This document shows positions 1 through 52,843 of a DNA stretch of 52,843 nucleotides, piece by piece. The stretch is taken from the IMG/VR virus record IMGVR_UViG_3300050166_000172, positions 1 through 52,843 of that record. The stretch is one strand, 5' to 3'. Source of the stretch: a virus (lineage: Duplodnaviria; Caudoviricetes). Both the position numbers and the translations under genes were made by a program. The number at the start of each line of letters is the position of its first letter. The stretch's first letter is position 1. Under the pieces are notes generated by a model. It was not told the origin of the DNA. It ran no database searches and saw nothing but the letters and a program-made list of their open reading frames with translations.

Positions 1-1248
1 TTATAAAACTCCCGATTTTTTCATAGCCGTTTCCCTGAACACAAACTTATCTTTTAAAAGTTTCATGTCTTCACTTACTTTTCTGTCTAGTACTTTTGCA
101 TAATGTTGCGTAGTGCGAAGGTTTTTATGTCCCAGCATTTTGCTAACACTCTCTATTGGAACACCATTTGTAAGTGTTACAGTAGTTGCGAAGGTGTGTC
201 TGGCAATGTGAAAGGTTAATTCTTTTTCGATTTCACAAACTGATGCTATTTCTTTTAGATAAGCGTTCATTTTTTGGTTGGACAAAATAGGAAGTAGTTT
301 ATCCTCGTTATTACTTTGTGGATGGTTTTCGTATTTGTCGATTATCATTTGTGTAACTGGAAGGATTGGGATTTTGGAAGCGCTTTCGGTTTTTTGTCTG
401 TGCGTGAATATCCATTTTTCACCGTCAATACCATAGCTTATATGGGACTTTGTTAGGTTTTTGACATCAATATAAGCCAAACCGGTAAAGCAGCTAAAAA
501 GGAAGATATCGCGTACAAGTGATAATCTTTCTGTTTTAAAGTCTTTTTCAATTATAGATTGGATTTCTTCTTCAGTTAGATACACGCGCTCCACTTCTTT
601 GACTTTTGATTTGTAATTAGCAAATGGATTTTTATCTAGCCAGTCATTTGCCAAACAAAGCTTGATGATTTTATTGAAATTTTTAAGGTATTTAACCGCT
701 GTGTTGTTTGCGCAATTTCTTACACTACGAAGCCAAAACTCGTAATCGGTTACAAATGCATGATCAATCTTTGTAATATCGATATCGGAAACGTTGTATT
801 TCCATTGCATGAACTCAATGGTATGTTTCAAAGAAGTAGTGTAACGTTCTAATGTTCCTGGAGCGTATTCTTTTCCAACAAGCTCTTTTATTTTGTTGTT
901 GTGGTCTTGGAATATAGGAACTAGCATTCGCTTTGATTCTGTTAAACCAAACAGTTCATTCTTTAAATTTTCAGAGGTAACACTAATGTCTTTTTTGATG
1001 AGCTTTTTTTCCGCTTGTAAGATTTGATTTTTTAGATAATCAAGATGACCATTGATTGTTCTAGCTTCTTCGTTAGTGCCCTTAACTTTACTACCTTCTG
1101 AAGACCATTTATCTGGATTAATAGATTTGTTGGTGCTAAACTCAAAACGCTTAGCGTTCACTGTAACTCTAGTGTAGATTGGACAAACTCCTAAATTGTT
1201 GACTTTTGCTCTCTTGATGTAAAAGAGAATGGATACTGATGTGTTCAT
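1..1248 (-). CDS. Tyrosine recombinase/integrase (Bacteroidetes Arm-DNA-bind_5 + SAM-like + catalytic domain) of a second integrative element
   Basis: N-terminal arm-binding region (PIYTRVTVN); catalytic motifs FSCFTGLAY, HIARHTFAT, LGH..TTQHY. Confidence 0.93.
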   Translation of the reverse strand: MNTSVSILFYIKRAKVNNLGVCPIYTRVTVNAKRFEFSTNKSINPDKWSSEGSKVKGTNEEARTINGHLDYLKNQILQAEKKLIKKDISVTSENLKNELFGLTESKRMLVPIFQDHNNKIKELVGKEYAPGTLERYTTSLKHTIEFMQWKYNVSDIDITKIDHAFVTDYEFWLRSVRNCANNTAVKYLKNFNKIIKLCLANDWLDKNPFANYKSKVKEVERVYLTEEEIQSIIEKDFKTERLSLVRDIFLFSCFTGLAYIDVKNLTKSHISYGIDGEKWIFTHRQKTESASKIPILPVTQMIIDKYENHPQSNNEDKLLPILSNQKMNAYLKEIASVCEIEKELTFHIARHTFATTVTLTNGVPIESVSKMLGHKNLRTTQHYAKVLDRKVSEDMKLLKDKFVFRETAMKKSGVL

Positions 1249-1331
1249 TATTGGTGACCTTAAAGTTAGTATTAAATTTATACGATTTAATAACTACACA
1301 CAAGATGTACATTTTTTGAATATGTTATTGA

Positions 1332-1408
1332 ACACCTTGCCGTAGCGGTGCTTTCGTTGCGAGGAGTCACTTAAAATAATTTTTTTAGTGACACCTTGAA
1401 AGACACCT
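1332..1408. repeat. Short direct repeats (G)ACACCT, possible integrase arm-type sites
   Basis: GACACCT at 1390-1396 and 1402-1408, ACACCT at 1332-1337, between att-like site and integrase start. Confidence 0.4.
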
Positions 1409-1452
1409 AAACTTTGAGATTTAATGAATAATTTGGAATAACCTTAAAAGAA

Positions 1453-1486
1453 AAAACCCACTAAATTGTTGAATTTAGTGGGTTTT
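1453..1486 (-). terminator. Rho-independent terminator downstream of tRNA fragment
   Basis: Perfect 15-bp stem AAAACCCACTAAATT / AATTTAGTGGGTTTT with 4-nt loop; U-rich tail on minus strand. Confidence 0.75.
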
Positions 1487-1506
1487 AGTACCGTTTGCCT
1501 TTCGGC

Positions 1507-1523
1507 TGGCGGAGAAAGAGGGA
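1507..1523 (-). repeat. att core: 3' end fragment of tRNA-Ser
   Basis: Reverse complement reads TCCCTCTTTCTCCGCCA, a typical Bacteroidetes tRNA-Ser 3' end; the upstream T-loop (GGTTCGAA) is missing, so it is a fragment. Confidence 0.7.
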
Positions 1524-1598
1524 AACTCTTTTAACTTCTTTTATTTTTATAATTTATTGATTTTTAACGTATTACAAACAAATTAAAATAGGTTAATA

Positions 1599-1886
1599 TT
1601 ACTTTTTGTTCACTTTTTTGTTCATCATAAAATCCTTTATATGCGTGTCTAAATCATTTCGGAATACCTGAGTATCATAGCCAAATATAAAATTAGGGTT
1701 AACTATAAACTTTTGACAAATTGTATCAATTTGTTCAACCGTAAAATGACATTTACCTGATTGTATTTTAGATAATGTACCCTCTTGCATTTCTATAATT
1801 TGAGCAAAATTTTTAGCAGTTGTAATTTTATTTTGAAATTTCAACAACTCAATTAAACGTAATATGGATTTGTCAGTTATTTGCAT
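1599..1886 (-). CDS. XRE-family HTH protein
   Basis: FAQIIEMQEGTLSKIQSGK...VNPNFIFG HTH pattern; in cI operon. Confidence 0.75.
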   Translation of the reverse strand: MQITDKSILRLIELLKFQNKITTAKNFAQIIEMQEGTLSKIQSGKCHFTVEQIDTICQKFIVNPNFIFGYDTQVFRNDLDTHIKDFMMNKKVNKK

Positions 1887-2376
1887 TTTCCATACAAATT
1901 AATGATTCTCTTACTTTTTTAAAATTTTTATCTTTTATGTCAAAATCAAAATCACCTTGTTTAGTAGTTAATCTCATTTTTAAAATTGAATTGTTTTTAA
2001 AAAAATCTTTAATGCTATTATCAAGTTTTATAGAAAAAGCTAAAAAATGAATATTTGTCTTTAATGAAGAATTATAAAAAGAACTACAAACCATATATTT
2101 TGTAATTTTTATTTCATTAGAAACTCCATTATTATCTAATAAAATTATTTTACTTGTATCGTCAACTGAAAAGAAAGGAAATAATTGATAGTAAAACCCA
2201 ATAAATTCTTCTTTTGCTTTTGATTCAAACCAAATTTCACAACCTCTTGATATATCATTTCTTTTTGTCTCAATAATCCTTTCTTTAGTAAAATCATCAA
2301 TTTTATCAACTTTAAATTTACAATTTTGAGCAAATGAAAAATTTGCTACAATTAATAATAAAAAAATCTTTTTCAT
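1873..2376 (-). CDS. Secreted hypothetical protein
   Basis: Sec signal peptide MKKIFLLLIVANFSFA-Q; directly downstream of cI. Confidence 0.7.
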   Translation of the reverse strand: MKKIFLLLIVANFSFAQNCKFKVDKIDDFTKERIIETKRNDISRGCEIWFESKAKEEFIGFYYQLFPFFSVDDTSKIILLDNNGVSNEIKITKYMVCSSFYNSSLKTNIHFLAFSIKLDNSIKDFFKNNSILKMRLTTKQGDFDFDIKDKNFKKVRESLICMENANN

Positions 2377-2377
2377 A

Positions 2378-2956
2378 CTACATTGTTGTTTTAGTGATTA
2401 CTCCTTTAATTATAAATACTTTTTTAATTTGCTCTAAATGATATTCTTTGGATTCGTAAAAATCATTTTCGCTTTCTAAAATTATATGTTCTTTGTCAGA
2501 TCCTTTTTTTATGTATTTTAATAAAACCTGCTCATCTTTTAATATTACTACATAAGCATAGCCAAAGTTCATGTACTGAAGCTCTACTTCTTTTATACCT
2601 ATAATTTCACCAGAGCAAAATTTTGGATACATACTGTCGCCATAAACATTAATAAAATCAATTCCTTTATCCCAATTAGGTAGGTTTATTGGCAATCTTT
2701 TTAACTCGTCATTTTGCATTTCTTTATCCATTCCTGCTGCTGCTGATACGTTGGGGTAATAATATCCTGTAGGTAATTCTATTTTTTCAACATGTGAATT
2801 ATTTTCACTTAATAATAAATTAATTAATTTAATTTTTGACTCTGGTATAAACTCCCCCTTCTCATAGTTTATAATTGTTCTTCTATCAACTCCAAGCTTT
2901 TTAGCTAAAGCATCTTGAGTTAATCTTGAGGCTTTTCTTAGTTGTTTTAAGTCCAT
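2378..2956 (-). CDS. CI-like repressor (HTH + S24 peptidase)
   Basis: N-terminal HTH (LTQDALAKKLGVDRRTIINYEKG); AAG cleavage-like site, GDSMYP catalytic Ser, downstream Lys. Confidence 0.92.
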   Translation of the reverse strand: MDLKQLRKASRLTQDALAKKLGVDRRTIINYEKGEFIPESKIKLINLLLSENNSHVEKIELPTGYYYPNVSAAAGMDKEMQNDELKRLPINLPNWDKGIDFINVYGDSMYPKFCSGEIIGIKEVELQYMNFGYAYVVILKDEQVLLKYIKKGSDKEHIILESENDFYESKEYHLEQIKKVFIIKGVITKTTM

Positions 2957-2961
2957 TTCTT

Positions 2962-2980
2962 ATTTAGATTTATTCTAAAT
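2962..2980. promoter_or_regulatory. 19-bp palindrome, Fur-box-like
   Basis: ATTTAGATTTATTCTAAAT immediately upstream of the cI start codon. Confidence 0.45.
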
Positions 2981-2990
2981 TTCACATAAA

Positions 2991-3040
2991 ATGTGAAATA
3001 ATATCACTTTATTTTTTTATGTGAAATAATTTCACTTTAT
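2991..3040. promoter_or_regulatory. Tandem repressor operators
   Basis: ATGTGAAATAAT(A/T)TCACTTTAT at 2991-3012 and 3019-3040, core palindrome GTGAAATAATTTCAC. Confidence 0.75.
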
Positions 3041-3045
3041 ATTTG
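3038..3045 (+). promoter_or_regulatory. Bacteroidetes -7 promoter element (early lytic promoter)
   Basis: TATATTTG matches TAnnTTTG and abuts operator 2. Confidence 0.6.
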
Positions 3046-3276
3046 CTCCATACAAAAAGCATAACGCAAATGTATTAAAGTTCTTTGACATATTGTATTA
3101 AAAAAATTTAGAATGAAACTAAATAAGCAGGTGTGATGGTAACACGGTGAGAAATGCTGAAATCAAGATAACCTAATGATAGTAAATACTATTACACAAT
3201 AAAGTTTGCCTTGGAAATGAAATCGTACCGTAGCAATAACGGCAAGGCATCAAATGTCCAACTAATACAAATTAAA

Positions 3277-3522
3277 ATGAAACCAATTTTTAAAATAGAA
3301 AAAAACATCCCATTACCTAAAAAAGAAAGCAGATCTATTTATCCATTTTCGATTATGGAAGTTGGCGATAGCTTTTTAATTTCTTGTACAAATCTTATTG
3401 AGTTAGAAAAGTACAGACAACGTATATCAATAACTATTTGGAGATACGTAAAACAAAATAAGGATAAAAAATTTCAAACCAAAACCACCGAGCAAGGTGT
3501 TAGAGTTTGGAGAATTAAATAA
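3277..3522 (+). CDS. Small phage hypothetical protein (KIEKNIPLP..YPF..MEVGDSF family)
   Basis: ATG at 3277 after A-rich leader; motif common in small phage proteins. Confidence 0.65.
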   Translation: MKPIFKIEKNIPLPKKESRSIYPFSIMEVGDSFLISCTNLIELEKYRQRISITIWRYVKQNKDKKFQTKTTEQGVRVWRIK

Positions 3523-3673
3523 CTAAAAAATACCAAATCATGGCAAATCAAAATTATAATACTAGCGCTTACGAAAAAGCAAAAGAAAAATTTACAAATC
3601 ATTTAAACAACTTGTGCAAAGAGAGTTTTTGTATGTATATGAAAGTCTCTAAAAACATTATCTGCTTATAATT

Positions 3674-3877
3674 ATGTTCAGAAAAGAAATTTATCACTTA
3701 ATCAGAAACGATTGGCAATTAAGAGAAGTTATTGCTGATATTTTAGGGGTTTCAGAAGGTACTGTATATGGCCATGCTGTAAGAAAATCTATAAGATTAG
3801 AACATTACTTAGTTGTAAAAAAACTAATGCTTCATACTGGTAAAAAAGACACCGAGATTTTTATTAATAAAAACTAA
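3674..3877 (+). CDS. Cro-like HTH protein
   Basis: IADILGVSEGTV HTH; divergent from cI. Confidence 0.7.
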   Translation: MFRKEIYHLIRNDWQLREVIADILGVSEGTVYGHAVRKSIRLEHYLVVKKLMLHTGKKDTEIFINKN

Positions 3878-3884
3878 TTGTGTT

Positions 3885-4061
3885 ATGGAATTTAAAAAAC
3901 AAGTAACACTAGTTATTTCTTTAGATAGCGAAGAAATCGAAAGCCTAAAAAGCCTTTTAAAAGGAGTTATAGCAGCTAACGTTTCTGTAAATCAAGGTTT
4001 AGGTTTTTTAGATACCGATGAAAAGAAACTAGTAGAAAATCTAATACAAGAATTAAAATGA
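3885..4061 (+). CDS. Hypothetical protein (58 aa)
   Basis: ORF MEFKKQVTLVISLDSEE..., ATGA overlap with next gene. Confidence 0.55.
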   Translation: MEFKKQVTLVISLDSEEIESLKSLLKGVIAANVSVNQGLGFLDTDEKKLVENLIQELK

Positions 4062-4282
4062 AAGCTGTTGTATTAAACGCTAATGATATTAAATGTTTGC
4101 GGGAACATTTAGATGCGATTGAAAGTATTATTCAAAAGCATGGGGGACACAACACGGGGCTTAAAAAAAGCTCCGTTGCGGTTCCGAGAGAAACTAAAGC
4201 CCAGAAGATTAATAAGTATAAAGATCTTATTGCTTCTGGATTACGAGGTAAAAAACCTAATCATCTTAAAAATAAAAACTAA
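4058..4282 (+). CDS. Hypothetical protein
   Basis: Translationally coupled ORF in early operon. Confidence 0.6.
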   Translation: MKAVVLNANDIKCLREHLDAIESIIQKHGGHNTGLKKSSVAVPRETKAQKINKYKDLIASGLRGKKPNHLKNKN

Positions 4283-4551
4283 TGAAAAATTTTATCAGTC
4301 AAATTATTAAAAAAGTAAATCGTTTGTTTTCTTCTGAAAAAGTAGATGAAAACATAATTAAAGTAAATGTGTTATTAAAAATTTGCTTTGAAAATAGAGA
4401 GGTTTTAGATGCAATTATAACTTTTAAAAAGTTTGAACAGGCGTTTGAACAAGAATTGAAAAAAAGAAACTTAGATGCTTTAGAAGTAAGCGCAGACTGT
4501 GAGGGATATTTTCACAGAAAATCAAAAAAATTAAATCAAAACTATAAATAA
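4282..4551 (+). CDS. Hypothetical protein
   Basis: TAATG coupling with previous ORF. Confidence 0.6.
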   Translation: MKNFISQIIKKVNRLFSSEKVDENIIKVNVLLKICFENREVLDAIITFKKFEQAFEQELKKRNLDALEVSADCEGYFHRKSKKLNQNYK

Positions 4552-4552
4552 T

Positions 4553-4768
4553 ATGAAAAAGTTAGTATTACTGGCAGTTTTAGCTTTATCGGTTAGCTGT
4601 TCAAAAGATGATGATAATTGCGATCAAAAAGCAAGCGAAATTAATGCTTACTACGATCAGCAAATTCAATATGTAATTAGTAACCCAGACCCTTGGGGGG
4701 TTAATTATAATCAAATTTCTCTTTTAAACCAGGAGAGAAATAAAAAATTACAAAACGCTTGTAATTAA
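4553..4768 (+). CDS. Small lipoprotein
   Basis: Lipoprotein signal MKKLVLLAVLALSVS-C followed by SKDDD, a Bacteroidetes export-like signal. Confidence 0.75.
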   Translation: MKKLVLLAVLALSVSCSKDDDNCDQKASEINAYYDQQIQYVISNPDPWGVNYNQISLLNQERNKKLQNACN

Positions 4769-4844
4769 TTCGCAGAAATAAAAAAACCCAATGCTCTAAC
4801 ATTGGGGAAAACAAAAATTTTAATTATCAGAAAAAAACAAAATT

Positions 4845-6875
4845 ATGAAAAAATTTTTTATTAAGAGTTTATCTCTTACGAATTTTAAAGGAATCAAAAA
4901 TTTACAATTAGATTTTGAAGAAGAAACAGATATTTTCGGAGCAAATGGAACTGGAAAAACAACGTTTGCTGATGCTTTTACTTGGTTGCTTTTTGGAAAA
5001 GATACTTCCGATAGAAAAGATTTTGAAATTAAAACATTAGACGCTAATGGTAAAGTAATTCCAATGATAGACCACGAGGTATATGCTTCGCTATTTGTAG
5101 ATAATGAACCGCTAACCATCAAACGTGTTTTAAAAGAGAAATGGGTTCAAAAACGTGGAGAAGAGGAAAAGGAGTTTTCAGGAAATGTAACAGAGTTATA
5201 TTGGAATGAAGTGCCAATGTCGGTAACAGAATTTACTAAAAAAGTAAATGATGTATTAAACGAACAGGTTTTCAAAATGATAACCTCTCCTACTTACTTT
5301 AATTCAATTAAATGGCAAGACAGAAGAAACCTTTTGATAGATATTTTTGGCGAGTTTTCAAATGAAGATGTGGCCAGAGGAAATTCGGCTTTTGAAAATC
5401 TACTTGCTAAACTAACGCAAGGTAAAACGCTTGAAGAATATAAGTCGCAAATCTTAGCTTCAATCAAAAAAGCAAAAGAAGATTTAAAAAATATTCCAGC
5501 AAGAATTGATGAAGTTTTTAGAGGTAAGCCAGAAGATGTGAATTTTGAAGTTCTTGAAAAAGAATTAGAATCAAAAAATTCAGAATTAAAAAAAGTAGAT
5601 GATTTGATTAATAATACTAATCTATCAATTGAATCACAACTTAAGGAAATCAATGATAAAAAATTAAAAATCAGTAATTTAAAAACTGAAATTTCAATTA
5701 TAGAAGCCAATGCAAAAACAGAAGCTTCAGAACGATTGAAACCTGATACTTCTAAAGTAGATGCTTTGCAAAGAAATTTAACTGCTAAAAAGCAAGAATT
5801 AGCCACTTACGAAAGTTCCCTTAAAACATTATCAGGTAAACTTAACGATTTAGATCAATCAAAAACTTCATTAGAGCAAAAGATTGTAGATGCGAGAAAC
5901 GATTGGAACGTTGAAAATGCAAAACAAATCACTTTCAATGATAATGACTTCCACTGCCCTACTTGTAAAAGAGAATTTGAAAGTGGCAATGTAGATGCTA
6001 AAAAAACAGAATTAACCAATTCGTTTAACCAAAGTAAGCAAAAAAAACTTGCTGAAATTTCTGCAAAAGGAAAATCATTAACTGCAGAAAAAATCAACAC
6101 AGAAAATGAAATAACTGGTATTTCGGAAAGAATTAAAAATGGCAAAATAGTAGTTGATGGATTAAAAACAGAAATTGGAAATATTGAATTTTCAATAAAA
6201 GAAACTGAAAACCCAGCAACAGAAAATTCAGAATTAACACCAGAGTTACTTTACGAATCAATTCTTTCTTTAAATCCAGATTATAAATCAAAAAAATCTG
6301 AATTGGAACAATTAGAAGCAAATCCGGTGCAAGATATTTCAATTGATAATTCAGAATTAATTGAAAAGAAAAGAATATTTCAATCAGAAATTGATGCGAT
6401 TAAAACACAGCTTCAAAACAAAGTTTTAATTGAAGCTGCTGATAAGCGAATTTCTGAATTGAAAGCAGAACAATCTACTTTAACACAACAAATTGCAAAC
6501 GTTGAAAAAGAGCATTTTGTAATTGAAAATTTCATCAAAGCCAAAGTAGATGCTTTAGAGCAAGTGGTTAATTCAAAATTTAAATATGTGAAGTTCAAAA
6601 TGTTTGACGAGCAAATTAATGGAGGGTTAAAAGAAACTTGCGAAGCAACGATAAACGGAGTGCCTTACTCAGATGCAAATACTGCATCTAGAATTAATGC
6701 TGGTTTGGATATTATAAATGTCCTTTCAGAATATTACCAAATGTCTGCACCAATATTTATTGACAATGCAGAAAGCGTTCACAGTTTGATAGAAACAAAT
6801 AGCCAAATAATAAAATTGGTGGTTTCAGAAGAAGCTAAAAAGCTAACAGTATTTTATTCAGAAGCAGTAGCGTAA
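4845..6875 (+). CDS. Rad50/SbcC-like AAA ATPase
   Basis: Walker A GANGTGKT, long coiled coil with CPTC zinc hook, Walker B IFIDNAE. Confidence 0.9.
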   Translation: MKKFFIKSLSLTNFKGIKNLQLDFEEETDIFGANGTGKTTFADAFTWLLFGKDTSDRKDFEIKTLDANGKVIPMIDHEVYASLFVDNEPLTIKRVLKEKWVQKRGEEEKEFSGNVTELYWNEVPMSVTEFTKKVNDVLNEQVFKMITSPTYFNSIKWQDRRNLLIDIFGEFSNEDVARGNSAFENLLAKLTQGKTLEEYKSQILASIKKAKEDLKNIPARIDEVFRGKPEDVNFEVLEKELESKNSELKKVDDLINNTNLSIESQLKEINDKKLKISNLKTEISIIEANAKTEASERLKPDTSKVDALQRNLTAKKQELATYESSLKTLSGKLNDLDQSKTSLEQKIVDARNDWNVENAKQITFNDNDFHCPTCKREFESGNVDAKKTELTNSFNQSKQKKLAEISAKGKSLTAEKINTENEITGISERIKNGKIVVDGLKTEIGNIEFSIKETENPATENSELTPELLYESILSLNPDYKSKKSELEQLEANPVQDISIDNSELIEKKRIFQSEIDAIKTQLQNKVLIEAADKRISELKAEQSTLTQQIANVEKEHFVIENFIKAKVDALEQVVNSKFKYVKFKMFDEQINGGLKETCEATINGVPYSDANTASRINAGLDIINVLSEYYQMSAPIFIDNAESVHSLIETNSQIIKLVVSEEAKKLTVFYSEAVA

Positions 6876-7084
6876 TGAAAAAGGGAGATTTAGTATCAAA
6901 GAATTTTGTTCTTGATGAGCAGATTCAGTCAATTAATCAATTGCTTTTAGTTTTTGAAAATGATAAATCCTTGTTTTGGAGGCATAGAGTTCATCCAACA
7001 GCTTTTTTTCTTTCCTGGCCGTTGAGATTAATTATTCAAACTTTAGAAGGTGGCCATTTTTGGCAAATAAAAAAAATTAACTAA
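6875..7084 (+). CDS. Hypothetical protein
   Basis: Coupled ORF. Confidence 0.55.
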   Translation: MKKGDLVSKNFVLDEQIQSINQLLLVFENDKSLFWRHRVHPTAFFLSWPLRLIIQTLEGGHFWQIKKIN

Positions 7085-7096
7085 ATATTTATAAAA

Positions 7097-7990
7097 ATGA
7101 GTGATCAAAAAAACACCACAGCAGTAGCGGTAGAAACAGTAAAAAAAGACATTTCTACACAAGTATTAGCCAAAATAGATACTTTTCAAAAATCTGGCGA
7201 ACTTACAATTCCAAAAGATTATAATGTAGAAAATGCACTGAAAAGCGCTTACATTATGCTTTCTGACCCAAAGAATAATATTCTTGAAAAATGCAATAAA
7301 TCATCTATTGCAGAAGCATTACTTAAAATGGTAGTATATGGGGTTTCACCTATAAAAAAGCAATGTTATTTTATTCCTTATGCGGACAAATTAGAATGTA
7401 GTATTTCTTATGCTGGAAATATTGCCATTGCTAAACGTTACGGAAAACTAAAAAGCATTAAAGGAAATGCGATTTTTGAAGGCGATACTTTTGAATTTGA
7501 AGTGGATAACGTTACAGGAAGAAGAAAAATTGTAAACCACAAACAAACGCTTGAAAGTGTAGGTTGTAATAAGTTAAAAGGTGCATATGCGGTTTACGAA
7601 CTTACTGATGGAACAAGTGATGTAGAAGTTATGAGTATCAATCAAATTCAGTCGGCTTGGAATCAAGGAGGCTCAAAAGGTAATTCTCCAGCGCATAAAA
7701 ATTTTGCTGACCAAATGGGTATTAAAACCGTAATCAATAGAGCTTGTAAGTTATTGATTAGTTCTTCCGATGATTCTGTTTTATATGATCCATTAGAAGA
7801 AGAAAAATTAATTGATGTTACCAATGAAAATGTGCAGCACGAAATTAAAGAAAATGCGAATAAAGAAGTATTAAACTTTGAAAACATTGATGAAGCAGAA
7901 GTAATTGATTCGGAAGTTTTAATTCCAAATGCTTCACCAGAAATGGCTTTTGAAAACGTTGAAGAAATTCAAACTGATGCTGGATTTTAA
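7097..7990 (+). CDS. recT: RecT-family ssDNA annealing recombinase
   Basis: KQCYFIPY, GAYA, H..F.DQM..KTVINRACK motifs; acidic tail. Confidence 0.88.
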   Translation: MSDQKNTTAVAVETVKKDISTQVLAKIDTFQKSGELTIPKDYNVENALKSAYIMLSDPKNNILEKCNKSSIAEALLKMVVYGVSPIKKQCYFIPYADKLECSISYAGNIAIAKRYGKLKSIKGNAIFEGDTFEFEVDNVTGRRKIVNHKQTLESVGCNKLKGAYAVYELTDGTSDVEVMSINQIQSAWNQGGSKGNSPAHKNFADQMGIKTVINRACKLLISSSDDSVLYDPLEEEKLIDVTNENVQHEIKENANKEVLNFENIDEAEVIDSEVLIPNASPEMAFENVEEIQTDAGF

Positions 7991-8092
7991 AAATGGAAAC
8001 ATTTTTTTTAACTATTGAAAAACACAGAGACACTGCTATTTGTTTAGCGGTGTTTATTGTGATTTGTTTATCAATAATAAAATCTGGAAAAG

Positions 8093-8833
8093 ATGAAACT
8101 TAAAATCATTGGAACAGGCTCAAAAGGTAATGCCTACATTCTCGGAAACGAGAATGAGGCACTTTTGATTGAAGCAGGAGTTAACATCAAAGAAATTAAG
8201 CAAGGCTTAGATTTTGAGTATTCAAAAGTAGTTGGCTGCATTGTTAGCCACGAGCACCAAGACCATTGCAAATCAGCTAATGAAGTAATGAGATTAGGAA
8301 TTGATGTTTACACTAGTTCCAAAACACACCAATCAATAAACGGAGATGTAATTCATAGATCATTACCAATTGCATCGAAAGAAATAATTCAATTGGGTGG
8401 TTTTAAAATTATGGCCTTTGATGTAAAACACGATGCAGCTGAGCCGCTTGGTTATTTAATTGAACATGAAGAATGTGGTAAGGTTTTATTTTTAACTGAC
8501 ACGTTTTATTGCAAGTACACCTTTCCTGGTTTAAATAACATAATTATTGAAGCCAACTATTCAAAAGAAATTATTGATAAAAAATACGGACCTGATAGTG
8601 ATAAAGAATTTTTGAGAAACAGAATTTTACAGTCTCACTTTTCTCTTGAAAACTGCATTGATATGCTAAAAGCAAATGATTTATCTGCAGTAAATAACAT
8701 TGTACTAATTCACTTATCAGATAGCAATTCAAATGAAAAGCAATTCAAAGAAGAAGTATTTAATGCAACTCAAAAAAATATAACCGTAGCTAATAACGGA
8801 ATGATTATAGAATTTAACAAAACACCTTTTTAA
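8093..8833 (+). CDS. Metallo-beta-lactamase-fold hydrolase (probable nuclease)
   Basis: GTGSKGN, SHEHQDH, HD, IEANY, HLS motifs. Confidence 0.9.
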   Translation: MKLKIIGTGSKGNAYILGNENEALLIEAGVNIKEIKQGLDFEYSKVVGCIVSHEHQDHCKSANEVMRLGIDVYTSSKTHQSINGDVIHRSLPIASKEIIQLGGFKIMAFDVKHDAAEPLGYLIEHEECGKVLFLTDTFYCKYTFPGLNNIIIEANYSKEIIDKKYGPDSDKEFLRNRILQSHFSLENCIDMLKANDLSAVNNIVLIHLSDSNSNEKQFKEEVFNATQKNITVANNGMIIEFNKTPF

Positions 8834-8834
8834 T

Positions 8835-9047
8835 ATGGCAATATTTCAACAAGAACAATCGGTAAAACAGTTTAATGATGAAGAAGATTTTTTCGTTAAA
8901 CAAGAGGTTAGTATTGATACAGATGGTAGTGAAATATGGATTGTTATCGAACATAACAATAATGATTTAAGTATGAGTTTAGATAACTGGTATCAATTAA
9001 AAGTACTAGTAGAATCAATGTTAAAAAATAATAATATTAAATTTTAA
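8835..9047 (+). CDS. Hypothetical protein
   Basis: Acidic ORF in operon. Confidence 0.55.
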   Translation: MAIFQQEQSVKQFNDEEDFFVKQEVSIDTDGSEIWIVIEHNNNDLSMSLDNWYQLKVLVESMLKNNNIKF

Positions 9048-9051
9048 ATAA

Positions 9052-9528
9052 ATGGAAACATTAGAAATTAGTAAGGCAAACGCCTTGAAAGCACACAAAG
9101 ATGCAAATACTAAAGGTAAATCACTTTTAGAAAACTTATTTGGAAAAAAATTTTTCTTAAAAGACATAAAAGACAGAATAAGCTGTTTTGATGATGTTTT
9201 AAAAGAAAATGGTACTACAAGAGAAGAATTTGAAAAATCATGTAAAGATTTAGATCCTGACGAAATTGCTTATAAAATGGCAAAATTAGTATGCCTTGTT
9301 TATAATGAAGGTTGGATTCCAGACTGGAATAATAGTAATGAATACAAATATTACCCGTGGTTTGAAATGGGTTCCTCTTCGGGCGTCGGTTTTTCGTACT
9401 ACGGCTGCGATTACTGGCTTTCGGATTCGAGTGTCGGCTCGCGCCTTTGCTTTAAATCTTCTGATTTAGCAAAACACGCTGGTAAACTTTTTGAACAAGA
9501 AATTTATAAACCATTATTCACAATTTAA
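9052..9528 (+). CDS. DGR target protein 1
   Basis: Contains VR1; WIPDW..KYYPWF...VGSRLCF; paralog of next gene. Confidence 0.9.
   Translation: METLEISKANALKAHKDANTKGKSLLENLFGKKFFLKDIKDRISCFDDVLKENGTTREEFEKSCKDLDPDEIAYKMAKLVCLVYNEGWIPDWNNSNEYKYYPWFEMGSSSGVGFSYYGCDYWLSDSSVGSRLCFKSSDLAKHAGKLFEQEIYKPLFTI
9370..9450 (+). repeat. DGR variable repeat VR1
   Basis: 81 bp, 15 mismatches to TR, all at TR adenines. Confidence 0.96.
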
Positions 9529-9540
9529 TATATAAAAATT

Positions 9541-9915
9541 ATGTATACAAAAATTAAAACATTTGAAGATGCTTGTGTTAAAGAAAATCTTGATCCTAAT
9601 ACGGTAATTCCTGATTTTTCATTATTCCCAGAAAAAGATAGACAAGCAATGATTGACCATGCTAAATTGATTATTATAAACAAAGCAATAAATGAAGACT
9701 GGATTCCTGATTGGTTAAATTATAACCAAACTAAATATTACCCGTGGTTTGAAATGGGTTCCTCTTCGGGCGTCGGTTTTTCGTGCGACGACTACGTTGA
9801 CTGGAGTACGAGTTCGAATGTCGGCTCGCGCCTTTGCTTTGAAAGTAGAGAAAAGGCAATTTATGCAGGCAAAACTTTTATAGAGTTGTATAAATCATAC
9901 TTTGTAAAAGAATAA
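9541..9915 (+). CDS. DGR target protein 2
   Basis: Contains VR2; WIPDW..KYYPWF...VGSRLCF. Confidence 0.9.
   Translation: MYTKIKTFEDACVKENLDPNTVIPDFSLFPEKDRQAMIDHAKLIIINKAINEDWIPDWLNYNQTKYYPWFEMGSSSGVGFSCDDYVDWSTSSNVGSRLCFESREKAIYAGKTFIELYKSYFVKE
9757..9837 (+). repeat. DGR variable repeat VR2
   Basis: 81 bp, 12 mismatches to TR, all at TR adenines. Confidence 0.96.
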
Positions 9916-9920
9916 AAAAA

Positions 9921-10110
9921 AAGGTTGTGTGGTGTAGTTGCTGTAGTTCCTCTTCAGGCGTCAGTTTTTCGTACAACGACTACGATAACTGGAATACGAA
10001 TTCGAATGTCAGCTCGCACCTTAGCAAAAAAATAAACACCACAGACCTTGCTTACATAGCAAAAAATAACAATTTTAAAAGGTTCGTTAGTAAATAATTG
10101 AAAACGAACC
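9921..10110 (+). ncRNA. Putative structured DGR template RNA (TR plus pairing flanks)
   Basis: 9921-9935 pairs with 10036-10049 around TR; hairpins at 10048-10062 and 10081-10110. Confidence 0.6.
9945..10025 (+). repeat. DGR template repeat (TR)
   Basis: Intergenic, AAC/AAT-rich copy with 21 adenines, just upstream of RT. Confidence 0.96.
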
Positions 10111-10125
10111 ATTAAAGCAAAGGCA

Positions 10126-11088
10126 ATGAAAAGAATAGGAAATTTATATCAAAAAATAATATCGAAAGAAAATCTTTTAGCTTCAGAACTAAAAGCAAGA
10201 AAAGGTAAGTCATTTCAATATGGTGTTCGTGTTTTTGATAAAAACAAATTGGAACTTATTGATCAACTTTATAATGAATTGAAAAGTAAAAATTTTAAAA
10301 CTTCTCAATACACAACTTTTACTGTTTTTGAACCTAAAGAAAGATTAGTTTTTAGACTTCCATACTTTCCAGACAGAATATTACATCATGCAATTATGAA
10401 TATTATGGAGCCTTTATTTACAAAATGGTTTACAAATGATACCTATAGCTCAATTAAAGGAAAAGGCATTCATAATGCAGCCAATAACTTAAAAAAAGCA
10501 TTAAAAGACAAATTAAATACAAAGTATTGTTTAAAGCTAGACATTGTAAAGTTTTATCCAAACATAAATCACAATGTTTTAAAGCAACAACTTCGAAAAA
10601 AAATCAAGGACCAGGATTTACTTTGGTTATTAGATGAAATTATTGAGAGTGCTGAAGGATTACCAATTGGCAACTATTTAAGTCAATATTTTGCTAACTT
10701 TTATTTAACCAGTTTTGACCACTGGATAAAAGAAGAAAAGCAAATTAAATATTACTTCAGATATGCTGATGATATTGTAATTCTATCACAATCAAAAGAG
10801 CATTTACACCAAGTTTTATCAGATATTAAACTGTATTTAAATGATAATTTAAAACTTCAAATTAAAAATAATTATCAAATATTTCCAGTTAAAGCTCGGG
10901 GAATTGATTTTGTTGGATATGTTTTTTACCATACACACACATTGCTACGAAAATCAATTAAAAAAAGATTTGCAAAAGCAATATCAAAAAAGAAAAATAA
11001 CCAAACAATAGCGGCTTACAATGGTTGGACAAAACATTGTAACGCAAAACACTTACTTAAAAAATTATTACCTAATGAACAATTTTAA
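10126..11088 (+). CDS. DGR reverse transcriptase
   Basis: LKLDIVKFYPNI, GLPIGNYLSQ (DGR-type IGxxxSQ), YFRYADD, GIDFVGY; 320 aa, no maturase/endonuclease domain. Confidence 0.95.
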   Translation: MKRIGNLYQKIISKENLLASELKARKGKSFQYGVRVFDKNKLELIDQLYNELKSKNFKTSQYTTFTVFEPKERLVFRLPYFPDRILHHAIMNIMEPLFTKWFTNDTYSSIKGKGIHNAANNLKKALKDKLNTKYCLKLDIVKFYPNINHNVLKQQLRKKIKDQDLLWLLDEIIESAEGLPIGNYLSQYFANFYLTSFDHWIKEEKQIKYYFRYADDIVILSQSKEHLHQVLSDIKLYLNDNLKLQIKNNYQIFPVKARGIDFVGYVFYHTHTLLRKSIKKRFAKAISKKKNNQTIAAYNGWTKHCNAKHLLKKLLPNEQF

Positions 11089-11371
11089 AGATTTTGATAT
11101 TAAGCCAGTGATAACAAATTTTGTTGGTGAAAAAATTACTACTCAAAAAATACTTGATAAAGAAATTATTGTAATTGACTTCAAAATTTTGCCATCAAAA
11201 TTTGACGGAAAAGGAGATAGATTAGACTTGCAAATTGAGTATAGAGATGAACCAAGAGTTATTTTTACAGGTGGTAAATACCTAATACAAACAATAGAAA
11301 AAGTACCAAAAGATAAGTTTCCATTTAAAACAAAAATAACTAAAAATGGAGAGCATTTGGAATTTACTTAA
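11075..11371 (+). CDS. Small RT-coupled protein, candidate DGR accessory factor
   Basis: ATG at 11075 overlaps RT 3' end by 14 nt; beta-strand-like pattern, FPFKTKI motif. Confidence 0.7.
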   Translation: MNNFKDFDIKPVITNFVGEKITTQKILDKEIIVIDFKILPSKFDGKGDRLDLQIEYRDEPRVIFTGGKYLIQTIEKVPKDKFPFKTKITKNGEHLEFT

Positions 11372-11383
11372 TTTTTTAAAATC

Positions 11384-11824
11384 ATGATTTATAATCCTCA
11401 AAAAGAAATCGACATCAAACGTGCAATTGAAAAACTCAAATACTATATCCAAAAAGGAAGGCCGTTTGAACTGAAACAAATGCAAGTAAAAAAATCAATT
11501 AATCAAAATAGTTACTTCCACGCAATTGTAAGTTGGTTTTCTTTTGAATATGGGGAACCAGCAGATTACGTAAAGCAAGAAATTATTAAAAAAATTGTTT
11601 GCCCAGAAATTTTTAAAACGGAATCGGTAAATAAAATAACCGGTGAAGTTAGAGCCGACTGGAAAAGCTTTGCTGTAATTACAAAAGATGAAACCACATA
11701 TGTAATTAACAAGTTTAGAGATTACTCCAGCAAACAAGCAGGTATCTACTTACCTACTCCAGAAGAAAAAGATTTCTTAAAAGAAATTGAAGTGCAACTA
11801 AAAAATAATCAACAATACTTATGA
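11384..11824 (+). CDS. NinB/Orf-like recombination accessory protein
   Basis: KSINQNSYFH motif resembling NinB family RSxxQN; GIYLP near C-terminus. Confidence 0.55.
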   Translation: MIYNPQKEIDIKRAIEKLKYYIQKGRPFELKQMQVKKSINQNSYFHAIVSWFSFEYGEPADYVKQEIIKKIVCPEIFKTESVNKITGEVRADWKSFAVITKDETTYVINKFRDYSSKQAGIYLPTPEEKDFLKEIEVQLKNNQQYL

Positions 11825-12102
11825 GAAAAGAAACACTAAATGCTAAATTTTATAACCACAAGGAAAATAAAATTGCAAACCAAGAACATTTTGAGAAAAA
11901 CAAAAAAGAGTTCTCAAAACAATGCCAAATCGTTTATGATGCGCTTATGCGTGGCGAACGATTAACAACTACAAAAGCTTTAATTCAATACGGAGTTGGC
12001 GACTTAAGAAGAAGAGTAAAAGACCTTAAAGACATTTGGAACATCCCAGTAAAAGACCAGTATGTACAAGGCAAATTTAAAGAGTATTTTTTAATCAATT
12101 AA
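11821..12102 (+). CDS. Small winged-HTH protein
   Basis: L..GERLT...A..YG..L.RR..DL pattern. Confidence 0.55.
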   Translation: MRKETLNAKFYNHKENKIANQEHFEKNKKEFSKQCQIVYDALMRGERLTTTKALIQYGVGDLRRRVKDLKDIWNIPVKDQYVQGKFKEYFLIN

Positions 12103-12110
12103 TTATTATT

Positions 12111-12713
12111 ATGACAAAGAAAGTTTTTACTATCGACACTGAAAAGTTAGATAAAATGACAAAAAAAGTAGAGGAAATATCTAACAAAGAGTTAGAAATT
12201 AAAAGCGCTAATATTAGCGATGCACTTTGTAATTACTCGTATGAGTTATTAAAAGGAAAAACAAAAGGCGATACGCTTCAAAGAAAAGGAGCTCATATCG
12301 TTCACGATGATTTGCAAATAAAATTTGATAATCTAAATGTGTTTTTAGCGCATCTTGATGACGCATACACAGGTAACAAAAACACAACTCCTCTTTCAGA
12401 ATTAGAAGATGAAATTGAAGTTGAAAAATACCATGTTACTGGTTTTAGTATTTCTGGAGTTGAAGAAAATAGATCAGTTATTCTTTCAGGATGGAAAGAA
12501 GTAACAGAAGGGATAGTTAAATACCCAGCTCCTAAAATAAAATATTCAGGCTCATATCTATACTTGAGCGAATTGAAAGAAAGGGTACAAGAAGCAATTG
12601 AAGAGGTGGAACAATACATGAATGGTAAAACAGCTCCACAAGATGATCCTAATCAAGTTGTAATGTCTTTTAGCGAAGAAGATGCCGCTTTTGAACAAGG
12701 AAAAGTAAATTAA
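12111..12713 (+). CDS. Hypothetical phage protein
   Basis: 200-aa ORF in operon. Confidence 0.7.
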   Translation: MTKKVFTIDTEKLDKMTKKVEEISNKELEIKSANISDALCNYSYELLKGKTKGDTLQRKGAHIVHDDLQIKFDNLNVFLAHLDDAYTGNKNTTPLSELEDEIEVEKYHVTGFSISGVEENRSVILSGWKEVTEGIVKYPAPKIKYSGSYLYLSELKERVQEAIEEVEQYMNGKTAPQDDPNQVVMSFSEEDAAFEQGKVN

Positions 12714-12715
12714 TC

Positions 12716-13876
12716 ATGGCTTTTCAACTTCGACCATACCAATCGGAATCAATTAATTTAAGTGTTGATTTTTTAAAAGGTAATTCAAACCAAAAAAGTG
12801 GTTTAGTTATTCTTCCTACAGGTTCTGGTAAGTCAGTTGTAATTGCTAAAATTTTGGAACCATTGGAGGGCAAAACTATTGTCCTCCAACCTTCCAAAGA
12901 AATTTTAGAACAGAACTTTGAAAAATTTTCTAATTACGGAAAAGCCTCAATATATAGCGCATCAGCTGGAGAAAAAAGAATTGATAAAGTTACTTTTTGT
13001 ACCATCGGAAGCATCATTAATAAAAAGCATTTATTTAAGGGATTACAAAATATTCTTATAGATGAATGCCATTTAGTTAATTCAGATGCTGGAATGTACC
13101 AGGACTTTATAAAATCTTTTCCTGAAGCAAAAGTGCTTGGATTAACGGCCACTCCTTATCGATTAGAACAAACTTCTGAAGGACCACAACTTACTTTTTT
13201 AACCAGAAGCATACCGAGAATTTTTGACAACGTTTTATACTACGTTCAAAACGATTTATTATTTAATTCTGGTTTTTTAGCTGAATTAGAGTATTACAAT
13301 TTTGATGTAATTGATCGTTCGAAATTAGAAGTAAATAGTTCGGGAACAGACTTTACACAAAATTCATTAAGAAGATATTACAAATCAATTGATATGCCTA
13401 CAAGAATAGCAAAAACAGCCTATTCTGTTTTAAATAAAAGAAGTAATATTTTGATTTTCTGTGCTTTAATTGAAGAAGCAATTTCTGTTCAAAGAAAAAT
13501 ACCAGGATCTGCAGTTTTAACTGGAGAAACAAAGAAAATTGAACGTGAGAAAATTTTAAGCCAATTTAAAAACGGAAAAATCAAATGTTTAATAAATGTT
13601 GGTGTATTGACTACTGGATTTGATTATCCAGCGTTAGAAGCAGTTTTAATGGCTCGTTCTACAATGTCATTATCACTTTACTATCAAATTGTAGGTCGTG
13701 TGATGCGAATTTTTACGTATGCCGACGGAACTAAGAAAAAAGGATGGTTTGTAGATATGGGAGGAAATATAAACTTCTTTGGAAAAATTGAAACTATGAA
13801 AATAATTGAAAATGAAAATGGTTTTTCAATATGGAATAATGGCCGACAATTGACAAACGTGCCTTTTAAAAAGTAA
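12716..13876 (+). CDS. SF2 DExH helicase (RadD/YejH-like)
   Basis: LRPYQ, PTGSGKS, DECH, TAT, TGFD, QIVGRVMR motifs. Confidence 0.93.
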   Translation: MAFQLRPYQSESINLSVDFLKGNSNQKSGLVILPTGSGKSVVIAKILEPLEGKTIVLQPSKEILEQNFEKFSNYGKASIYSASAGEKRIDKVTFCTIGSIINKKHLFKGLQNILIDECHLVNSDAGMYQDFIKSFPEAKVLGLTATPYRLEQTSEGPQLTFLTRSIPRIFDNVLYYVQNDLLFNSGFLAELEYYNFDVIDRSKLEVNSSGTDFTQNSLRRYYKSIDMPTRIAKTAYSVLNKRSNILIFCALIEEAISVQRKIPGSAVLTGETKKIEREKILSQFKNGKIKCLINVGVLTTGFDYPALEAVLMARSTMSLSLYYQIVGRVMRIFTYADGTKKKGWFVDMGGNINFFGKIETMKIIENENGFSIWNNGRQLTNVPFKK

Positions 13877-14018
13877 ATTATGGAAGAAGATTATACTGAT
13901 GATATATCACAATTAGAAGATTACAATAAAAAACTTCAAGATTATATAAATCACAGACGATCTGAATTTATTGATTTACTTGAAGAAAAGAAAAGAGTTG
14001 AATTAATACTTAAAAAAC

Positions 14019-14771
14019 ATGGCAGAGAATAAGAAATCATTTGTGCAATATTCTGACTATCTAACAATATTTCAAAAATTAGTAAAAAACGATAGAGAAA
14101 ATAAAACAAATAATGCTGGTGAATTGTCTCTATTAATTTACGAATATGTAAACGATTTAGATCCTACTCCTGTAAATTTTATAGTAGAAATGGCTTTTGA
14201 ACCAATAAAACTTCAATTAAAAAGAGATTTAAAAAGTTGGGATGTTGTTAAAGAAAAACGTTCAATAGCAGGAAAAGCTAGTGCCGAAGCTAAAAAAACG
14301 TTAAAAGAAAATCAACAAAATTCAACAAAATCAACACATGTTGATTTTGTTGAACAAAATTCAACAAAATCAACTGTTAATGTTAATGATAATGTTACTG
14401 TTAATGTTACTGATAATAATAACAACATACCCGAAATTAAAAATTTCGGTGATTGTGATTTAGAAAAAAATTTATTTCACGCAAAGGTTTTAAAATTTGA
14501 AAGCCCTACTTGGATGGAATCAGTTTCCATGCAACAAAAAATTTCTATCGAAGAAATTAAAATCAAAATCGATGAATTCGTTTTGTTTTTACAAACTACG
14601 CAAACGGAACACAAAATTAAAAAAGCATTTATTGAACATTTTATCAATTGGCTAACCAAAAAAATAAATTCAGAAAAAAATGGAAAACAGCAATATTCAA
14701 GTTCCAGCGGTAAAAAACAATTCCGCTTTAGCACAGCTGATGCAATCGAAACCATTGCTAGCAGTGATTAA
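14019..14771 (+). CDS. Replication initiator (lambda O-like, DUF6291-type N-terminus)
   Basis: KKSFV.Y N-terminus, R..AG..S motif, internal iteron-like repeats. Confidence 0.7.
   Translation: MAENKKSFVQYSDYLTIFQKLVKNDRENKTNNAGELSLLIYEYVNDLDPTPVNFIVEMAFEPIKLQLKRDLKSWDVVKEKRSIAGKASAEAKKTLKENQQNSTKSTHVDFVEQNSTKSTVNVNDNVTVNVTDNNNNIPEIKNFGDCDLEKNLFHAKVLKFESPTWMESVSMQQKISIEEIKIKIDEFVLFLQTTQTEHKIKKAFIEHFINWLTKKINSEKNGKQQYSSSSGKKQFRFSTADAIETIASSD
14311..14427. repeat. Probable phage replication origin (iterons) within initiator gene
   Basis: AACAAAATTCAACAAAATCAAC at 14314-14335 and 14353-14374; 16-bp-arm palindrome 14321-14354; TGTTAA/TGTTAC repeats. Confidence 0.65.
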
Positions 14772-15510
14772 TGAAGATTACCCAAAATTAAAAGAAATTC
14801 AAAACGATCAAGAAACAGATGGTTTGATAAATTATCTAATAACAATTTTGAATATAAAAGTTTCTAACGAAGATGAAGCTAAGGATTTACAAATTCAAAT
14901 GCTTGTAGTTTCTGATTTTTTGAAAACAAAATTTGGAAATCTAACTATTCCAGAAATAAAAGAAGCTTTTAAAATGTATGCTGCAAGAGAGTTTTCTAAA
15001 ATAAAAGTATTTCGAATATTAGATTGTATTTCTATTGGCGAAGTATTACAAGCATATATAGAATTCAGAAATGATAGTTTACGGACCTATACCAGTCAAA
15101 AACAAATTCTTTTAAGCGCTTTGCCTGAAAAAACATTCGAAGAAAAAAAAGAAATCAGATTAAAGTTTATTGAAATGCTTTATGAAGAAATCAAAAAAGA
15201 TAAATTTTCTAATAGTGCTTGGTTATTATACGATGAATTTTATAATTCAGGTAAAATAAAAATCACAGACCAGAAAAAAAAGGAAATATATAATAAACAA
15301 TTACTTGTTTATGCAACTGAACAAAGAATAGAAATTGCTAAAAAAAGTACCATCTTATCAAAATCACTACTTGAAGATTTGAATAAAAAAATCAAGTCTG
15401 GATCCCCTATTCAAATAGTTAAAAATAAATGCAAAAACATTATTGTTTGCGATTATTTGAAGAAAAACATGTACGACTTAGAAGATTTTAAAAAAGCAAT
15501 TATTGGATAA
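14680..15510 (+). CDS. Hypothetical protein, possibly helicase loader (P position)
   Basis: Overlaps initiator; LTIPEIKEAF motif. Confidence 0.55.
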   Translation: MENSNIQVPAVKNNSALAQLMQSKPLLAVINEDYPKLKEIQNDQETDGLINYLITILNIKVSNEDEAKDLQIQMLVVSDFLKTKFGNLTIPEIKEAFKMYAAREFSKIKVFRILDCISIGEVLQAYIEFRNDSLRTYTSQKQILLSALPEKTFEEKKEIRLKFIEMLYEEIKKDKFSNSAWLLYDEFYNSGKIKITDQKKKEIYNKQLLVYATEQRIEIAKKSTILSKSLLEDLNKKIKSGSPIQIVKNKCKNIIVCDYLKKNMYDLEDFKKAIIG

Positions 15511-15757
15511 AATGAAAGTTTCAGAAATATTAAAAAGTGAGAAGTACGCAATTAGTGTAAGTACTTTAGAACAAGCAAAAAAGTTAGTCCCAATCTATAA
15601 AAACTTTGATGATTTGGAGTTGTTTTTTAATAACGACCCAAATCATGTTGAATATGTTGGAGCTAGACATACCATGAACAAAGGATTTCATTTATACTTT
15701 GTTCATAAGGAAGGAAAAAAAATAATTGAATTTGAAAATATAGAAATTGATATATAA
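15503..15757 (+). CDS. Hypothetical protein
   Basis: Coupled ORF. Confidence 0.55.
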   Translation: MDKMKVSEILKSEKYAISVSTLEQAKKLVPIYKNFDDLELFFNNDPNHVEYVGARHTMNKGFHLYFVHKEGKKIIEFENIEIDI

Positions 15758-16182
15758 TGGCAAAACTTTTAATTGGAATAGATCCTGATGTGGATAAGTC
15801 CGGTGTAGCTTTCAAGAATGGAAATAACTACACATTAGAGAATTTAACTTTTTTTGAATTGTTTGATTTTCTAAAATTCTACAAGGAGAGAGAAGAAAAA
15901 CCAATTGTTTACATTGAAAAAGGTTCTTTAAATAAATCAAATTGGCACACTAAACAAAGTCATTCAGCTGCATTTAATTCTAAAATTGGCGAAAACACAG
16001 GGAGAAACTTTGAAACTGCCAATAAAATTATTGAAATGTGCCAGTATTTAAAACTTCCATATGTAGAAGTAAAACCAACAAGAAAAAAAATAGATTCAGG
16101 CACTTTTAAAAAACTAACTGGATTTACTAAAAGAACAAACCAAGAGCAGCGCGATGCATTTATGCTGATTTTTGGTCGATAA
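15757..16182 (+). CDS. RNase H-fold (RuvC-like) nuclease, probable resolvase
   Basis: IGIDPD..KSG, VYIE, N.E.RDA acidic motifs. Confidence 0.7.
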   Translation: MAKLLIGIDPDVDKSGVAFKNGNNYTLENLTFFELFDFLKFYKEREEKPIVYIEKGSLNKSNWHTKQSHSAAFNSKIGENTGRNFETANKIIEMCQYLKLPYVEVKPTRKKIDSGTFKKLTGFTKRTNQEQRDAFMLIFGR

Positions 16183-16267
16183 TACTTCAAATTTCTCTTT
16201 CACAGAAAAATTAATCAACCCAATATTGCTCAAACAAATTAGTATAAACTTATTAAAAATTAAAAAA

Positions 16268-16684
16268 ATGAAATCAACAGAAGCCTTTAAAACAACAATT
16301 AATAACCATTTGGTATCATTAGCCGAAAAAGATGAGTTATTCTCTGAAACCTTTAAAAAAGAAGGTAAAAATATTGATGACTGCATAACTTACATTCTAA
16401 ATGAAGTTCAAAAAAGCGGTTGTAATGGTTTTGCAGACGAAGAAATTTTTGCAATGGCAGTTCATTACTACGATGAAGATGATTTAAAACCAGGTAAAAA
16501 AATTAATGCAAAAGTAGTTGTTAACCATGTTGTTGAATTAACCGAAGAGGACAAAGAAAATGCAAAACAAAAAGCAATACAGCAAGCTATTGAAGAAGCA
16601 AAAGAAAAATTGCAGAAAAAGAAGACGCCAAAAAAAGTAGTTGAAACTAAAAGTTTAGAACCTCAAATCGATTTATTTAGTTAA
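16268..16684 (+). CDS. PcfK-like / AcrIIA9-family protein
   Basis: MKSTEAFK..DELF..KNIDDCITYILNEV.KSGC.G..DEE...AVHYYDED..VVVNH.VELTEE; likely start ATG 16268. Confidence 0.82.
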   Translation: MKSTEAFKTTINNHLVSLAEKDELFSETFKKEGKNIDDCITYILNEVQKSGCNGFADEEIFAMAVHYYDEDDLKPGKKINAKVVVNHVVELTEEDKENAKQKAIQQAIEEAKEKLQKKKTPKKVVETKSLEPQIDLFS

Positions 16685-16685
16685 A

Positions 16686-17999
16686 ATGAAACCGAGAAAT
16701 AAACTTCATCATCGCGTTGTTGATTTAGCAGAAAGTTTATTTGTTATATCAAAACAAGAAAAAGAATGGGCATATCAAAACTGTTTAGAACACAGGGCAT
16801 ATCAAACTAAAACCAGAGTATTATGTTTAGACTGTGGTGATACATTTTCACCTGAATTAGTGAAAAGAAAAAAAGCAGTTTGTCCACATTGTAATACTAA
16901 AGTTGATGTAAAATTATCACTTTGTACAACTGACCGCCAAGTAAACTATTTTGCAATTACTGATATAGTTCAAGAATTTCAAGTAGTTAGAAACTTTGAA
17001 TTAATTGCTTACTACAAAAAAGGAAAACCAGCTAATTATCATCTTCACGAAATTTTGCAGTATTGGATTCAACCAGATTTAAAAGTTACCATGTTTGGAT
17101 TACAACATACAGTAACTGGATATTTTGATTCATGGGGTGGTAATATGGAAATTAGAGAAGAAAATTTAACAAGTTGGTATGGTAAAAAATATGATGTTTA
17201 TGCAAGAAAATATCATCCAAATTCAGTTATAAAATCTGAATATAAAAAATATGGTATAAATTCTAATCTTCAAGAAATTACTTTTTTAGAAGCTATTAAA
17301 CATATTCCGAATCAACCAAAACTCGAAACACTTTTAAAAGCAAAACAATATTTTTTAATAAATGCCCACGTTAACCATAGAGGAAGAAGTGTAAGTTATT
17401 ATTGGGATAGTATTAAAATATGTTTGCGAAATAAGTACAAATTAAAGGACGCTTCAATATGGATGGATTATATTGATCTATTGCGATATTTCAATAAAGA
17501 TTTCCGAAACGCAAAATATGTTTGCCCTAAGAATTTAAATAAAGAGCATGACAGATTAGTTGAAAAAAAGAAAATAATTCAGAAAAAAAGAGAACTTGAA
17601 GATCAAATAAAAAGAGCCAAAATTGATAATGAATTCTTTTTAAAAGAAAAATCAAAATTCTTTGATTTACAATTTACAAACGGACCACTTGTAATTATAC
17701 CATTAAAATCAGTTGAAGAATTTATTGAGGAAGGCGAAAAACTTAAACATTGTGTATTTGCAAACAGATACTTTGCTTAAGAAAATTCATTAGTTCTATC
17801 GGCTCGTATAAACGATAAACCCATTGAAACTATAGAAATTAATTTAAATAAGTTAAAAATAATTCAATCAAGAGGATTGCAAAACCAACCAACAGAACAC
17901 CACGAAGAAATACTTAAAATTTTAAATCAAAATATGCACAAAATTCGAGCAATTATTAATCCAAAAACAAGTAAAACCCATAAAAAATTAGCATCATGA
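16686..17999 (+). pseudogene. PcfJ-like protein interrupted by in-frame TAA at 17778-17780
   Basis: CxxC pairs, W.DY..LL, EG..L.HCV; frame continues ENSLVLSARINDKPIETIE..QSRG..N to TGA 17997-17999. Confidence 0.82.
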
Positions 18000-19114
18000 C
18001 GCACTTTTTTGTTATCGACAGTAAATTACTATCAGAAAAACTACAATTACTATCTGGAGTATTATCCAGCAATTCAAGCCTACCAATTTTAGACAATTTT
18101 CTTTTTAAATCCGAAGGTAAAGAATTAAGAATTACAGCATCGGATTTAGACAATACGATGACAACTAAAATTGAATTAGAACAAGAAAACAATTTTTCAA
18201 TTGCAATACCAGGAAAGATGCTAATTGATTTATTGAAATCATTTGCTCATCAACCTATTAAATTTCATTTTGAGAACAATACAATTGATATTGTTTCTAA
18301 TACTGGAAACTATGCAATTGCCTATTTTGACGGGGAAGAATTTCCTAAATCTCCAGAAGTTACTGAAGCATCATCAACAATAATTTATTCAAAAATTCTT
18401 TTAAACGCGATTAATAAAACCCTTTTTGCTACAGGTAATGACGATATGCGAGTTTTTATGAATGGTGTATGCTTTGATTTTTCAACAGAAAAATGTGTTT
18501 TTGTGGCTACAGATGCACATAAACTTTCAAAGTACACCAGAAACGATATAAAAGCTACTTCTGATGTAAAATTTATAGTGCCAAAAAAACCATTATCAGT
18601 TCTTAAAAATGCATTATCAGCATCGGATAATGAATTAGAAATTTTTTACAACCAAACAAATGCTAAATTTATGTTTGAAGATTATGAATTAAGCTGTAGG
18701 TTAATTGATTCTGCATATCCAAACTATGAGGTAGTGATACCTAAAGAAAATGATAAAAGGGTTGAGATTAGCAGAATTAAATTATTAGCATCGCTAAAAT
18801 GTATTTCTATTTTTTCAAACAAAGCAACAAATCAAGTGAAATTATCATTTAACGGTAATATGCTTAGTTTGTCTGCGGAAGACAAGGATTATTCAAACAA
18901 AGGCGATGAATCTTTAACTTGTAATTACACCGGTGAAGATTTAAAAATTGGTTTTAATTCGAAATACCTAATTGAAATTTTAAGTAATTTGAATAGTGAA
19001 GAAATAAGCATCGATTTATCGCAACCTAATCGAGCTGGTATTATTATACCTATTGATGCATCAGAAACTGAAGAAGAAACGCTAATGTTGGCAATGCCAG
19101 TAATTTTGAATTAA
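17996..19114 (+). CDS. dnaN: DNA polymerase III beta sliding clamp
   Basis: LPILDNFLF, ASDL, VATDAHKL, YPNY..VIP, IGFN..YL, L.MPV motifs; 372 aa. Confidence 0.93.
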   Translation: MTHFFVIDSKLLSEKLQLLSGVLSSNSSLPILDNFLFKSEGKELRITASDLDNTMTTKIELEQENNFSIAIPGKMLIDLLKSFAHQPIKFHFENNTIDIVSNTGNYAIAYFDGEEFPKSPEVTEASSTIIYSKILLNAINKTLFATGNDDMRVFMNGVCFDFSTEKCVFVATDAHKLSKYTRNDIKATSDVKFIVPKKPLSVLKNALSASDNELEIFYNQTNAKFMFEDYELSCRLIDSAYPNYEVVIPKENDKRVEISRIKLLASLKCISIFSNKATNQVKLSFNGNMLSLSAEDKDYSNKGDESLTCNYTGEDLKIGFNSKYLIEILSNLNSEEISIDLSQPNRAGIIIPIDASETEEETLMLAMPVILN

Positions 19115-19115
19115 A

Positions 19116-19352
19116 ATGACACTTCCATTTGTAGAAGACCTTTACTTCTACTCTAGAGAAAATAGCACTTTAATAGCAATTAAAACCAACGGAGAAAAAA
19201 TTCCGTTGGTTAAATTCAAACAAAAATTTATCGATATTTCTATTGTTGGAGGTTCTATTTATGATTACATGATATCATATATGGAAACATTCCCAGAATT
19301 ATGCGAAATAATTTATCCACCAAAAAATAACAAACAATTAGAACTTTTTTAA
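19116..19352 (+). CDS. Hypothetical protein ending in clamp-binding-like motif QLELF
   Basis: ORF directly after dnaN. Confidence 0.6.
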   Translation: MTLPFVEDLYFYSRENSTLIAIKTNGEKIPLVKFKQKFIDISIVGGSIYDYMISYMETFPELCEIIYPPKNNKQLELF

Positions 19353-19363
19353 AATTAAATAAA

Positions 19364-19663
19364 ATGGCAAGTATTAAAGGAACTCCAGGACCTTGGAAAA
19401 TAAAACATTCAGAAAGCAAAAAAGCTTTCAATATTGTATCTGTAAAATTAGGATCGAAATACAAAATAGCGAGAATTCCTTATGAATGTGAAGGAGATTT
19501 AAAATTAGAATCGGCTTCAGATGCCAAAATTATTGCAGCAGCTCCAGAATTATTGGAAGCATTAAACCAAATAGCACAATTTAGTGATATAGGAAATGAT
19601 TTTAAAGCAATAGTTAGAATGAAATCAATTGCGGTAGATGCAATAAAAAAAGCAAGGGAGTAA
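19364..19663 (+). CDS. Phage hypothetical protein (TPGPW...AAAPELLEAL family)
   Basis: Characteristic motifs. Confidence 0.75.
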   Translation: MASIKGTPGPWKIKHSESKKAFNIVSVKLGSKYKIARIPYECEGDLKLESASDAKIIAAAPELLEALNQIAQFSDIGNDFKAIVRMKSIAVDAIKKARE

Positions 19664-19682
19664 TAATAAACTTTTAAAAAAA

Positions 19683-20240
19683 ATGAGCAAAATTTTAATA
19701 TTAGATATAGAAACAACAGGTTTCCTACAGAAGGGTGGTAAAATTGTTGAAATCGGAATTGTAGAACTTGACCTTTCAAACGGAAATAGACAAATCATTT
19801 TCGATAGAGTATGTTGGGAAACTGGAATTACCAAAGAAGAAGTTGAGAAATCATGGATTGTACAAAATTCAGATTTAACACTTGAAGCAATTAGAACCTC
19901 AACAAACTTGCAAGTTCTAAAGCCAGAAATTCAGGAAATTTTAAATAAATATCCTATAGGATCAACAGCATTTAACAATGCTTTTGATTTTGGCTTTATG
20001 GAACACAGAGGTTTTGTATTTCCTAAAAAACTGCCTTGTCCGATGAAGCTTTCAACGGATATATGCAAACTTCCAAAAGCAAATGGTTATGGTCATAAGT
20101 GGCCAAAAGTTGAAGAAGCGCATAAGCACTTTTTTGGTGATGTTGGTTATGTTGAAAAACATAGAGGCGCTGATGATGCTTTTTATGAAGCGGAGATTGT
20201 TTATGAATTATATAAAATTGGAGTTTTTAAAATCGATTAA
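19683..20240 (+). CDS. DEDDh 3'-5' exonuclease (DnaQ-like)
   Basis: LDIETTG, FN..FD, HRG.DD motifs. Confidence 0.9.
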   Translation: MSKILILDIETTGFLQKGGKIVEIGIVELDLSNGNRQIIFDRVCWETGITKEEVEKSWIVQNSDLTLEAIRTSTNLQVLKPEIQEILNKYPIGSTAFNNAFDFGFMEHRGFVFPKKLPCPMKLSTDICKLPKANGYGHKWPKVEEAHKHFFGDVGYVEKHRGADDAFYEAEIVYELYKIGVFKID

Positions 20241-20242
20241 TT

Positions 20243-20785
20243 ATGAAACATAAATTTAGAGTAATACCAAAAGAAGAAGTATTAGCGAACAGAAGTAATG
20301 CTTATGAGTTTATTGATTTTAATAAAAAAAATATGAAACTAATATCAATGACTGATTTTGTATTGGAGCAAGAAAAAGGTTTAGAAAACATATTGCATGA
20401 AAGATTACCAATGATTAAATTATCAAGTTCTTATGACAAAATTCTTAAATATGCAAACTTTCTAAAACAACCATTAAAACTTGAAATGTTTGTGCCGTGT
20501 GATGCGGATGGTAATGTTTTAGAGAAACCTGAAGAACATTTCCCAACTGGAAATAATAATTTAGAAGAGCAAATATTTGCAAAACAAAAGCAATATCAAA
20601 AAGCAAAAGAAAAAGTTTTGTTTGAGGGATGGTTTATTCATTTTGAAGATTGTGTATTTAAACTTAAAGATGGCTGTTTTTCAATAATAGATTTAGATTC
20701 AAATTACACAATTGAAGATTTTTGTGAAAACGAAGAAGAATCAAGAATACTTACGCAAAACGCAATTAAACAATTAGGTTTATGA
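20243..20785 (+). CDS. Hypothetical phage protein
   Basis: YANFLKQPL.LEMFVPCD motif; alternative start near 20333. Confidence 0.65.
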   Translation: MKHKFRVIPKEEVLANRSNAYEFIDFNKKNMKLISMTDFVLEQEKGLENILHERLPMIKLSSSYDKILKYANFLKQPLKLEMFVPCDADGNVLEKPEEHFPTGNNNLEEQIFAKQKQYQKAKEKVLFEGWFIHFEDCVFKLKDGCFSIIDLDSNYTIEDFCENEEESRILTQNAIKQLGL

Positions 20786-20957
20786 AACTGACATAGGTAC
20801 TTTTTTAGCAATAATCGGAATAATTATGATTTTATTAGGGAAACAATTTAAAAAGAAATAAGATATGAATGAACTTTTAGTACCAACAGTAATTATAACT
20901 TACTTTATACTAGTTATTATAATTGGAGAATTATTAAACAATAAAAACAAATAAGAT

Positions 20958-21227
20958 ATGAAAGTATTTAAATTTAACCACGATGGTTATGATTATGCAT
21001 TTTTTGCTAAAACAGAAGAATTAGCAATAGCGGAATTTAAACAAACTATTGCTGATGAAGATTTTTCTTTTAAAGAAATTCCACAATCAGAATGGGATAA
21101 AAAAACAATTGAAGTTTTTGAAGATAATCAATTTGATAAAAAGTCTTACAAAGTATCTATATCAGATTTAATTTGTGGAGATGAACCTCAAATGATTTAC
21201 ACAAATGATTATTCAATTATAGATTAA
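20958..21227 (+). CDS. Hypothetical protein
   Basis: ORF in small-gene cluster. Confidence 0.6.
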   Translation: MKVFKFNHDGYDYAFFAKTEELAIAEFKQTIADEDFSFKEIPQSEWDKKTIEVFEDNQFDKKSYKVSISDLICGDEPQMIYTNDYSIID

Positions 21228-21232
21228 GTATT

Positions 21233-21544
21233 ATGAGTAAAGAAATTCTATTAGTTTGGCAAGGTACAAACGAAAAATCATCGGGTACGATTACAGAAAC
21301 AGATGATATGATTGTTGTTTATTTAGACAATAAATCAAAATGGGAACAAATGGAAAAAGACATTGAAGCTTATAAAAACAGAATTAAAGTTTTAAAAAAC
21401 TTAAACACAAAATATCGTGAAAAACTTGGAATTTCAAATGAACCTATTGACGCTATTAATGCGGTTAATGAATGTACTCACGAAAATATACAAATGAAGT
21501 TAAGCGGAATTTGGAAATGCAAATGTGGTTATACTCATTACTAA
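21233..21544 (+). CDS. Hypothetical protein with C-terminal Cys/His motif
   Basis: CTH...WKCKCG. Confidence 0.6.
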   Translation: MSKEILLVWQGTNEKSSGTITETDDMIVVYLDNKSKWEQMEKDIEAYKNRIKVLKNLNTKYREKLGISNEPIDAINAVNECTHENIQMKLSGIWKCKCGYTHY

Positions 21545-21562
21545 ATAATTTAAACTAAAATT

Positions 21563-21955
21563 ATGGGAAATTTAAAAGCACAAGAATTAAGAATTGGAAA
21601 TTTAGTTGAATATCGTATGGAAGACGATTTAGACTCTAGAAAAGAATGGTGGGCAGTAACAGCAATAGATAGTGAAGATATTAATTGGTTAGAAAAAGAA
21701 GAACCAGAAACAATTGATTATAGACCAATCCCACTAACCGAAGAATGGTTATTGAAGTTTGGGTTTGAAGAAGATGAAACTTATGTAAGTGAAGAAAATC
21801 CTTTTTTAGATTATATTAACGGTAACGTAAGAATTTCGATGCCATATTTTTCATTTGAATATTGTGATGGTGGAATTAAGGAATTGAAATACGTACACCA
21901 AATTCAAAACCTATACTTCGCATTAACTGGAACTGAATTAGAAATCAAAAAATAA
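21563..21955 (+). CDS. Phage hypothetical protein (ELRIGN..PIPLTEEWLLKFGF family)
   Basis: Characteristic Bacteroidetes phage motifs, YVHQ.QNLYFALTG. Confidence 0.78.
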   Translation: MGNLKAQELRIGNLVEYRMEDDLDSRKEWWAVTAIDSEDINWLEKEEPETIDYRPIPLTEEWLLKFGFEEDETYVSEENPFLDYINGNVRISMPYFSFEYCDGGIKELKYVHQIQNLYFALTGTELEIKK

Positions 21956-21959
21956 TAAA

Positions 21960-22184
21960 ATGCTTATAAACTATTACCGACCAAAAATAACTCCTTTAGC
22001 AAAAAATGGTTCGCTAAAATATGGAGTAACTCTAAAAACAGAAGTATGGACCAGCCAACTAACAAATAAAATGAAAGTTGAAATTCATTGCGAAACAGAA
22101 GAAATTGCAAATCAAAAGCTAAAAAACTTCATTACCCATAAAAATTTTATGCATGAGTGGCCAGAAGATAATCTTAAAAAATAA
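21960..22184 (+). CDS. Hypothetical protein
   Basis: ORF in cluster. Confidence 0.5.
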   Translation: MLINYYRPKITPLAKNGSLKYGVTLKTEVWTSQLTNKMKVEIHCETEEIANQKLKNFITHKNFMHEWPEDNLKK

Positions 22185-22190
22185 AAAATC

Positions 22191-22547
22191 ATGAATAGAG
22201 AAATAAAATTTAGAGCTTATCAAAAATCAAAGGACTTTATGTATGAAGTTCTAAACATCAATCTTGAAGGATACAATAATGCCTTACGAGAAGTAAAGCT
22301 ATCAAATGGTACAATTATCAGAAGCGACAAGTTAGGCGATATAGTTCTAATGCAATTCACAGGACTTAAAGACAAAAATGGAGTTGAAATTTATGAAGGA
22401 GATATATTATACATTTCTGGAGAAGGAAAAGTAAAAGTTAAGTTTCCTTTTTTTGATTTGTACGAAAGAGTTTATTGTGGCGATTCTGATGATATTGAAA
22501 ATATAATCGGCAACATATACCAAAACCCAGAACTTTTAAATCATTAA
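22191..22547 (+). CDS. YopX-family protein
   Basis: REIKFRA, MQFTGLKDKNGVEIYEGDI, IGNIYQNPELL. Confidence 0.9.
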   Translation: MNREIKFRAYQKSKDFMYEVLNINLEGYNNALREVKLSNGTIIRSDKLGDIVLMQFTGLKDKNGVEIYEGDILYISGEGKVKVKFPFFDLYERVYCGDSDDIENIIGNIYQNPELLNH

Positions 22548-22549
22548 CC

Positions 22550-22957
22550 ATGTCCCAAAAAGCAGAATCTTATTTAGACGAGTCAGGCAAAAACTGGCTC
22601 GTTTTTTATGACCGAGACGGAGATAAAGAATATGATACCTGGACCACAAACCAACCTCACAACGAATTTACACACGAATTTAAAATTGAAAATGAAAAAG
22701 CAGTTGTGTATGTAAATTTTGAAATAAGAAAATTTCCTAACGGAAAGTATGGTTACGGTTACAACACTAATATTTTCTACAATGACTTTGAGAAATGTTT
22801 TACATGCATTAACAGATCATTCGATACAGAACTTGAGGCGCTGCAACATTGTTGGAATAAAATTAAAGAAGGACAAAAAAGCGGATCAAGTAGGCAACTA
22901 GCAGAAAAACTAATCGATAAAATTAACCAGGACTTGGTTCCACAATCATTATTTTAA
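22550..22957 (+). CDS. Hypothetical protein
   Basis: ORF ending PQSLF. Confidence 0.6.
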   Translation: MSQKAESYLDESGKNWLVFYDRDGDKEYDTWTTNQPHNEFTHEFKIENEKAVVYVNFEIRKFPNGKYGYGYNTNIFYNDFEKCFTCINRSFDTELEALQHCWNKIKEGQKSGSSRQLAEKLIDKINQDLVPQSLF

Positions 22958-22958
22958 G

Positions 22959-23402
22959 ATGAAAGCATTTGAAAGGTATTATTCACTTTGGAACAAAAAA
23001 GAAGAATATACAGATGAGGAATTTAATTTTCTTAAAAAATATATTAAGAATAAAAAATTCACTGTTACTTATGGGTTCTACAATAAAGAAAGTTCACAAA
23101 AAAAACAAATTGCATTGATTATAAATACTAATCCATTTATGACACGTAGAACAGGTTTTGAAAATAATTGGCAATATATTGAAACTCGTGAAATTACAAG
23201 TTTAGAAATTGAAGAATACATAAATTTTTATTTAAGATCTCAATATAAAAGATTTTTAGTCTTTTACTACAATAACATAGATAAACTAATACATGATGAT
23301 AAAAAGCTTAATGCTATAACACCTGATATTTTTATTGAAAAATGTAGAAAAAAAGGATATTCGGGAACTTTTCAATTAAAAATGGATTACAATTTTTTAT
23401 AA
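22959..23402 (+). CDS. Hypothetical protein
   Basis: ORF in cluster. Confidence 0.6.
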   Translation: MKAFERYYSLWNKKEEYTDEEFNFLKKYIKNKKFTVTYGFYNKESSQKKQIALIINTNPFMTRRTGFENNWQYIETREITSLEIEEYINFYLRSQYKRFLVFYYNNIDKLIHDDKKLNAITPDIFIEKCRKKGYSGTFQLKMDYNFL

Positions 23403-23436
23403 AAAATGAGCACAAGAATTTAAAAACAAATTATAT

Positions 23437-23832
23437 ATGGAAAATCAAAAATTAAAAAAAGGTCAAAAAGTTTATTTTATTGGGGAAAAAGCACCAATGA
23501 TTGTAAATGAAATTAATGAAAACTTTGCAATTTGTACAAGGGATTTGCATAGATGGTATGATGCTAATATAATAAAATATGAAGCAAAAGAAAATTTTTC
23601 ATCATTTACTGAAACATACAAAAAACTAAAAAACAGTATTGTGTATACTATTTTAGATTTTAAAAACAATGTTAAAGGAACTCATAATTCTTGGGGTTAC
23701 GGAATTGAAAGAAAAACTTTGAAAAAAGATTGTAAAGAAATATTAAAAGCTTTAGAGTCAGATGAGATTGAAATTTCAAGAAGAAATTTTGTTCAATTGA
23801 ATATCGATTTCGAACGTACTTCAAATCAATAA
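23437..23832 (+). CDS. Hypothetical protein
   Basis: ORF in cluster. Confidence 0.6.
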   Translation: MENQKLKKGQKVYFIGEKAPMIVNEINENFAICTRDLHRWYDANIIKYEAKENFSSFTETYKKLKNSIVYTILDFKNNVKGTHNSWGYGIERKTLKKDCKEILKALESDEIEISRRNFVQLNIDFERTSNQ

Positions 23833-23833
23833 T

Positions 23834-23966
23834 GTTTAACGTTTTGCATATAAATGATCTAGCGTTTTAGAGAGCCTAAAGTATCGGTTTATGACTTAAC
23901 AAACCAAACACAAAATTAACATTAAATAACTCCCGAAGTAGCTATATTTTTTATATGCTGTTATCA
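23834..23966 (+). repeat. attC-like imperfect inverted repeat
   Basis: GTTTAAC..GCATATAAA ... TTTATATGC.GTTATCA immediately after a stop codon. Confidence 0.5.
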
Positions 23967-23988
23967 ATTCGGCTTAATTCACACAAAA

Positions 23989-24462
23989 ATGAACAAATAT
24001 CTATTTAAAAAAATTGAACAAGCAAATTCTGCTTATTTTGAAAACTTAATCTTTATAGCAAATGAAGTTTGTAGAGAAAGACAATCAGAAGCATTTGAAG
24101 AATTTACAGAATTAGAACCTATTGAAATTGCAAAGGTTTTAGGTTGGAACACAAAAGACACAACTTTGAAAATGATTAAAGAAAGTATTAAAGAAAAAGA
24201 ATTTGCAACTACATTATTGCAATATGATTTAACTGGATTTATTGCTGAATGTCATTTACCACATCATTCAAGATTTATGTTTAATGATGGCGAAGAACGT
24301 CCTTGGGGTTCATCAGTTCATTTAGGTTCTTTAAGAGTTGCTTGGGTTTATGCTGAATCAATTGGCGAACTTGTAGAAAAACTTGAAGAACTTGCTGAAA
24401 ATTTCTATGTTGAATCCTATGAAAAAGAACGTTCAGAGTTATCTACGGCAAAATCTGAGTGA
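23989..24462 (+). CDS. Hypothetical protein (cassette-like)
   Basis: Flanked by GTTATCA (23960) and TGATAAC (24460). Confidence 0.7.
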   Translation: MNKYLFKKIEQANSAYFENLIFIANEVCRERQSEAFEEFTELEPIEIAKVLGWNTKDTTLKMIKESIKEKEFATTLLQYDLTGFIAECHLPHHSRFMFNDGEERPWGSSVHLGSLRVAWVYAESIGELVEKLEELAENFYVESYEKERSELSTAKSE

Positions 24463-24578
24463 TAACAGCCTAATTGGAAATTGTTTTAATGTCGCCAATC
24501 ATTTGTTAGAATTCCCTTGATACTTCCAAAATGTCAACCCAATATTGCTCTATAATTAATAACTAAAAAATCAATATT

Positions 24579-24788
24579 ATGGCATTACTTTTATTTACAC
24601 CAAGAACCACAATTGAAGCAAACATTTTTCAATTTAGATTAGATCAATCACCTTTTCACGCAGAATGGAATATTAGAACCGGTGCATATGAATTTCAAGA
24701 AGAAGAAGAAAATATAGACGAATTAGAAGAAATCATCGCTAATTCAATTGCATACGATATTAACGGTAGATTCGAACTTCAAAACTAA
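24579..24788 (+). CDS. Hypothetical protein
   Basis: Small acidic ORF. Confidence 0.55.
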   Translation: MALLLFTPRTTIEANIFQFRLDQSPFHAEWNIRTGAYEFQEEEENIDELEEIIANSIAYDINGRFELQN

Positions 24789-24794
24789 TTCAAA

Positions 24795-24983
24795 ATGAAA
24801 AACATATTAAATAAAACAGTAAAAATCGACAATTTTTTAACTTTTGACCCTTTAAACAAACAAGGGGAAAATGGAAAAGTTATAAAGGTAAATGAAATTG
24901 ACGAAGAAAATGCAGATGTAACAATTCTATTTGAAGACGGAAGCAAAGGAATGTATCAACTTGGAACCTTTGAAATTTTATAA
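24795..24983 (+). CDS. Hypothetical protein (SH3-like beta pattern)
   Basis: GENGKVI..VTILFEDG. Confidence 0.5.
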   Translation: MKNILNKTVKIDNFLTFDPLNKQGENGKVIKVNEIDEENADVTILFEDGSKGMYQLGTFEIL

Positions 24984-25059
24984 CTATGTTCAAATTCTGT
25001 AAAAGATGCGTAGCAATGCGCATCTTTAAATTTAATAAATGTATAACCTGTAAAAAAAA

Positions 25060-25701
25060 ATGAATACCTACACAAAATACACAACCAACGTATTCTTGGC
25101 TAAATCCCAGTATCTATACCAAAAAGGAGATACTATTATAGTTCACACAAAATACGGCAAAGAAAACGAATATATTGTTTTCAATCTTGTTTTAAAGAAA
25201 GAAGAATTCTATTATTATTCAATAGTTAGAGCCGATGGTTTTAATGTTCAAGAATTTGCAAAACAAAAAGCAGCACGTTATCAGCAATGGGCAAATGCTC
25301 GAGAAAAAAAATCAGATGAATATTACCAGGCATCACAAGAAGGTAAAGATTTTCTTGTATTAGCCGAACCAATAAAAATTGGACATCATTCTGAAAAAAG
25401 ACATCGAGCGCTAATTGATAGAAATTGGAACAGAATGGAAAAGTCTGTTGAAAATAGTAAAGTCGCAAAAGAACACGAAAGCAAAGCCGATTATTGGGAG
25501 AAGAAAGCAAACACAATAAATCTATCAATGCCTGAAAGTCTTGAATACTTCGAATATAAGTTTGAAGCTGCAAAAGAATATCACGAAGGATTGAAGTCTG
25601 GAAAGTACGAAAGAAGACACTCCTACTCGCTTACTTACGCTAAAAAAGCAGTAAATGAAGCACAAAAGAAATTAGAAACTGCTAAAAAATTATGGTCGTA
25701 A
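25060..25701 (+). CDS. DUF3560-family protein
   Basis: EPIKIGHHSEKRHR motif. Confidence 0.85.
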   Translation: MNTYTKYTTNVFLAKSQYLYQKGDTIIVHTKYGKENEYIVFNLVLKKEEFYYYSIVRADGFNVQEFAKQKAARYQQWANAREKKSDEYYQASQEGKDFLVLAEPIKIGHHSEKRHRALIDRNWNRMEKSVENSKVAKEHESKADYWEKKANTINLSMPESLEYFEYKFEAAKEYHEGLKSGKYERRHSYSLTYAKKAVNEAQKKLETAKKLWS

Positions 25702-25812
25702 TCCAATATTAGCTACATAAACATTTTTAAAGTAAAATAATGTAGTCAATTATAACAAGGATTAAATCGGTTACAATCAATCAATAATAGTCTAAAAATC
25801 AAATACTTATAT

Positions 25813-25841
25813 AAAGCCACTCTAACAAAGTGGCTTTTTTT
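25813..25841 (+). terminator. Rho-independent terminator ending early/middle region
   Basis: AAAGCCACT-N7-AGTGGCTTT followed by T run. Confidence 0.8.
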
Positions 25842-25922
25842 GTGTTGTAATTTTTGCAATTATCTTGTAAAATTTACTATTTTTGTTGCACAATGTAACC
25901 AAAAAAAAATAATATTTTTTTT

Positions 25923-27410
25923 ATGTATGAATTAAAAATAACATCAAAAGTCATTAAAACAGAGCTAATTAAGTGGTCCGAACTTCAATTTGTTCAAAAT
26001 GACAACTTCAAGGAATGGGTAGGTAATGGCGACAAAAAACTAATGGAGTCAATACTAAAATATCAATTCATTGATCCTTTTAAGGTTTATGAAGAAAATG
26101 GTGTTTTATATTGCCTTGACGGTAAACATAGATTTTTGGATTTAAAAAGTGCAATTGAAAACGGTGTAAATATTCCCGAAACACTTCCTGCAACTTTTAT
26201 TGATTGCAAGAATATGAAAGAAGCTGCAGAATTGGTTTTGGTTTACTCTTCGCATTATGCAACTATTACCCAACAAGGATTACTTGACTTTGTAAATAAA
26301 TTTGATTTAGATTTTCCAGAAATAACAAATCTTTTAAATATTGCCGAGTTTGATGATATTAGTTTTCAAGGTTTATTGAACAAAGAAAATAATCCATTGG
26401 AAGGCGAAACCATTACTCCTTCATCATTGAAAGATAGTTTTATATTCCCACCTTTTTCAATATTAGATACTCGATCTGGAGTGTGGCAAGAACGTAAGCG
26501 CAAATGGTTAGAATTAGGTTTCAACTCACAAGAAACTCGCGAAGACGTGGAGCTAATTGCTAAAAGTGGCCAATCAACAGGTATTTATGAATTAAGAAAT
26601 AAAATGCGCGAATCATTGCAGCGTGAGCCTAATTGGGATGAAATAATTGATTATGCAAAAAAGAAAGGAATGCACGTTTATGAGGGAGCGAGTATATTTG
26701 ACCCTGTAGTATGTGAATTGTCTTATCGTTGGTTTTGCCCTGAAGGTGGATTGATTTTAGATCCATTTGCGGGTGGTTCCGTTCGTGGTATTGTAGCTGG
26801 GGTTCTTGGGTATAATTACTGGGGTATTGATTTAAGAAAAGAACAAGTAGAAGCTAACCGTAAGCAGGCATCGATACTAAATATTGAAAATGCTCACTGG
26901 ATACCTGGCGATAGTGATGAGGAGCTTGATATACTCAGAATTGACAATGGAGCCGACTTTATTTACTCCTGCCCTCCATACGCAGATTTAGAAAAGTATA
27001 GCGACGACCCAAAGGACTTATCCAATATGGACTATGACGACTTTAAGGAAGTATATTTTTCAATCATTAAAAAATCAGTTGCTCAATTAAAAGACGACCG
27101 CTTTGCGTGTTTCGTTGTTGGTGATGTTCGCGATAAAAAAGGTTTCTATTATAACTTTGTTAGCGATACAATTCAAGCGTTCAAGGATGCTGGAATGGAA
27201 CTATACAACGAAATCATTTTAGTAAACGTTGTTGGCTCATTGGCTATTAGAGTAAGGCGCCAATTTAACGGAGGTCGTAAAGTAGGTAAAATGCACCAAA
27301 ACGTGTTAGTTTTCTATAAAGGCGACCCTAAAAAAATAAAAGAAAACTATCCTGAATTAAATTTAGGAGAATTAGAGCACTTTGAAAATAATGAAAATTC
27401 AATAATTTAA
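25923..27410 (+). CDS. ParB-like domain fused to DNA amino-methyltransferase
   Basis: N-terminal LDGKHR; DPFAGGSVRG SAM motif; SCPPY catalytic motif. Confidence 0.85.
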   Translation: MYELKITSKVIKTELIKWSELQFVQNDNFKEWVGNGDKKLMESILKYQFIDPFKVYEENGVLYCLDGKHRFLDLKSAIENGVNIPETLPATFIDCKNMKEAAELVLVYSSHYATITQQGLLDFVNKFDLDFPEITNLLNIAEFDDISFQGLLNKENNPLEGETITPSSLKDSFIFPPFSILDTRSGVWQERKRKWLELGFNSQETREDVELIAKSGQSTGIYELRNKMRESLQREPNWDEIIDYAKKKGMHVYEGASIFDPVVCELSYRWFCPEGGLILDPFAGGSVRGIVAGVLGYNYWGIDLRKEQVEANRKQASILNIENAHWIPGDSDEELDILRIDNGADFIYSCPPYADLEKYSDDPKDLSNMDYDDFKEVYFSIIKKSVAQLKDDRFACFVVGDVRDKKGFYYNFVSDTIQAFKDAGMELYNEIILVNVVGSLAIRVRRQFNGGRKVGKMHQNVLVFYKGDPKKIKENYPELNLGELEHFENNENSII

Positions 27411-27448
27411 AATAAATTTGCTAGGTATACTATAAAAAAACCTCGCAA

Positions 27449-27685
27449 ATGTCAGACACTAACTATCAAATAATTACCCAAATGAAAAATACAATCATTG
27501 AATACCTTGAAGGGGAAAAAAAGATTAATGAAGATGCTTTAAGAGCTTATGATAACCCAATTATTCCAGATACTAACTCAGAAATTAGAGTAATGCGTGA
27601 GCGTGAAGCTATAAAGTTACGCCATAGTATTGCTGAATTATCTCGTCATATTGAAGTAATTAAAAAAATGTATCCAAATCAATAA
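27449..27685 (+). CDS. Hypothetical protein
   Basis: Helical ORF. Confidence 0.55.
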   Translation: MSDTNYQIITQMKNTIIEYLEGEKKINEDALRAYDNPIIPDTNSEIRVMREREAIKLRHSIAELSRHIEVIKKMYPNQ

Positions 27686-27687
27686 AT

Positions 27688-28164
27688 ATGCCAGGCGTTA
27701 GATCAACAAAAATTGAAACTGAACGACGTATATTTACTATACAAGGCTGGATAATTTCTGGAGTTCCTGATTATCTTATTCTTAAAAATATTCAGCAACA
27801 GTTTAAAAATGCAGATGGCGAATATATTAAAAGACGTCAAGCAAAAGTACTAATTAATAAAGCATATGAAGATTGGCACGCCGAACAAGATGCTTCAATA
27901 GAACAAAGGCGAAGTCTTCGTATTGCAGAACTTAAACAAGATATACGAAATCTAAAAGACGAATTTAAGGGAACGCCAAGAGGTATGACCGTTGTAAATC
28001 AAATTAAAAAAGAAATTACAAAGTTAGAAGATTTGTATCCTGCAAGAAAACATATCATTCAAGGCGACGAAGAAAAGCCCTTAATATTTACTACTGTTGA
28101 AGAAAGGGAAAAAAGAATACAGCAATTGTTGGCTAAAATTCCAACTGATAAGAATTTTTTATAA
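27688..28164 (+). CDS. Putative terminase small subunit
   Basis: Helical protein upstream of terL, C-terminal I.GD..KPL pattern; positional inference. Confidence 0.5.
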   Translation: MPGVRSTKIETERRIFTIQGWIISGVPDYLILKNIQQQFKNADGEYIKRRQAKVLINKAYEDWHAEQDASIEQRRSLRIAELKQDIRNLKDEFKGTPRGMTVVNQIKKEITKLEDLYPARKHIIQGDEEKPLIFTTVEEREKRIQQLLAKIPTDKNFL

Positions 28165-28289
28165 AAATTAAATTGTAAAATTTACAATTTAATTGTAAAA
28201 TATATTATTTTTACGAATTGTAATACAAATAGTTGTAAAAAAGTTTAGTTATTAAAAGCTAGTTTGTACGAAAAACTAGCTTTTATTTA

Positions 28290-28370
28290 GGGGAAGTAGC
28301 TCAGTTGGCTAGAGCAGATTTGAGATGATATCAATAAATAGAGTCGCTGGTTCGATTCCAGCCTTTTCCA
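28290..28370 (+). tRNA. tRNA-like element (pseudo-tRNA, anticodon unassignable)
   Basis: Acceptor GGGGAAG/CTTTTCC, D-arm GCTC-AGTTGGCTA-GAGC, T-arm GCTGG-TTCGATT-CCAGC; anticodon/variable region 29 nt and non-canonical. Confidence 0.65.
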
Positions 28371-28563
28371 CAAGTATTATATACCGTTCAAGGAGATAAG
28401 CCTCCACATGTAATCTTTAGTGTTGTATTCATGCATGATGTTTGGTTTATAGATTAGCAAATAGAAAAAATGAGCGTGTAGCGTTACTATAATCTGTTTT
28501 ATGGGTAAATTTTAAGCTTATAGTTATAAAAAACATTTTTGAACGGTATTTCTTTAAAAAAGT

Positions 28564-28743
28564 ATGAAATCAATTGAAACAGAACAAGGAAGAATTTTTA
28601 TTGAAGGTATTGAAACCTCAAACCCTACGCATATTGGTTATGCTGTAATTGATTTGGTACAGCAAGGAAAAGAAATTATCATTAAAAACCCTTGCAAAAA
28701 CAAATGCAAGAATTTTAAACTTTTAAAAAACTGCAAAAAATGA
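28564..28743 (+). CDS. Hypothetical protein (59 aa)
   Basis: ORF MKSIETEQGRIFIEG..., ATGA overlap with next gene. Confidence 0.5.
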   Translation: MKSIETEQGRIFIEGIETSNPTHIGYAVIDLVQQGKEIIIKNPCKNKCKNFKLLKNCKK

Positions 28744-28982
28744 AGCATATAAAATCCTTAAACCCATTCAAACCTATTCAGTTATTTTTTGCTAAAATAC
28801 TTAAACAAAGGATTGAAAAGAGAGTGCAAAAACATCAAACAATTAAATATTTAGAATATTTAATTGAAGAGTATAGATTGATCCAGAAAAAAGAATCTAA
28901 GCTATCAAGCACCGAAAGAAGAAAAGTTATAAAAGCCATAGATGATTATGTTGAAAGCGGACATATAATTGAAAAAAAATAA
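28740..28982 (+). CDS. Hypothetical protein
   Basis: Coupled to terL. Confidence 0.6.
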   Translation: MKHIKSLNPFKPIQLFFAKILKQRIEKRVQKHQTIKYLEYLIEEYRLIQKKESKLSSTERRKVIKAIDDYVESGHIIEKK

Positions 28983-30406
28983 TGCCTTTATCAGATACTG
29001 AAATATTAGAATTAGAAAAACTTGTAAATGAGAAAACACTTTATGTTATTTCAGAAGAAACAAATCCTAATTATTCATATCTGTTTAACTCATTAAATGA
29101 GCAAAAATTCAACGATAAAGGAGAACTTATTTCAGGAAAAAAAGGCGTAGGACTTGAGGGTTCTTCTCGTTCTGCTAAAACATGGTCTTGGATATTTTTC
29201 GTTGTTTATATATGCTTATTTGTAGAAAAAGAATGTACTATAAATATTTATCGTTCTACTTTTGAAGAGTTTAAAACCACTTTATATGATGATTTTAAAC
29301 GTGTTTTAGATATATTTCAATTACCTAATAGGTTTCATAATGCAGATAGAATTAAATCGTTTAAAATAGGTAAAAACTTAATCAATTTTATTGGTTGTGA
29401 TAAGGTTTCAAAAGCGCACGGTGCTGGTTGTGATTATGCTGTTTTTAACGAAATGATTCATATTCCTAAAAATATTTTCGATCAGGTTGAAATGCGTTGT
29501 CGTAAGTTTTGGGTTGGCGACTGGAATCCATCAGTTACACAACATTATATTTTCGACAACATTCTTACAAGGCCAGATATAGGATATTTAAGAACAACAT
29601 TTCAAACAAATAAACACCTTTCAACTCAAGAAAGGAGTAAAATTTTAGGTTACGAACCTTGGAAGCCAGGAACATGTGAAGTAATTGATAACGAAATTTA
29701 TTTTAAAGGATTACCTGTAAGCGCCATTAATCAACCACCACCACACCCTACAAATATAGACCATGGAACAGCTGACGAATTTAACTGGAGAGTATATGGT
29801 CTAGGTTTGAGGGGAGCAATGAAAGGTGTAATATTCCAGCATGTAAAATGGATTGAAGAAAGCGAATTCCCTGATTTAGAATATCGTTACGGAATGGACT
29901 TTGGTTTCACGATAGATCCTTCCACTTTAGTGCGTCATGCAGAAGATGATTATAATATTTGGTTATGGCCATTAATGTACGAGCCAACAGAAAATCCAGA
30001 AATTATTGACAATTATTTTATTAAAATTAATATTGAACGCGACAAGCTAATTACTGCAGATTCAGCAGATAAATACACTGGTGAAAATAAAGGTACTGTT
30101 GAAATGGTTAAATCTCTTAAAACAAAACCCTGGAACATCAAAAAAGTTAAAAAAAATAAAGGAATTCTTTTTTGGATTAACTCTATGAAAACAAAAAAAA
30201 TACACATTGTAAAAAACAGTTTTTATAGTTTTATAAAAAAAGAACAAGAAAATTATAGAATGCGTGAAGTAAATGGAATATCAATAAATCAGCCAATTGA
30301 TGGTTTCGACCATTTTTGGGCAGCTTCAAGATACGCACACATGGCATTCAATAATAACGGAATTACTGAATATAATACATCAGAAGATGTTTTAAGTCAA
30401 TTTTAA
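28982..30406 (+). CDS. terL: Terminase large subunit (PBSX-like)
   Basis: Walker A-like GSSRSAKT, FNE, DWNP, YGMDFGF..DP, ADSA, DH...A.RY. Confidence 0.9.
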   Translation: MPLSDTEILELEKLVNEKTLYVISEETNPNYSYLFNSLNEQKFNDKGELISGKKGVGLEGSSRSAKTWSWIFFVVYICLFVEKECTINIYRSTFEEFKTTLYDDFKRVLDIFQLPNRFHNADRIKSFKIGKNLINFIGCDKVSKAHGAGCDYAVFNEMIHIPKNIFDQVEMRCRKFWVGDWNPSVTQHYIFDNILTRPDIGYLRTTFQTNKHLSTQERSKILGYEPWKPGTCEVIDNEIYFKGLPVSAINQPPPHPTNIDHGTADEFNWRVYGLGLRGAMKGVIFQHVKWIEESEFPDLEYRYGMDFGFTIDPSTLVRHAEDDYNIWLWPLMYEPTENPEIIDNYFIKINIERDKLITADSADKYTGENKGTVEMVKSLKTKPWNIKKVKKNKGILFWINSMKTKKIHIVKNSFYSFIKKEQENYRMREVNGISINQPIDGFDHFWAASRYAHMAFNNNGITEYNTSEDVLSQF

Positions 30407-30418
30407 ATATAAAAAATC

Positions 30419-31855
30419 ATGGAAGAAGAAATCAAATTATTATTAGAAAAGCTAAAAAATGATCCTGACAATGCAGTTAAGGATTTTGAAGCAACAAAAA
30501 AAACTGGAACTGCAGATTTTATTAAAGAGTTTAGTGGAGATAGAGATATTCGGGAAACACAAATAGACAATCTACAAAAAGACAAAACTATTGGTACAGG
30601 TATAAATCAAAAATTAGTTAAAAAAGCAAGATTAAAAGTAAAGTTTCAAAACAAAATTGTAAGAACTGCTACTGCTTTTGAAGTTGGTGAACCAGTTACT
30701 TTAAAACCAAATAATTCAAAATTAAATCTTCATAAAGAAGTAGATGCTATTTGGAGAAATAATAGAATTGATGCCAAAACAAAAGAGTTGGTTAAATTCA
30801 AAAAAGCCCATACAGAAGCAGCTATGTTATTTTATTTAAATTCTATAACTCCTGAAACTTTGATTGGAAAAGTACTAGGTATTCTTGGTATTTCTCAAAA
30901 AAATGAAATAAAAACTAGAGTAATTACAAATAAAAATGCTTCATTATATCCATACTTTGATGCTACTGGAGATATGATTGCATTTGGTTACGGATTTAAT
31001 AGTAAAACAAGCGATAAAGATGTTAAAAATCTTTGGGTTTATACTTCAGATAATTTAATTAAATTAGATAATAGTAAAGGAAACTTCATTTTAACTGAGA
31101 CAAAAGCTCATGGTTTTTCAAAAATTCCAATAGTTTATATAAATCAAGATGAGCCTGAATGGTTTGATGTTAAAGAACTAATCGATAGATATGAAGTAGC
31201 AGTTTCAAAAAATTCTGATTCCATTGATTATTCAGGTCATCCCATTTTAATTGTTGAAGGAGAAGTTAAGGGTGCCCCAGATAAAGGAGAAGTTGGAAAA
31301 GTCTTTAACATTCCAATAAAATATGATGATGAAGGCAAACCACAAAAAGGTGATATTCGTTTCTTAACTCACGAACAAGCTCCAGAATCAGTTAAACTTG
31401 AATTTGATACATTAGAGAATAATGTTTATGCAATTACCTCTACTCCTAACCTTTCGTTTGATAATATAAAAAGCATTGGAGCAGTTTCTGGTGTAGCCTT
31501 AAAATTATTATTTTTAGATGCCATCATAAAAGCAAAAGATAATGAAAGCGATAATCGTACGATGTACGAAAGAATTATAAATGTAATTATTTCTGGAACA
31601 ATAAAAACAGTAAATACTTCATTAGCAAAAGAAGCAAACGAATTGCTTTATGAGATACAATTCAACTCTATACTTCCAGACGATTTAAAAACTGCTGCAG
31701 ATATAGTAAGCACTTTGAGAACTGCTGGAGTAATTTCTAAGAAAACAGCTATTCAATACTTACAAATGGTACAAGATACCGAAAAAGAAATTGAGGAAAT
31801 AAACGCAGAAGAAACTGCAAAAAACGATATTACTAACCCACCTAATACTATTTAA
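30419..31855 (+). CDS. Portal protein (SPP1-like)
   Basis: HGFSKIPIV, SGVALK motifs; follows terL. Confidence 0.88.
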   Translation: MEEEIKLLLEKLKNDPDNAVKDFEATKKTGTADFIKEFSGDRDIRETQIDNLQKDKTIGTGINQKLVKKARLKVKFQNKIVRTATAFEVGEPVTLKPNNSKLNLHKEVDAIWRNNRIDAKTKELVKFKKAHTEAAMLFYLNSITPETLIGKVLGILGISQKNEIKTRVITNKNASLYPYFDATGDMIAFGYGFNSKTSDKDVKNLWVYTSDNLIKLDNSKGNFILTETKAHGFSKIPIVYINQDEPEWFDVKELIDRYEVAVSKNSDSIDYSGHPILIVEGEVKGAPDKGEVGKVFNIPIKYDDEGKPQKGDIRFLTHEQAPESVKLEFDTLENNVYAITSTPNLSFDNIKSIGAVSGVALKLLFLDAIIKAKDNESDNRTMYERIINVIISGTIKTVNTSLAKEANELLYEIQFNSILPDDLKTAADIVSTLRTAGVISKKTAIQYLQMVQDTEKEIEEINAEETAKNDITNPPNTI

Positions 31856-32020
31856 TATGAAATACTTTGCTTTATTATTAATGCTTCCAACAGCTGTTAT
31901 TGTTGGTTTATTTGGAATTTTTTATAAGGAACTTTACAAGAAACCTATTTTTAAAAATGGCTGGTTTTTGGTAATCTTCAATTTATTAATTTGGCTTTTA
32001 ATAGGACTTTTAATTTTTAG

Positions 32021-32359
32021 ATGGATTTTGTAATGCGAGAAAAGAAAATTATAATCCCAATTTACGAATGTAAATTAACTCTTATTTTAGTTAAAGACTT
32101 GTTTTATATTGAAAAAAAATATAAAACACGATCATTAAAATATTATGCTGCGGTAACTATTCCAGACGAAAATAAATTAGGAAATTATTTAGTTGCTTTT
32201 GAATGCAAAGATAGGGGTATTATTGCCCATGAAATTGTTCATTTAATAAATTACATTTTTATAGATCATGGTGTGGAATTAGACAGACATAATGATGAAA
32301 CACAAGCCTATCTTACTTCATGGCTTTTTAATAAAATTGAAAAATTTATTTATAAATAA
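32021..32359 (+). CDS. Small HExxH-motif protein
   Basis: IAHEIVH...E..AY. Confidence 0.7.
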   Translation: MDFVMREKKIIIPIYECKLTLILVKDLFYIEKKYKTRSLKYYAAVTIPDENKLGNYLVAFECKDRGIIAHEIVHLINYIFIDHGVELDRHNDETQAYLTSWLFNKIEKFIYK

Positions 32360-32367
32360 TAACACAC

Positions 32368-32398
32368 AAAACCACTCAAAATTCGAGTGGTTTTTTTT
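32368..32398 (+). terminator. Rho-independent terminator
   Basis: AAAACCACTC-N7-GAGTGGTTTT plus T run. Confidence 0.8.
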
Positions 32399-32426
32399 GT
32401 TAAAATTCTAATTATTTTTATTTAGA

Positions 32427-32457
32427 CTAAATAAAAATAATTTCATTACATTTGTAA
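32427..32457 (+). promoter_or_regulatory. Promoter for head/tail operon
   Basis: TACATTTG (-7) at 32447-32454 preceded by CTAAATAAAAATAAT; same arrangement at 46572-46602. Confidence 0.6.
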
Positions 32458-32489
32458 TCAATATAATAACAATTAAAATCAAATTTATT

Positions 32490-33158
32490 ATGGCAGTAGC
32501 ACCAGAAAAAATTAAGGCAAGACTTAAGGCATTGTTCCCTAAGGCTAACTTATCGACTAAAAGGCTAGACGCTTATGCGGCTAAACTTGCACCAAAACCA
32601 GCAGATGATGCAGATGATGAAGCAATTGATGTTATCATTAACGATTACAATGAAGTAATTGATTTTGAAGCAGTCGCAAAAGAGGATGATAAAACTCGCA
32701 CTCTTGAATCAAAAGCTAAAGCAGATGCAGAAAAAGCAAAAGGAAAAGGTGGGAATAGCGAAGATGATGACCAAGATGATGATATTAATACTGATGGAAT
32801 GACAGAGTTTGAAAAAACAATGTTAAAAAAATTCGGTAAAATTCAATCTGAATTGGAAACAATCAAGTCTGGTAATGCACAAAAAAGCAAATTAGAACAA
32901 GCGAAAACATCACTTGAAAAATCAGAAGTTTTCAAAAAACTTGACGATGATACTAAAGCTTTTATGCTTAAAAATGTTGATTTAGAATCTGAAATCCCAT
33001 TTGAAGAACAAATTACAGGACTTGAGACTGTATTTTCTAAACTAGTTCAAAATAGTGTAGATGGTGGAGATTATGCAGGAGTACCACCAGTAAATAGCGG
33101 TAAAACTGATAAATTTTCTCAAGAAGATGCTGATAAAATTGTTGGAGAAATTTTTTAA
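32490..33158 (+). CDS. Putative capsid scaffolding protein
   Basis: Acidic, helical, upstream of head genes. Confidence 0.65.
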   Translation: MAVAPEKIKARLKALFPKANLSTKRLDAYAAKLAPKPADDADDEAIDVIINDYNEVIDFEAVAKEDDKTRTLESKAKADAEKAKGKGGNSEDDDQDDDINTDGMTEFEKTMLKKFGKIQSELETIKSGNAQKSKLEQAKTSLEKSEVFKKLDDDTKAFMLKNVDLESEIPFEEQITGLETVFSKLVQNSVDGGDYAGVPPVNSGKTDKFSQEDADKIVGEIF

Positions 33159-33176
33159 TAATCTAAAACTAAAATC

Positions 33177-33584
33177 ATGTCAGGACAAACCGCAGATTTA
33201 AACAGTCAAGGTAGCCAAGTAGATGTTGGCTATGACTCAGTAACTATTGTTACTAATTTAGAGAATATTCCAGGAGGAAAAACTCTAAATACTACAGGTT
33301 TTACACCAGAAGTAATTAAAGCAGGTCATTTAGTGATCGTGGAAACTGCAACTGGAATACACAAACCAATGCCAGTTAATACTCAAGAAACTGCTTATGC
33401 ATCATTGCCAGCAAATCACGAATATAAAGGCGTGGTAGCTGCTTCCGTATTAAAAGCAAAACCATTTGTGGCCATTATGGTACGTGGAACATTTAATGAG
33501 CAAGCTTTTGCAAACAATGGAGGTTTCGCAACCCCATCAGCTGCAAAAACTGCTTTAAGTTTAATCAGATTTACTAAAGACTAA
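33177..33584 (+). CDS. Putative head decoration protein
   Basis: 135 aa, directly upstream of capsid gene. Confidence 0.55.
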   Translation: MSGQTADLNSQGSQVDVGYDSVTIVTNLENIPGGKTLNTTGFTPEVIKAGHLVIVETATGIHKPMPVNTQETAYASLPANHEYKGVVAASVLKAKPFVAIMVRGTFNEQAFANNGGFATPSAAKTALSLIRFTKD

Positions 33585-33590
33585 TACATT

Positions 33591-34865
33591 ATGAAAAAGT
33601 CATTATTCGTAGCTTTTATTGCTGCCTTTCAGGTAATTGCAGCAAGTATTGAAAAAAGAGTCAATGATAAGAAAACAGAACAAACGTATCTGTTTAAAGA
33701 TTTATTGACTAAAAAACAATCAACCGACTTACGTTGGGATTCTTTAACCGTAAATGGAACATTGGTTTCTGCTGATGTAGTGGCTTTAAGTTCTTCTTTA
33801 CCGTTGAAAAAAAGAGATAAGTTTTCTACAGCTTCTGGAGAAATTCCAAAAATAGGAATGAAAATGCAGATGAACGAGAAACAAATGTCAGATGTAGAAA
33901 TTTTAAAATCTCGTGGAGTTGCACAAACTGAATTAGTAAAATTAATTTTCGAAGATGAAGTGAAATGTACTATGGGTATTTATGAAAAATTAGAGTATAT
34001 GTTCCTTCAAGGTTTGTCTTCAGGAGTTGCTTTAGTTGATGATGATACTAACGTAGGAACAGGAATTCGCGTTGATTATGGCTACCAAGACAGTAATAAA
34101 TTTGGTGTAACTGTTAATTGGGCACAAGCAACCGCTAAACCTATCGACGACATCAAAAGAATTATGAGAACAGCAATGATGAAAGGTGATGTTTTAAAAT
34201 TTATGTTCTTAGATACTGAAACATTAGATGCACTTTGTAATAATGAACAGGTAAGACAGCAATTTGCATTCAGCTTAAACTTTGTAGGAAATAATATTCC
34301 AACATTAGATAATGAGCAAATTAAGACATTGTTTTCTAACCGTTTAAAATTATCAATTATAGAAATTGATCGTTACGTTATGGTAGAGCGCGATGCTAAA
34401 CAAAATGCTGTTAAATGCTGGGCTGATAACCAAGTTGTATTTACAACAAATAACAAAGTTGGTGATTTAGTTTGGGGAACTTTAGTAGAAGATTTAAACC
34501 GTTCAAAAGATGTTGATTATGCAAAAGTTGATGGTTTTATTTTACTTAAAAAATGGCACGAGCCAGAACCATTTGCAGAGTTTACATCATCACAAGCATT
34601 AGTATTGCCAGTAATTAATAATGTATCTAGTATTTACATTATTGACTGCGGTGATTCAGTTGCAGATGTACAAACAGAAGGTGATGCTAATTTTTCTTAC
34701 AAAGGAACTAATTATACAAAAGTATCTGTTGTCGCAGCTTACAAAATTGTTAAGCCAACATCTAAAATAACTACATCAACTGCTGATGCTTATATTTTAG
34801 AAGTAATTAACAAATTGTCAGATGAAGAAATTACAATTTTTGAAGCCAACATCGTAGCAGCTTAA
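33591..34865 (+). CDS. Major capsid protein (lambda E-like, HK97 fold)
   Basis: ADVV..S.LP, GEIPK, VDYG, W....AKPIDDI motifs. Confidence 0.85.
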   Translation: MKKSLFVAFIAAFQVIAASIEKRVNDKKTEQTYLFKDLLTKKQSTDLRWDSLTVNGTLVSADVVALSSSLPLKKRDKFSTASGEIPKIGMKMQMNEKQMSDVEILKSRGVAQTELVKLIFEDEVKCTMGIYEKLEYMFLQGLSSGVALVDDDTNVGTGIRVDYGYQDSNKFGVTVNWAQATAKPIDDIKRIMRTAMMKGDVLKFMFLDTETLDALCNNEQVRQQFAFSLNFVGNNIPTLDNEQIKTLFSNRLKLSIIEIDRYVMVERDAKQNAVKCWADNQVVFTTNNKVGDLVWGTLVEDLNRSKDVDYAKVDGFILLKKWHEPEPFAEFTSSQALVLPVINNVSSIYIIDCGDSVADVQTEGDANFSYKGTNYTKVSVVAAYKIVKPTSKITTSTADAYILEVINKLSDEEITIFEANIVAA

Positions 34866-34868
34866 AAA

Positions 34869-35444
34869 ATGTATAGTCAAGAAACAATAAACTTATTTAA
34901 TAATAGAATTGGTTGGTCTGTAACTACAGACCTTCCATTTACTATTAATGATGAGATTAAATTACCTAATACTGTTTTAAAATTTAACGGTTTTCATGGT
35001 TTGGTTTCATTAACAAATCTTTTACATACTGTTGATGAAAGTTTAAATATTCCTACGGAATTTAATAAATTATTGTTAGAACTTAGAAGCCAATGTATTC
35101 TTTTTTCTTTAACCTGGATATTAGATAAGCATCCAGATTATGTTGATAGTGAAAGCTATGATGCAATTATTGTAGAAAAATCAAAGCTATTTGAAGAAGT
35201 TATTGGGTTACTAATGACGATTAAAGTTTTTGAGCTTTATATGTCAAGTAATCGCTCTAATTACATTGAAAGAAACGCAAAATTGAGCTACCAAAACTTA
35301 AAAATTGAACTTGAAGGAATTAAAAATGATAACGGCCATCAAGTGGCTGTAGGAATTAGACAACAACTTCAAAAAGCAGTTAAAGACGCTCAAAAAGCAA
35401 TTTTCAAAAATGCACCAAGTGTGGAATATATAGAATTTTGGTAA
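34869..35444 (+). CDS. Putative head-tail connector
   Basis: Position after capsid. Confidence 0.5.
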   Translation: MYSQETINLFNNRIGWSVTTDLPFTINDEIKLPNTVLKFNGFHGLVSLTNLLHTVDESLNIPTEFNKLLLELRSQCILFSLTWILDKHPDYVDSESYDAIIVEKSKLFEEVIGLLMTIKVFELYMSSNRSNYIERNAKLSYQNLKIELEGIKNDNGHQVAVGIRQQLQKAVKDAQKAIFKNAPSVEYIEFW

Positions 35445-35445
35445 C

Positions 35446-35964
35446 ATGAATTATACTTACACAAATGTAAAAGGTATCGATGTTGATATTCAAGAAATTC
35501 AAACATATTTATACAATCAATTAAATTGGGGTATAATTAATGGTTTCGGAAGGGTTTTTAAGAATATAAACAAAACCAATAAAACATTAGTTCCAGAAGC
35601 TTACATTGGAGTCGGTGAGTATAAAGAAGTATTAACAGATGATTCTGTAAATGCTTTATTTTTCTTTGTCGATGATGATGAACATAAAAGCAAGGAAGGC
35701 TATTTATTTCAAACAAAAATAAATATTATAGTAATTGCCAATCTAAAAAAAATATTCAAAAACTCGCAATATAGAGAAGATAATCAGTGTGAAGATTCTT
35801 TAATTTCATTACTACAAAAAAAAGGAATACAAGTTTTAAAAATCAAAAAAGGATTAAAAGCCGCTTTAAGTGATTTCTATAGTGAAAACATTTCGCTATC
35901 AAATATGGAGCCTTACCACTGCTTTAGTTTGGAGTTTGATTTATCCTATTATTTAGAATGTTAA
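35446..35964 (+). CDS. Putative tail completion protein
   Basis: Position before major tail gene. Confidence 0.45.
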   Translation: MNYTYTNVKGIDVDIQEIQTYLYNQLNWGIINGFGRVFKNINKTNKTLVPEAYIGVGEYKEVLTDDSVNALFFFVDDDEHKSKEGYLFQTKINIIVIANLKKIFKNSQYREDNQCEDSLISLLQKKGIQVLKIKKGLKAALSDFYSENISLSNMEPYHCFSLEFDLSYYLEC

Positions 35965-35982
35965 TATAATAAAAAAAAAATT

Positions 35983-36861
35983 ATGAGTGTTATTTTAAAA
36001 CATTGCGAAGGTAGCAGTTCTTCAAGAAACACAGGGGCAAAAAAACAATGCCTTGAAGGTTTAACAGATAGAATGTATGCTGCTAAAAAAGGGTTCAAAT
36101 TTGCATCAGTTGCAGATTTTGAAAGTAAAGCAAAATGGCTTGAGGCTATTGCTGCAAAAAATATAGTTCCTTTTTACAAGGTCTATGAATTAACTGCTGA
36201 AAACACAGAAGCAACTGTGTATGAAACTGGAGATTTCGTTTACGAAACTTCTCCAGCAGTAAAGAAAACATCTTTTGAATCTTATTTAGGTTTTTGCTCT
36301 CACAGAGCAATGAAATCATATAATGATTCAACAGAATATACTCAAATCTTCGAATCAACTAATAAAGGAGAATTTATTGGTGTTTCTGAAGGTGATGGCG
36401 TAAAAGGTCAAGATGTTTCTATTCGTGTTGGAATTAGAAATATTGCTACAAAAGACAAACCAGCTTACACAAAAGTGAGTTTAACTTTTGATGATTACAA
36501 CCAATTAGAAGATAATCCGGTGGTAATTAAAACAGGTTTCTTGTCAAGTGATTTAGATGGAATTTACGATGTTAAACTTACGAAGGTTTCTGCTAATTCA
36601 ACTTCAATTAAGTTTACTGCATCAGTAGGCTGTTCTGCAGGAGAAGATACAGTAAAATCATTTGTATTGGCTAACTTTGTTTTAAAAGATAATTTTGGAC
36701 AAGTAGTAAACTCTTCAAGTTTTACTCCAGCAGATTCAGAAGGTGTATATACACTTACTGGTGGACCTTTTGCCAACACTTATACTTTAAATCTTGTAGG
36801 TGTAGTCACAATAGGTGGTATTTGCTATGAATCAGAAAATCCTTTATCAATTACTTTTTAA
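35983..36861 (+). CDS. Putative major tail protein
   Basis: NTG..C N-terminus, beta-rich, C-terminal Ig-like extension; position. Confidence 0.6.
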   Translation: MSVILKHCEGSSSSRNTGAKKQCLEGLTDRMYAAKKGFKFASVADFESKAKWLEAIAAKNIVPFYKVYELTAENTEATVYETGDFVYETSPAVKKTSFESYLGFCSHRAMKSYNDSTEYTQIFESTNKGEFIGVSEGDGVKGQDVSIRVGIRNIATKDKPAYTKVSLTFDDYNQLEDNPVVIKTGFLSSDLDGIYDVKLTKVSANSTSIKFTASVGCSAGEDTVKSFVLANFVLKDNFGQVVNSSSFTPADSEGVYTLTGGPFANTYTLNLVGVVTIGGICYESENPLSITF

Positions 36862-37127
36862 TGAATAAGTATAAAGGGATAGAATTTGCAAAGGGCTATA
36901 ACAAGTCCTTTGCTGATTTTAAAATTGAGTTTGGTTCAACTCATATTTTTAATAATATGTATCCAGATGTCCGTGAAAAAGAACTTAAAAAAGCTTATGA
37001 AATAGCAATTAATCAAAGCGTAAATAATAAAATTGACGTTATTGATGCAGAAATTATAAAACCAGATGGCAACATTACAACAACAAATGGAAAAAGCCAA
37101 AAGCCTAACTCCAGAAAGGGTAAGTAA
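36861..37127 (+). CDS. Hypothetical protein
   Basis: Coupled to tail gene. Confidence 0.55.
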   Translation: MNKYKGIEFAKGYNKSFADFKIEFGSTHIFNNMYPDVREKELKKAYEIAINQSVNNKIDVIDAEIIKPDGNITTTNGKSQKPNSRKGK

Positions 37128-37542
37128 TGAATTATTTGACTTTTTAAAATCTATTAGTAAAGAAATTGTTGAAATCAATAAAAATAAAGTTTCAAAAGAC
37201 AGCAAAGATATATTTGATAATGCAATAGGTTTTTATTCCGAAGCCACCGAGTACATAACTAAAAACAATGCTCTTTTAGGCAAAGGAAATAAGATAAAAT
37301 ATGCAGGAGAACCATTTGATGCTGACGACACAGGAAGTTTTTTAAAAGGATTTTATGTAAACATTAATAATTCCGAATTAAAATTTGGATCAACAGATTC
37401 TAAAACTGAAATAATACTTAAAAGCGAAAATTGGTTGTCAGACGAATTATTCGGTTTAACAGATAAAGATTTAAGGGAGTTAATTGATAATCAATTACTC
37501 CCTTTTATTATTAAAAATAATAGAAAAATATTAAATGTATAA
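37066..37542 (+). CDS. Putative virion morphogenesis protein
   Basis: DTGSF..., LFGLT motifs typical of tail-completion/neck proteins. Confidence 0.5.
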   Translation: MATLQQQMEKAKSLTPERVSNELFDFLKSISKEIVEINKNKVSKDSKDIFDNAIGFYSEATEYITKNNALLGKGNKIKYAGEPFDADDTGSFLKGFYVNINNSELKFGSTDSKTEIILKSENWLSDELFGLTDKDLRELIDNQLLPFIIKNNRKILNV

Positions 37543-38122
37543 CTCACTTAGCCACATACCAGTAAAAGTATTCTACGAAATATTAGCTACCAATAACTAC
37601 AGATTATTGTTAGAAAAAGAAGACGTTTTTGTTTCTGATGAAAAAGTAATGAATACCTGGTCCGTTCTTAAATTAGATTATGATAGAAAAAATTCAAAAG
37701 AAGAAAATTCATTTTTTGAAATTAGAAAAGAAATCGAAATACTAAGTGCAAAGCATACACAAATAACACTTATTTGTCATTGCTTAAAAAACGATTGGAA
37801 CCAAGAATTAGTAAATATTCTTCTTGAAAATATGTATGTAATCAAAGACGATGAAAATTATATACAATATATCGAAACCATTGAAAGGCAAGTTGAAGCT
37901 TTACAGATTAAAATAAATAGATTAAAAGAACATCTTCCGCAAAAAAGTGAAGATGATGATCTAAACTCTGAAACAGATTTAGATGATGTAATGGCGAGCT
38001 TCTCCTCTATTTTACAAATTGATTTTGATTTCGAAACTATATCAGTCAACAAATTTTTTGCATTACAAAAACAGGTTGATTTAAAAATACAAAACTTAAA
38101 AAAACAATCATCTAAAAAATAA
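37535..38122 (+). CDS. Putative tail assembly chaperone
   Basis: Immediately upstream of tape measure. Confidence 0.45.
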   Translation: MYNSLSHIPVKVFYEILATNNYRLLLEKEDVFVSDEKVMNTWSVLKLDYDRKNSKEENSFFEIRKEIEILSAKHTQITLICHCLKNDWNQELVNILLENMYVIKDDENYIQYIETIERQVEALQIKINRLKEHLPQKSEDDDLNSETDLDDVMASFSSILQIDFDFETISVNKFFALQKQVDLKIQNLKKQSSKK

Positions 38123-38126
38123 TAAG

Positions 38127-41100
38127 ATGGCGACACCAGGAGGCACTATTACCAGAAAAGATTTAATTGAAGACGATGCTTTAAATTATCCTATTCAATT
38201 AGGTAAAAATTTACAATCACTTATTGATGTTCAAGAACAACTTGTTGCTTCTGCTAAAGGATATAATAGTGTAATTGCTGGAATGAAAAAATCAGAAAAT
38301 CAACAACAGTTTCTTACTGAAAAGCAACAGGAACGATTATTATATGAAAAAACTACCAATGCTATAAAACTAGAACAAACTGCGTTAAAAGAAGCAGAAA
38401 AAGCAAAACAAGAAGCAATTAGAACCCGAAAATTAGAACTTGAAGTACTTGCAAAAGAAGAAAGAGCAAAAAATGGAGTTGTAAAACAAACTATTGAAGA
38501 ACGCATTCAGAATGAAGCCAATAATAAAATAATTCGTCAACAAGTTAGAGAACAATTAGGTTTAGTTGGGGCTTATGAAAAAATGAATAAAGCTAGAACC
38601 GATGCGAAAAATAAACTTCGAGATTTAATTGCAACAGAAGGCGCATCTACAGCAGAAATAAAAAAGGCTCAAAAAGAATTTGATGTTTTAGCTGCTAAAG
38701 TTAAAAAAGCAGATGATGCAACAAATGATTTTTCTAAAAACGTAGGTAACTACCCTACTATTGGAAAATTAGGATCAAGTATTAAAGATTTATTTGGCGC
38801 TTTTGGTTTAACAGCTGGAGTTGGTGCAGCTGCTGCAATTTTGAAAGGTGCTTATGATACAATTGTAAAATTCGACCAAGGAGTTGCAGATTTAGGAGCT
38901 ATAACCGGTGCAACGGGTAAAGATTTAGATTATCTAAAAAACCAAGCAATTGAATTAGGAAAAGAAACAAAAGGCGGTGCTGTACAAGTAGTGGAAGCAT
39001 ACAAACTTATTGCATCTGCAAAACCTGAACTTCTTGATAACGTTGAAAGTTTAAATCAAGTAACAAAAGCAGTTTTAACTTTATCAAAAGCCTCTGGTTT
39101 AGAATTGCCAGAAGCTGCAACTGCCTTAACTGATGCAATGAATCAATTCGGAGCGCCAGCGGAAGAAGCGGGAATATTTATTGATGCCTTAGCCAATGGT
39201 GCCAAGTATGGTTCTGCTGAAATTCCACAAGTAACTGAAGCGTTATTAAAATTCGGTGCTGTGGCCAGAAGTTCAAATATTTCTATTCAAGAAAGTACCG
39301 CATTGATTGAATTATTAGCAGAAAACGGAATCAAAGGTGCTGAAGCTGGAACAGCTTTAAGAAATGTACTTTTAAAAATATCGGCTCCAGATGCTTTGCC
39401 AAGAGAAGCACAAAAAGCTTTGAAAGATTTAGGTATTTCATTTGAATTATTGAAAGATAAATCTGTTCCAATTCAGGAAAAATTTGAAGCCTTAAAACCA
39501 TTGCTTGATGATAACGGTAAATTACTTAAAACTTTTGGTTTCGAAAACACCGTAGCTGCAAGAAACATCATTGAACATACGGACAGATTAGCAGATTTAA
39601 CTGGTAAAATGAATGAATACGGAACTGCACAAGCTCAAGCAGAACAAAGAAGCAATACACTTCAAGGTAAAACGGATAAGCTATCTGCTACTTATGATAG
39701 TTTTATTTTAAATTTAAATAGCGGAAGTGGTGTAATATCTGAATTCTTTAAATTTTTTATTGATGGAGCCACAAATACATTAGGTATTCTTGAGAGACTT
39801 AACACTTCTTGGGATGGATTATTTGATAAAGCTAGAAATCAAGGAAAAGAGTTAGGTAAATCTGCTTTTCAAGAACAGTTTCAAAGTTTGAAAGATACTG
39901 GTTCTACAGTAGATGTATCTAATTCTATTATAAAAGTTGCTAGAAAAGATTATGTTATAGCACAGAAAAAAATTAATGAACAAGCATCATATATTTCAAG
40001 TCTTGAAAAATTAAATCAAGAATCAAATTTCATTGGAAATAAAGCAATTTATGCTTTTAGAATAAGAAATGCAAAATCAGATTATGAAGATTTATTAAAA
40101 GAAAGAGCAAGGGCTGGTTCTATAATAGATGAAGGTAAGAATAAAATTTCAAAAGCAAATCAGGAAGAAATTAAATTAACTGAAGATAAAAACACGAAAC
40201 TAAACGAACTTTCTGCTGCACAAATAAAAGCCAATGCAGATGCTGAAAAGAAAAGAAAGCAAGCTAGAAGGGATGAATTAGAAAGGTTGAAACAAGCCGA
40301 TAGTGATGCCTATAATTTATTAAAATTCAGAAAAGAGCAGGAATTAAAAGTAAAAGACGAAATTGTATCAAACGATAAAGAAACTATAAATGATCGTGTT
40401 GATGCATTAGTTTATGGAAATAATATTGAACAATCTATTGCTGAAGAAACTGCGAAATTTAAACTTCGCCAAATTTCGCAGTATAATGACGAAGTTAGAA
40501 ATTTAACTGATGCGGAAATTAGCACATTGTTAAATGGAGGTGAAATTAAAAAAACCTTAACGGATTCTGAAAAATTAGTTTTAGAAGAATTTATTGCACA
40601 AAAAAGACAAATAAAACTAAAAGAAAATGAAGACTCTCAAAAATTAATTGATAGCATTGTTGATCAGGAAAAGAAAAAAGTTGAAGATTTAGTAAAAATT
40701 CAAGAAGACGAATTAAACACAAAAATTACTGACGAAAATATTATTTTCAAAGCAAAACTAGACGCTGCTAAAGGCAATAATTCCGAAATAGAACGTATTA
40801 CATTAGAACACGAAGAAAATCTTTTAAAAATTAAAAAAGACTACGCAAAAAAAGGGCTTCAAACCCAGATTGATGCCTTACAATCTTTTTTAAATGAACA
40901 AGATAAACTCCCTCAAAAAGAGCAAATATCTGCTGATAAAAGAAAAGAAATTGAATCAAAGTTAATTACTGCTAAAAAACTATTATCGGAAGAAGATATT
41001 AAAAACACGGATTTAACCACAAAGAAAAAAGAGGAGTTAGAAAAAGAATATGCAAATCGAGTAAAAGAAGCTTCATTGCAATTAAAAGACGAATTAGTTA

Positions 41101-41873
41101 ATCTTGCAAATACGCTTTTTGATGGAAAAATAGCCAATATAGATAGTGAAATTTCAAAATGGGATGAATACTACAACGAGCAAATTAAATTAGCTGGAGA
41201 CGACCAAAGACAAAAGGATTTAATTACTGCAGAAGCGGAACGCAAAAGAAAAGAATTAGAAAAAGAAAAACGAAAAGAGCAACACAAGCAGGCTATTTTC
41301 AACAAAGCAATGGCAGCATTAAACGTAGGTATTAACACCGCACAAGCAGTTATGGCAATTGCTTCTACAGGTGGTGGTACTATGTATGCTGATTTTGGTA
41401 TTTCTGCTGGTATATTAACCGCAATAACACTTGGTATTGGTGCAGCACAATTAGCAGCGGTTTTAGCAGCTCCTCTTCCTAAATATGAGTTTGGTACAGG
41501 TTGGCACATTGGAGGTCCTGCAATGGTAGCAGAAAAAAGACCAGAGGTTATTATGGAGCCTGGTAAAAATCCATACATAGCAACAAGTCCACAAATACTA
41601 AATTTGGCAAAAGGAACAAAAGTAATACCTTCATTAGAGCAATATGAAAAAGAATTCGGACAAGATAGCATTAATAATATGCTTTATACTAGTAAGGGTA
41701 AAATTGATAATTATAACAATTTATTACAGCTTAATTTTCAATCGAAAGAAATGGTTGAAGAAATGCGAAAAACAAGAAAAGCAATTGAAAAAAACAAACC
41801 AATGCGTCCTGTTGCATCTAAAAATGTAGATATACCTCACTCTATTTGGGCTTATAGTAATATTAAATGGTAA
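38127..41873 (+). CDS. Tail tape measure protein (TP901-family core)
   Basis: 1248 aa helical; GAEAGTALRNVL core; coiled coils; C-terminal G.A.VAE..PE. Confidence 0.92.
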   Translation: MATPGGTITRKDLIEDDALNYPIQLGKNLQSLIDVQEQLVASAKGYNSVIAGMKKSENQQQFLTEKQQERLLYEKTTNAIKLEQTALKEAEKAKQEAIRTRKLELEVLAKEERAKNGVVKQTIEERIQNEANNKIIRQQVREQLGLVGAYEKMNKARTDAKNKLRDLIATEGASTAEIKKAQKEFDVLAAKVKKADDATNDFSKNVGNYPTIGKLGSSIKDLFGAFGLTAGVGAAAAILKGAYDTIVKFDQGVADLGAITGATGKDLDYLKNQAIELGKETKGGAVQVVEAYKLIASAKPELLDNVESLNQVTKAVLTLSKASGLELPEAATALTDAMNQFGAPAEEAGIFIDALANGAKYGSAEIPQVTEALLKFGAVARSSNISIQESTALIELLAENGIKGAEAGTALRNVLLKISAPDALPREAQKALKDLGISFELLKDKSVPIQEKFEALKPLLDDNGKLLKTFGFENTVAARNIIEHTDRLADLTGKMNEYGTAQAQAEQRSNTLQGKTDKLSATYDSFILNLNSGSGVISEFFKFFIDGATNTLGILERLNTSWDGLFDKARNQGKELGKSAFQEQFQSLKDTGSTVDVSNSIIKVARKDYVIAQKKINEQASYISSLEKLNQESNFIGNKAIYAFRIRNAKSDYEDLLKERARAGSIIDEGKNKISKANQEEIKLTEDKNTKLNELSAAQIKANADAEKKRKQARRDELERLKQADSDAYNLLKFRKEQELKVKDEIVSNDKETINDRVDALVYGNNIEQSIAEETAKFKLRQISQYNDEVRNLTDAEISTLLNGGEIKKTLTDSEKLVLEEFIAQKRQIKLKENEDSQKLIDSIVDQEKKKVEDLVKIQEDELNTKITDENIIFKAKLDAAKGNNSEIERITLEHEENLLKIKKDYAKKGLQTQIDALQSFLNEQDKLPQKEQISADKRKEIESKLITAKKLLSEEDIKNTDLTTKKKEELEKEYANRVKEASLQLKDELVNLANTLFDGKIANIDSEISKWDEYYNEQIKLAGDDQRQKDLITAEAERKRKELEKEKRKEQHKQAIFNKAMAALNVGINTAQAVMAIASTGGGTMYADFGISAGILTAITLGIGAAQLAAVLAAPLPKYEFGTGWHIGGPAMVAEKRPEVIMEPGKNPYIATSPQILNLAKGTKVIPSLEQYEKEFGQDSINNMLYTSKGKIDNYNNLLQLNFQSKEMVEEMRKTRKAIEKNKPMRPVASKNVDIPHSIWAYSNIKW

Positions 41874-41876
41874 TTT

Positions 41877-44138
41877 ATGAAAAATATTAGTCAAGGATAT
41901 AACGACAGAATTAGATTTATTATTACGAATAAACAATTTGGAAGTAAGATAATTACAGAGCCAGAAGGTTGGAGTACGGATCAAAAAGAAATTTCAAGAC
42001 ACCAAGATTATCATGGAATATTCCCAAAGTTTTCAAACTCATTAAAATTTATTGAAGATGGAAAAGACTATATAAAAATGATATATGATGTAGTCGGAAT
42101 AAATGCAGATTTACGTTTAAAAAAAGAAATCCGACATCCAAAAACAGATGAATGGATTTTGGAGTATTCTGGCTTTTTGGATATGTCTACTTATATTTTA
42201 GAAAGCAATAAAATTTCTATGAAATTTAATTCTGGAGGTTTAGAAAGTATTTTGAAGGCACGTGAAAATGAAAGCGTTGAAATTTCGAGAGAAAAAACAA
42301 TGGATGGCATTGCTTTAGATCCAATAAAAATTGAAGAAGTAGAATTGGAAGGAAGAAGAATTTTTTTAAAATCAGATTTAGAGGTAAAAAATACTGTTAA
42401 TAGCGTAAATACTTATAACCAAACTAACGGACAAACAAGAGGTAGCACCTACCCTGTTCCGTTAAAAATAATTAATAAATCACACGAAGAATTACAAGAG
42501 CCTACTATAAGCACAAGAGTTGGCGATGATACTTGGGAACGAACTGGAAATGGTGAAACAGGTTTAATGTTTTTTGCAGTTAGTGAGAAACAAAGAACTT
42601 TAAAAATTAAATTCAAGTTGGAATTCTTCTCAAAATTTGAAGAAACACCAAGTCCATTACCTCCTTTCCAGAATGTAATGACTGGTCTTGATGATGTAAA
42701 TGCGTTTTGGTTTGGCGTTAGGCTTGCTCGTTATGCAAATGGAGTTGGTTACAATAATGTCGCTAATCAAATGTTGTTTGGAACATACGATCAACCTTCA
42801 GAAGTACATAACCAATCAAGGGTTTTAAATTACAATCAAACGATAACAATAAATGCTGGGGATAGCTTGGCTTTAGTTTTTGACCAAAATATGGACGGTG
42901 AAAATGGACAGTCTGCACATTTAAATATTCAGATTACAAATATTAAATGTGAATTATTTATTGAAGAAGAAAGTTTTTATGAAAAATCACTTGCAAAAAC
43001 AATAATGCCTTTTGAATTAGCTGAAAGATTACTTGAAATTGCTTCAAATAGAAAATGTTTATATTCCGAAGCTCTTGGAAGAACAGATATTGGTTATGCT
43101 AATGACGGAGTAAACACCGGTGCTTTATGTGGTGTTTCTCATGGTTTTTGGGTGCGTGGATTTGATGCTTTGCCAGTATCAACAGAAGATAATTTAAACC
43201 CATTCAAGCCGCTTACAACTTCTTTTAAAGAGTTTATGATGTCTTATGCTGCAACTTGGAATTTAGGATTAGGTATTGAAACTTTTGGAAACTTGGAAAG
43301 AGTAAGAATTGAACCTTTAGAGTTTTTTTATAACAGAAATGTAACTATAAAACTGCCTAATCAAGTATCAAATATTAAGCGAAGCATTGATGTTGATAGC
43401 GTGTATTCATCAATAGAAATAGGCTACGAAAAAGGCGGTGATTATGAAGAAGCCTTCGGATTAGATGAATACAACGGTATATCTAAATTTACAACAATAA
43501 TTACTCGTGTTAAAAATGTTTTCACAAAAAAATCAAAATATCGTGGGGATAGTTATGGTAAGGAATTTGCCAGAAGAAAACCAAAAGCAAGATACGGAAC
43601 AGAAGATACAAGATATGATGATGATATTTTTTTAAACGATATGAAAAGAGGAGTTGGACCAGTGTATAAGGAAAGGAAATGGCAAGATGATTTTTCACAA
43701 ATACCATCTGGAACATTTTCTCCAGAAACTGCAACAAATTTAAGACTTTCGCCTTTTAATTTATTGCTACGTCATGGCCGATTTATTTCTTCTTGTTTGC
43801 AAAAAAACACAACAGATTTTGTTAGTTATATATCAAGCACAGGAAACAGTAAACTGAAAACAAAATTAATTGGCGGAAATGAATATTCCGAAAACGGACA
43901 AATAATAAATTCAGAATTACAAAGACCAAGATACACAAGCGATATTGTAGAATTTAATCATCAGATAGATTTTACAATTATGCAATTAATTGAAGGTTAC
44001 ACGGAAATAAATGGTAAAAAAATACCAAATATTTACGGAAGAATAGAATTTATTAATGAAGATAATCAGCCAGAATATGGTTATTTAATGAATTGCAAAA
44101 TAAACGATGGAGAATTTAAACTACTAAAAGCATATTAA
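41877..44138 (+). CDS. Tail tip/hub protein
   Basis: Large beta-rich protein after tape measure; EP.GW N-terminus. Confidence 0.65.
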   Translation: MKNISQGYNDRIRFIITNKQFGSKIITEPEGWSTDQKEISRHQDYHGIFPKFSNSLKFIEDGKDYIKMIYDVVGINADLRLKKEIRHPKTDEWILEYSGFLDMSTYILESNKISMKFNSGGLESILKARENESVEISREKTMDGIALDPIKIEEVELEGRRIFLKSDLEVKNTVNSVNTYNQTNGQTRGSTYPVPLKIINKSHEELQEPTISTRVGDDTWERTGNGETGLMFFAVSEKQRTLKIKFKLEFFSKFEETPSPLPPFQNVMTGLDDVNAFWFGVRLARYANGVGYNNVANQMLFGTYDQPSEVHNQSRVLNYNQTITINAGDSLALVFDQNMDGENGQSAHLNIQITNIKCELFIEEESFYEKSLAKTIMPFELAERLLEIASNRKCLYSEALGRTDIGYANDGVNTGALCGVSHGFWVRGFDALPVSTEDNLNPFKPLTTSFKEFMMSYAATWNLGLGIETFGNLERVRIEPLEFFYNRNVTIKLPNQVSNIKRSIDVDSVYSSIEIGYEKGGDYEEAFGLDEYNGISKFTTIITRVKNVFTKKSKYRGDSYGKEFARRKPKARYGTEDTRYDDDIFLNDMKRGVGPVYKERKWQDDFSQIPSGTFSPETATNLRLSPFNLLLRHGRFISSCLQKNTTDFVSYISSTGNSKLKTKLIGGNEYSENGQIINSELQRPRYTSDIVEFNHQIDFTIMQLIEGYTEINGKKIPNIYGRIEFINEDNQPEYGYLMNCKINDGEFKLLKAY

Positions 44139-44139
44139 C

Positions 44140-46155
44140 ATGGCACAAATTTTAAAAATAACATTTAATGAGGATTTATCTTTATCACAAGGCGTTCATT
44201 TTGATGTTTTGAATAATGGATTAAACCCAGCAATTGGATTTACTCTTTATGAAAACTGGGTTAATTTAAGACAAGGCGCTTATCAAGTTTCACTAGGTAC
44301 GCCATTATTAATTCCTGGAGAAAACTCGGCAATAAATTTTTTACAATCTTTTACTTTAGATTGGTTAAATAGTTTTGGATTTACTGCGTGGCGAGAAGCG
44401 AATGTTGTATATCTTAAACTGCCTTTTGATTATTTAGAATTTCTAAATTATGAATCCACAAACTCAAATGTAGCATTTGAAATTGTAACAGCAGATACTC
44501 CTTTGGTTGTAGAATCTGTTGTTTTTTCTCAAGCAACAACAAATCCTTGTGGAAACATAAAGGTTTCAGTAATTACAAACTTGTTAGCAGATGAAGTTAC
44601 ATTGCCAATTCCGATAACAAATAACACCACCAATCCAATAGTTTTTGAATTGCCCAGAAATCAAAATGTAGCATTTGATTTAAACAGAAATGATGCCATA
44701 AATAATGTGGTTCACAATGTTGGATTTGTTACTCAGTTACCTGGCTTTTTAAATTTAACTTCTGCAAATATATATATTAGCAATACGCCAAATGGTGGAA
44801 ATGTAGCAGTTTTAATTGATGCGAATTTATTACAACTGCAATATTCACTTGATGGTACAAACTGGCAAACAAATAATTCTTTTAATAGTTTATTGGAAGG
44901 TTTATATACCTTACATGTGAAAGATCAGTATGGATGCGTAAAAACTTTAGAATTTGAAGTTTCATTAGAAGCTTTGTATTTGCCATACTTTTATATTTCA
45001 AAATCAAATAGTATTCGTTTTGCTAATCGAATTACTTGGGGCGATGCTGCCAATTACAAAAATGACGAGAATACTTTAAGCTGTGAAGTAGAAGCAAAAA
45101 GAGTATTCAAGCAAATTCAACTTTTTCAAACTTCTGATGTAATTACAACACAATTTAAATCAAATTACGGAAATAATAGTGTAAAAATTATTAAAGAAGA
45201 TTTATCTGAAATGAATGTTCCAGTACTTCAAAAATCTAATAATATTGGTTTAAGTGACTGCAGAGATGCAAGAAAATATAATTTAGGTAATGGAAAAACA
45301 GGAGTTTACTTTACAGATGGAAATGTATATGATTTTAATTCAGGTATTCCAACAGGTGAAACACATTCTCTTAATGGAACACTTCCGCATTGGGCAAAAT
45401 CTGGTAATTATATAAAAATAGCAAGTTCGTGGTTTGTAATTGAAGATATCACTTATGATGAAACCAAAAATGCCGATGTTATTATTATTTCAAGCAATTA
45501 CACTAGTGTAGATGTTTCTTTAGTTGTAGGTTGTTTATATAATAAATTTGATTATGAAATATATGAATTTGTAATTGATATGTTGCCATATATGGATCAA
45601 AACATTAAAGTGAAAATTATCGCAAGTGATACTAATTTCGATACCATTACGCTTATTTCAGAACAAATAAACGTAGCAGTAAGACAGAATAAAACAGTTG
45701 AAATAAACTATTGGAATGACGACAATACGGATATATTTTATTCTACAGGAATAAAGCATAAAATTCGTTTATTGCTTCAAAAAAAGTCGGGTGTTTCAGA
45801 AGATGAAAACGAAATCTTAAAAACAGATAATACTGCTGTTATGCTTAGTTCTCAATTGTACGAAGTAGATGAATTTACTTTTGAACCATTGACAAAAGAA
45901 TTATGGCGAAAATTACTTATTGCATTAAGTTGCAAACACGTAATTATTGACGAAATAGGCTACGTTAAAACAGAAAGCGGATTTGAAACAGAAGGACCAT
46001 TAGAAAAATCAAATTTATATGTTTTGAAAGCAAAAATGATTAAAAATTCTGGCGCTTTTAAATCTTCAAGCGACGGAGCTGCAGAATTTGATTATAGCAA
46101 TACAAGTATTCCAGGATTAATTGATATCGGAAATAATGGGTTTATACAATACTAA
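44140..46155 (+). CDS. Tail structural protein with SprB-like repeat
   Basis: YSLDGTNWQ..N.F..L..G.YTLHVKD..GC. Confidence 0.65.
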   Translation: MAQILKITFNEDLSLSQGVHFDVLNNGLNPAIGFTLYENWVNLRQGAYQVSLGTPLLIPGENSAINFLQSFTLDWLNSFGFTAWREANVVYLKLPFDYLEFLNYESTNSNVAFEIVTADTPLVVESVVFSQATTNPCGNIKVSVITNLLADEVTLPIPITNNTTNPIVFELPRNQNVAFDLNRNDAINNVVHNVGFVTQLPGFLNLTSANIYISNTPNGGNVAVLIDANLLQLQYSLDGTNWQTNNSFNSLLEGLYTLHVKDQYGCVKTLEFEVSLEALYLPYFYISKSNSIRFANRITWGDAANYKNDENTLSCEVEAKRVFKQIQLFQTSDVITTQFKSNYGNNSVKIIKEDLSEMNVPVLQKSNNIGLSDCRDARKYNLGNGKTGVYFTDGNVYDFNSGIPTGETHSLNGTLPHWAKSGNYIKIASSWFVIEDITYDETKNADVIIISSNYTSVDVSLVVGCLYNKFDYEIYEFVIDMLPYMDQNIKVKIIASDTNFDTITLISEQINVAVRQNKTVEINYWNDDNTDIFYSTGIKHKIRLLLQKKSGVSEDENEILKTDNTAVMLSSQLYEVDEFTFEPLTKELWRKLLIALSCKHVIIDEIGYVKTESGFETEGPLEKSNLYVLKAKMIKNSGAFKSSSDGAAEFDYSNTSIPGLIDIGNNGFIQY

Positions 46156-46207
46156 TATATAATTTCGGTAGATTATTGTATTAATTTTTAGAAATACTTG
46201 TAAAATA

Positions 46208-46235
46208 AAAAAGCCTCTTTAATTAGAGGCTTTTT
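46208..46235. terminator. Bidirectional terminator
   Basis: AAAAAGCCTCT / AGAGGCTTTTT between convergent genes. Confidence 0.85.
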
Positions 46236-46239
46236 GTAT

Positions 46240-46518
46240 TTATAAATTATCTTTTTCAAATTTCTCTAATCCTTTTCTATGTGTTTCTTCGTCTATAACG
46301 GTAAGGTTTTGGTGAAGATGATTTTGGTTTGATAAATACCTATCACCATGCTCGTGCGTATGATGATGTACCGAATTATCAATATAATTTGGCGTTCTTT
46401 TTTCTTCTTTTTTTCTATTCATTTTATCCAATACTCCACCTATTCCACTTCCAAGCCGATAGCCTATAAATGGTAAAGAAAGAACGAATAAAAGAAATAG
46501 AAATATTGCCATGTACAA
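46240..46518 (-). CDS. Small membrane protein with His-rich segment (moron)
   Basis: N-terminal TM helix; VHHHTHEH; antisense to late operon. Confidence 0.7.
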   Translation of the reverse strand: MYMAIFLFLLFVLSLPFIGYRLGSGIGGVLDKMNRKKEEKRTPNYIDNSVHHHTHEHGDRYLSNQNHLHQNLTVIDEETHRKGLEKFEKDNL

Positions 46519-46571
46519 ATATAATTAATTAGTGTTGAATTATTTATAATATTTTATTATTCTTATCAAGT

Positions 46572-46602
46572 CTAAATAAAAATAATATTTATACATTTGT
46601 AA
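46572..46602 (+). promoter_or_regulatory. Promoter for tail fibre/lysis genes
   Basis: CTAAATAAAAATAAT-N5-TACATTTGTAA, identical layout to 32427-32457. Confidence 0.6.
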
Positions 46603-46615
46603 AAAGATTTTTAAC

Positions 46616-48226
46616 ATGAGCTTATTAAATGAATTAATCGCAAAAGTATCTGCATTAACATCTACTGTTAATCAATTAACTACGAATTCTAAGGCCATAC
46701 AAGAATTGCCAGCTCAAGAAACTTTAAATCTAGATTCACTTATTCATGTTTCTAAAGATAATACTTCAAAAAAAATTACTGTTCAGCAAATTATTAATGC
46801 AGCAATAAGCAATCAGAACGATCAAATTATATCAATTGGAACCATTACATTATCTGGTAATGATTTAAAAATTTCAGATATTTCTGCAAAAATTAATAAT
46901 GTAATTCAATCCATTTCTTTACCAACTATTGTAAACATACCTTTTTGTGCAAGTGGCTTAAAAAGAATTGATTTACTTGTTTATAATACAAGTAATGAAA
47001 TTACAAGAATTGCAGGAACAGAAACCTCAGGAGCTATTGTTATAGCTCCTACTCTACCTATAAATTCTTTGTTAATTACTCAAATTTCAGTTACAGATTC
47101 AGTAATAAGCGAACCGCAACCACCTATTTTAGGTACCAACTTCCTTCAAAAAGAATTCGAAAAGGCTCAACTGGTTAATGCTACAGGTTCTAATGTTGTT
47201 ATTGCTTTAAACATAAAAGGGCGAAACAACATCATTCTTAATGGTGCATTGACTGGAGTAATTGGTTTTTCTCTTACAAATTTAGAGTTAAATCCAACTT
47301 ATGCAGAATACCCACACGAAGGAAAAGATTACTTTATACAAAACAAAACAGGGCATTCTGTAACGCTTAAAAACGGTGATGAAACTGTAGATATAGGTTT
47401 CCTTTCAAAAGACGGAAACGATATTTTGTTACCAAATAATGGAATTGTATTTTTTAAAAAATCTTTAAATATTTTACAAGAAATTTTTAGAAGTTTCCAA
47501 ACCCTTCAATCTGTTACAGATGAAGGAAATACTACAACAAACTCAATAACGGTTCCACAAATTGATTTATTGGAACCTGAAGGAACTTATAGTAGTACAA
47601 TTAAGTCTCAAGCCCTAAGTGAGGACCGTGAGCTATTAGCACCTGATGAAAGCGGATACATTGCAACTCAAGATTATGTTTTTCAACAATTATTTGATGG
47701 ACTTGAAACAAAGCAAAATAAATTGTTCTCTTTACAAAAGGCAAATGGAATAGTATCTGTAACTGGAACACTTTCAGAAACACAAGTTTTTAAAGAAAGT
47801 TTTAGAATGCAAGATAATTTTGGTGTTAATTCATACGGATTAGGTTTTTTTTTAAATATTTATTCTCTTTTTTCAAAAATAGGTTCTTCTTCGGGATATA
47901 CTATCAGAGTAAAATTGTCAACATTGTCAACAATGCCATCTGGTGCAACAGACCAAATTGCAGTTTTTAATGGAACATCTACTAATTTATATGCACAATT
48001 AATTAGAAACTTTTCAATAATACGACCTGTAAGTTTAGGAAATATGCAAATTCACGGGTTTCCATTTACAACATCTTCAATAAATGATTTTGCAGTTGGA
48101 AGTTCTGTAACTACATCAAGAGATATTCTTTATGGTGATATTTACTATTTATATGTATCTGTTCAATTAACAACAAGTACTGCTGACACATTGAACTTCA
48201 TCTCATTAAAAGCATCAAACGTTTAA
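46616..48226 (+). CDS. Putative tail fibre / receptor-binding protein
   Basis: TLQSVTDEGNTTTN linker, Ser/Thr beta-rich C-terminus, position before lysis genes. Confidence 0.65.
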   Translation: MSLLNELIAKVSALTSTVNQLTTNSKAIQELPAQETLNLDSLIHVSKDNTSKKITVQQIINAAISNQNDQIISIGTITLSGNDLKISDISAKINNVIQSISLPTIVNIPFCASGLKRIDLLVYNTSNEITRIAGTETSGAIVIAPTLPINSLLITQISVTDSVISEPQPPILGTNFLQKEFEKAQLVNATGSNVVIALNIKGRNNIILNGALTGVIGFSLTNLELNPTYAEYPHEGKDYFIQNKTGHSVTLKNGDETVDIGFLSKDGNDILLPNNGIVFFKKSLNILQEIFRSFQTLQSVTDEGNTTTNSITVPQIDLLEPEGTYSSTIKSQALSEDRELLAPDESGYIATQDYVFQQLFDGLETKQNKLFSLQKANGIVSVTGTLSETQVFKESFRMQDNFGVNSYGLGFFLNIYSLFSKIGSSSGYTIRVKLSTLSTMPSGATDQIAVFNGTSTNLYAQLIRNFSIIRPVSLGNMQIHGFPFTTSSINDFAVGSSVTTSRDILYGDIYYLYVSVQLTTSTADTLNFISLKASNV

Positions 48227-48236
48227 AAATATAATT

Positions 48237-48497
48237 ATGTTAAAAAAAATTGTAGAAAAAGATACTGCTCAAGAAATGAAATTACAATCTGAAGAAATAA
48301 TTTTAGATAAAAAAGTTCAATTAAGAACAATTATTCATAAAAAAACGGGGCAAGAAATTCGTGCGCAATTTGATGAGATAATTTCAGATGAAGAAATGAT
48401 AATTGACGCATTAAGAACTGAAGTAATGGAAAATCCTCATTGGGATTTTGAAAAGCAAGTTTTTTATGATAAACCATTTGAAATAATTACTCAATAA
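48237..48497 (+). CDS. Hypothetical protein (possible fibre chaperone)
   Basis: Small gene after fibre; P.WDF..FY. Confidence 0.5.
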   Translation: MLKKIVEKDTAQEMKLQSEEIILDKKVQLRTIIHKKTGQEIRAQFDEIISDEEMIIDALRTEVMENPHWDFEKQVFYDKPFEIITQ

Positions 48498-48508
48498 AAA
48501 AATATGCT

Positions 48509-49075
48509 ATGCTAAAAAATATATACTATACAATTTTATTATTTGGTTGCGGAACTAAAGTTCCTTCAAAATTAAAATTCTTAAATATTCATCAATCTAA
48601 TTATGAGTTAGATTTTTTTGAAAAAGCACAATATTTATTTAAACTTATTTTAACTTTTACTCCAATAGCTTACGTTTTAAACGCATTCAATGCATGGTTT
48701 CCTGATAATAAAATGTTCTTTCAGGTTTTAGTTTGGACCATAATAGTAAATATTGCAGCTGGTAGTAAAGTACATTGGTCTAACAATACCTTCAAAATAA
48801 AAATTTTGCTTATAAAAAATATTGAAATGTGCGTTATAATTTTGCTTACTTATCCAATATTAGAAGGTATTAATAGTTTAACTGGTGATAATATGGTAGG
48901 TAATATTTTTCAATGGGGAATTCAAATAGGAACCATTCTTTATCCAGGATCCAAAGCAATAAAAAATATTCATATATGGTCTGAAGGAAAATACCCGCCA
49001 AAATTCATCATGGAAAAAATATATAAGTTTGAAAAAGATGGAAATGTAAATGATTTGTTAAATAGAAAAGAGTAA
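48509..49075 (+). CDS. Putative holin
   Basis: Multiple TM segments upstream of endolysin. Confidence 0.65.
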   Translation: MLKNIYYTILLFGCGTKVPSKLKFLNIHQSNYELDFFEKAQYLFKLILTFTPIAYVLNAFNAWFPDNKMFFQVLVWTIIVNIAAGSKVHWSNNTFKIKILLIKNIEMCVIILLTYPILEGINSLTGDNMVGNIFQWGIQIGTILYPGSKAIKNIHIWSEGKYPPKFIMEKIYKFEKDGNVNDLLNRKE

Positions 49076-49077
49076 TT

Positions 49078-49578
49078 ATGGATCAAATTTCTTTAATCCG
49101 AATAAAAACGGCTCACCCAGAATATAGAGATGAGCTTGGTGCTTTATATAATAAGGCAAATAACGTCTTAGGCAAAAATGTAAGACTTCGCTTGGCTTAT
49201 GTTTACCGTACTCCTGAAGAACAACACAGGCTTTTTTTACAACGCCCTAAAGTCACAAAAGCGGACAGATGGCAAAGCATTCACAACTACGGCTTGGCGT
49301 TTGATATTGTTTTGCTTATTGACAAAGACGATAACGGAACATTTGAAACCGCTACATGGGACACGATTAAAGACTTCGACGGTGATAAAATTGCCGACTG
49401 GATGGAAGTGGTAAAAGTTTTTAAAGCAGCTGGCTGGGAATGGGGCGGTGATTGGAAAAAATTTCCTGACGCACCGCATTTTCAAAAAACTAATGGTTTC
49501 GATTGGAAAGTATTAAAACAAAGAATTGATAAAGGAATTACCATAATAGATAACGGAATTACTTACCCTAAAATTTAA
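49078..49578 (+). CDS. Endolysin, peptidase M15 family (L-Ala-D-Glu type)
   Basis: RT.EEQ..L, SIHNYGLAFD, WGGDW..D.PHFQ. Confidence 0.92.
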   Translation: MDQISLIRIKTAHPEYRDELGALYNKANNVLGKNVRLRLAYVYRTPEEQHRLFLQRPKVTKADRWQSIHNYGLAFDIVLLIDKDDNGTFETATWDTIKDFDGDKIADWMEVVKVFKAAGWEWGGDWKKFPDAPHFQKTNGFDWKVLKQRIDKGITIIDNGITYPKI

Positions 49579-49581
49579 TTT

Positions 49582-50238
49582 ATGTCAATAAATATATTTG
49601 ATTCTAGAATTAAAAAATCCTTCCTATACCTAGGATGGGTTTTGTTTTTCTTTTGCTTATGGTTAAAAGGATGTAGTTCTGAAACTTCTAAACACGAGTT
49701 TAGTAAACCAATTAAAAAAACATTTGAAAGAGTGGTTCCATTGCAAAAAGAAATTCCTCATTTTGCCAATAAAAAACAATTGACAAATTTTGTCAAATTA
49801 AATTCAGATAAAAAGTATATCAATGAATTAGAAGATAAATTATTTAAGATTCAATATGAAAATGATAGTATTAAAAATAATTTCATATCGTTACCAGATA
49901 CCATAAAAGTAATTGAATACAATAAATCTATTCAATTAAAACTTTTTGAAAAAACCTTTGAAGATAATTATTTTATTGGTCAAGTTAATGGAGTTATCCA
50001 GGGCGATGTAAAAGATTTAGGTTTTAGTTACGAAATCAAAAAACAGCCTATGCCAATAACAAAATTCAGGCTTATTGCTGGTGTAGGGATAGCAAACACA
50101 ATAAACTTAGATAAACTATTGTTTAATACAAATTTAGGCTTTCAAAATGCAAAAGGAAATGTATTAAGAGTTGGTTACGATTCTGAAAGTAGAATTTTGG
50201 TGGGATATGATTTCACAATATTTAAGATTAGCAGATAG
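49582..50238 (+). CDS. Putative spanin-like membrane-anchored protein
   Basis: N-terminal TM, coiled coil, C-terminal beta strands; follows endolysin. Confidence 0.5.
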   Translation: MSINIFDSRIKKSFLYLGWVLFFFCLWLKGCSSETSKHEFSKPIKKTFERVVPLQKEIPHFANKKQLTNFVKLNSDKKYINELEDKLFKIQYENDSIKNNFISLPDTIKVIEYNKSIQLKLFEKTFEDNYFIGQVNGVIQGDVKDLGFSYEIKKQPMPITKFRLIAGVGIANTINLDKLLFNTNLGFQNAKGNVLRVGYDSESRILVGYDFTIFKISR

Positions 50239-50400
50239 GTTAATTTATAATCAATATAAATAATGTTGTTAATATGATTTTTTATTTATAAAAATTATAC
50301 AATTAAAATACTTATATATACATTTGTCAAATAATTAATACTATATAGATGGTTGCAGGTCTATCTGCAAAAAAACACACAAACATAAAGAACTCACATA

Positions 50401-50436
50401 AAGAGCCATTCCGATAAGTAATGGCTCTTATTTTTT
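50401..50436 (+). terminator. Terminator-like hairpin in leader of moron gene
   Basis: AAGAGCCATT-N9-AATGGCTCTT then ATTTTTT, 11 nt before ATG. Confidence 0.65.
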
Positions 50437-50447
50437 AATATTATTTT

Positions 50448-51239
50448 ATGGCAAAAAATTTTAACTCTGAATTATTTAATTTTGCATTCATACCAAATTA
50501 TGATAAAGTAATATCTGATTTAGCTGATAATTTAGCTCAAAAAGAAGAGTGGGATTTTTTAGACATGCAAAGTAAAAATAATAGTATTCTAAAAAATTAT
50601 CTCGAATTTACTTTCAGAAAATTAGCTCAGGAAAAAAAAATTTGTTTTACAACTGGTAATAAGCACGCTTGTTTTAATACAGGTTTAGTTACTGAAAATT
50701 ATGAAGATATTTTTGCTTTATTTGAAGAATATAAAAATCCTAAAAAAGGTAATAGTTGTCCATTTTTCTTTAAAGGCTTTGTAAAAAAAAGTGATAATAC
50801 TTTCTTGAAATTCTTTTCTAGTAATTTACCTGATGTCACTGATTTTTTTGAAAAACCAGAATTACTGATTTTTAATCCTAAATGTGATTTAATTCCTGAT
50901 TTAGATCATATTATTGGTGATAATTTAAGTAGGTTTCCCGCTCATCTTCAGGTTGCAGATGATGCTGAATTAAGAAGGCAATTAGTAGGAGCTATTGACG
51001 AAGTAAAGAAAAAAGTTAGATCTAACTATAAAATAGCTGTTCCTCAGTTTTACGATGGTAGAATTCAATTATTGTTACCATTATGTTTAACATCTGGTTC
51101 TCCAAATCCTGATTTGGCTTTAGTGACTCATAAATTAAATGAAAATACATATACGGCTAGAACTTGTTTGACATTAAAAATGGCGTATACAAATGCTAGA
51201 TTAATTGTAAAGCCACAAAGTAATTGGCTTAAGCCATAA
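50448..51239 (+). CDS. DUF3825-like protein (moron)
   Basis: LA..E.W, IL.NYL..TF, FNTGL, AVPQFY...IQLLLPLCL, T.L....AY.NARL, WL. Confidence 0.75.
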   Translation: MAKNFNSELFNFAFIPNYDKVISDLADNLAQKEEWDFLDMQSKNNSILKNYLEFTFRKLAQEKKICFTTGNKHACFNTGLVTENYEDIFALFEEYKNPKKGNSCPFFFKGFVKKSDNTFLKFFSSNLPDVTDFFEKPELLIFNPKCDLIPDLDHIIGDNLSRFPAHLQVADDAELRRQLVGAIDEVKKKVRSNYKIAVPQFYDGRIQLLLPLCLTSGSPNPDLALVTHKLNENTYTARTCLTLKMAYTNARLIVKPQSNWLKP

Positions 51240-51311
51240 ATATAAAAAACTGTCCTATTTATTTAAAACTCTTGAATTTATCTTTGTTTCTTAATTTAAA
51301 AATATAGTATT

Positions 51312-51569
51312 ATGTTAAGAAAATCAGAAATGAAAACCGAAATTGATTCTTTGTTAAGAATGCAAAGTTATTGGATCAAAAACAATTCCTTAAATTTTAT
51401 CGATATAATTAAAAGGAAGCGGCAATTAACTAAAAAGCAAAGCTATACTTTGCTTAAAGTAAAAAAGTCAATTGAAGAAATTAAAATTGATAACTGGCAA
51501 ACACATTTGAATTTTAAAGCTATTTGTGAAATTAAAAATCATTTGCTAGAAATTAGAATGGTTTTTTAA
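51312..51569 (+). CDS. Hypothetical protein
   Basis: Basic ORF preceded by TATCTTTG -7-like element. Confidence 0.5.
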   Translation: MLRKSEMKTEIDSLLRMQSYWIKNNSLNFIDIIKRKRQLTKKQSYTLLKVKKSIEEIKIDNWQTHLNFKAICEIKNHLLEIRMVF

Positions 51570-51571
51570 TT

Positions 51572-51599
51572 AAAGAGGGGTTTTTACCCTCTTTTTTTT
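51572..51599. terminator. Terminator between moron genes and integrase
   Basis: AAAGAGGG / CCCTCTTT with T run. Confidence 0.75.
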
Positions 51600-51682
51600 C
51601 GTATCCAGGTATAGACAAATATTCCAATTACCCAAAAAACAACTAATGCAATGATTTCGAATGGTTTCATAAATTATAAATT

Positions 51683-52843
51683 TTAAAGTGCTGGTGAATT
51701 TTCTAAAATATTTTTTCTGTGGACTTCTTTCACAACTTTAGCATATTTTTCAGTCATTAATTTAGAAGTATGGCCATAAAGTTCACGTAAACTATCTAAC
51801 TCTAAACCTGCTAAAATTTTTCTGTTAGCTCCTAAGTGTTTCATAGCATATAAATTCATTTGAATTCCTAAGCCTTTTTTAACTAAATTTTCCCATCTAC
51901 GAGTTGCAGTGTCGCGATTCATTTTAGTTGGTCCTGGAATAAAATCATTAAATTTTCCAACATTACCTTTTCCAGGATCTCTAAAACTACCAAATAAATA
52001 AAAATTTTTTGGAAGTATTTCAAAATCTAATTTATAAAAATACTCTTTTAAATGATTATTTATCGGCACTATCCTTTTTTTGTTCGTTTTTGTAATTGAT
52101 GCAGGAAGAACAATTTCTGAATTTTGTAAATCAATCATATCTAAAGTTAATTTTGTAATTTCTTCTGGACGAATTCCTGTGTGAAAAATTGTTAAGCAAA
52201 AAACCCAAAAATTAAAATGTTTACCTTCTAAAGCATTTTTTATAATTTCTATATCTTCAATTGATGCTGGAGCATTAGCATCGCTTTCAGTAACTGGCAA
52301 ATTTTTAACGTTATGCGCTGGATTAGTTTCTATTATATCCCATTGAATAAGCTCACTTAAAATGGCCTTTAAATGATTAAGGTGTTTGTTGTATGCATTA
52401 TTAGACCAATTTCGCTGCTCCTTAGCTTTTTCAATAATTAGTTTTATATGTATTCTTTTTACTTCAATTATTGGAAGTTGTACAAAATTAAGTGATTTAA
52501 TAGATTCTTTTACAAATTTAATTGTTCCGTTATAACCAGATATGGTTTTCGGACTTAAATTTGCTTTCTTTTTATCCATTGCAAAAAACAAAGCTTCAAT
52601 CAATGATAAATCACTTTGTTTTTGAATTACTTCAGGAACTAATGGATTCCATCCTTCTTTTAATTTTTGATGCAAAGCCTCTTTAAGTAAATTAGCTTCT
52701 TTTTCACGTTTTTTGTAATCATCAATGTAATTTATTCCATATTTAAAACGGAATAGTTTTTTGTCATATCTAAAATAGACAAACCATGATTTTTTTAGGT
52801 CATCATATTTGACAACCTTGGGGATAGTGTAGATTGATTTCAT
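51683..52843 (-). CDS. int: Prophage tyrosine integrase
   Basis: HTGIRPEE (R), TKT (K), YAMKH, LYGHTS..MTEKY. Confidence 0.9.
   Translation of the reverse strand: MKSIYTIPKVVKYDDLKKSWFVYFRYDKKLFRFKYGINYIDDYKKREKEANLLKEALHQKLKEGWNPLVPEVIQKQSDLSLIEALFFAMDKKKANLSPKTISGYNGTIKFVKESIKSLNFVQLPIIEVKRIHIKLIIEKAKEQRNWSNNAYNKHLNHLKAILSELIQWDIIETNPAHNVKNLPVTESDANAPASIEDIEIIKNALEGKHFNFWVFCLTIFHTGIRPEEITKLTLDMIDLQNSEIVLPASITKTNKKRIVPINNHLKEYFYKLDFEILPKNFYLFGSFRDPGKGNVGKFNDFIPGPTKMNRDTATRRWENLVKKGLGIQMNLYAMKHLGANRKILAGLELDSLRELYGHTSKLMTEKYAKVVKEVHRKNILENSPAL

Follow-up and report, generated by a model that had tools for sequence, protein, structure and literature searches.

Among the described diversity-generating retroelements (DGRs), that of Bordetella phage BPP-1 (mtd, avd, TR, brt) passes sequence in an adenine-specific manner from a template repeat (TR), placed directly upstream of the reverse transcriptase (RT) gene, into the variable repeat (VR) of a single tail-fibre target, with Avd present. 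Its ‘cPRT Stop’ has been described as a duplex of TR-flanking sequences with a short stem-loop directly behind it and then adenosines left unpaired (bioRxiv 10.1101/2023.10.23.563531; published sources are cited here and below for the sections consulted). In the survey of Wu et al. (2018, PMC5758913), Avd accompanies 74% of DGRs and is not universal, two-target DGRs make up ~13%, and Lineage 3 lacks avd, probably following an Avd-independent variant of retrohoming. For example, DGR no. 120 of Galbibacter sp. ck-I2-15 (NZ_AMSG01000002.1) is entered there under Lineage 3 with the A1 architecture ‘TG-TG-TR-RT’ and VR class CLec3. In surveys, tail proteins predominate among viral DGR targets (Roux 2021), and the DGRs of crAss-like phages have likewise been associated with tail protein genes (review, PMC10136315). 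Small variable proteins have also been reported, such as BovT and BfiT of Bacteroides, which adjoin prophage genes and carry N-terminal alpha helices before a diversified head (bioRxiv 10.1101/2024.11.15.621889).

Here, we describe a DGR in a 52,843-nt stretch of viral DNA (Duplodnaviria; Caudoviricetes; IMG/VR record IMGVR_UViG_3300050166_000172), referred to below as the window. The cassette spans 2.3 kb, lies entirely on the + strand, and runs in the order T1 (containing VR1), T2 (containing VR2), structured TR RNA, RT and a 98-codon reading frame, ORF98. An initial annotation, made from the sequence alone, had recognized one template and two targets at 9052–11371, an interval that ends with ORF98, and had likened the element to that of BPP-1; ORF98 and the structure of the TR RNA were missed there. 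The element is confirmed as a real DGR and as a new member of a lineage that is already catalogued. The likeness to BPP-1 stands for this identity and not for several BPP-1 parts: Avd was not found, neither target is a tail fibre, and a GC-rich hairpin after the VRs lacks support. New beyond that first reading are the absence of Avd, ORF98, the covarying RNA around the TR, and targets in the early region. The setting is best explained as the prophage of a temperate, siphovirus-type phage in a Flavobacterium-like host, with the cassette in the rightward early recombination/replication region.

Re-alignment reproduced exactly the ungapped match of the TR (9945–10025) to VR1 (9370–9450, codons 107–133 of the 158 in T1; 15 mismatches) and to VR2 (9757–9837, inside T2; 12 mismatches), with all 27 of the 27 mismatches opposite TR adenines. 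For a TR with 21 A in 81 nt, the hypergeometric chance of every mismatch falling on an A site amounts to 6.7e-12 in the case of VR1 and 4.2e-9 in that of VR2. Between the two VRs there are 12 differences, each again opposite a TR adenine, which agrees with the earlier claim that they were mutagenised independently. One template and two targets were also borne out: a scan of the whole window on both strands, tolerating any mismatch at A plus at most 8 at other bases, returned no further repeat copies or remote VRs beyond these three. Both VRs lie within coding genes, and the TR is non-coding and adjacent to the RT, the position that it also takes in BPP-1.

The central mutagenic part of the TR (9973–10006) holds 15 adenines, in line with the ~4^15 DNA variants per target that had been proposed. 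These adenines fall in five codons with 4 possible residues each and five with 15 each, giving a peptide repertoire of ~7.8e8 per target (by arithmetic from the TR codon table), and a codon-table check upheld the claim that a stop cannot arise in any TR codon by A-to-N change. Across 32 distinct VRs, all four bases occur at the 15 central positions, the six flanking TR adenines are nearly always answered by G (five sites) or T (one site), and the 3′-terminal 15 nt (10011–10025 in the TR, IMH*-like) show fixed TR/VR differences. The VR holds a 10-nt block of only G and C. This layout fits the description of an IMH at the 3′ end of the VR, with a GC-rich start, and an IMH* of differing sequence at the 3′ end of the TR (Wu et al. 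2018), and a GC-rich VR 3′ block differing from the TR is shared with BPP-1. Unlike in BPP-1, however, the VRs stop 25 codons short of the stop codon, and a GC-rich hairpin 3′ of them is unsupported (fold z −1.74 and −0.36).

The RT gene (10126–11088), which the initial annotation had read as an intact frame with IGNYLSQ and YADD, is confirmed as such and encodes 320 residues (pI 9.8) with matches to Pfam RVT_1 (E 2.7e-20) and phrog_1423 (E 3.6e-123). A motif 4 of the form (I/L/V)GxxxSQ together with YxDD is the signature of DGR RTs, and residues I181–Q187 and Y213-A214-D215 are invariant among 27 relatives. The nearest solved relative is 8ub7_A (E 4.1e-43), in which D138 aligns with D139 of the query, IGSLTSQ with IGNYLSQ, and YMDD with YADD; the next is a group II intron RT (5e-16). 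We take 8ub7_A, which the PDB names only ‘Reverse transcriptase’, to be the bRT of BPP-1. It is a chain of 328 residues, in which D138, D215 and D216 match the bRT numbering used in bioRxiv 10.1101/2023.10.23.563531.

These matches bear on the reading of the repeats as ordinary paralogous sequence, with an RT from a retron, group II intron or defence system, which we regard as having a negligible chance of being correct. NCBIfam and PADLOC do list group II, Drt3a, retron and UG families, with RT matches that are either generic or below threshold, but no NCBIfam match attains its cut-off, and 8ub7_A is ahead of the other solved relatives by 27 orders of magnitude in E-value. Paralogy would also have to account for mismatches confined to adenines (P about 1e-11 and 1e-9) and for the equally A-restricted variation among near-identical relatives.

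The latter variation had been named in the initial annotation as the test of activity, and it is present in both targets. Six near-identical loci (98.7–99.4% identity over 2061 columns) have identical TRs and 40 variable columns, 29 of which are VR sites opposite TR adenines (15 in VR1, 14 in VR2); one further column is at a non-A VR position, and 10 lie outside the VRs, five of them from one indel. Contigs from runs X3 and X7, which represent the window’s own lineage, show 10 of 10 VR differences, among those listed, opposite TR adenines, and one of these contigs (record 29) has 25 differences in 1334 nt. At the level of sequence, this comparison argues for ongoing or recent adenine-directed diversification in the family and, only in part, in the window’s own lineage.

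It is improbable, in our judgement, that the window holds a recently dead relic, active in its ancestors and no longer diversifying. Such a state would suit the contigs of run X1, possibly the source of the window, where a high-depth alternative VR is absent and the only candidates are 151-nt contigs at depth 2–3 with 11–25 differences, maybe from relatives, and it has a parallel in two related loci (L048 and L049), which have lost TR, RT and ORF98 together and retained T1 and T2. In the window, however, each component is intact (RT, ORF98, the two targets and every RNA stem), TR/VR mismatches show zero decay at non-adenine bases, and the 12 A-site differences between VR1 and VR2 speak against a silent cassette, as do the A-site differences in both VRs of close relatives from other samples.

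A functional DGR is also suggested by the RNA around the TR, which folds into several covarying elements. Stem P1 pairs 9923–9935 with 10036–10047 and thereby encloses the TR; it is followed by P2, a short hairpin (10049–10061) with an A-run (10062–10066), and by the P3 hairpin (10081–10110) just upstream of the RT start. Over 25 loci, 97.7% of the P1 cells are paired, and 9 of its 12 pairs show compensatory changes, as do 4 of 6 outer and 2 of 2 inner pairs of P3. Overall, 97.0% of cells are paired, versus 42–46% in slid controls, with compensatory changes in 17 of 23 pairs and a covariation score of 0.659 (controls at most 0.158); the fold of 9916–10128 has a z of −3.77.

This arrangement follows the order of the ‘cPRT Stop’, a TR-flanking duplex (P1), then a short stem-loop (P2), then adenosines, here with covariation, and P1, P2 and the A-run resemble that BPP-1 element by analogy. 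Between TR and stop duplex, BPP-1 additionally has a primer strand and an Avd-binding hairpin, which are absent here; because the linker from TR to P1 measures 10 nt, there is no room for them. Inspection by eye gave no convincing pairing for a BPP-1-like TR:primer duplex and no identifiable priming site. Downstream, the full length of the Rfam RT-17 model (RF03020; RT-n motifs, Weinberg et al. 2017, PMC5737381) aligns to 10044–10126, at 33.3 bits (E 7.5e-5) against a gathering score of 40.4. Since this copy is below the threshold, and 4 of 17 related loci exceed it in the homologous place (41.4–43.6 bits), we call the spacer RT-17-like rather than a curated member. The model differs from the window further in that it is without the TR-enclosing P1 stem.

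A six-frame search of the whole 52.8-kb record gave zero matches to Avd (PF05635) at E≤1, and no ORF lies between T2 and TR. This absence is compatible with DGR membership because Lineage 3 lacks avd in the survey of Wu et al. (2018), and the Galbibacter element provides a direct link to that lineage. It belongs to the same cassette family: a search with ORF98 recovered this contig independently (as locus L060), and T1 and T2, two A-biased VRs with their TR, ORF98 and an RT sharing 65.6% identity with that of the window are all present. The lineage of the window DGR is therefore already catalogued and not new; ORF98, the RNA structure, the early context and the activity on two targets are absent from the entry, as far as the consulted sections of Wu et al. 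(2018) go.

ORF98 itself (11075–11371; 98 aa, pI 8.8) begins 14 nt before the end of the RT gene and is a candidate accessory factor. A frame of 98–105 aa overlapping the RT stop is present in 42 of 45 evaluable loci. Seeded with the single protein, searches gave 6 bacterial-genome loci, all 6 with the full cassette, and 3 viral loci; a narrower alignment gave 38 viral loci, every one (38/38) with an RT upstream, and of the 36 whose upstream sequence reaches 1000 nt or more, 33 have the RT ending no more than 40 nt from ORF98. The AF2 model (pLDDT 91.9) has the order beta1–3, helix, beta4–5, fitting an OB fold. Its structural neighbours in VIA are mainly SSB, PriB, RPA and other OB domains, at Z values of only 4–6.6, a range (Z <8) that may mean merely a common arrangement. 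Foldseek against the PDB gave nothing at E≤0.001, Pfam, NCBIfam and PADLOC gave zero family matches, and tblastn against GenBank phages gave nothing. ORF98 is probably an OB-like protein translationally coupled to the RT.

Whether this protein serves as a nucleic-acid-binding helper in place of Avd is, in our estimate, close to evenly balanced, based on its co-occurrence with the cassette, the overlap with the RT stop and the modest fold match. It is possible, if somewhat doubtful, that ORF98 is instead an ordinary SSB-like phage gene beside the RT with no part in retrohoming, the DGR using no helper or a host factor. Phage replication regions commonly hold SSB-like genes with an OB fold, which lends weight to this alternative. 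A related RT can, moreover, stand without ORF98: the RTs of crAss-like phages (e.g. cr115_1, NC_055898.1) share 64–70% DNA identity with the window RT over ~600 nt, and in cr115_1 the RT is followed by a holin, not ORF98. A profile search of the cr115_1 record returned no T-family protein, an empty result of a kind that is uninformative. The Galbibacter member, too, was classed as A1, with the accessory gene absent (Wu et al. 2018). An ordinary neighbour would, however, not be expected to keep its overlap with the RT stop while the flanks change from a lambda-like recombination module to a Mu-like transposase with ATPase or a primase, nor to be retrieved only from loci with an RT upstream (the 6 of 6 and 38 of 38 above) and to be co-deleted with TR and RT in L048 and L049. 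In the literature searched, under the terms OB-fold accessory, Flavobacterium prophage DGR and anti-defence DGR role, there was no paper on such a cassette.

The two targets also set the window apart from BPP-1, in number as in kind. T1 (9052–9528; 158 aa, pI 5.5) and T2 (9541–9915; 124 aa, pI 4.9) both match phrog_11581, a family of unknown function (E 2.5e-19 and 3.9e-26), T2 being a T1 paralog minus ~35 N-terminal residues, with 41–45% identity by tblastn. All 564 T1 homologs are named ‘hypothetical’. A Pfam scan of T1 found no family, and one of 50 T-family members at E≤10 found none common to more than 3 members. Against the PDB, T1 gave nothing by Foldseek at E≤0.001 and nothing relevant in a profile search of sequences at E≤10; a wide VIA search reached a best Z of 4.6, to unrelated helical proteins, and C-type-lectin chains appear in neither the Foldseek nor the VIA list. 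BFVD returned only uncharacterised phage proteins and the ESM Atlas only hypothetical, mostly viral clusters, and tblastn against GenBank phages gave one weak match, to Bacteroides phage BT-TP2 (E 3e-5). AF2 modelling of T1 leaves its VR segment (residues 108–130) at a pLDDT <50. By description only, T1 and T2 can be likened to BovT and BfiT.

In the window, SbcC-like, RecT and metallo-hydrolase genes precede the cassette and NinB and helicase genes follow it, and the annotated neighbours in 9 other loci are recombination, transposition or replication genes, with tail genes at 0. Among 52 viral loci seeded with T2, 47 have the order target, target, TR, RT with at least one A-biased TR/VR pair (two pairs in 40, three in 4 and one in 3), so that, as far as sequence comparison goes, the cassette is conserved in phages of many different backbones. 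Small and acidic, the targets are products of the early recombination region and not of tail genes. Both are, moreover, without an N-terminal hydrophobic stretch, and their gene position, size and acidity make early-expressed, cytoplasmic two-part proteins the most likely reading. The ligand of their variable patch may be a host factor, likelier than a cell-surface receptor, a proposal to which we give roughly even weight.

An assignment of T1 and T2 to the virion, as receptor-binding accessories docked on the tail via their conserved N-terminal helices, appears unlikely. The predominance of tail proteins among surveyed viral DGR targets (Roux 2021) speaks for it, as does the placement of the Galbibacter homologs in the C-type-lectin class CLec3, made despite poor alignment (Wu et al. 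2018), and a constant N-terminus joined to a variable patch is a build suited to an adaptor. The early recombination/replication surroundings in the window and the 9 other loci point the other way, however; the T genes also lie at least 20 kb upstream of the window’s tail genes, and T1 and T2 have no PHROG structural annotation.

A mechanism can be outlined. The RT would copy the TR-containing RNA, placing random bases opposite the 15 central adenines, while P1, P2 and the A-run, by analogy with the ‘cPRT Stop’ of BPP-1, may bound cDNA synthesis and position the RNA on the RT. The cDNA would then replace the central part of VR1 or VR2, with the GC-rich VR 3′ block and its fixed differences from the TR acting as a putative IMH that gives direction. 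ORF98, made together with the RT, could act as a helper in Avd’s stead. The resulting proteins would dock on a constant partner by way of their conserved, helical N-terminal part, and would bind a variable ligand through a variable patch of 12 residues. We hold with high confidence that the whole explanation, as stated, is correct, with a functional DGR carried by a temperate, siphovirus-type phage as a prophage in a Flavobacterium-like host.

Wu et al. (2018) noted that mutagenic retrohoming must take a different form in one DGR lineage, which lacks Avd, and the literature searched names no helper for the Avd-less lineage. A joint reading would make ORF98 the helper of Avd-less Lineage 3 DGRs with such a cassette and the targets early cytoplasmic adaptors that capture host factors; as a combination, we consider this speculative and rather improbable. 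ORF98 might then bind the A-rich TR RNA or single-stranded cDNA, taking Avd’s role, or alternatively hand the cDNA to the adjacent phage RecT and exonuclease recombination machinery, and the T1/T2 patch would capture variable host factors, e.g. defence proteins, rather than bind receptors. The window and about 70 related loci offer a concrete candidate for the helper in ORF98. Furthermore, the compact, covarying RNA design is open to test, and a 2.3-kb cassette is small enough for reconstitution. If small early-region proteins, and not tail fibres, are indeed what is diversified, the role of phage DGRs would extend further than host-range switching.

The record is a complete provirus with a G+C content of about 30%, opening with minus-strand genes for an integrase and then a CI-like repressor, followed by a long rightward block (SbcC-like ATPase, RecT, metallo-hydrolase, the diversity-generating retroelement (DGR), NinB, helicase and replication genes), downstream of which lie the terminase, portal, capsid, tape measure, structural, holin and endolysin genes. 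Tyrosine-integrase ORFs occupy both record ends (1-1248 and 51683-52843, both minus strand); the second could be part of an adjacent element, and another possibility is that the provirus boundary was set too wide. ARAGORN predicts a tRNA-like gene (28290-28371, plus strand; ‘tRNA-???’, anticodon (ga)) in the interval that separates the DNA-modification region from the terminase. The DGR cassette lies entirely on the plus strand and comprises the target genes T1 (9052-9528; 158 aa) and T2 (9541-9915; 124 aa), the template repeat (TR; 9945-10025), the reverse transcriptase (RT; 10126-11088) and ORF98 (11075-11371; 98 aa), whose first 14 nt coincide with the end of the RT gene.

The initial annotation described a DGR with one template and two targets, an observation confirmed here and an interpretation supported by adenine-only mismatches, by the closest structural match of the RT and by adenine-restricted variation in relatives. 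As it had reported, TR aligns without gaps to variable repeats VR1 (9370-9450; 15 mismatches) and VR2 (9757-9837; 12 mismatches), with 27 of 27 mismatches at TR adenines. The 81-nt TR has 21 adenines, and the hypergeometric P of this pattern is 6.7e-12 for VR1 and 4.2e-9 for VR2. Between VR1 and VR2 there are 12 differences, each opposite a TR adenine, and a scan of both strands found no further TR/VR copies in the 52.8-kb record. No A-to-N change in any TR codon can create a stop, and the 15 central adenines allow 4^15 DNA variants per target, or about 7.8e8 peptides by arithmetic on the TR codon table for these adenines. In a set of 32 distinct VRs drawn from 17 sources, all four bases occur at the positions of the 15 central adenines, while in nearly every VR the flanking TR adenines 9945, 9956, 9963, 10011 and 10018 correspond to G and 10023 to T. 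Because 10011 and 10018 are almost always G, and 10023 almost always T, in VRs, the last 15 nt of the repeat carry fixed TR/VR differences; the VR also has a 10-nt all-G/C block there, and together these would fit a putative IMH/IMH*, the 3' parts of VR and TR, as described by Wu et al. 2018 (PMC5758913). No significant hairpin was found 3' of VR1 or VR2; Wu et al. report such repeats after the VR in only 34% of DGRs.

Two further details of the repeats were observed. TR position 10022 is T in the window, as in the VRs, and G in contigs from three sequencing runs (X3, X5 and X7) and in 25 of 32 TR/VR pairs of related loci, where it constitutes a fixed non-adenine TR/VR difference inside the IMH*-like block. 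Just upstream of the TR-homologous part, T1 (9343-9369) and T2 (9730-9756) share a DNA-identical 27-nt stretch encoding KYYPWFEMG, to which TR has no homology; this identity could reflect gene conversion between paralogs or strong selection.

Pfam assigns the RT to RVT_1 (E 2.7e-20) and PHROG to its reverse-transcriptase family (E 3.6e-123), and no NCBIfam model reaches its cut-off. Its closest solved structure is 8ub7_A (E 4.1e-43), which we take to be the BPP-1 RT-Avd-RNA particle, with a group II intron RT in second place (5e-16); no paper mentioning ‘8UB7’ turned up in a text search of the literature. The alignment pairs D138 of 8ub7_A with D139 of the window RT, IGSLTSQ with IGNYLSQ and YMDD with YADD, and the residue numbering of 8ub7_A agrees with the active-site residues D138, D215, D216, I181, G182 and Q187 named in the preprint on the particle of this Bordetella phage (bioRxiv 10.1101/2023.10.23.563531).

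A T2-seeded search of viral contigs yielded 52 loci, 47 of which have an RT match and at least one adenine-biased TR/VR pair (TR adenines accounting for at least 80% of the mismatches), with two VRs in 40, three in four and one in three; no RT was found within the stretch fetched for the remaining five. Six of the loci are 98.7-99.4% identical across 2061 aligned columns and have identical TRs. The initial annotation had made adenine-specific variation among related prophages a measure of activity, and such variation is present: 29 of the 40 variable columns lie opposite TR adenines in the VRs (15 in VR1, 14 in VR2), the others being one non-adenine VR position and 10 columns beyond the VRs, half of which (five) represent a single indel. 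This comparison of near-identical loci provides direct comparative evidence that both targets are diversified by this type of cassette. The window's own lineage was compared through Logan contigs from runs of other studies (X3 and X7), and among the differences listed, all 10 in the VRs (VR1 9400, 9404, 9413, 9419, 9421 and 9425; VR2 9799, 9805, 9806 and 9812) lie opposite TR adenines; one of these contigs carries 25 differences in 1334 nt spanning T2 and RT. A full cassette with three VRs also occurs on a 36-kb contig (JBBTYS010000024.1) of a MAG labelled ‘Patescibacteria group’, all other named hosts being Bacteroidota; the label may reflect a mis-binned contig or a broader range of hosts.

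The stretch between the T2 stop and the RT start, aligned in 25 loci, contains a conserved RNA design. TR sits in a stem loop, since a 12-bp stem pairs 9923-9935 with 10036-10047; a short hairpin (10049-10061) begins after a single further base, followed by an A-run and later by a second hairpin (10081-10110), all on the plus strand. In the stems, 97.0% of cells are paired versus 42-46% with partners slid, compensatory changes occur in 17 of 23 pairs, the covariation score is 0.659 versus at most 0.158 in controls, and the window RNA folds with a z of -3.77. Stem, hairpin and A-run have the same layout as the BPP-1 ‘cPRT Stop’, a duplex of a segment upstream of TR with the spacer, then a stem-loop and unpaired adenosines, which the preprint authors predicted in 207 Avd-containing DGRs (bioRxiv 10.1101/2023.10.23.563531). 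However, only 10 nt separate TR from the 3' stem strand in the window, where the primer strand and the Avd-binding hairpin that the preprint describes for BPP-1 have no counterpart, and inspection by eye for a TR:primer duplex located no priming site. The full-length Rfam RT-17 model aligns to 10044-10126 with a score of 33.3 bits, under its 40.4-bit threshold; of 17 related loci, 4 score above that threshold. Elsewhere, one related locus (L024) carries a Pistol ribozyme at 240-310 on the plus strand (Rfam RF02679; 65.1 bits, threshold 34.5), with its DGR lying about 3 kb downstream.

T1 and T2 are acidic paralogs (pI 5.5 and 4.9), and neither sequence has a hydrophobic N-terminus. T1 has 564 homologs at E<=1e-3, the named ones all ‘hypothetical protein’ from Flavobacterium and other Flavobacteriia, and an exhaustive profile search placed its family at 4142 representative clusters, mostly of about 150-165 aa. 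Some members (P0243, P0244, P0247 and others) reach 250-350 aa with two matched stretches, and look like tandem targets fused into one protein or a pair of genes annotated as a single one. Across an alignment of 50 members, variable columns cluster into a single patch flanked by a conserved FS and a conserved VGSRLCF; the T1 model has confident helices at 8-85 and 137-156 and pLDDT below 50 across the VR. Roux et al. 2021 report that tail proteins make up most viral DGR targets and that VR domains lacking annotation probably represent additional variants of the C-type lectin; the classical role would make T1 and T2 virion adaptors. We consider this role less likely here: in the window and in nine other loci, in which 55 flanking ORFs were scanned, no annotated neighbour falls into the PHROG tail category, one minus-strand ORF had ‘minor head protein and DNA pilot’ as its fourth-ranked match, and the annotated neighbours are RecT, a RecE-like exonuclease, a Mu-like transposase with its ATPase, a primase, a replication initiator and a pyrophosphatase. 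We infer instead that T1 and T2 would be early, cytoplasmic proteins that combine a constant part for docking with a variable patch for binding.

A six-frame search of the record gave no match at E<=1 to Avd (PF05635), the usual DGR accessory protein. Among 45 loci with an examinable RT end, 42 have an ORF of 98-105 aa overlapping the RT stop, and one of the three misses (L015) has an ORF98 homolog by tblastn (L075, same contig), while the genes flanking the cassette vary between loci. Searches seeded with ORF98 recovered six bacterial-genome loci (Vicingus, Chryseolinea, Leptobacterium, a Cyclobacteriaceae MAG, a Patescibacteria-labelled MAG and Galbibacter), each of which has T genes, adenine-biased TR/VR pairs and an RT whose end meets the start of ORF98. 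They also recovered 38 viral loci, 21 on contigs new to the analysis: all 38 have an upstream RT match; 36 include at least 1000 nt of upstream sequence, and in 33 of these the RT match ends no more than 40 nt from ORF98; and T matches with an adenine-biased pair accompany all 26 with at least 2400 nt upstream. In two relatives of locus L030 (L048 and L049), a NUMOD4/HNH endonuclease gene at about 4385-4960, whose product is homing-endonuclease-like (Pfam E 5e-15 and 3e-8), replaces TR, RT and ORF98 except the last 27 nt, and T1 and T2 are retained; this is a natural ‘DGR-less’ form of the cassette. The 804 homologs of ORF98 (pI 8.8) are all unnamed and lack Pfam domains. Its predicted model (pLDDT 91.9) runs three strands, helix, two strands, and OB domains, among them SSB, PriB and RPA, predominate among its structural neighbours, at Z of just 4-6.6; Foldseek returned nothing at E<=0.001. 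From this association and the predicted fold, ORF98 appears to be a cassette component and a candidate helper.

Among the 372 DGRs of Wu et al. 2018 (PMC5758913), about 13% carry two targets, avd is present in 74%, and 29% lack any accessory gene (architecture A). Entry no. 120 of their supplementary table, Galbibacter NZ_AMSG01000002.1 (TG-TG-TR-RT, A1, Lineage 3, VR class CLec3), carries the remark that its target aligns poorly with other CLec3 targets, and no accessory gene is listed there for this cassette family. This entry is our locus L060; therefore the cassette family had already been catalogued, and the window element is a further member of an Avd-less DGR lineage. Beyond the catalogue, the present analysis adds a conserved OB-like ORF98 coupled to the RT, with a candidate role, a covarying RNA design around TR, and a consistent early-region setting of two small targets, both apparently diversified.

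What the first reader, a model, noticed from the sequence alone, without database searches (positions are those of the whole stretch)
9052..9915. DGR targets are tiny non-structural early proteins, not tail fibres
Seen: both targets are only 158 and 124 aa, lack signal peptides or TM segments, and are paralogs (WIPDW..KYYPWFEM-VR-CF). They sit in the early operon between RecT/MBL nuclease and NinB-like/helicase genes, about 37 kb from the tail fibre, which has no VR. Known: classic phage DGRs diversify receptor-binding proteins with C-type lectin or Ig folds, and the VR end GSRLC resembles the CLec GFR motif. Inference: these are minimal intracellular binders diversified to engage a fast-evolving host target such as a defence protein, or a competing element. 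They may form a heterodimer with combinatorial diversity. This is the best candidate for an undescribed system here.
Basis: partly seen in the sequence, partly recalled or inferred. Interest (0 to 1): 0.88.

Follow-up and report, generated by a model that had tools for sequence, protein, structure and literature searches.

The report
Phage retroelement diversifying two small early proteins
A Flavobacterium-type prophage carries an active diversity-generating retroelement whose only targets are two small, soluble, paired proteins encoded among its early recombination genes rather than in its tail, a rarely noted arrangement first glimpsed in a human-gut Bacteroides phage.

Summary
The window is a complete provirus with a real DGR. 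It has a reverse transcriptase (10126-11088), a template repeat (9945-10025) and two variable repeats in tandem paralogous ORFs of 158 and 124 aa. All 27 TR/VR mismatches lie at template adenines.

The targets are acidic and have no hydrophobic segment. They sit between the RecT/MBL and NinB/helicase genes, and no other VR exists in the provirus.

The cassette is long target, short target, TR, RT, then a 98-aa OB-fold protein in place of Avd. It recurs in 47 of 52 related IMG/VR loci and 12 of 14 Bacteroidota genome loci. Otherwise identical contigs differ only in the two VRs, at adenine sites.

The family is large: 2714 representative clusters. It has no Pfam family and no matching solved fold. 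A heterodimer is supported by a complex model (0.63 against 0.01 for the best control), by the conserved pairing and by natural fusions.

It is not wholly undescribed. The LoVEphage/Quimbyvirus homologue is the distal "non-structural" DGR target reported by Benler et al. 2021. The intracellular counter-defence role remains an inference.

Verdict: a new variant of a known kind, of moderate to high interest.

The parts
9052..9528 (+). Target 1 (T1), 158 aa. The long form of the family, with a ~35-aa N-terminal helical extension.
   Evidence: ORF. phrog_11581 at 2.5e-19. pI 5.5 and no hydrophobic segment. Orthologues of 148-170 aa lie upstream of the short target in related loci.
9370..9450 (+). 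VR1, codons 107-133 of T1. The variable codons are residues 116-121 and 123-125, 127. The 3' end is a GC-rich IMH-like stretch (GGCTCGCGCC).
   Evidence: 15 of 15 mismatches to the TR are at TR adenines. Codon view. Contigs of other metagenomes differ from the window here at 6 listed sites, all at TR-adenine positions.
9441..9479 (+). Hairpin with a 4-nt loop directly after VR1. It is a possible target-recognition element like the one described for BPP-1 (recalled).
   Evidence: DNA fold of -8.8 kcal/mol, z -2.25; 5 of 200 shuffles fold as well. The equivalent stretch after VR2 is not better than shuffles (z 0.29), and the stretch after the TR has none.
9541..9915 (+). Target 2 (T2), 124 aa. 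The short form of the family.
   Evidence: ORF. phrog_11581 at 3.9e-26. 2714 representative clusters at E<=1e-3. AF2 model pLDDT 86.9.
9757..9837 (+). VR2, codons 73-99 of T2. The variable codons are residues 82-87 and 89-91, 93.
   Evidence: 12 of 12 mismatches to the TR are at TR adenines. 4 listed between-sample differences, all at TR-adenine positions.
9945..10025 (+). Template repeat (TR). It is non-coding here and has 21 adenines, including five AAY codons in the VR reading frame.
   Evidence: It matches only VR1 and VR2 in the window.
10126..11088 (+). DGR reverse transcriptase, 320 aa.
   Evidence: RVT_1 at 2.7e-20. phrog_1423 at 3.6e-123. IGNYLSQ and YADD are read in the translation; the motif definition is recalled. 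55-93% identical RTs follow the target pair in related loci.
11075..11371 (+). 98-aa basic accessory protein with an OB-like fold (phrog_19665). It overlaps the RT stop by 14 nt and is the presumed replacement for Avd.
7097..8833 (+). Upstream context: RecT (7097-7990) and an MBL-fold hydrolase (8093-8833).
   Evidence: RecT at 4.4e-36 and Lactamase_B_2 at 3.2e-8.
11384..13876 (+). Downstream context: NinB/Orf (11384-11824), a winged-HTH protein (11821-12102), a 200-aa protein (12111-12713) and a helicase (12716-13876).
   Evidence: phrog_72 at 7.4e-13. HTH_39. phrog_16 at 6.9e-79.
1..2956 (-). Lysogeny module: integrase (1-1248) and CI-like repressor (2378-2956), read divergently from the rightward operon that holds the cassette.
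   Evidence: phrog_1 at 9.3e-41; phrog_4 at 6.4e-19 and phrog_6201 at 1.3e-9.

Best explanation
The window is a complete temperate phage (provirus), most likely of a Flavobacterium. It carries a self-contained, active diversity-generating retroelement.

Mechanism. The RT copies the TR RNA and misreads adenines. The mutagenised cDNA then replaces the VR in each of two adjacent genes. The RT is probably helped by the small basic OB-fold protein encoded right behind it, in place of Avd.

The targets. They are a long (158 aa) and a short (124 aa) paralogue of a large phage-specific family (phrog_11581) with a mostly helical scaffold. About ten codons in a loop between the conserved SGxGFS and VGSRLCF motifs are randomised. 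That gives about 8e8 variants per protein by hand count.

Proposed function. I propose that the two proteins form a pseudo-symmetric heterodimer. I propose that they are made in the cytoplasm with the early recombination and replication genes, are not virion parts, and act as a diversified binding module in phage-host or phage-phage conflict. The most likely role is neutralising a variable host defence component, so that rare variants in a phage population succeed on a resistant host.

Shown here: the DGR, its activity in relatives, the gene position, the cassette conservation and the family size.

Supported only by a model, the conserved pairing and the fusions: the heterodimer.

Inferred: cytoplasmic action, early expression and the counter-defence role.
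For: The DGR is real.
- 27 of 27 TR/VR mismatches are at TR adenines.
- The RT is assigned by Pfam and PHROG.

The DGR class is active on both targets.
- L035 and L039 were compared with L041 over 1161 nt covering both targets and the TR. They differ at 24 and 20 sites.
- All of those sites lie inside the two VRs. 23 of 24 and 19 of 20 are at TR-adenine positions, and there are 0 differences elsewhere.
- Contigs of two other metagenomes laid on the window differ in VR1/VR2 at 10 listed sites, all aligned with TR adenines (that list was cut, with 31 more differences not shown).

These are the only targets.
- The TR matches nothing else in the 100%-complete provirus.
- In two other complete records (G004, G005) the TR matches only the local VRs.

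The position is non-structural, here and in relatives.
- In the window the cassette lies between RecT/MBL and NinB/helicase.
- L008, L009, L015, L065 and L069 have the same module.
- In L041 it lies between a RecE-like exonuclease and an Ant-like anti-repressor. In L025 it lies next to an integrase.
- In Versailles the homologue follows NinB.
- In LoVEphage it lies among methyltransferases, a PAPS reductase, a radical-SAM protein and a tRNA ligase.

Versailles and LoVEphage have a separate, classic tail-module target.
- The same TR also diversifies the small early-region homologue remotely, with 15 of 16 and 19 of 19 mismatches at TR adenines.
- So the small protein is an extra, non-tail target in those phages.

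The proteins are soluble and acidic, with no hydrophobic segment.

The cassette is conserved.
- The RT follows the targets in 47 of 52 IMG/VR loci.
- 45 of those 47 have at least two target-like stretches. Three are cut by a contig end, two have a split first copy and four have three copies.
- A TR/VR pair was found in 43 of the 47, with 78-100% of mismatches at TR adenines.
- 12 of 14 genome loci, all Bacteroidota by record title, have targets, RT and the accessory protein.

Heterodimer.
- Complex prediction gave a score of 0.63 and a best of 3 controls of 0.01. That mark was reached by 58 of 80 solved complexes and 2 of 110 mismatched pairs.
- These counts hold only roughly, because my own alignments were used.
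- The runs agree in at least 73% of contacts and the partner pLDDT is at least 65.
- 16 of the best 150 family representatives have two matched stretches in one polypeptide, and 8 were inspected as tandem fusions.

Published precedent.
- Benler et al. 2021 read the Quimbyvirus distal target as non-structural and conflict-related.
Against: - No data on transcription timing, virion content or binding partners.
- 'Early' rests on synteny with lambdoid phages only.
- One of the three complex runs scored 0.05. A pass for paralogues may reflect a homodimer habit of the family rather than a T1:T2 pair.
- In the complex model, 5 of the 10 variable residues of each chain are in the interface list: T1 117, 120, 124, 125, 127 and T2 83, 86, 90, 91, 93 (mapped by hand). 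That fits poorly with a fully exposed paratope.
- In Versailles and LoVEphage the small protein shares its VR, and hence its sequence space, with a tail protein. This could equally mean that it binds cell-surface ligands.
- Versailles annotators called the homologue 'tail protein' by HHpred against PHROGs.
- No effector or defence-related domain was found fused to the family. Only 12 longer relatives were found, of 218-360 aa, so there is no direct link to any defence system.
- Some target pairs occur without an RT: L027 in a 100%-complete provirus, L049/L050, and L066. The proteins therefore also work undiversified.
Confidence: 0.5

Rival explanations
1. The two small proteins are virion-associated adsorption factors. 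For example, they could form a heterodimeric adhesin cap or adaptor that docks on a tail fibre, with its genes lying outside the late module. On this view the DGR does classic tropism switching.
For: - In Versailles and LoVEphage one TR serves both a tail-module protein and the small homologue, and the two share a 38-aa VR stretch (71% identity).
- The window's phage has no other diversified receptor-binding candidate.
- The Versailles record calls the homologue 'tail protein'.
- The conserved N-terminal helices could be a docking element (inference).
Against: - Across unrelated phage backbones the genes always sit in recombination, regulation or methyltransferase neighbourhoods, never in a tail module.
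- The only PHROG match is phrog_11581, of unknown function. No tail family matched.
- Similarity to the Versailles tail protein is confined to the TR-dictated VR.
- No long fusions to fibre-like proteins were found, though this is weak evidence.
Confidence: 0.2
2. The pair is a prophage-expressed sensor or exclusion factor that protects the lysogen. A diversified cytoplasmic binder would recognise proteins of superinfecting phages or other mobile elements and block them, alone or with neighbouring nucleases.
For: - All 14 genome-contig carriers are prophage-like loci in Bacteroidota chromosomes.
- The cassette lies near the lysogeny and regulation genes in L025 (integrase) and L041 (Ant).
- DGR-diversified putative sensors are reported for cellular DGRs (10.1101/2023.09.22.558884; search listing and abstract start only).
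Against: - No effector domain lies in or beside the proteins.
- In the window the genes are in the rightward lytic operon, about 6 kb from the CI-like repressor and on the opposite strand from it. That argues against expression in the repressed prophage, though this is an inference.
- No transcription data.
Confidence: 0.15
3. The cassette is a largely selfish or neutral module. A retroelement travels with its own small target genes, and their diversification has no adaptive role for the phage.
For: - The cassette is compact and appears in different phage backbones and neighbourhoods, as a mobile module would.
- Copy number of targets varies from 1 to 4.
Against: - The scaffold is strongly conserved over 2714 clusters, with variation confined to the VR loop.
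- The long+short pairing is conserved.
- Reading frames are kept intact in most loci.
- RT-less copies are retained, which implies that the proteins are useful in themselves.
Confidence: 0.07

Closest known systems
Distal DGR target of Quimbyvirus/LoVEphage (ORF 80/84 in Benler et al. [quoted passage not shown]
   Same: - It is a homologous protein family. tblastn of T2 hits 4 LoVEphage records, covering 98% of the query at 28-32% identity, with a best E of 5e-8. Both belong to the phrog_11581 type.
- The VR is in the same loop, before a GSRL motif.
- The gene neighbourhood is non-structural.
- The ORF after the RT aligns with the window's 98-aa accessory protein.
- The authors already proposed a non-structural, conflict-related role.
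   Different: - There the small protein is a single, remote, second target about 14 kb from the RT, and the primary target is in the tail module.
- That protein is 194 aa, with an insertion before the VR.
- The RT is split over three frames (and the paper).
- In the window the small proteins are the only targets. They are a tandem long+short pair and lie directly upstream of the TR and RT.
Bordetella phage BPP-1 DGR (Mtd / TR / Brt / Avd)
   Same: - Adenine-specific TR-to-VR information flow.
- VR in the C-terminal part of the target.
- AAY-rich TR.
- GC-rich IMH-like end of the VR, and a hairpin after VR1.
- The BPP-1 details are recalled, not tested here.
   Different: - Mtd is a 381-aa trimeric CLec-fold tail-fibre tip encoded in the tail module. 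The targets here are 124-158 aa with about 27 residues after the VR and no matching solved fold, and they sit in the early module.
- No Avd family hit in the provirus. An OB-like protein follows the RT instead.
Bacteroides phage Versailles (ON453897) 193-aa protein WAK79127
   Same: - It is a homologue of T2 (97% of the query covered, 29% identity, E 8e-6).
- It lies in the same SbcC / RecT-like / MBL / NinB module.
- It is a DGR target, with 15 of 16 mismatches at TR adenines.
   Different: - It is a remote target of a DGR whose RT and TR sit beside a 453-aa tail protein with a VR at its extreme C-terminus.
- It is a single copy.
- The ORF after that RT does not align well with the OB-like accessory protein (16% identity).
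BovT/BfiT small variable proteins of Bacteroides DGRs (Macadangdang et al. preprint 10.1101/2024.11.15.621889)
   Same: They are small DGR variable proteins with N-terminal helices, next to prophage genes (passages).
   Different: - They are reported as periplasmic, as structurally like the pilin-tip globular head (4EPS), and as having an Avd-like protein.
- The window's proteins have no export signal that I can see, no fold match and no Avd.
- Homology between the two was not tested, because I had no BovT or BfiT sequence.
Tentaclins and tgt2 proteins of two-target phage DGRs (PMC10743442)
   Same: One TR serves two different target proteins in a phage.
   Different: - Those targets are 234-579 aa, carry DUF6273/CLec domains, are proposed receptor-binding proteins and lie in the cassette next to tail genes.
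- They show no family relation to the window's proteins by Pfam (one search gives no DUF6273 hit).

Membership tests
Diversity-generating retroelement (DGR) | Reverse transcriptase of the DGR type next to a template repeat | tested here: met
   RVT_1 at 2.7e-20. phrog_1423 'Reverse transcriptase' at 3.6e-123. The TR ends 100 nt upstream of the RT start. IGNYLSQ and YADD are read in the translation; the motif definition is recalled.
Diversity-generating retroelement (DGR) | TR/VR pair whose differences are confined to TR adenines | tested here: met
   VR1 15 of 15 and VR2 12 of 12 mismatches are at TR adenines. 0 of 60 non-A positions differ.
Diversity-generating retroelement (DGR) | Ongoing diversification (VR differs between otherwise identical genomes) | tested here: met
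   Shown in relatives. L035 and L039 against L041 have 24 and 20 differences, all in the VRs, 23 and 19 of them at TR-A sites, and 0 elsewhere in 1161 nt. For the window's own lineage, 10 listed VR differences in contigs of two other metagenomes are all at TR-A positions. Contigs only, so within-sample variation was not measurable.
Diversity-generating retroelement (DGR) | Avd accessory protein | tested here: not met
   PF05635 gives 0 matches in the provirus at E<=0.1, while the control rings in B. thetaiotaomicron. None of the flanking ORFs scanned has an Avd-type Pfam hit. Avd is not universal: Wu et al. 2018 report it in 275 of 372 DGRs. A conserved OB-like 98-aa protein takes its place.
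Diversity-generating retroelement (DGR) | IMH-type GC-rich 3' end of the VR that differs from the TR, and a hairpin downstream | tested here: inconclusive
   Both VRs end GGCTCGCGCC where the TR has AGCTCGCACC. There is a hairpin after VR1 (z -2.25) but none better than shuffles after VR2. Function was not tested.
C-type-lectin-fold DGR variable proteins (Mtd, TvpA, TaqVP type) | CLec fold around the VR | tested here: inconclusive
phrog_11581 (phage protein family of unknown function) | Significant match to the family profile | tested here: met
   T1 at 2.5e-19 and T2 at 3.9e-26.
Phage tail / receptor-binding proteins | Encoded in the tail module, or matching a tail family | tested here: not met
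   The genes lie 24 kb upstream of the head gene and 29 kb upstream of the tape-measure gene. There is no tail PHROG hit at E<=0.01. Presence in virions cannot be tested with these tools.
OB-fold single-strand nucleic-acid binders (for the 98-aa accessory protein) | Five-stranded beta barrel with a helix between strands 3 and 4 | tested here: inconclusive

The most novel reading that the evidence does not exclude
Bacteroidota phages carry a two-chain, antibody-like variable binder. It is a heterodimer of two small cytoplasmic proteins with a fold unlike the known CLec and Ig DGR scaffolds. Each chain has a loop rewritten by the same template, giving about 6e17 combinations by hand count. The binder is made early in infection to neutralise fast-evolving host defence proteins. 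It is serviced by a DGR that uses an OB-fold single-strand binder instead of Avd. This would be a hypermutating counter-defence system, and a new minimal scaffold for DGR-based protein evolution.
Probability: 0.22. Interest if true: 0.88.

Novelty: new variant of a known kind. Interest (0 to 1): 0.62.

Why it matters
Phage DGRs are understood almost entirely through tail-fibre tropism switching. This class of cassette invests the whole hypermutation machinery in two small soluble proteins of the early region, and it is widespread. There are 2714 representative clusters, and hosts span Bacteroidota from freshwater Flavobacterium to gut Bacteroides phages.

If the proteins act inside the cell, they extend DGR biology from adsorption to intracellular conflict. 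That would make an open question testable: what do non-structural phage DGR targets bind?

Cultivable relatives exist for that test (LoVEphage, Versailles, BI-TP1, PV4-TP1).

The 124-aa scaffold and the Avd-free RT/OB-protein pair are also attractive minimal parts for engineered DGR-based directed evolution.

Tried and rejected
Domain and sequence searches.
- Pfam found no family for T1, T2, the 98-aa protein, the Versailles or LoVEphage homologues or two fused forms. Only sub-threshold noise appeared, such as RHH_9 at 0.098 and DUF234 at 0.0099.
- A profile search of PDB sequences with A2 gave two weak hits: human PNRC2 (4b6h_C) at E 0.062 and 2k53_A at E 1.5. I take both as chance.
- The Versailles tail protein had no PDB sequence hit at E<=1, so it could not anchor the VR to a solved CLec structure.

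Fold searches for T2.
- Foldseek against the PDB gave nothing at E<=1e-3.
- BFVD gave 6 hits at E<=1e-3, all uncharacterised phage proteins, including crAss-like viruses.
- The ESM Atlas gave only unnamed, mostly viral clusters.

Search for longer relatives.
- The 'longer' search found 12 proteins of 218-360 aa among 55 candidates. They are tandem forms, forms with an unknown ~95-aa N-terminal extension, and one with a transposase-like N-terminus that may be a gene-calling artefact.
- No fusion to tail or effector domains was found. The tool itself calls such absence weak evidence.

Promoter and terminator scan.
- Over 8000-12200 it found 16 promoter-like sites against 21.4 expected, and no + strand terminator inside the cassette.
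- This is uninformative, because Bacteroidota promoters are not covered.

Sequencing runs.
- Only Logan contigs were available.
- In X5 no contig covers the two VR regions, and in X3 and X7 contigs end at the VRs. This is what VR heterogeneity would produce, but uncovered parts prove nothing.
- Contigs of one metatranscriptome library (X17) lie on 9819-9967, 10155-10621 and 11011-11087. DNA carry-over cannot be excluded, so transcription is not shown.

- The search for related loci with alignment A2 failed for lack of a conserved 7-10-column stretch.
- The structure tools give no coordinates, so I could not map the variable residues on a surface.

Literature.
- The searches for a prior description of this family, its pairing or an OB-fold DGR accessory protein were.
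- Papers read in part:
  - PMC8144416 (passages and section 9)
  - PMC5758913 (passages; sections 10, 14 part 1 and 21)
  - PMC8008677 (passages)
  - PMC12629997 (passages)
  - 10.1101/2024.11.15.621889 (passages)
  - PMC10743442 (passages and section 9)
  - PMC8525569 (passages)
  - PMC6199706 (passages)
The target-cluster tables of Roux et al. 2021, Table S1 of Wu et al. 2018 and the HHpred files of Benler et al. 2021 may list or annotate this family without my seeing it.
Full report
WHAT IS THERE

The window is a whole IMG/VR provirus record of 52,843 bp, rated 100% complete, with 29.5% G+C. Its layout is that of a lambdoid temperate phage:
- An integrase (1-1248) and a CI-like repressor (2378-2956) lie on the minus strand.
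- A long rightward operon then follows, beginning with:
  - SbcC-like ATPase (4845-6875)
  - RecT (7097-7990)
  - MBL-fold hydrolase (8093-8833)
  - the two ORFs of the finding
  - a reverse transcriptase
  - a 98-aa ORF
  - NinB/Orf
  - a winged-HTH protein
  - a helicase
- The later part of the operon holds:
  - further replication-type genes
  - a methyltransferase (25923)
  - terminase (28982)
  - major head protein (33591)
  - tape measure protein (38127)
  - virion proteins (41877, 44140)
  - an unassigned 536-aa ORF (46616)
  - holin and endolysin
- A second integrase lies at the right end.

THE DGR

- VR1 (9370-9450, in the 158-aa ORF) and VR2 (9757-9837, in the 124-aa ORF) align without gaps to a TR at 9945-10025.
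- Over this 81-nt core, VR1 differs from the TR at 15 positions and VR2 at 12. All 27 are among the 21 TR adenines, and none of the 60 other positions differs (indexed by hand).
- In the VR frame the TR reads TAC AAC GAC TAC GAT AAC TGG AAT ACG AAT TCG AAT in its centre. That is five AAY codons plus five codons with one adenine.
- By hand, 15^5 x 4^5 gives about 8e8 protein variants per VR.
- Both VRs end in GGCTCGCGCC, where the TR has AGCTCGCACC. This is an IMH-like asymmetry.
- A 4-nt-loop hairpin follows VR1 (z -2.25). VR2 and the TR have no such hairpin.
- The TR matches nothing else in the provirus.
- The RT is a clear DGR-type RT.
- No Avd-family (PF05635) sequence is present in the provirus.

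THE TARGETS

- T1 and T2 are paralogues (41% identity in A2). Both match phrog_11581, a family of unknown function, and no Pfam family.
- They are acidic (pI 5.5 and 4.9) and have no hydrophobic segment.
- phmmer against 1.84 billion representatives finds 2714 clusters at E<=1e-3 and 1122 at E<=1e-10.
- Of the best 150, 61 are 140 aa or shorter, 70 are 141-200 aa and 19 are longer.
- 16 of the 150 have two matched stretches. The eight I read are tandem fusions of a long-type and a short-type domain, each with its own VR-like loop.
- The family consensus is IKTFEDAC..LG..P..A.KL.II.ALNEGW.PDW.N...KYYPWF...SG.GFS-[variable]-VGSRLCFKS.ELA.YAGKQF.
- Column entropy peaks in the stretch that the TR adenines address.
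- AlphaFold2 with 113 sequences gives a confident model: pLDDT 86.9 and pTM 0.81. It has helices at 8-14, 31-51, 103-112 and 114-121, with a long, largely irregular stretch between them. pLDDT drops to 53-73 in the VR.
- No solved structure matches. Foldseek gives nothing at E<=1e-3, and the best VIA-align Z among 48,161 chains is 4.4.
- BFVD returns six uncharacterised phage proteins, including crAss-like ones.

THE CASSETTE IS A CONSERVED UNIT

A scan of IMG/VR with T2 gave 52 loci.
- In 47 of them an RT (55-77% identical) follows the targets. The five without are L027, L033, L049, L050 and L052.
- 45 of the 47 have at least two target-like stretches upstream of the RT. The usual pattern is a 148-170-aa ORF followed by a 123-135-aa ORF. 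Three are cut by the contig start, two have a split first copy and four have three copies.
- A TR/VR pair was found in 43 of the 47, with 78-100% of mismatches at TR adenines.
- A ~98-aa ORF overlapping the RT stop was found by tblastn in 30 of the 52. In the more distant L041 group it matches the same PHROG, phrog_19665, at 4.3e-32.

In the species-representative genomes there are 14 loci, all Bacteroidota by record title. Seven are Flavobacterium, at 69-74% identity. The others are Yeosuana, Crocinitomix, Chryseolinea, Lacibacter, Cyclobacteriaceae, Pedobacter and an unnamed Bacteroidetes MAG. 12 of the 14 have targets, RT and accessory protein.

The neighbourhoods vary, but none is structural:
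- The same SbcC/RecT/MBL...NinB/helicase module is seen in L008, L009, L015, L065 and L069.
- L041 has an HNH nuclease, a RecE-like exonuclease and an Ant-like protein.
- L025 has an integrase and Ant-like regulators.

In two other complete records the TR finds only the local VRs. In a third record, rated 63% complete, only the TR itself was found at the E-value used.

ACTIVITY

- Among nearly identical contigs of the L041 group, L035 and L039 differ from L041 at 24 and 20 positions in 1161 nt. Every one lies in VR1 or VR2, 23 and 19 of them at TR-adenine positions, with no difference elsewhere. L044 is identical to L041.
- More diverged members (L034, L046, L048, L049, L053) have 68-273 differences outside the VRs. 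Their VR differences are again almost all at adenine sites.
- For the window's own lineage I laid Logan contigs of two other metagenomes (X3, X7). They differ in VR1 at 9400, 9404, 9413, 9418, 9421 and 9425, and in VR2 at 9799, 9805, 9806 and 9812. All ten align with TR adenines.
- Only one listed difference (9680) lies between the VRs. That list was cut, with 31 more differences not shown. These contigs also carry a diverged T1 N-terminal part.

THE LINK TO KNOWN PHAGES AND PRIOR ART

tblastn of T2 against 50,697 phage records hits eight, all Bacteroides or Phocaeicola phages: four LoVEphage records, PV4-TP1, BI-TP1, Versailles and BT-TP2.

- In Versailles the 193-aa homologue sits after SbcC / recombination protein / MBL hydrolase / NinB.
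- In LoVEphage the 194-aa homologue sits among methyltransferases, a PAPS reductase, a radical-SAM protein and a tRNA ligase.
- Both phages have an RT elsewhere. Beside it lie a TR and a classic local target. In Versailles that target is a 453-aa 'tail protein' whose VR is at its very C-terminus.
- The small early-region protein is a remote target of the same TR, with 15 of 16 (Versailles) and 19 of 19 (LoVEphage) mismatches at TR adenines.
- The tail protein and the small protein share only the 38-aa VR stretch (hhalign probability 21%).

This is the arrangement that Benler et al. 2021 described for Quimbyvirus. The 2025 Nature paper cites that work together with the LoVEphage paper as the discovery of LoVEphage. 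Benler et al. report:
- an RT in three frames, which I also see;
- one VR in the tail module;

Dahlman-type follow-up (my label for the authors is uncertain; I cite the paper by its id): PMC12629997 reports four prophage species with a second VR distal from the RT, near counter-defence genes.

The LoVEphage paper itself mentions only the tail-collar fibre and the RT.

I found no text describing the family as such, its tandem pairing, cassettes in which it is the sole target, or its accessory protein. Supplements are closed.

HETERODIMER

Complex prediction with family alignments A3 (T1) and A4 (T2) gave the verdict that the model supports binding.
- The score is 0.63 and the best of 3 controls is 0.01.
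- That mark was reached by 58 of 80 solved complexes and 2 of 110 mismatched pairs. These counts hold only roughly here, because my own alignments were used.
- The three runs scored 0.63, 0.05 and 0.63. They agree in at least 73% of contacts, and the partner pLDDT is at least 65.
- The interface is pseudo-symmetric. It involves the long helix (T1 63-78 / T2 24-44), the W-PDW and YPWFEM motifs, the C-terminal half of each VR with the VGSR motif, and the C-terminal tails.
- By my hand mapping, 5 of the 10 variable residues of each chain are in the interface list. The other five (T1 116, 118, 119, 121, 123 and T2 82, 84, 85, 87, 89) are not.
- Together with the conserved long+short pairing and the natural fusions, I put the heterodimer at about 0.6.
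- A homodimer habit shared by paralogues would also pass this test.

THE ACCESSORY PROTEIN

- The 98-aa ORF (11075-11371) is basic (pI 8.8) and conserved behind the RT, and it aligns with the ORF behind the LoVEphage RT.
- It folds with pLDDT 93.8 into three strands, a helix and two strands.
- Foldseek gives no significant hit. Its weak top rows are OB-fold nucleic-acid binders.
- It is unlike the four accessory classes listed by Wu et al. 2018: Avd, HRDC, MSL, and the acidic 160-169-aa CH1.
- I read it as an OB-fold single-strand binder that stands in for Avd. This is an inference.

HOW IT MOST LIKELY WORKS

Shown: an Avd-less DGR rewrites about ten codons in each of two adjacent small genes, and in this class of cassette nothing else.

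Inferred:
- The proteins are made with the early genes.
- They stay in the cytoplasm.
- They pair into a heterodimer.
- They bind a variable partner.

The most economical partner is a host defence or other conflict protein. The reasons are that the genes keep company with recombination, anti-repressor, methyltransferase and tRNA-repair genes, that they are small and acidic like many phage inhibitors (general knowledge), and that a tail target exists separately where tropism switching is needed.

The main rival is a virion adhesin encoded out of place. It is kept alive by the VR shared with a tail protein in Versailles and LoVEphage, and by the lack of any other diversified receptor binder in the window's phage.

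A lysogen-protecting sensor and a selfish module are less likely.

VERDICT

The thing is a new variant of a known kind: a self-contained, Avd-free DGR devoted to a tandem pair of small non-structural proteins of a very large, unstudied phage family. Interest 0.62.

Noticed in passing
window 11075-11371: A 98-aa basic protein (phrog_19665) overlaps the RT stop codon. It has a confident OB-like fold and is conserved behind this RT clade, including in LoVEphage. No Avd is present in the provirus. It is not among the accessory classes (Avd, HRDC, MSL, CH1) in the Wu et al. 2018 text I read.
   Followed up: yes
L027 (G003), L049/L050 (G001/G002), L066: These loci have target pairs of the same family without any detectable RT. 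G003 is rated a 100%-complete provirus and G001 90% complete. The proteins are therefore apparently kept without diversification in some phages.
   Followed up: partly
L017/L018, L030, L042, L072, L075, L077: These cassettes have three target copies in tandem (four in L072) upstream of one TR/RT.
   Followed up: partly
window 1-1248 and 51683-52843 (both - strand): Tyrosine-integrase-like genes (phrog_1, 9.3e-41 and 5.6e-40) lie at both ends of the provirus record. One may belong to a neighbouring element, or the record's borders may be generous.
   Followed up: no
window 16686-17780: This is a PcfJ-like protein (PF14284, 1.6e-24) in the early region. Wu et al. 2018 list a PcfJ-like motif among domains upstream of VRs in some CPR DGR targets. 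There is no VR here.
   Followed up: no
window 25923-27410: A 495-aa protein just upstream of the terminase matches a DNA methyltransferase (phrog_498, 1.6e-95) and has a weak ParB-like nuclease match. It is a possible anti-restriction function.
   Followed up: no
window 9370-9450, 9757-9837: Logan contigs of other metagenomes end at, or fail to cover, the two VRs, while the flanks assemble at 99-100% identity. VR heterogeneity would break assemblies in this way, but contigs cannot prove it.
   Followed up: partly
L059-L061 (LoVEphage OY731433, 69276-70348, - strand): The LoVEphage RT matches in three separate pieces in different frames. This agrees with the programmed-frameshift RT that Benler et al. 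2021 describe for Quimbyvirus.
   Followed up: partly
window 9370-9390 and 9436-9450 against TR 9945-9965 and 10011-10025: Six TR adenines at the two margins are changed to the same base in both VRs (A>G at five, A>T at one). There they encode the family's near-invariant Gly, Arg and Cys residues (TR SSHLS against VR GSRLC). Either these margins are not transferred (IMH/IMH*), or every homing event is followed by strong selection.
   Followed up: partly

What the first reader, a model, noticed from the sequence alone, without database searches (positions are those of the whole stretch)
11075..11371. No Avd; a small beta-rich gene overlapping the RT is a candidate alternative accessory factor
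Seen: no ORF lies between the targets, TR and RT, and no neighbouring ORF looks like the helical ~120-aa Avd. A 98-aa ORF starts inside the RT 3' end (14-nt overlap) and has alternating hydrophobic beta-strand patterns (EIIVIDFKI, RLDLQIEY, RVIFTG, FPFKTKI). Known: BPP-1 RT needs Avd for cDNA synthesis. Inference: this OB-fold-like protein may replace Avd, or this RT is Avd-independent.
Basis: inference. Interest (0 to 1): 0.7.

Follow-up and report, generated by a model that had tools for sequence, protein, structure and literature searches.

The report
OB-fold partner protein of Avd-less DGRs
The small gene overlapping the end of this phage's mutagenic reverse transcriptase encodes a conserved nucleic-acid-binding-type barrel protein that always travels with, or is fused to, this kind of reverse transcriptase, and is probably the missing helper protein of the elements that lack the usual one.

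Summary
11075-11371 (+) encodes a real 98-aa protein overlapping the DGR reverse transcriptase (RT) by 14 nt, and the 52.8-kb provirus has no Avd, bAvd or HRDC. The AlphaFold model (pLDDT 92) is an OB-like barrel; its solved look-alikes are ssDNA/RNA-binding OB domains, at middling Z (4-6.7).

Comparative evidence ties it to the RT:
- In 131 of 131 evaluable related loci the RT lies directly upstream, while the downstream neighbour falls into 83 families.
- The same module is fused to the RT C-terminus in several lineages, including the experimentally active Hankyphage DGR.
- It also occurs as a separate gene between target and template repeat. That form is "PAG1", which Wu et al. 2018 listed as a tenuous candidate from 3 DGRs.
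- In 30 Bacteroidales RT loci, 12 had the OB module and 16 had HRDC/bAvd. No locus had both, and the two sets separate on the RT tree.

Best reading: a lineage-specific DGR accessory subunit standing where Avd stands, probably binding the RT and the structured RNA or cDNA. Function is untested, and the complex prediction gave no verdict. Some lineage members have no detectable module.

I found no paper naming an OB-fold DGR accessory. Novelty: new variant of a known kind. Interest 0.72.

The parts
9052..9528 (+). DGR target gene 1 (158 aa), with VR1 at 9371-9450 near its C-terminus
   Evidence: Repeat family D2 and the TR/VR alignment with differences at TR adenines; phrog_11581 at 2.5e-19
9541..9915 (+). 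DGR target gene 2 (124 aa), with VR2 at 9758-9837
   Evidence: phrog_11581 at 3.9e-26
9946..10025 (+). Template repeat (TR)
   Evidence: 85-86% identical to the VRs, with the differing positions carrying A in the TR
10044..10126 (+). Structured spacer RNA between TR and RT. Hairpin 1 is 10049-10061, hairpin 2 is 10081-10110. Candidate ligand of the RT/OB proteins.
   Evidence: In 37 loci, 96.6% of cells pair, against 31-43% when the partners are slid. 103 cells changed on both sides, against 22.9 in shuffles. Rfam RT-17 (RF03020) scores 33.3 bits, E 7.5e-5, below the gathering score of 40.4.
10126..11088 (+). DGR reverse transcriptase (320 aa), Avd-less lineage
   Evidence: RVT_1 at 2.7e-20; phrog_1423 at 3.6e-123. 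In the RT tree it lies outside the HRDC/bAvd clade.
11075..11371 (+). 98-aa basic OB-fold protein ('p98'), the proposed DGR accessory subunit. Its start lies 14 nt inside the RT gene.
   Evidence: pI 8.8. phrog_19665 at 1e-7.

Best explanation
p98 (11075-11371) is a component of the DGR cassette: a small, mildly basic OB-fold protein that serves as accessory subunit of the Avd-less RT lineage (Wu et al.'s Lineage 3 type).

Proposed mechanism:
1. It is translated together with the RT through the conserved short overlap.
2. It associates with the RT, in trans here and in cis where the two are fused.
3. Its OB barrel holds single-stranded nucleic acid. The most likely ligand is the structured RNA just downstream of TR (10044-10126), the nascent cDNA, or both.
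4. This gives the RT template specificity and processivity, the job that Avd does for the Bordetella phage RT.

Shown here: it is a real, conserved gene; its predicted fold; strict synteny with the RT; fusions to the RT; its separation from HRDC/bAvd loci; and the conserved structured RNA.

Inferred: binding to the RT, the nucleic-acid ligand, and a requirement for mutagenesis.
For: (1) Synteny. 141 related loci were fetched. 131 have at least 1000 nt upstream of the p98 gene, and all 131 have the RT directly upstream on the same strand. 123 lie between a 59-nt overlap and a 252-nt gap, 75 with exactly the 14-nt overlap and 16 with 4 nt. Seven have longer overlaps because the RT frame runs on, and one has a 341-nt gap. 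The next gene downstream falls into 83 sequence clusters in 124 loci, the largest (NinB-like, as in the window) holding 7. So the gene belongs to the cassette and not to the phage module beside it.

(2) Fusions to the RT C-terminus.
- P0154 (420 aa), P0167 (411 aa) and P0055 (a fragment).
- L148 (460-aa frame) and L163 (446 aa). L161 (433 aa): hhalign E 2.6e-5.
- Hankyphage p00 RT (434 aa): residues 328-423 hit the p98 HMM at 3.6e-13 and the PAG1 HMM at 1.1e-12; hhalign gives 98.3% and 97.2%.
- BFVD's best structural matches to the p98 model are viral RT proteins (E 9.6e-8 with TMq 0.79; E 1.1e-5). A crAss-like cr7_1 RT follows at E 3.4e-3.

(3) A moved position.
- The homologue PAG1 lies between target and TR (L156:886-1254; Wu 2018 supplement).
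- Profile-profile p98 against PAG1: probability 87.8%, E 3.3e-6 over 93 columns.
- L158:2471-2782 hits both HMMs, at 2.4e-17 and 7.9e-14.
- The PAG1 model has the same order of elements.
- In L194 an OB gene of the p98 subfamily also lies upstream of the RT.

(4) Separation from other accessories. Of 30 Bacteroidales RT loci, 12 have the OB module and 16 have HRDC and/or bAvd. None has both. The HRDC/bAvd RTs form a clade (SH-aLRT 97) holding no OB-linked RT.

(5) Fold and charge. The VIA-align top rows are OB-fold ssDNA/RNA binders: RuvBL2 DII (Z 6.7, rmsd 3.1, 69 aligned), SSBs (5.0-5.8), PriB, editosome OBs and Teb1. The PAG1 model gives the same list. Median pI is 9.0 in both subfamilies.

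(6) The family's range. In a virus record whose host is given as Methanosarcinales, a 95-aa homologue overlaps the RT by 8 nt.

(7) Background. In the Bordetella phage, bRT plus Avd plus DGR RNA are necessary and sufficient for cDNA synthesis, and a segment downstream of TR binds Avd (abstract of PMC6182149).
Against: There is no experiment, and no RNA data that show expression: only contigs of relatives were laid.

The structural Z-scores are middling (best 6.7). The tool's own note says Z under 8 may reflect only a common arrangement. Foldseek against the PDB found nothing at E<=1e-3.

The protein is only mildly basic (18 K+R against 16 D+E).

The module is not detectable in every member of the lineage:
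- L160 and phage Versailles, Perkons, vir215 and cr130_1 gave no significant match.
- crAss LMMB and cr55_1 have C-terminal extensions of 89 and 84 aa that were not significant by hhalign (E 0.14-0.24 and 0.003).
- cr60_1 gave no HMM hit; its annotated RT is 341 aa and is followed by a holin gene.

One contig (L049) has two targets and the OB gene but no RT in 3.9 kb.

Two weak Bacteroidales hits (E 1e-3 and 6e-3) are not next to an RT.

Context is known only for homologues reachable by the pattern scans and the samples. Most of the 941 representative clusters were not placed in a genome.
Confidence: 0.62

Rival explanations
1. p98 is a DGR component that acts after cDNA synthesis. As an SSB-like protein it coats and protects the single-stranded cDNA, or hands it to the VR during retrohoming. 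On this reading it is not an Avd-like cofactor of polymerisation.
For: The nearest solved folds are ssDNA-binding proteins (SSB, Rim1, PriB, PRD1 P12). BFVD lists several phage 'ssDNA binding protein' models at E 9e-3 to 4e-2. One Atlas look-alike cluster (score 0.92) has Phi29_Phage_SSB on 44% of its members. The cDNA integration step is described as not yet elucidated (introduction of PMC12135933).
Against: Repeated fusion to the RT C-terminus fits a polymerase subunit better than a stoichiometric coating protein. No SSB family matched by sequence in Pfam or NCBIfam. The two roles do not exclude each other.
Confidence: 0.2
2. p98 is a detached C-terminal domain of the RT with a purely structural role, such as stabilising the thumb. 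It does not bind nucleic acid itself, and the RT is in effect Avd-independent.
For: Fused and split forms interleave on the RT tree. Wu et al. report that about 20% of DGR RTs carry unassigned C-terminal extensions of up to ~150 aa (passage from PMC5758913).
Against: The gene also works from a position upstream of TR (PAG1 and L194), which fits an independent subunit. The family is basic and has the fold of nucleic-acid binders.
Confidence: 0.08
3. p98 is a hitch-hiking or unrelated phage gene, for example a replication or recombination SSB of the neighbouring NinB module, that happens to sit beside the RT.
For: In the window it lies between the RT and a NinB/Orf-like gene (phrog_72 at 7.4e-13). 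Wu et al. warned that genes shared by few DGRs may be phage genes.
Against: The RT is the upstream neighbour in 131 of 131 loci, while the downstream neighbour falls into 83 clusters. Fusions, the upstream position and occurrence across distant hosts also argue against it.
Confidence: 0.05

Closest known systems
Avd (accessory variability determinant, Bordetella phage BPP-1 bbp7; Pfam PF05635 / bAvd PF22296)
   Same: A small, basic protein encoded in the DGR cassette next to the TR and RT. PAG1-type homologues occupy exactly Avd's slot between target and TR. In BPP-1 a structured RNA just downstream of TR binds Avd, and a conserved structured RNA lies at the same place here.
   Different: No sequence match. 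The predicted fold is a beta barrel; that Avd is a pentameric barrel-shaped protein is stated in the abstracts read, and that it is a helical bundle is recalled. The gene usually lies downstream of the RT and overlaps it, and is often fused to the RT. The oligomeric state is unknown.
PAG1, 'potential accessory gene 1' of Wu et al. 2018 (PMC5758913)
   Same: Homologous. hhalign gives 87.8%, E 3.3e-6; some sequences hit both HMMs; the predicted topology is the same. Both go with Lineage-3-type RTs that lack avd.
   Different: PAG1 is 115-122 aa, with a poorly modelled N-terminal ~30 residues, and lies between target and TR. It was known from 3 DGRs and its significance was called tenuous. No fold, and no link to RT C-terminal extensions, was reported in the passages read.
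HRDC and bAvd accessory genes of other Bacteroidales DGRs
   Same: Small presumed nucleic-acid-binding proteins encoded beside a DGR RT.
   Different: Different families on a different RT clade. They never occurred together with the OB module in the 30 loci examined.
OB-fold single-stranded nucleic-acid binders (bacterial SSB/PriB, PRD1 P12 and phi29-type phage SSBs; telomerase OB factors such as Teb1)
   Same: Barrel topology over residues 24-98, with Z 4.2-5.8 and rmsd 2.3-3.4. Teb1 is titled a telomerase processivity factor, i.e. an OB protein that works with an RT. This is an analogy only.
   Different: No sequence-family match. The Z-scores are middling. The conserved N-terminal motif FKD(F/L)xI is specific to this family.
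CH1 of Wu et al. 2018
   Same: An accessory candidate confined to avd-less Lineage 3a DGRs.
   Different: CH1 is 160-169 aa and acidic (pI 4.7). p98 is 98 aa with pI 8.8.

Membership tests
Avd / bAvd (PF05635, PF22296) | Sequence match to the family profiles | tested here: not met
   No Pfam family for p98 at E<=0.1. No PF05635 or PF22296 match at E<=1 in the whole provirus.
Avd / bAvd (PF05635, PF22296) | Helical-bundle fold (recalled) | tested here: not met
   The AF2 model (pLDDT 92.4) has five strands and two short helices.
Avd / bAvd (PF05635, PF22296) | Binds the RT and the RNA downstream of TR, and is required for cDNA synthesis | not testable with these tools
   Needs biochemistry. The complex prediction gave no verdict (see Tried and rejected).
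PAG1 (Wu et al. 2018) | Sequence homology to the PAG1 alignment | tested here: met
   hhalign of 165 p98-type against 106 PAG1-type sequences: 87.8%, E 3.3e-6, 93 columns. The p98 HMM hits L156 PAG1 at 8e-5, and L158 hits both HMMs.
PAG1 (Wu et al. 2018) | Position between target gene and TR | tested here: not met
   In the window the gene lies downstream of the RT and overlaps it.
OB-fold nucleic-acid-binding proteins (SSB-like) | Five-stranded barrel with a helix between strands 3 and 4 | tested here: met
   DSSP order E30-40, E48-56, E59-65, H68-74, E84-91, E94-97. The top VIA rows are OB domains.
OB-fold nucleic-acid-binding proteins (SSB-like) | Sequence membership of an SSB family | tested here: not met
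   No Pfam or NCBIfam match. The only pointer is an Atlas lead to Phi29_Phage_SSB on 44% of one cluster.
OB-fold nucleic-acid-binding proteins (SSB-like) | Binds ssDNA or RNA | not testable with these tools
   Needs EMSA or a similar assay.
HRDC accessory (PF00570) | HRDC domain | tested here: not met
CH1 (Wu et al. 2018) | 160-169 aa, acidic (pI about 4.7) | tested here: not met
   98 aa, pI 8.8. No sequence comparison was made.
phrog_19665 (unknown function) | Profile match | tested here: met
   E 1e-7, residues 16-95 on profile positions 19-102 of 105.
Rfam RT-17 RNA (RF03020), for the spacer at 10044-10126 | Score at or above the gathering threshold | tested here: inconclusive
   33.3 bits against a gathering score of 40.4; E 7.5e-5; full model length 1-95.

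The most novel reading that the evidence does not exclude
The OB module is the general Avd substitute of the whole avd-less DGR lineage, which includes the Hankyphage and probably the crAss-like phages. It takes three forms: a gene after the RT, a gene before the TR, or the RT's own C-terminal domain. With the RT and the RT-17-like spacer RNA it forms a ribonucleoprotein built differently from bRT-Avd, which would be a second, independent solution to template-specific mutagenic reverse transcription. The fused forms would be single-polypeptide DGR enzymes.
Probability: 0.4. Interest if true: 0.82.

Novelty: new variant of a known kind. Interest (0 to 1): 0.72.

Why it matters
The survey literature read here describes about a quarter of DGRs, and all of Lineage 3, as having no accessory gene, and takes that to imply an unknown Avd-independent mechanism. 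This lineage includes abundant gut phages.

The analysis gives that question a concrete object. One protein family links three things that had been separate: a gene after the RT, Wu's unconfirmed PAG1, and the unassigned C-terminal extensions of RTs such as the Hankyphage's.

It is directly testable in systems that already show DGR activity, namely Hankyphage lysogens. It may also matter for DGR-based mutagenesis tools, which at present rely on bRT-Avd (titles and abstracts listed).

Tried and rejected
- Complex prediction of RT (alignment A3, 49 rows) with p98 (A2, 30 rows): 'no answer', score 0.00 against a mark of 0.32, and the controls were not run. This is evidence neither for nor against binding.
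- Foldseek against the PDB: no match at E<=1e-3.
- tblastn of p98 against the phage records: only one record at E<=0.01.
- NCBIfam: nothing for p98 or PAG1.
- PF05635 across 401 Bacteroidales genomes: the family is present in 315 of 401, mostly in many copies, and the place list was cut. It could not be cross-referenced with the RT places, so Pfam was run on the ORFs of the RT loci instead.
- Expression: the look-up of sequencing runs and read laying gave only assembled contigs of relatives, which covered no part of 11100-11500. One run labelled metatranscriptomic holds pieces of the RT and the RT/p98 junction of a relative, which does not show transcription.
- crAss LMMB and cr55_1 RT C-terminal extensions: not significant against either profile, so they are left unassigned. 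By eye they share an FP..F.IT-like motif, and a cr7_1 RT model matched the p98 model weakly.
- BPP-1 bbp4, an 82-aa ORF overlapping the brt 3' end: no match to the OB HMMs.
- The search of earlier findings returned nothing.
- Rejected: that p98 is CH1 (wrong size and charge), and that ORF 9927-10097 is a gene (it is the TR).
- Literature searches found no DGR paper containing 'OB-fold' or 'OB fold', and no paper other than Wu 2018 that links PAG1 to DGRs. Roux 2021 has no occurrence of 'Avd' or 'accessory' in its main text. bioRxiv supplements, and the supplement of Macadangdang et al., were not seen and might bear on this.

Full report
WHAT IS THERE

The window is a complete provirus record. 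The named close relatives of its proteins are from Flavobacterium. It carries a DGR with these parts:
- two small target genes, 9052-9528 and 9541-9915, each with a VR near its C-terminus;
- a TR at 9946-10025 whose differences from the VRs sit at TR adenines;
- an RT at 10126-11088 (RVT_1 at 2.7e-20, phrog_1423 at 3.6e-123).

The ORF in question starts at the ATG at 11075, 14 nt before the RT stop, and ends at 11371. A longer in-frame start at 11021 exists. The 98-aa form is the conserved one: 26 of the 29 full-length homologues are exactly 98 aa, the other three are 96, 97 and 105 aa, and they begin MNNFKDF or a near variant.

No gene lies between the targets, the TR and the RT. The 56-aa ORF at 9927-10097 is the TR read in frame. 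The provirus has no match at E<=1 to Avd (PF05635), bAvd (PF22296) or HRDC (PF00570).

THE PROTEIN

Pfam and NCBIfam give nothing. PHROGs gives phrog_19665, of unknown function (1e-7).

The family is large. A profile of 30 sequences found 941 representative clusters at E<=1e-3 and 462 at E<=1e-10. Most of the 150 listed are 96-105 aa.

AlphaFold2 on the family alignment gives mean pLDDT 92.4. The element order is short helix, three strands, helix, two strands, which is the OB arrangement.

Structure searches:
- Foldseek against the PDB found nothing at E<=1e-3.
- The exhaustive VIA-align search listed almost only OB-fold nucleic-acid binders over residues 24-98: RuvBL2 domain II (Z 6.7, rmsd 3.1, 69 aligned), bacterial and mitochondrial SSBs (Z 5.0-5.8), PriB, editosome OB proteins, PRD1 SSB P12 and Teb1.
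- These Z values are middling, and the tool warns that such values can reflect a common arrangement. I take them as fold-level support only.
- Against predicted viral structures, the two best matches are viral RT proteins (E 9.6e-8 with TMq 0.79; E 1.1e-5). A crAss-like cr7_1 RT (E 3.4e-3) and several phage 'ssDNA binding protein' models follow.

The protein is mildly basic (pI 8.8), and the family median pI is 9.0.

DOES IT GO WITH THE RT?

I fetched 61 loci from species genomes and 80 from viral contigs that encode relatives, at 31-91% identity.

Of these 141 loci, 131 have at least 1000 nt upstream of the gene. All 131 have the RT directly upstream on the same strand:
- 123 lie between a 59-nt overlap and a 252-nt gap;
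- 75 have exactly the window's 14-nt overlap and 16 have 4 nt;
- seven have longer overlaps because the RT frame lacks its usual stop and runs on out of frame;
- one has a 341-nt gap.

The ten loci that could not be judged:
- five have a partial RT at the contig edge;
- four have too little upstream sequence (L046, L049, L059, L070);
- L061 shows the RT, but its p98 match missed the tblastn cut-off of my script.

L049 is a real oddity. It has two targets, a 210-nt gap, the OB gene, and no RT in the 3.9-kb contig.

The first gene downstream falls into 83 sequence clusters in 124 loci. The NinB-like gene that follows p98 in the window is shared by only 7. The gene therefore belongs to the DGR cassette and not to the neighbouring phage module.

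MORE DISTANT RELATIVES

In a sample of 401 Bacteroidales genomes the profile hit 10. Eight of these are next to or fused to an RT. The two that are not are the weakest hits (E 1e-3 and 6e-3, inside 447- and 386-aa frames).

A phage record whose host is given as Methanosarcinales has a 95-aa homologue overlapping its RT by 8 nt.

FUSIONS AND A MOVED POSITION

Among the 150 listed representatives, P0154 (420 aa) and P0167 (411 aa) are full RTs that continue in frame into the OB module. P0055 is a fragment of the same kind.

In Bacteroidales genomes, L148 (460-aa frame), L163 (446 aa) and L161 (433 aa) are fused as well.

The 434-aa RT of the Hankyphage p00 carries the module at residues 328-423:
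- p98 HMM 3.6e-13 and PAG1 HMM 1.1e-12;
- hhalign 98.3% and 97.2%.

That DGR is active in culture (PMC12135933, passages). Its describers noted only 'a small ORF' with an isoelectric point and molecular weight like Avd's (PMC6199706, passage). The ORFs flanking that RT have no Avd match.

Wu et al. 2018 (PMC5758913; passages and supplement) report the following:
- Lineage 3 lacks avd.
- About 20% of DGR RTs have unassigned C-terminal extensions.
- 'PAG1', shared by three Lineage 3 DGRs (Alistipes putredinis, Bacteroides coprocola, Alistipes shahii), lies between target and TR, and its significance was called tenuous.

I found an A. shahii-type PAG1 in my own loci, at L156:886-1254. It differs from Wu's A. 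shahii entry by one inserted residue, by eye. Evidence that it is homologous to p98:
- profile-profile comparison: 87.8%, E 3.3e-6, 93 columns;
- the p98 HMM hits it at 8e-5;
- L158:2471-2782 and L159 hit both HMMs;
- its AF2 model (core pLDDT about 86-90, overall 75) has the same order of elements and the same OB look-alikes.

PAG1 itself has more than 400 clusters at 90% identity. In L194 an OB gene of the p98 subfamily also sits upstream of the RT, so the gene has changed place more than once.

Wu's entry t120 is on the same contig as my L016 (Galbibacter marinus). I did not retrieve its table row, so I do not know how its cassette was classed.

RELATION TO THE OTHER ACCESSORIES

An RT search of the same 401 genomes gave matches in 50, and the 30 best became loci. 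The OB HMMs hit 11 of the 30, and L161 adds a twelfth by hhalign.

I submitted 107 of 173 ORFs of at least 85 aa from these loci to Pfam. I left out those of L152-L155 and most that lay inside the RT gene. Results:
- HRDC in 15 loci and bAvd in 4, together 16 of the 17 loci with RTs of 34-41% identity that lack the OB module;
- neither family in the submitted ORFs of L156-L163 and L176, which comprise eight of the 12 OB-linked loci plus L160;
- L160 and L165 had neither kind of accessory.

On a quick maximum-likelihood tree of 67 RTs, the HRDC/bAvd RTs form a clade (SH-aLRT 97) with no OB-linked RT in it.

The OB-linked RTs lie in a 46-row group (support 94, below the star), plus one separate pair. 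PAG1 is nested among the 'downstream' forms, and the fused forms branch earlier.

Inside that 46-row group, five RTs have no detectable module: Perkons, vir215, L160 and Versailles, and cr130_1. Two crAss RTs have unassigned extensions.

A CONSERVED RNA BESIDE IT

The spacer between TR and RT folds into two hairpins (10049-10061 and 10081-10110) that are kept in 37 loci:
- 96.6% of cells pair, against 31-43% when the partners are slid;
- 103 cells changed on both sides, against 22.9 in shuffles;
- 10 of 12 pairs show compensatory changes.

Rfam's RT-17 motif matches at 33.3 bits, under its threshold of 40.4.

In the Bordetella phage, the RNA just downstream of TR binds Avd and confers processivity (abstract). 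Stem-loops at that place were found in 207 of 278 Avd-bearing DGRs (section 10 of the preprint).

HOW IT MOST LIKELY WORKS

I propose the following. p98 is made with the RT through the overlap, binds the RT, and with its OB barrel holds the spacer RNA and/or the cDNA. This gives the specificity and processivity that Avd gives elsewhere.

The cassette membership, the fusions, the separation from HRDC/bAvd loci and the RNA element are shown. The binding and the requirement for mutagenesis are inferred.

The main rival is an SSB-like role on the cDNA after synthesis. A purely structural RT domain or a hitch-hiker is less likely.

The one complex prediction gave no verdict. No usable expression data were found.

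NOVELTY

I found no paper that names an OB-fold DGR accessory, or that links PAG1, the gene after the RT and the RT extensions. Papers on crAss LMMB and on Lineage 3 state that the accessory gene is absent.

This is a new variant of a known kind: a DGR with a different class of helper protein.

Noticed in passing
window 10044-10126: The spacer between TR and RT is a conserved structured RNA with two hairpins and strong covariation in 37 loci. It matches Rfam RT-17 (RF03020) at 33.3 bits, below the gathering score of 40.4. Conserved unpaired GGTA...GAA motifs lie inside hairpin 2, and a conserved AAAGCAAAGG lies before the RT start.
   Followed up: partly
L183:3291-3776, L156:2489-2896, L160:975-1403 (-), L188:3525-3953, L185:3726-4061: A second gene that looks conserved by eye follows the RT in Bacteroidales-type members: Hankyphage (DUF4376, 9.7e-7), Alistipes-type, Versailles and cr55_1. 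The shared motif is G.G.(F/W).YN(H/Y)NI.EV. It may be Wu's acidic CH1. It is absent from the window.
   Followed up: no
L049:1-1134: A 3.9-kb MAG contig has two target genes, a 210-nt gap and the OB gene, but no RT. It could be a decayed cassette or an assembly artefact.
   Followed up: partly
window 11087 (contigs of runs X1 and X3): Contigs of close relatives match the RT up to its last bases, then diverge into sequence that I translated by eye as another allele of the OB protein's N-terminus (ELGIKPEL...). This suggests a recombination boundary at the RT/p98 junction.
   Followed up: no
L194:156-452 and 738-1793: An OB gene of the p98 subfamily (HMM 3.4e-23) lies upstream of its RT, where PAG1 lies. 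This looks like an independent change of position.
   Followed up: partly
P0132 (233 aa): A tandem duplication of the OB module behind an acidic N-terminal region. Its nearest viral-contig relatives (L193, L194) are single-copy and next to RTs.
   Followed up: partly
L192:2462-2710 (BPP-1 bbp4): The Bordetella phage also has a small ORF (82 aa) overlapping the 3' end of brt by 20 nt. It does not match the OB HMMs.
   Followed up: partly
L184:2501-3796 and L185:2417-3742: crAss LMMB and cr55_1 RTs are 431 and 441 aa. Their C-terminal extensions beyond the RT profile (89 and 84 aa) look OB-like by eye (FP.NFKIT) but are not significant by hhalign. The LMMB paper describes that cassette as having no accessory gene.
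   Followed up: partly
window 11384-12102: Directly after p98 come a NinB/Orf-like recombination mediator (phrog_72 at 7.4e-13) and a winged-helix HTH_39 protein (8.3e-5). In this phage the DGR therefore sits in an early or replication-type region, not among tail genes.
   Followed up: no
L048, L054, L078, L079, L007, L028, L076: In seven loci the RT frame lacks its usual stop and runs 20-90 codons out of frame across the start of the OB gene, giving long overlapping frames.
   Followed up: partly
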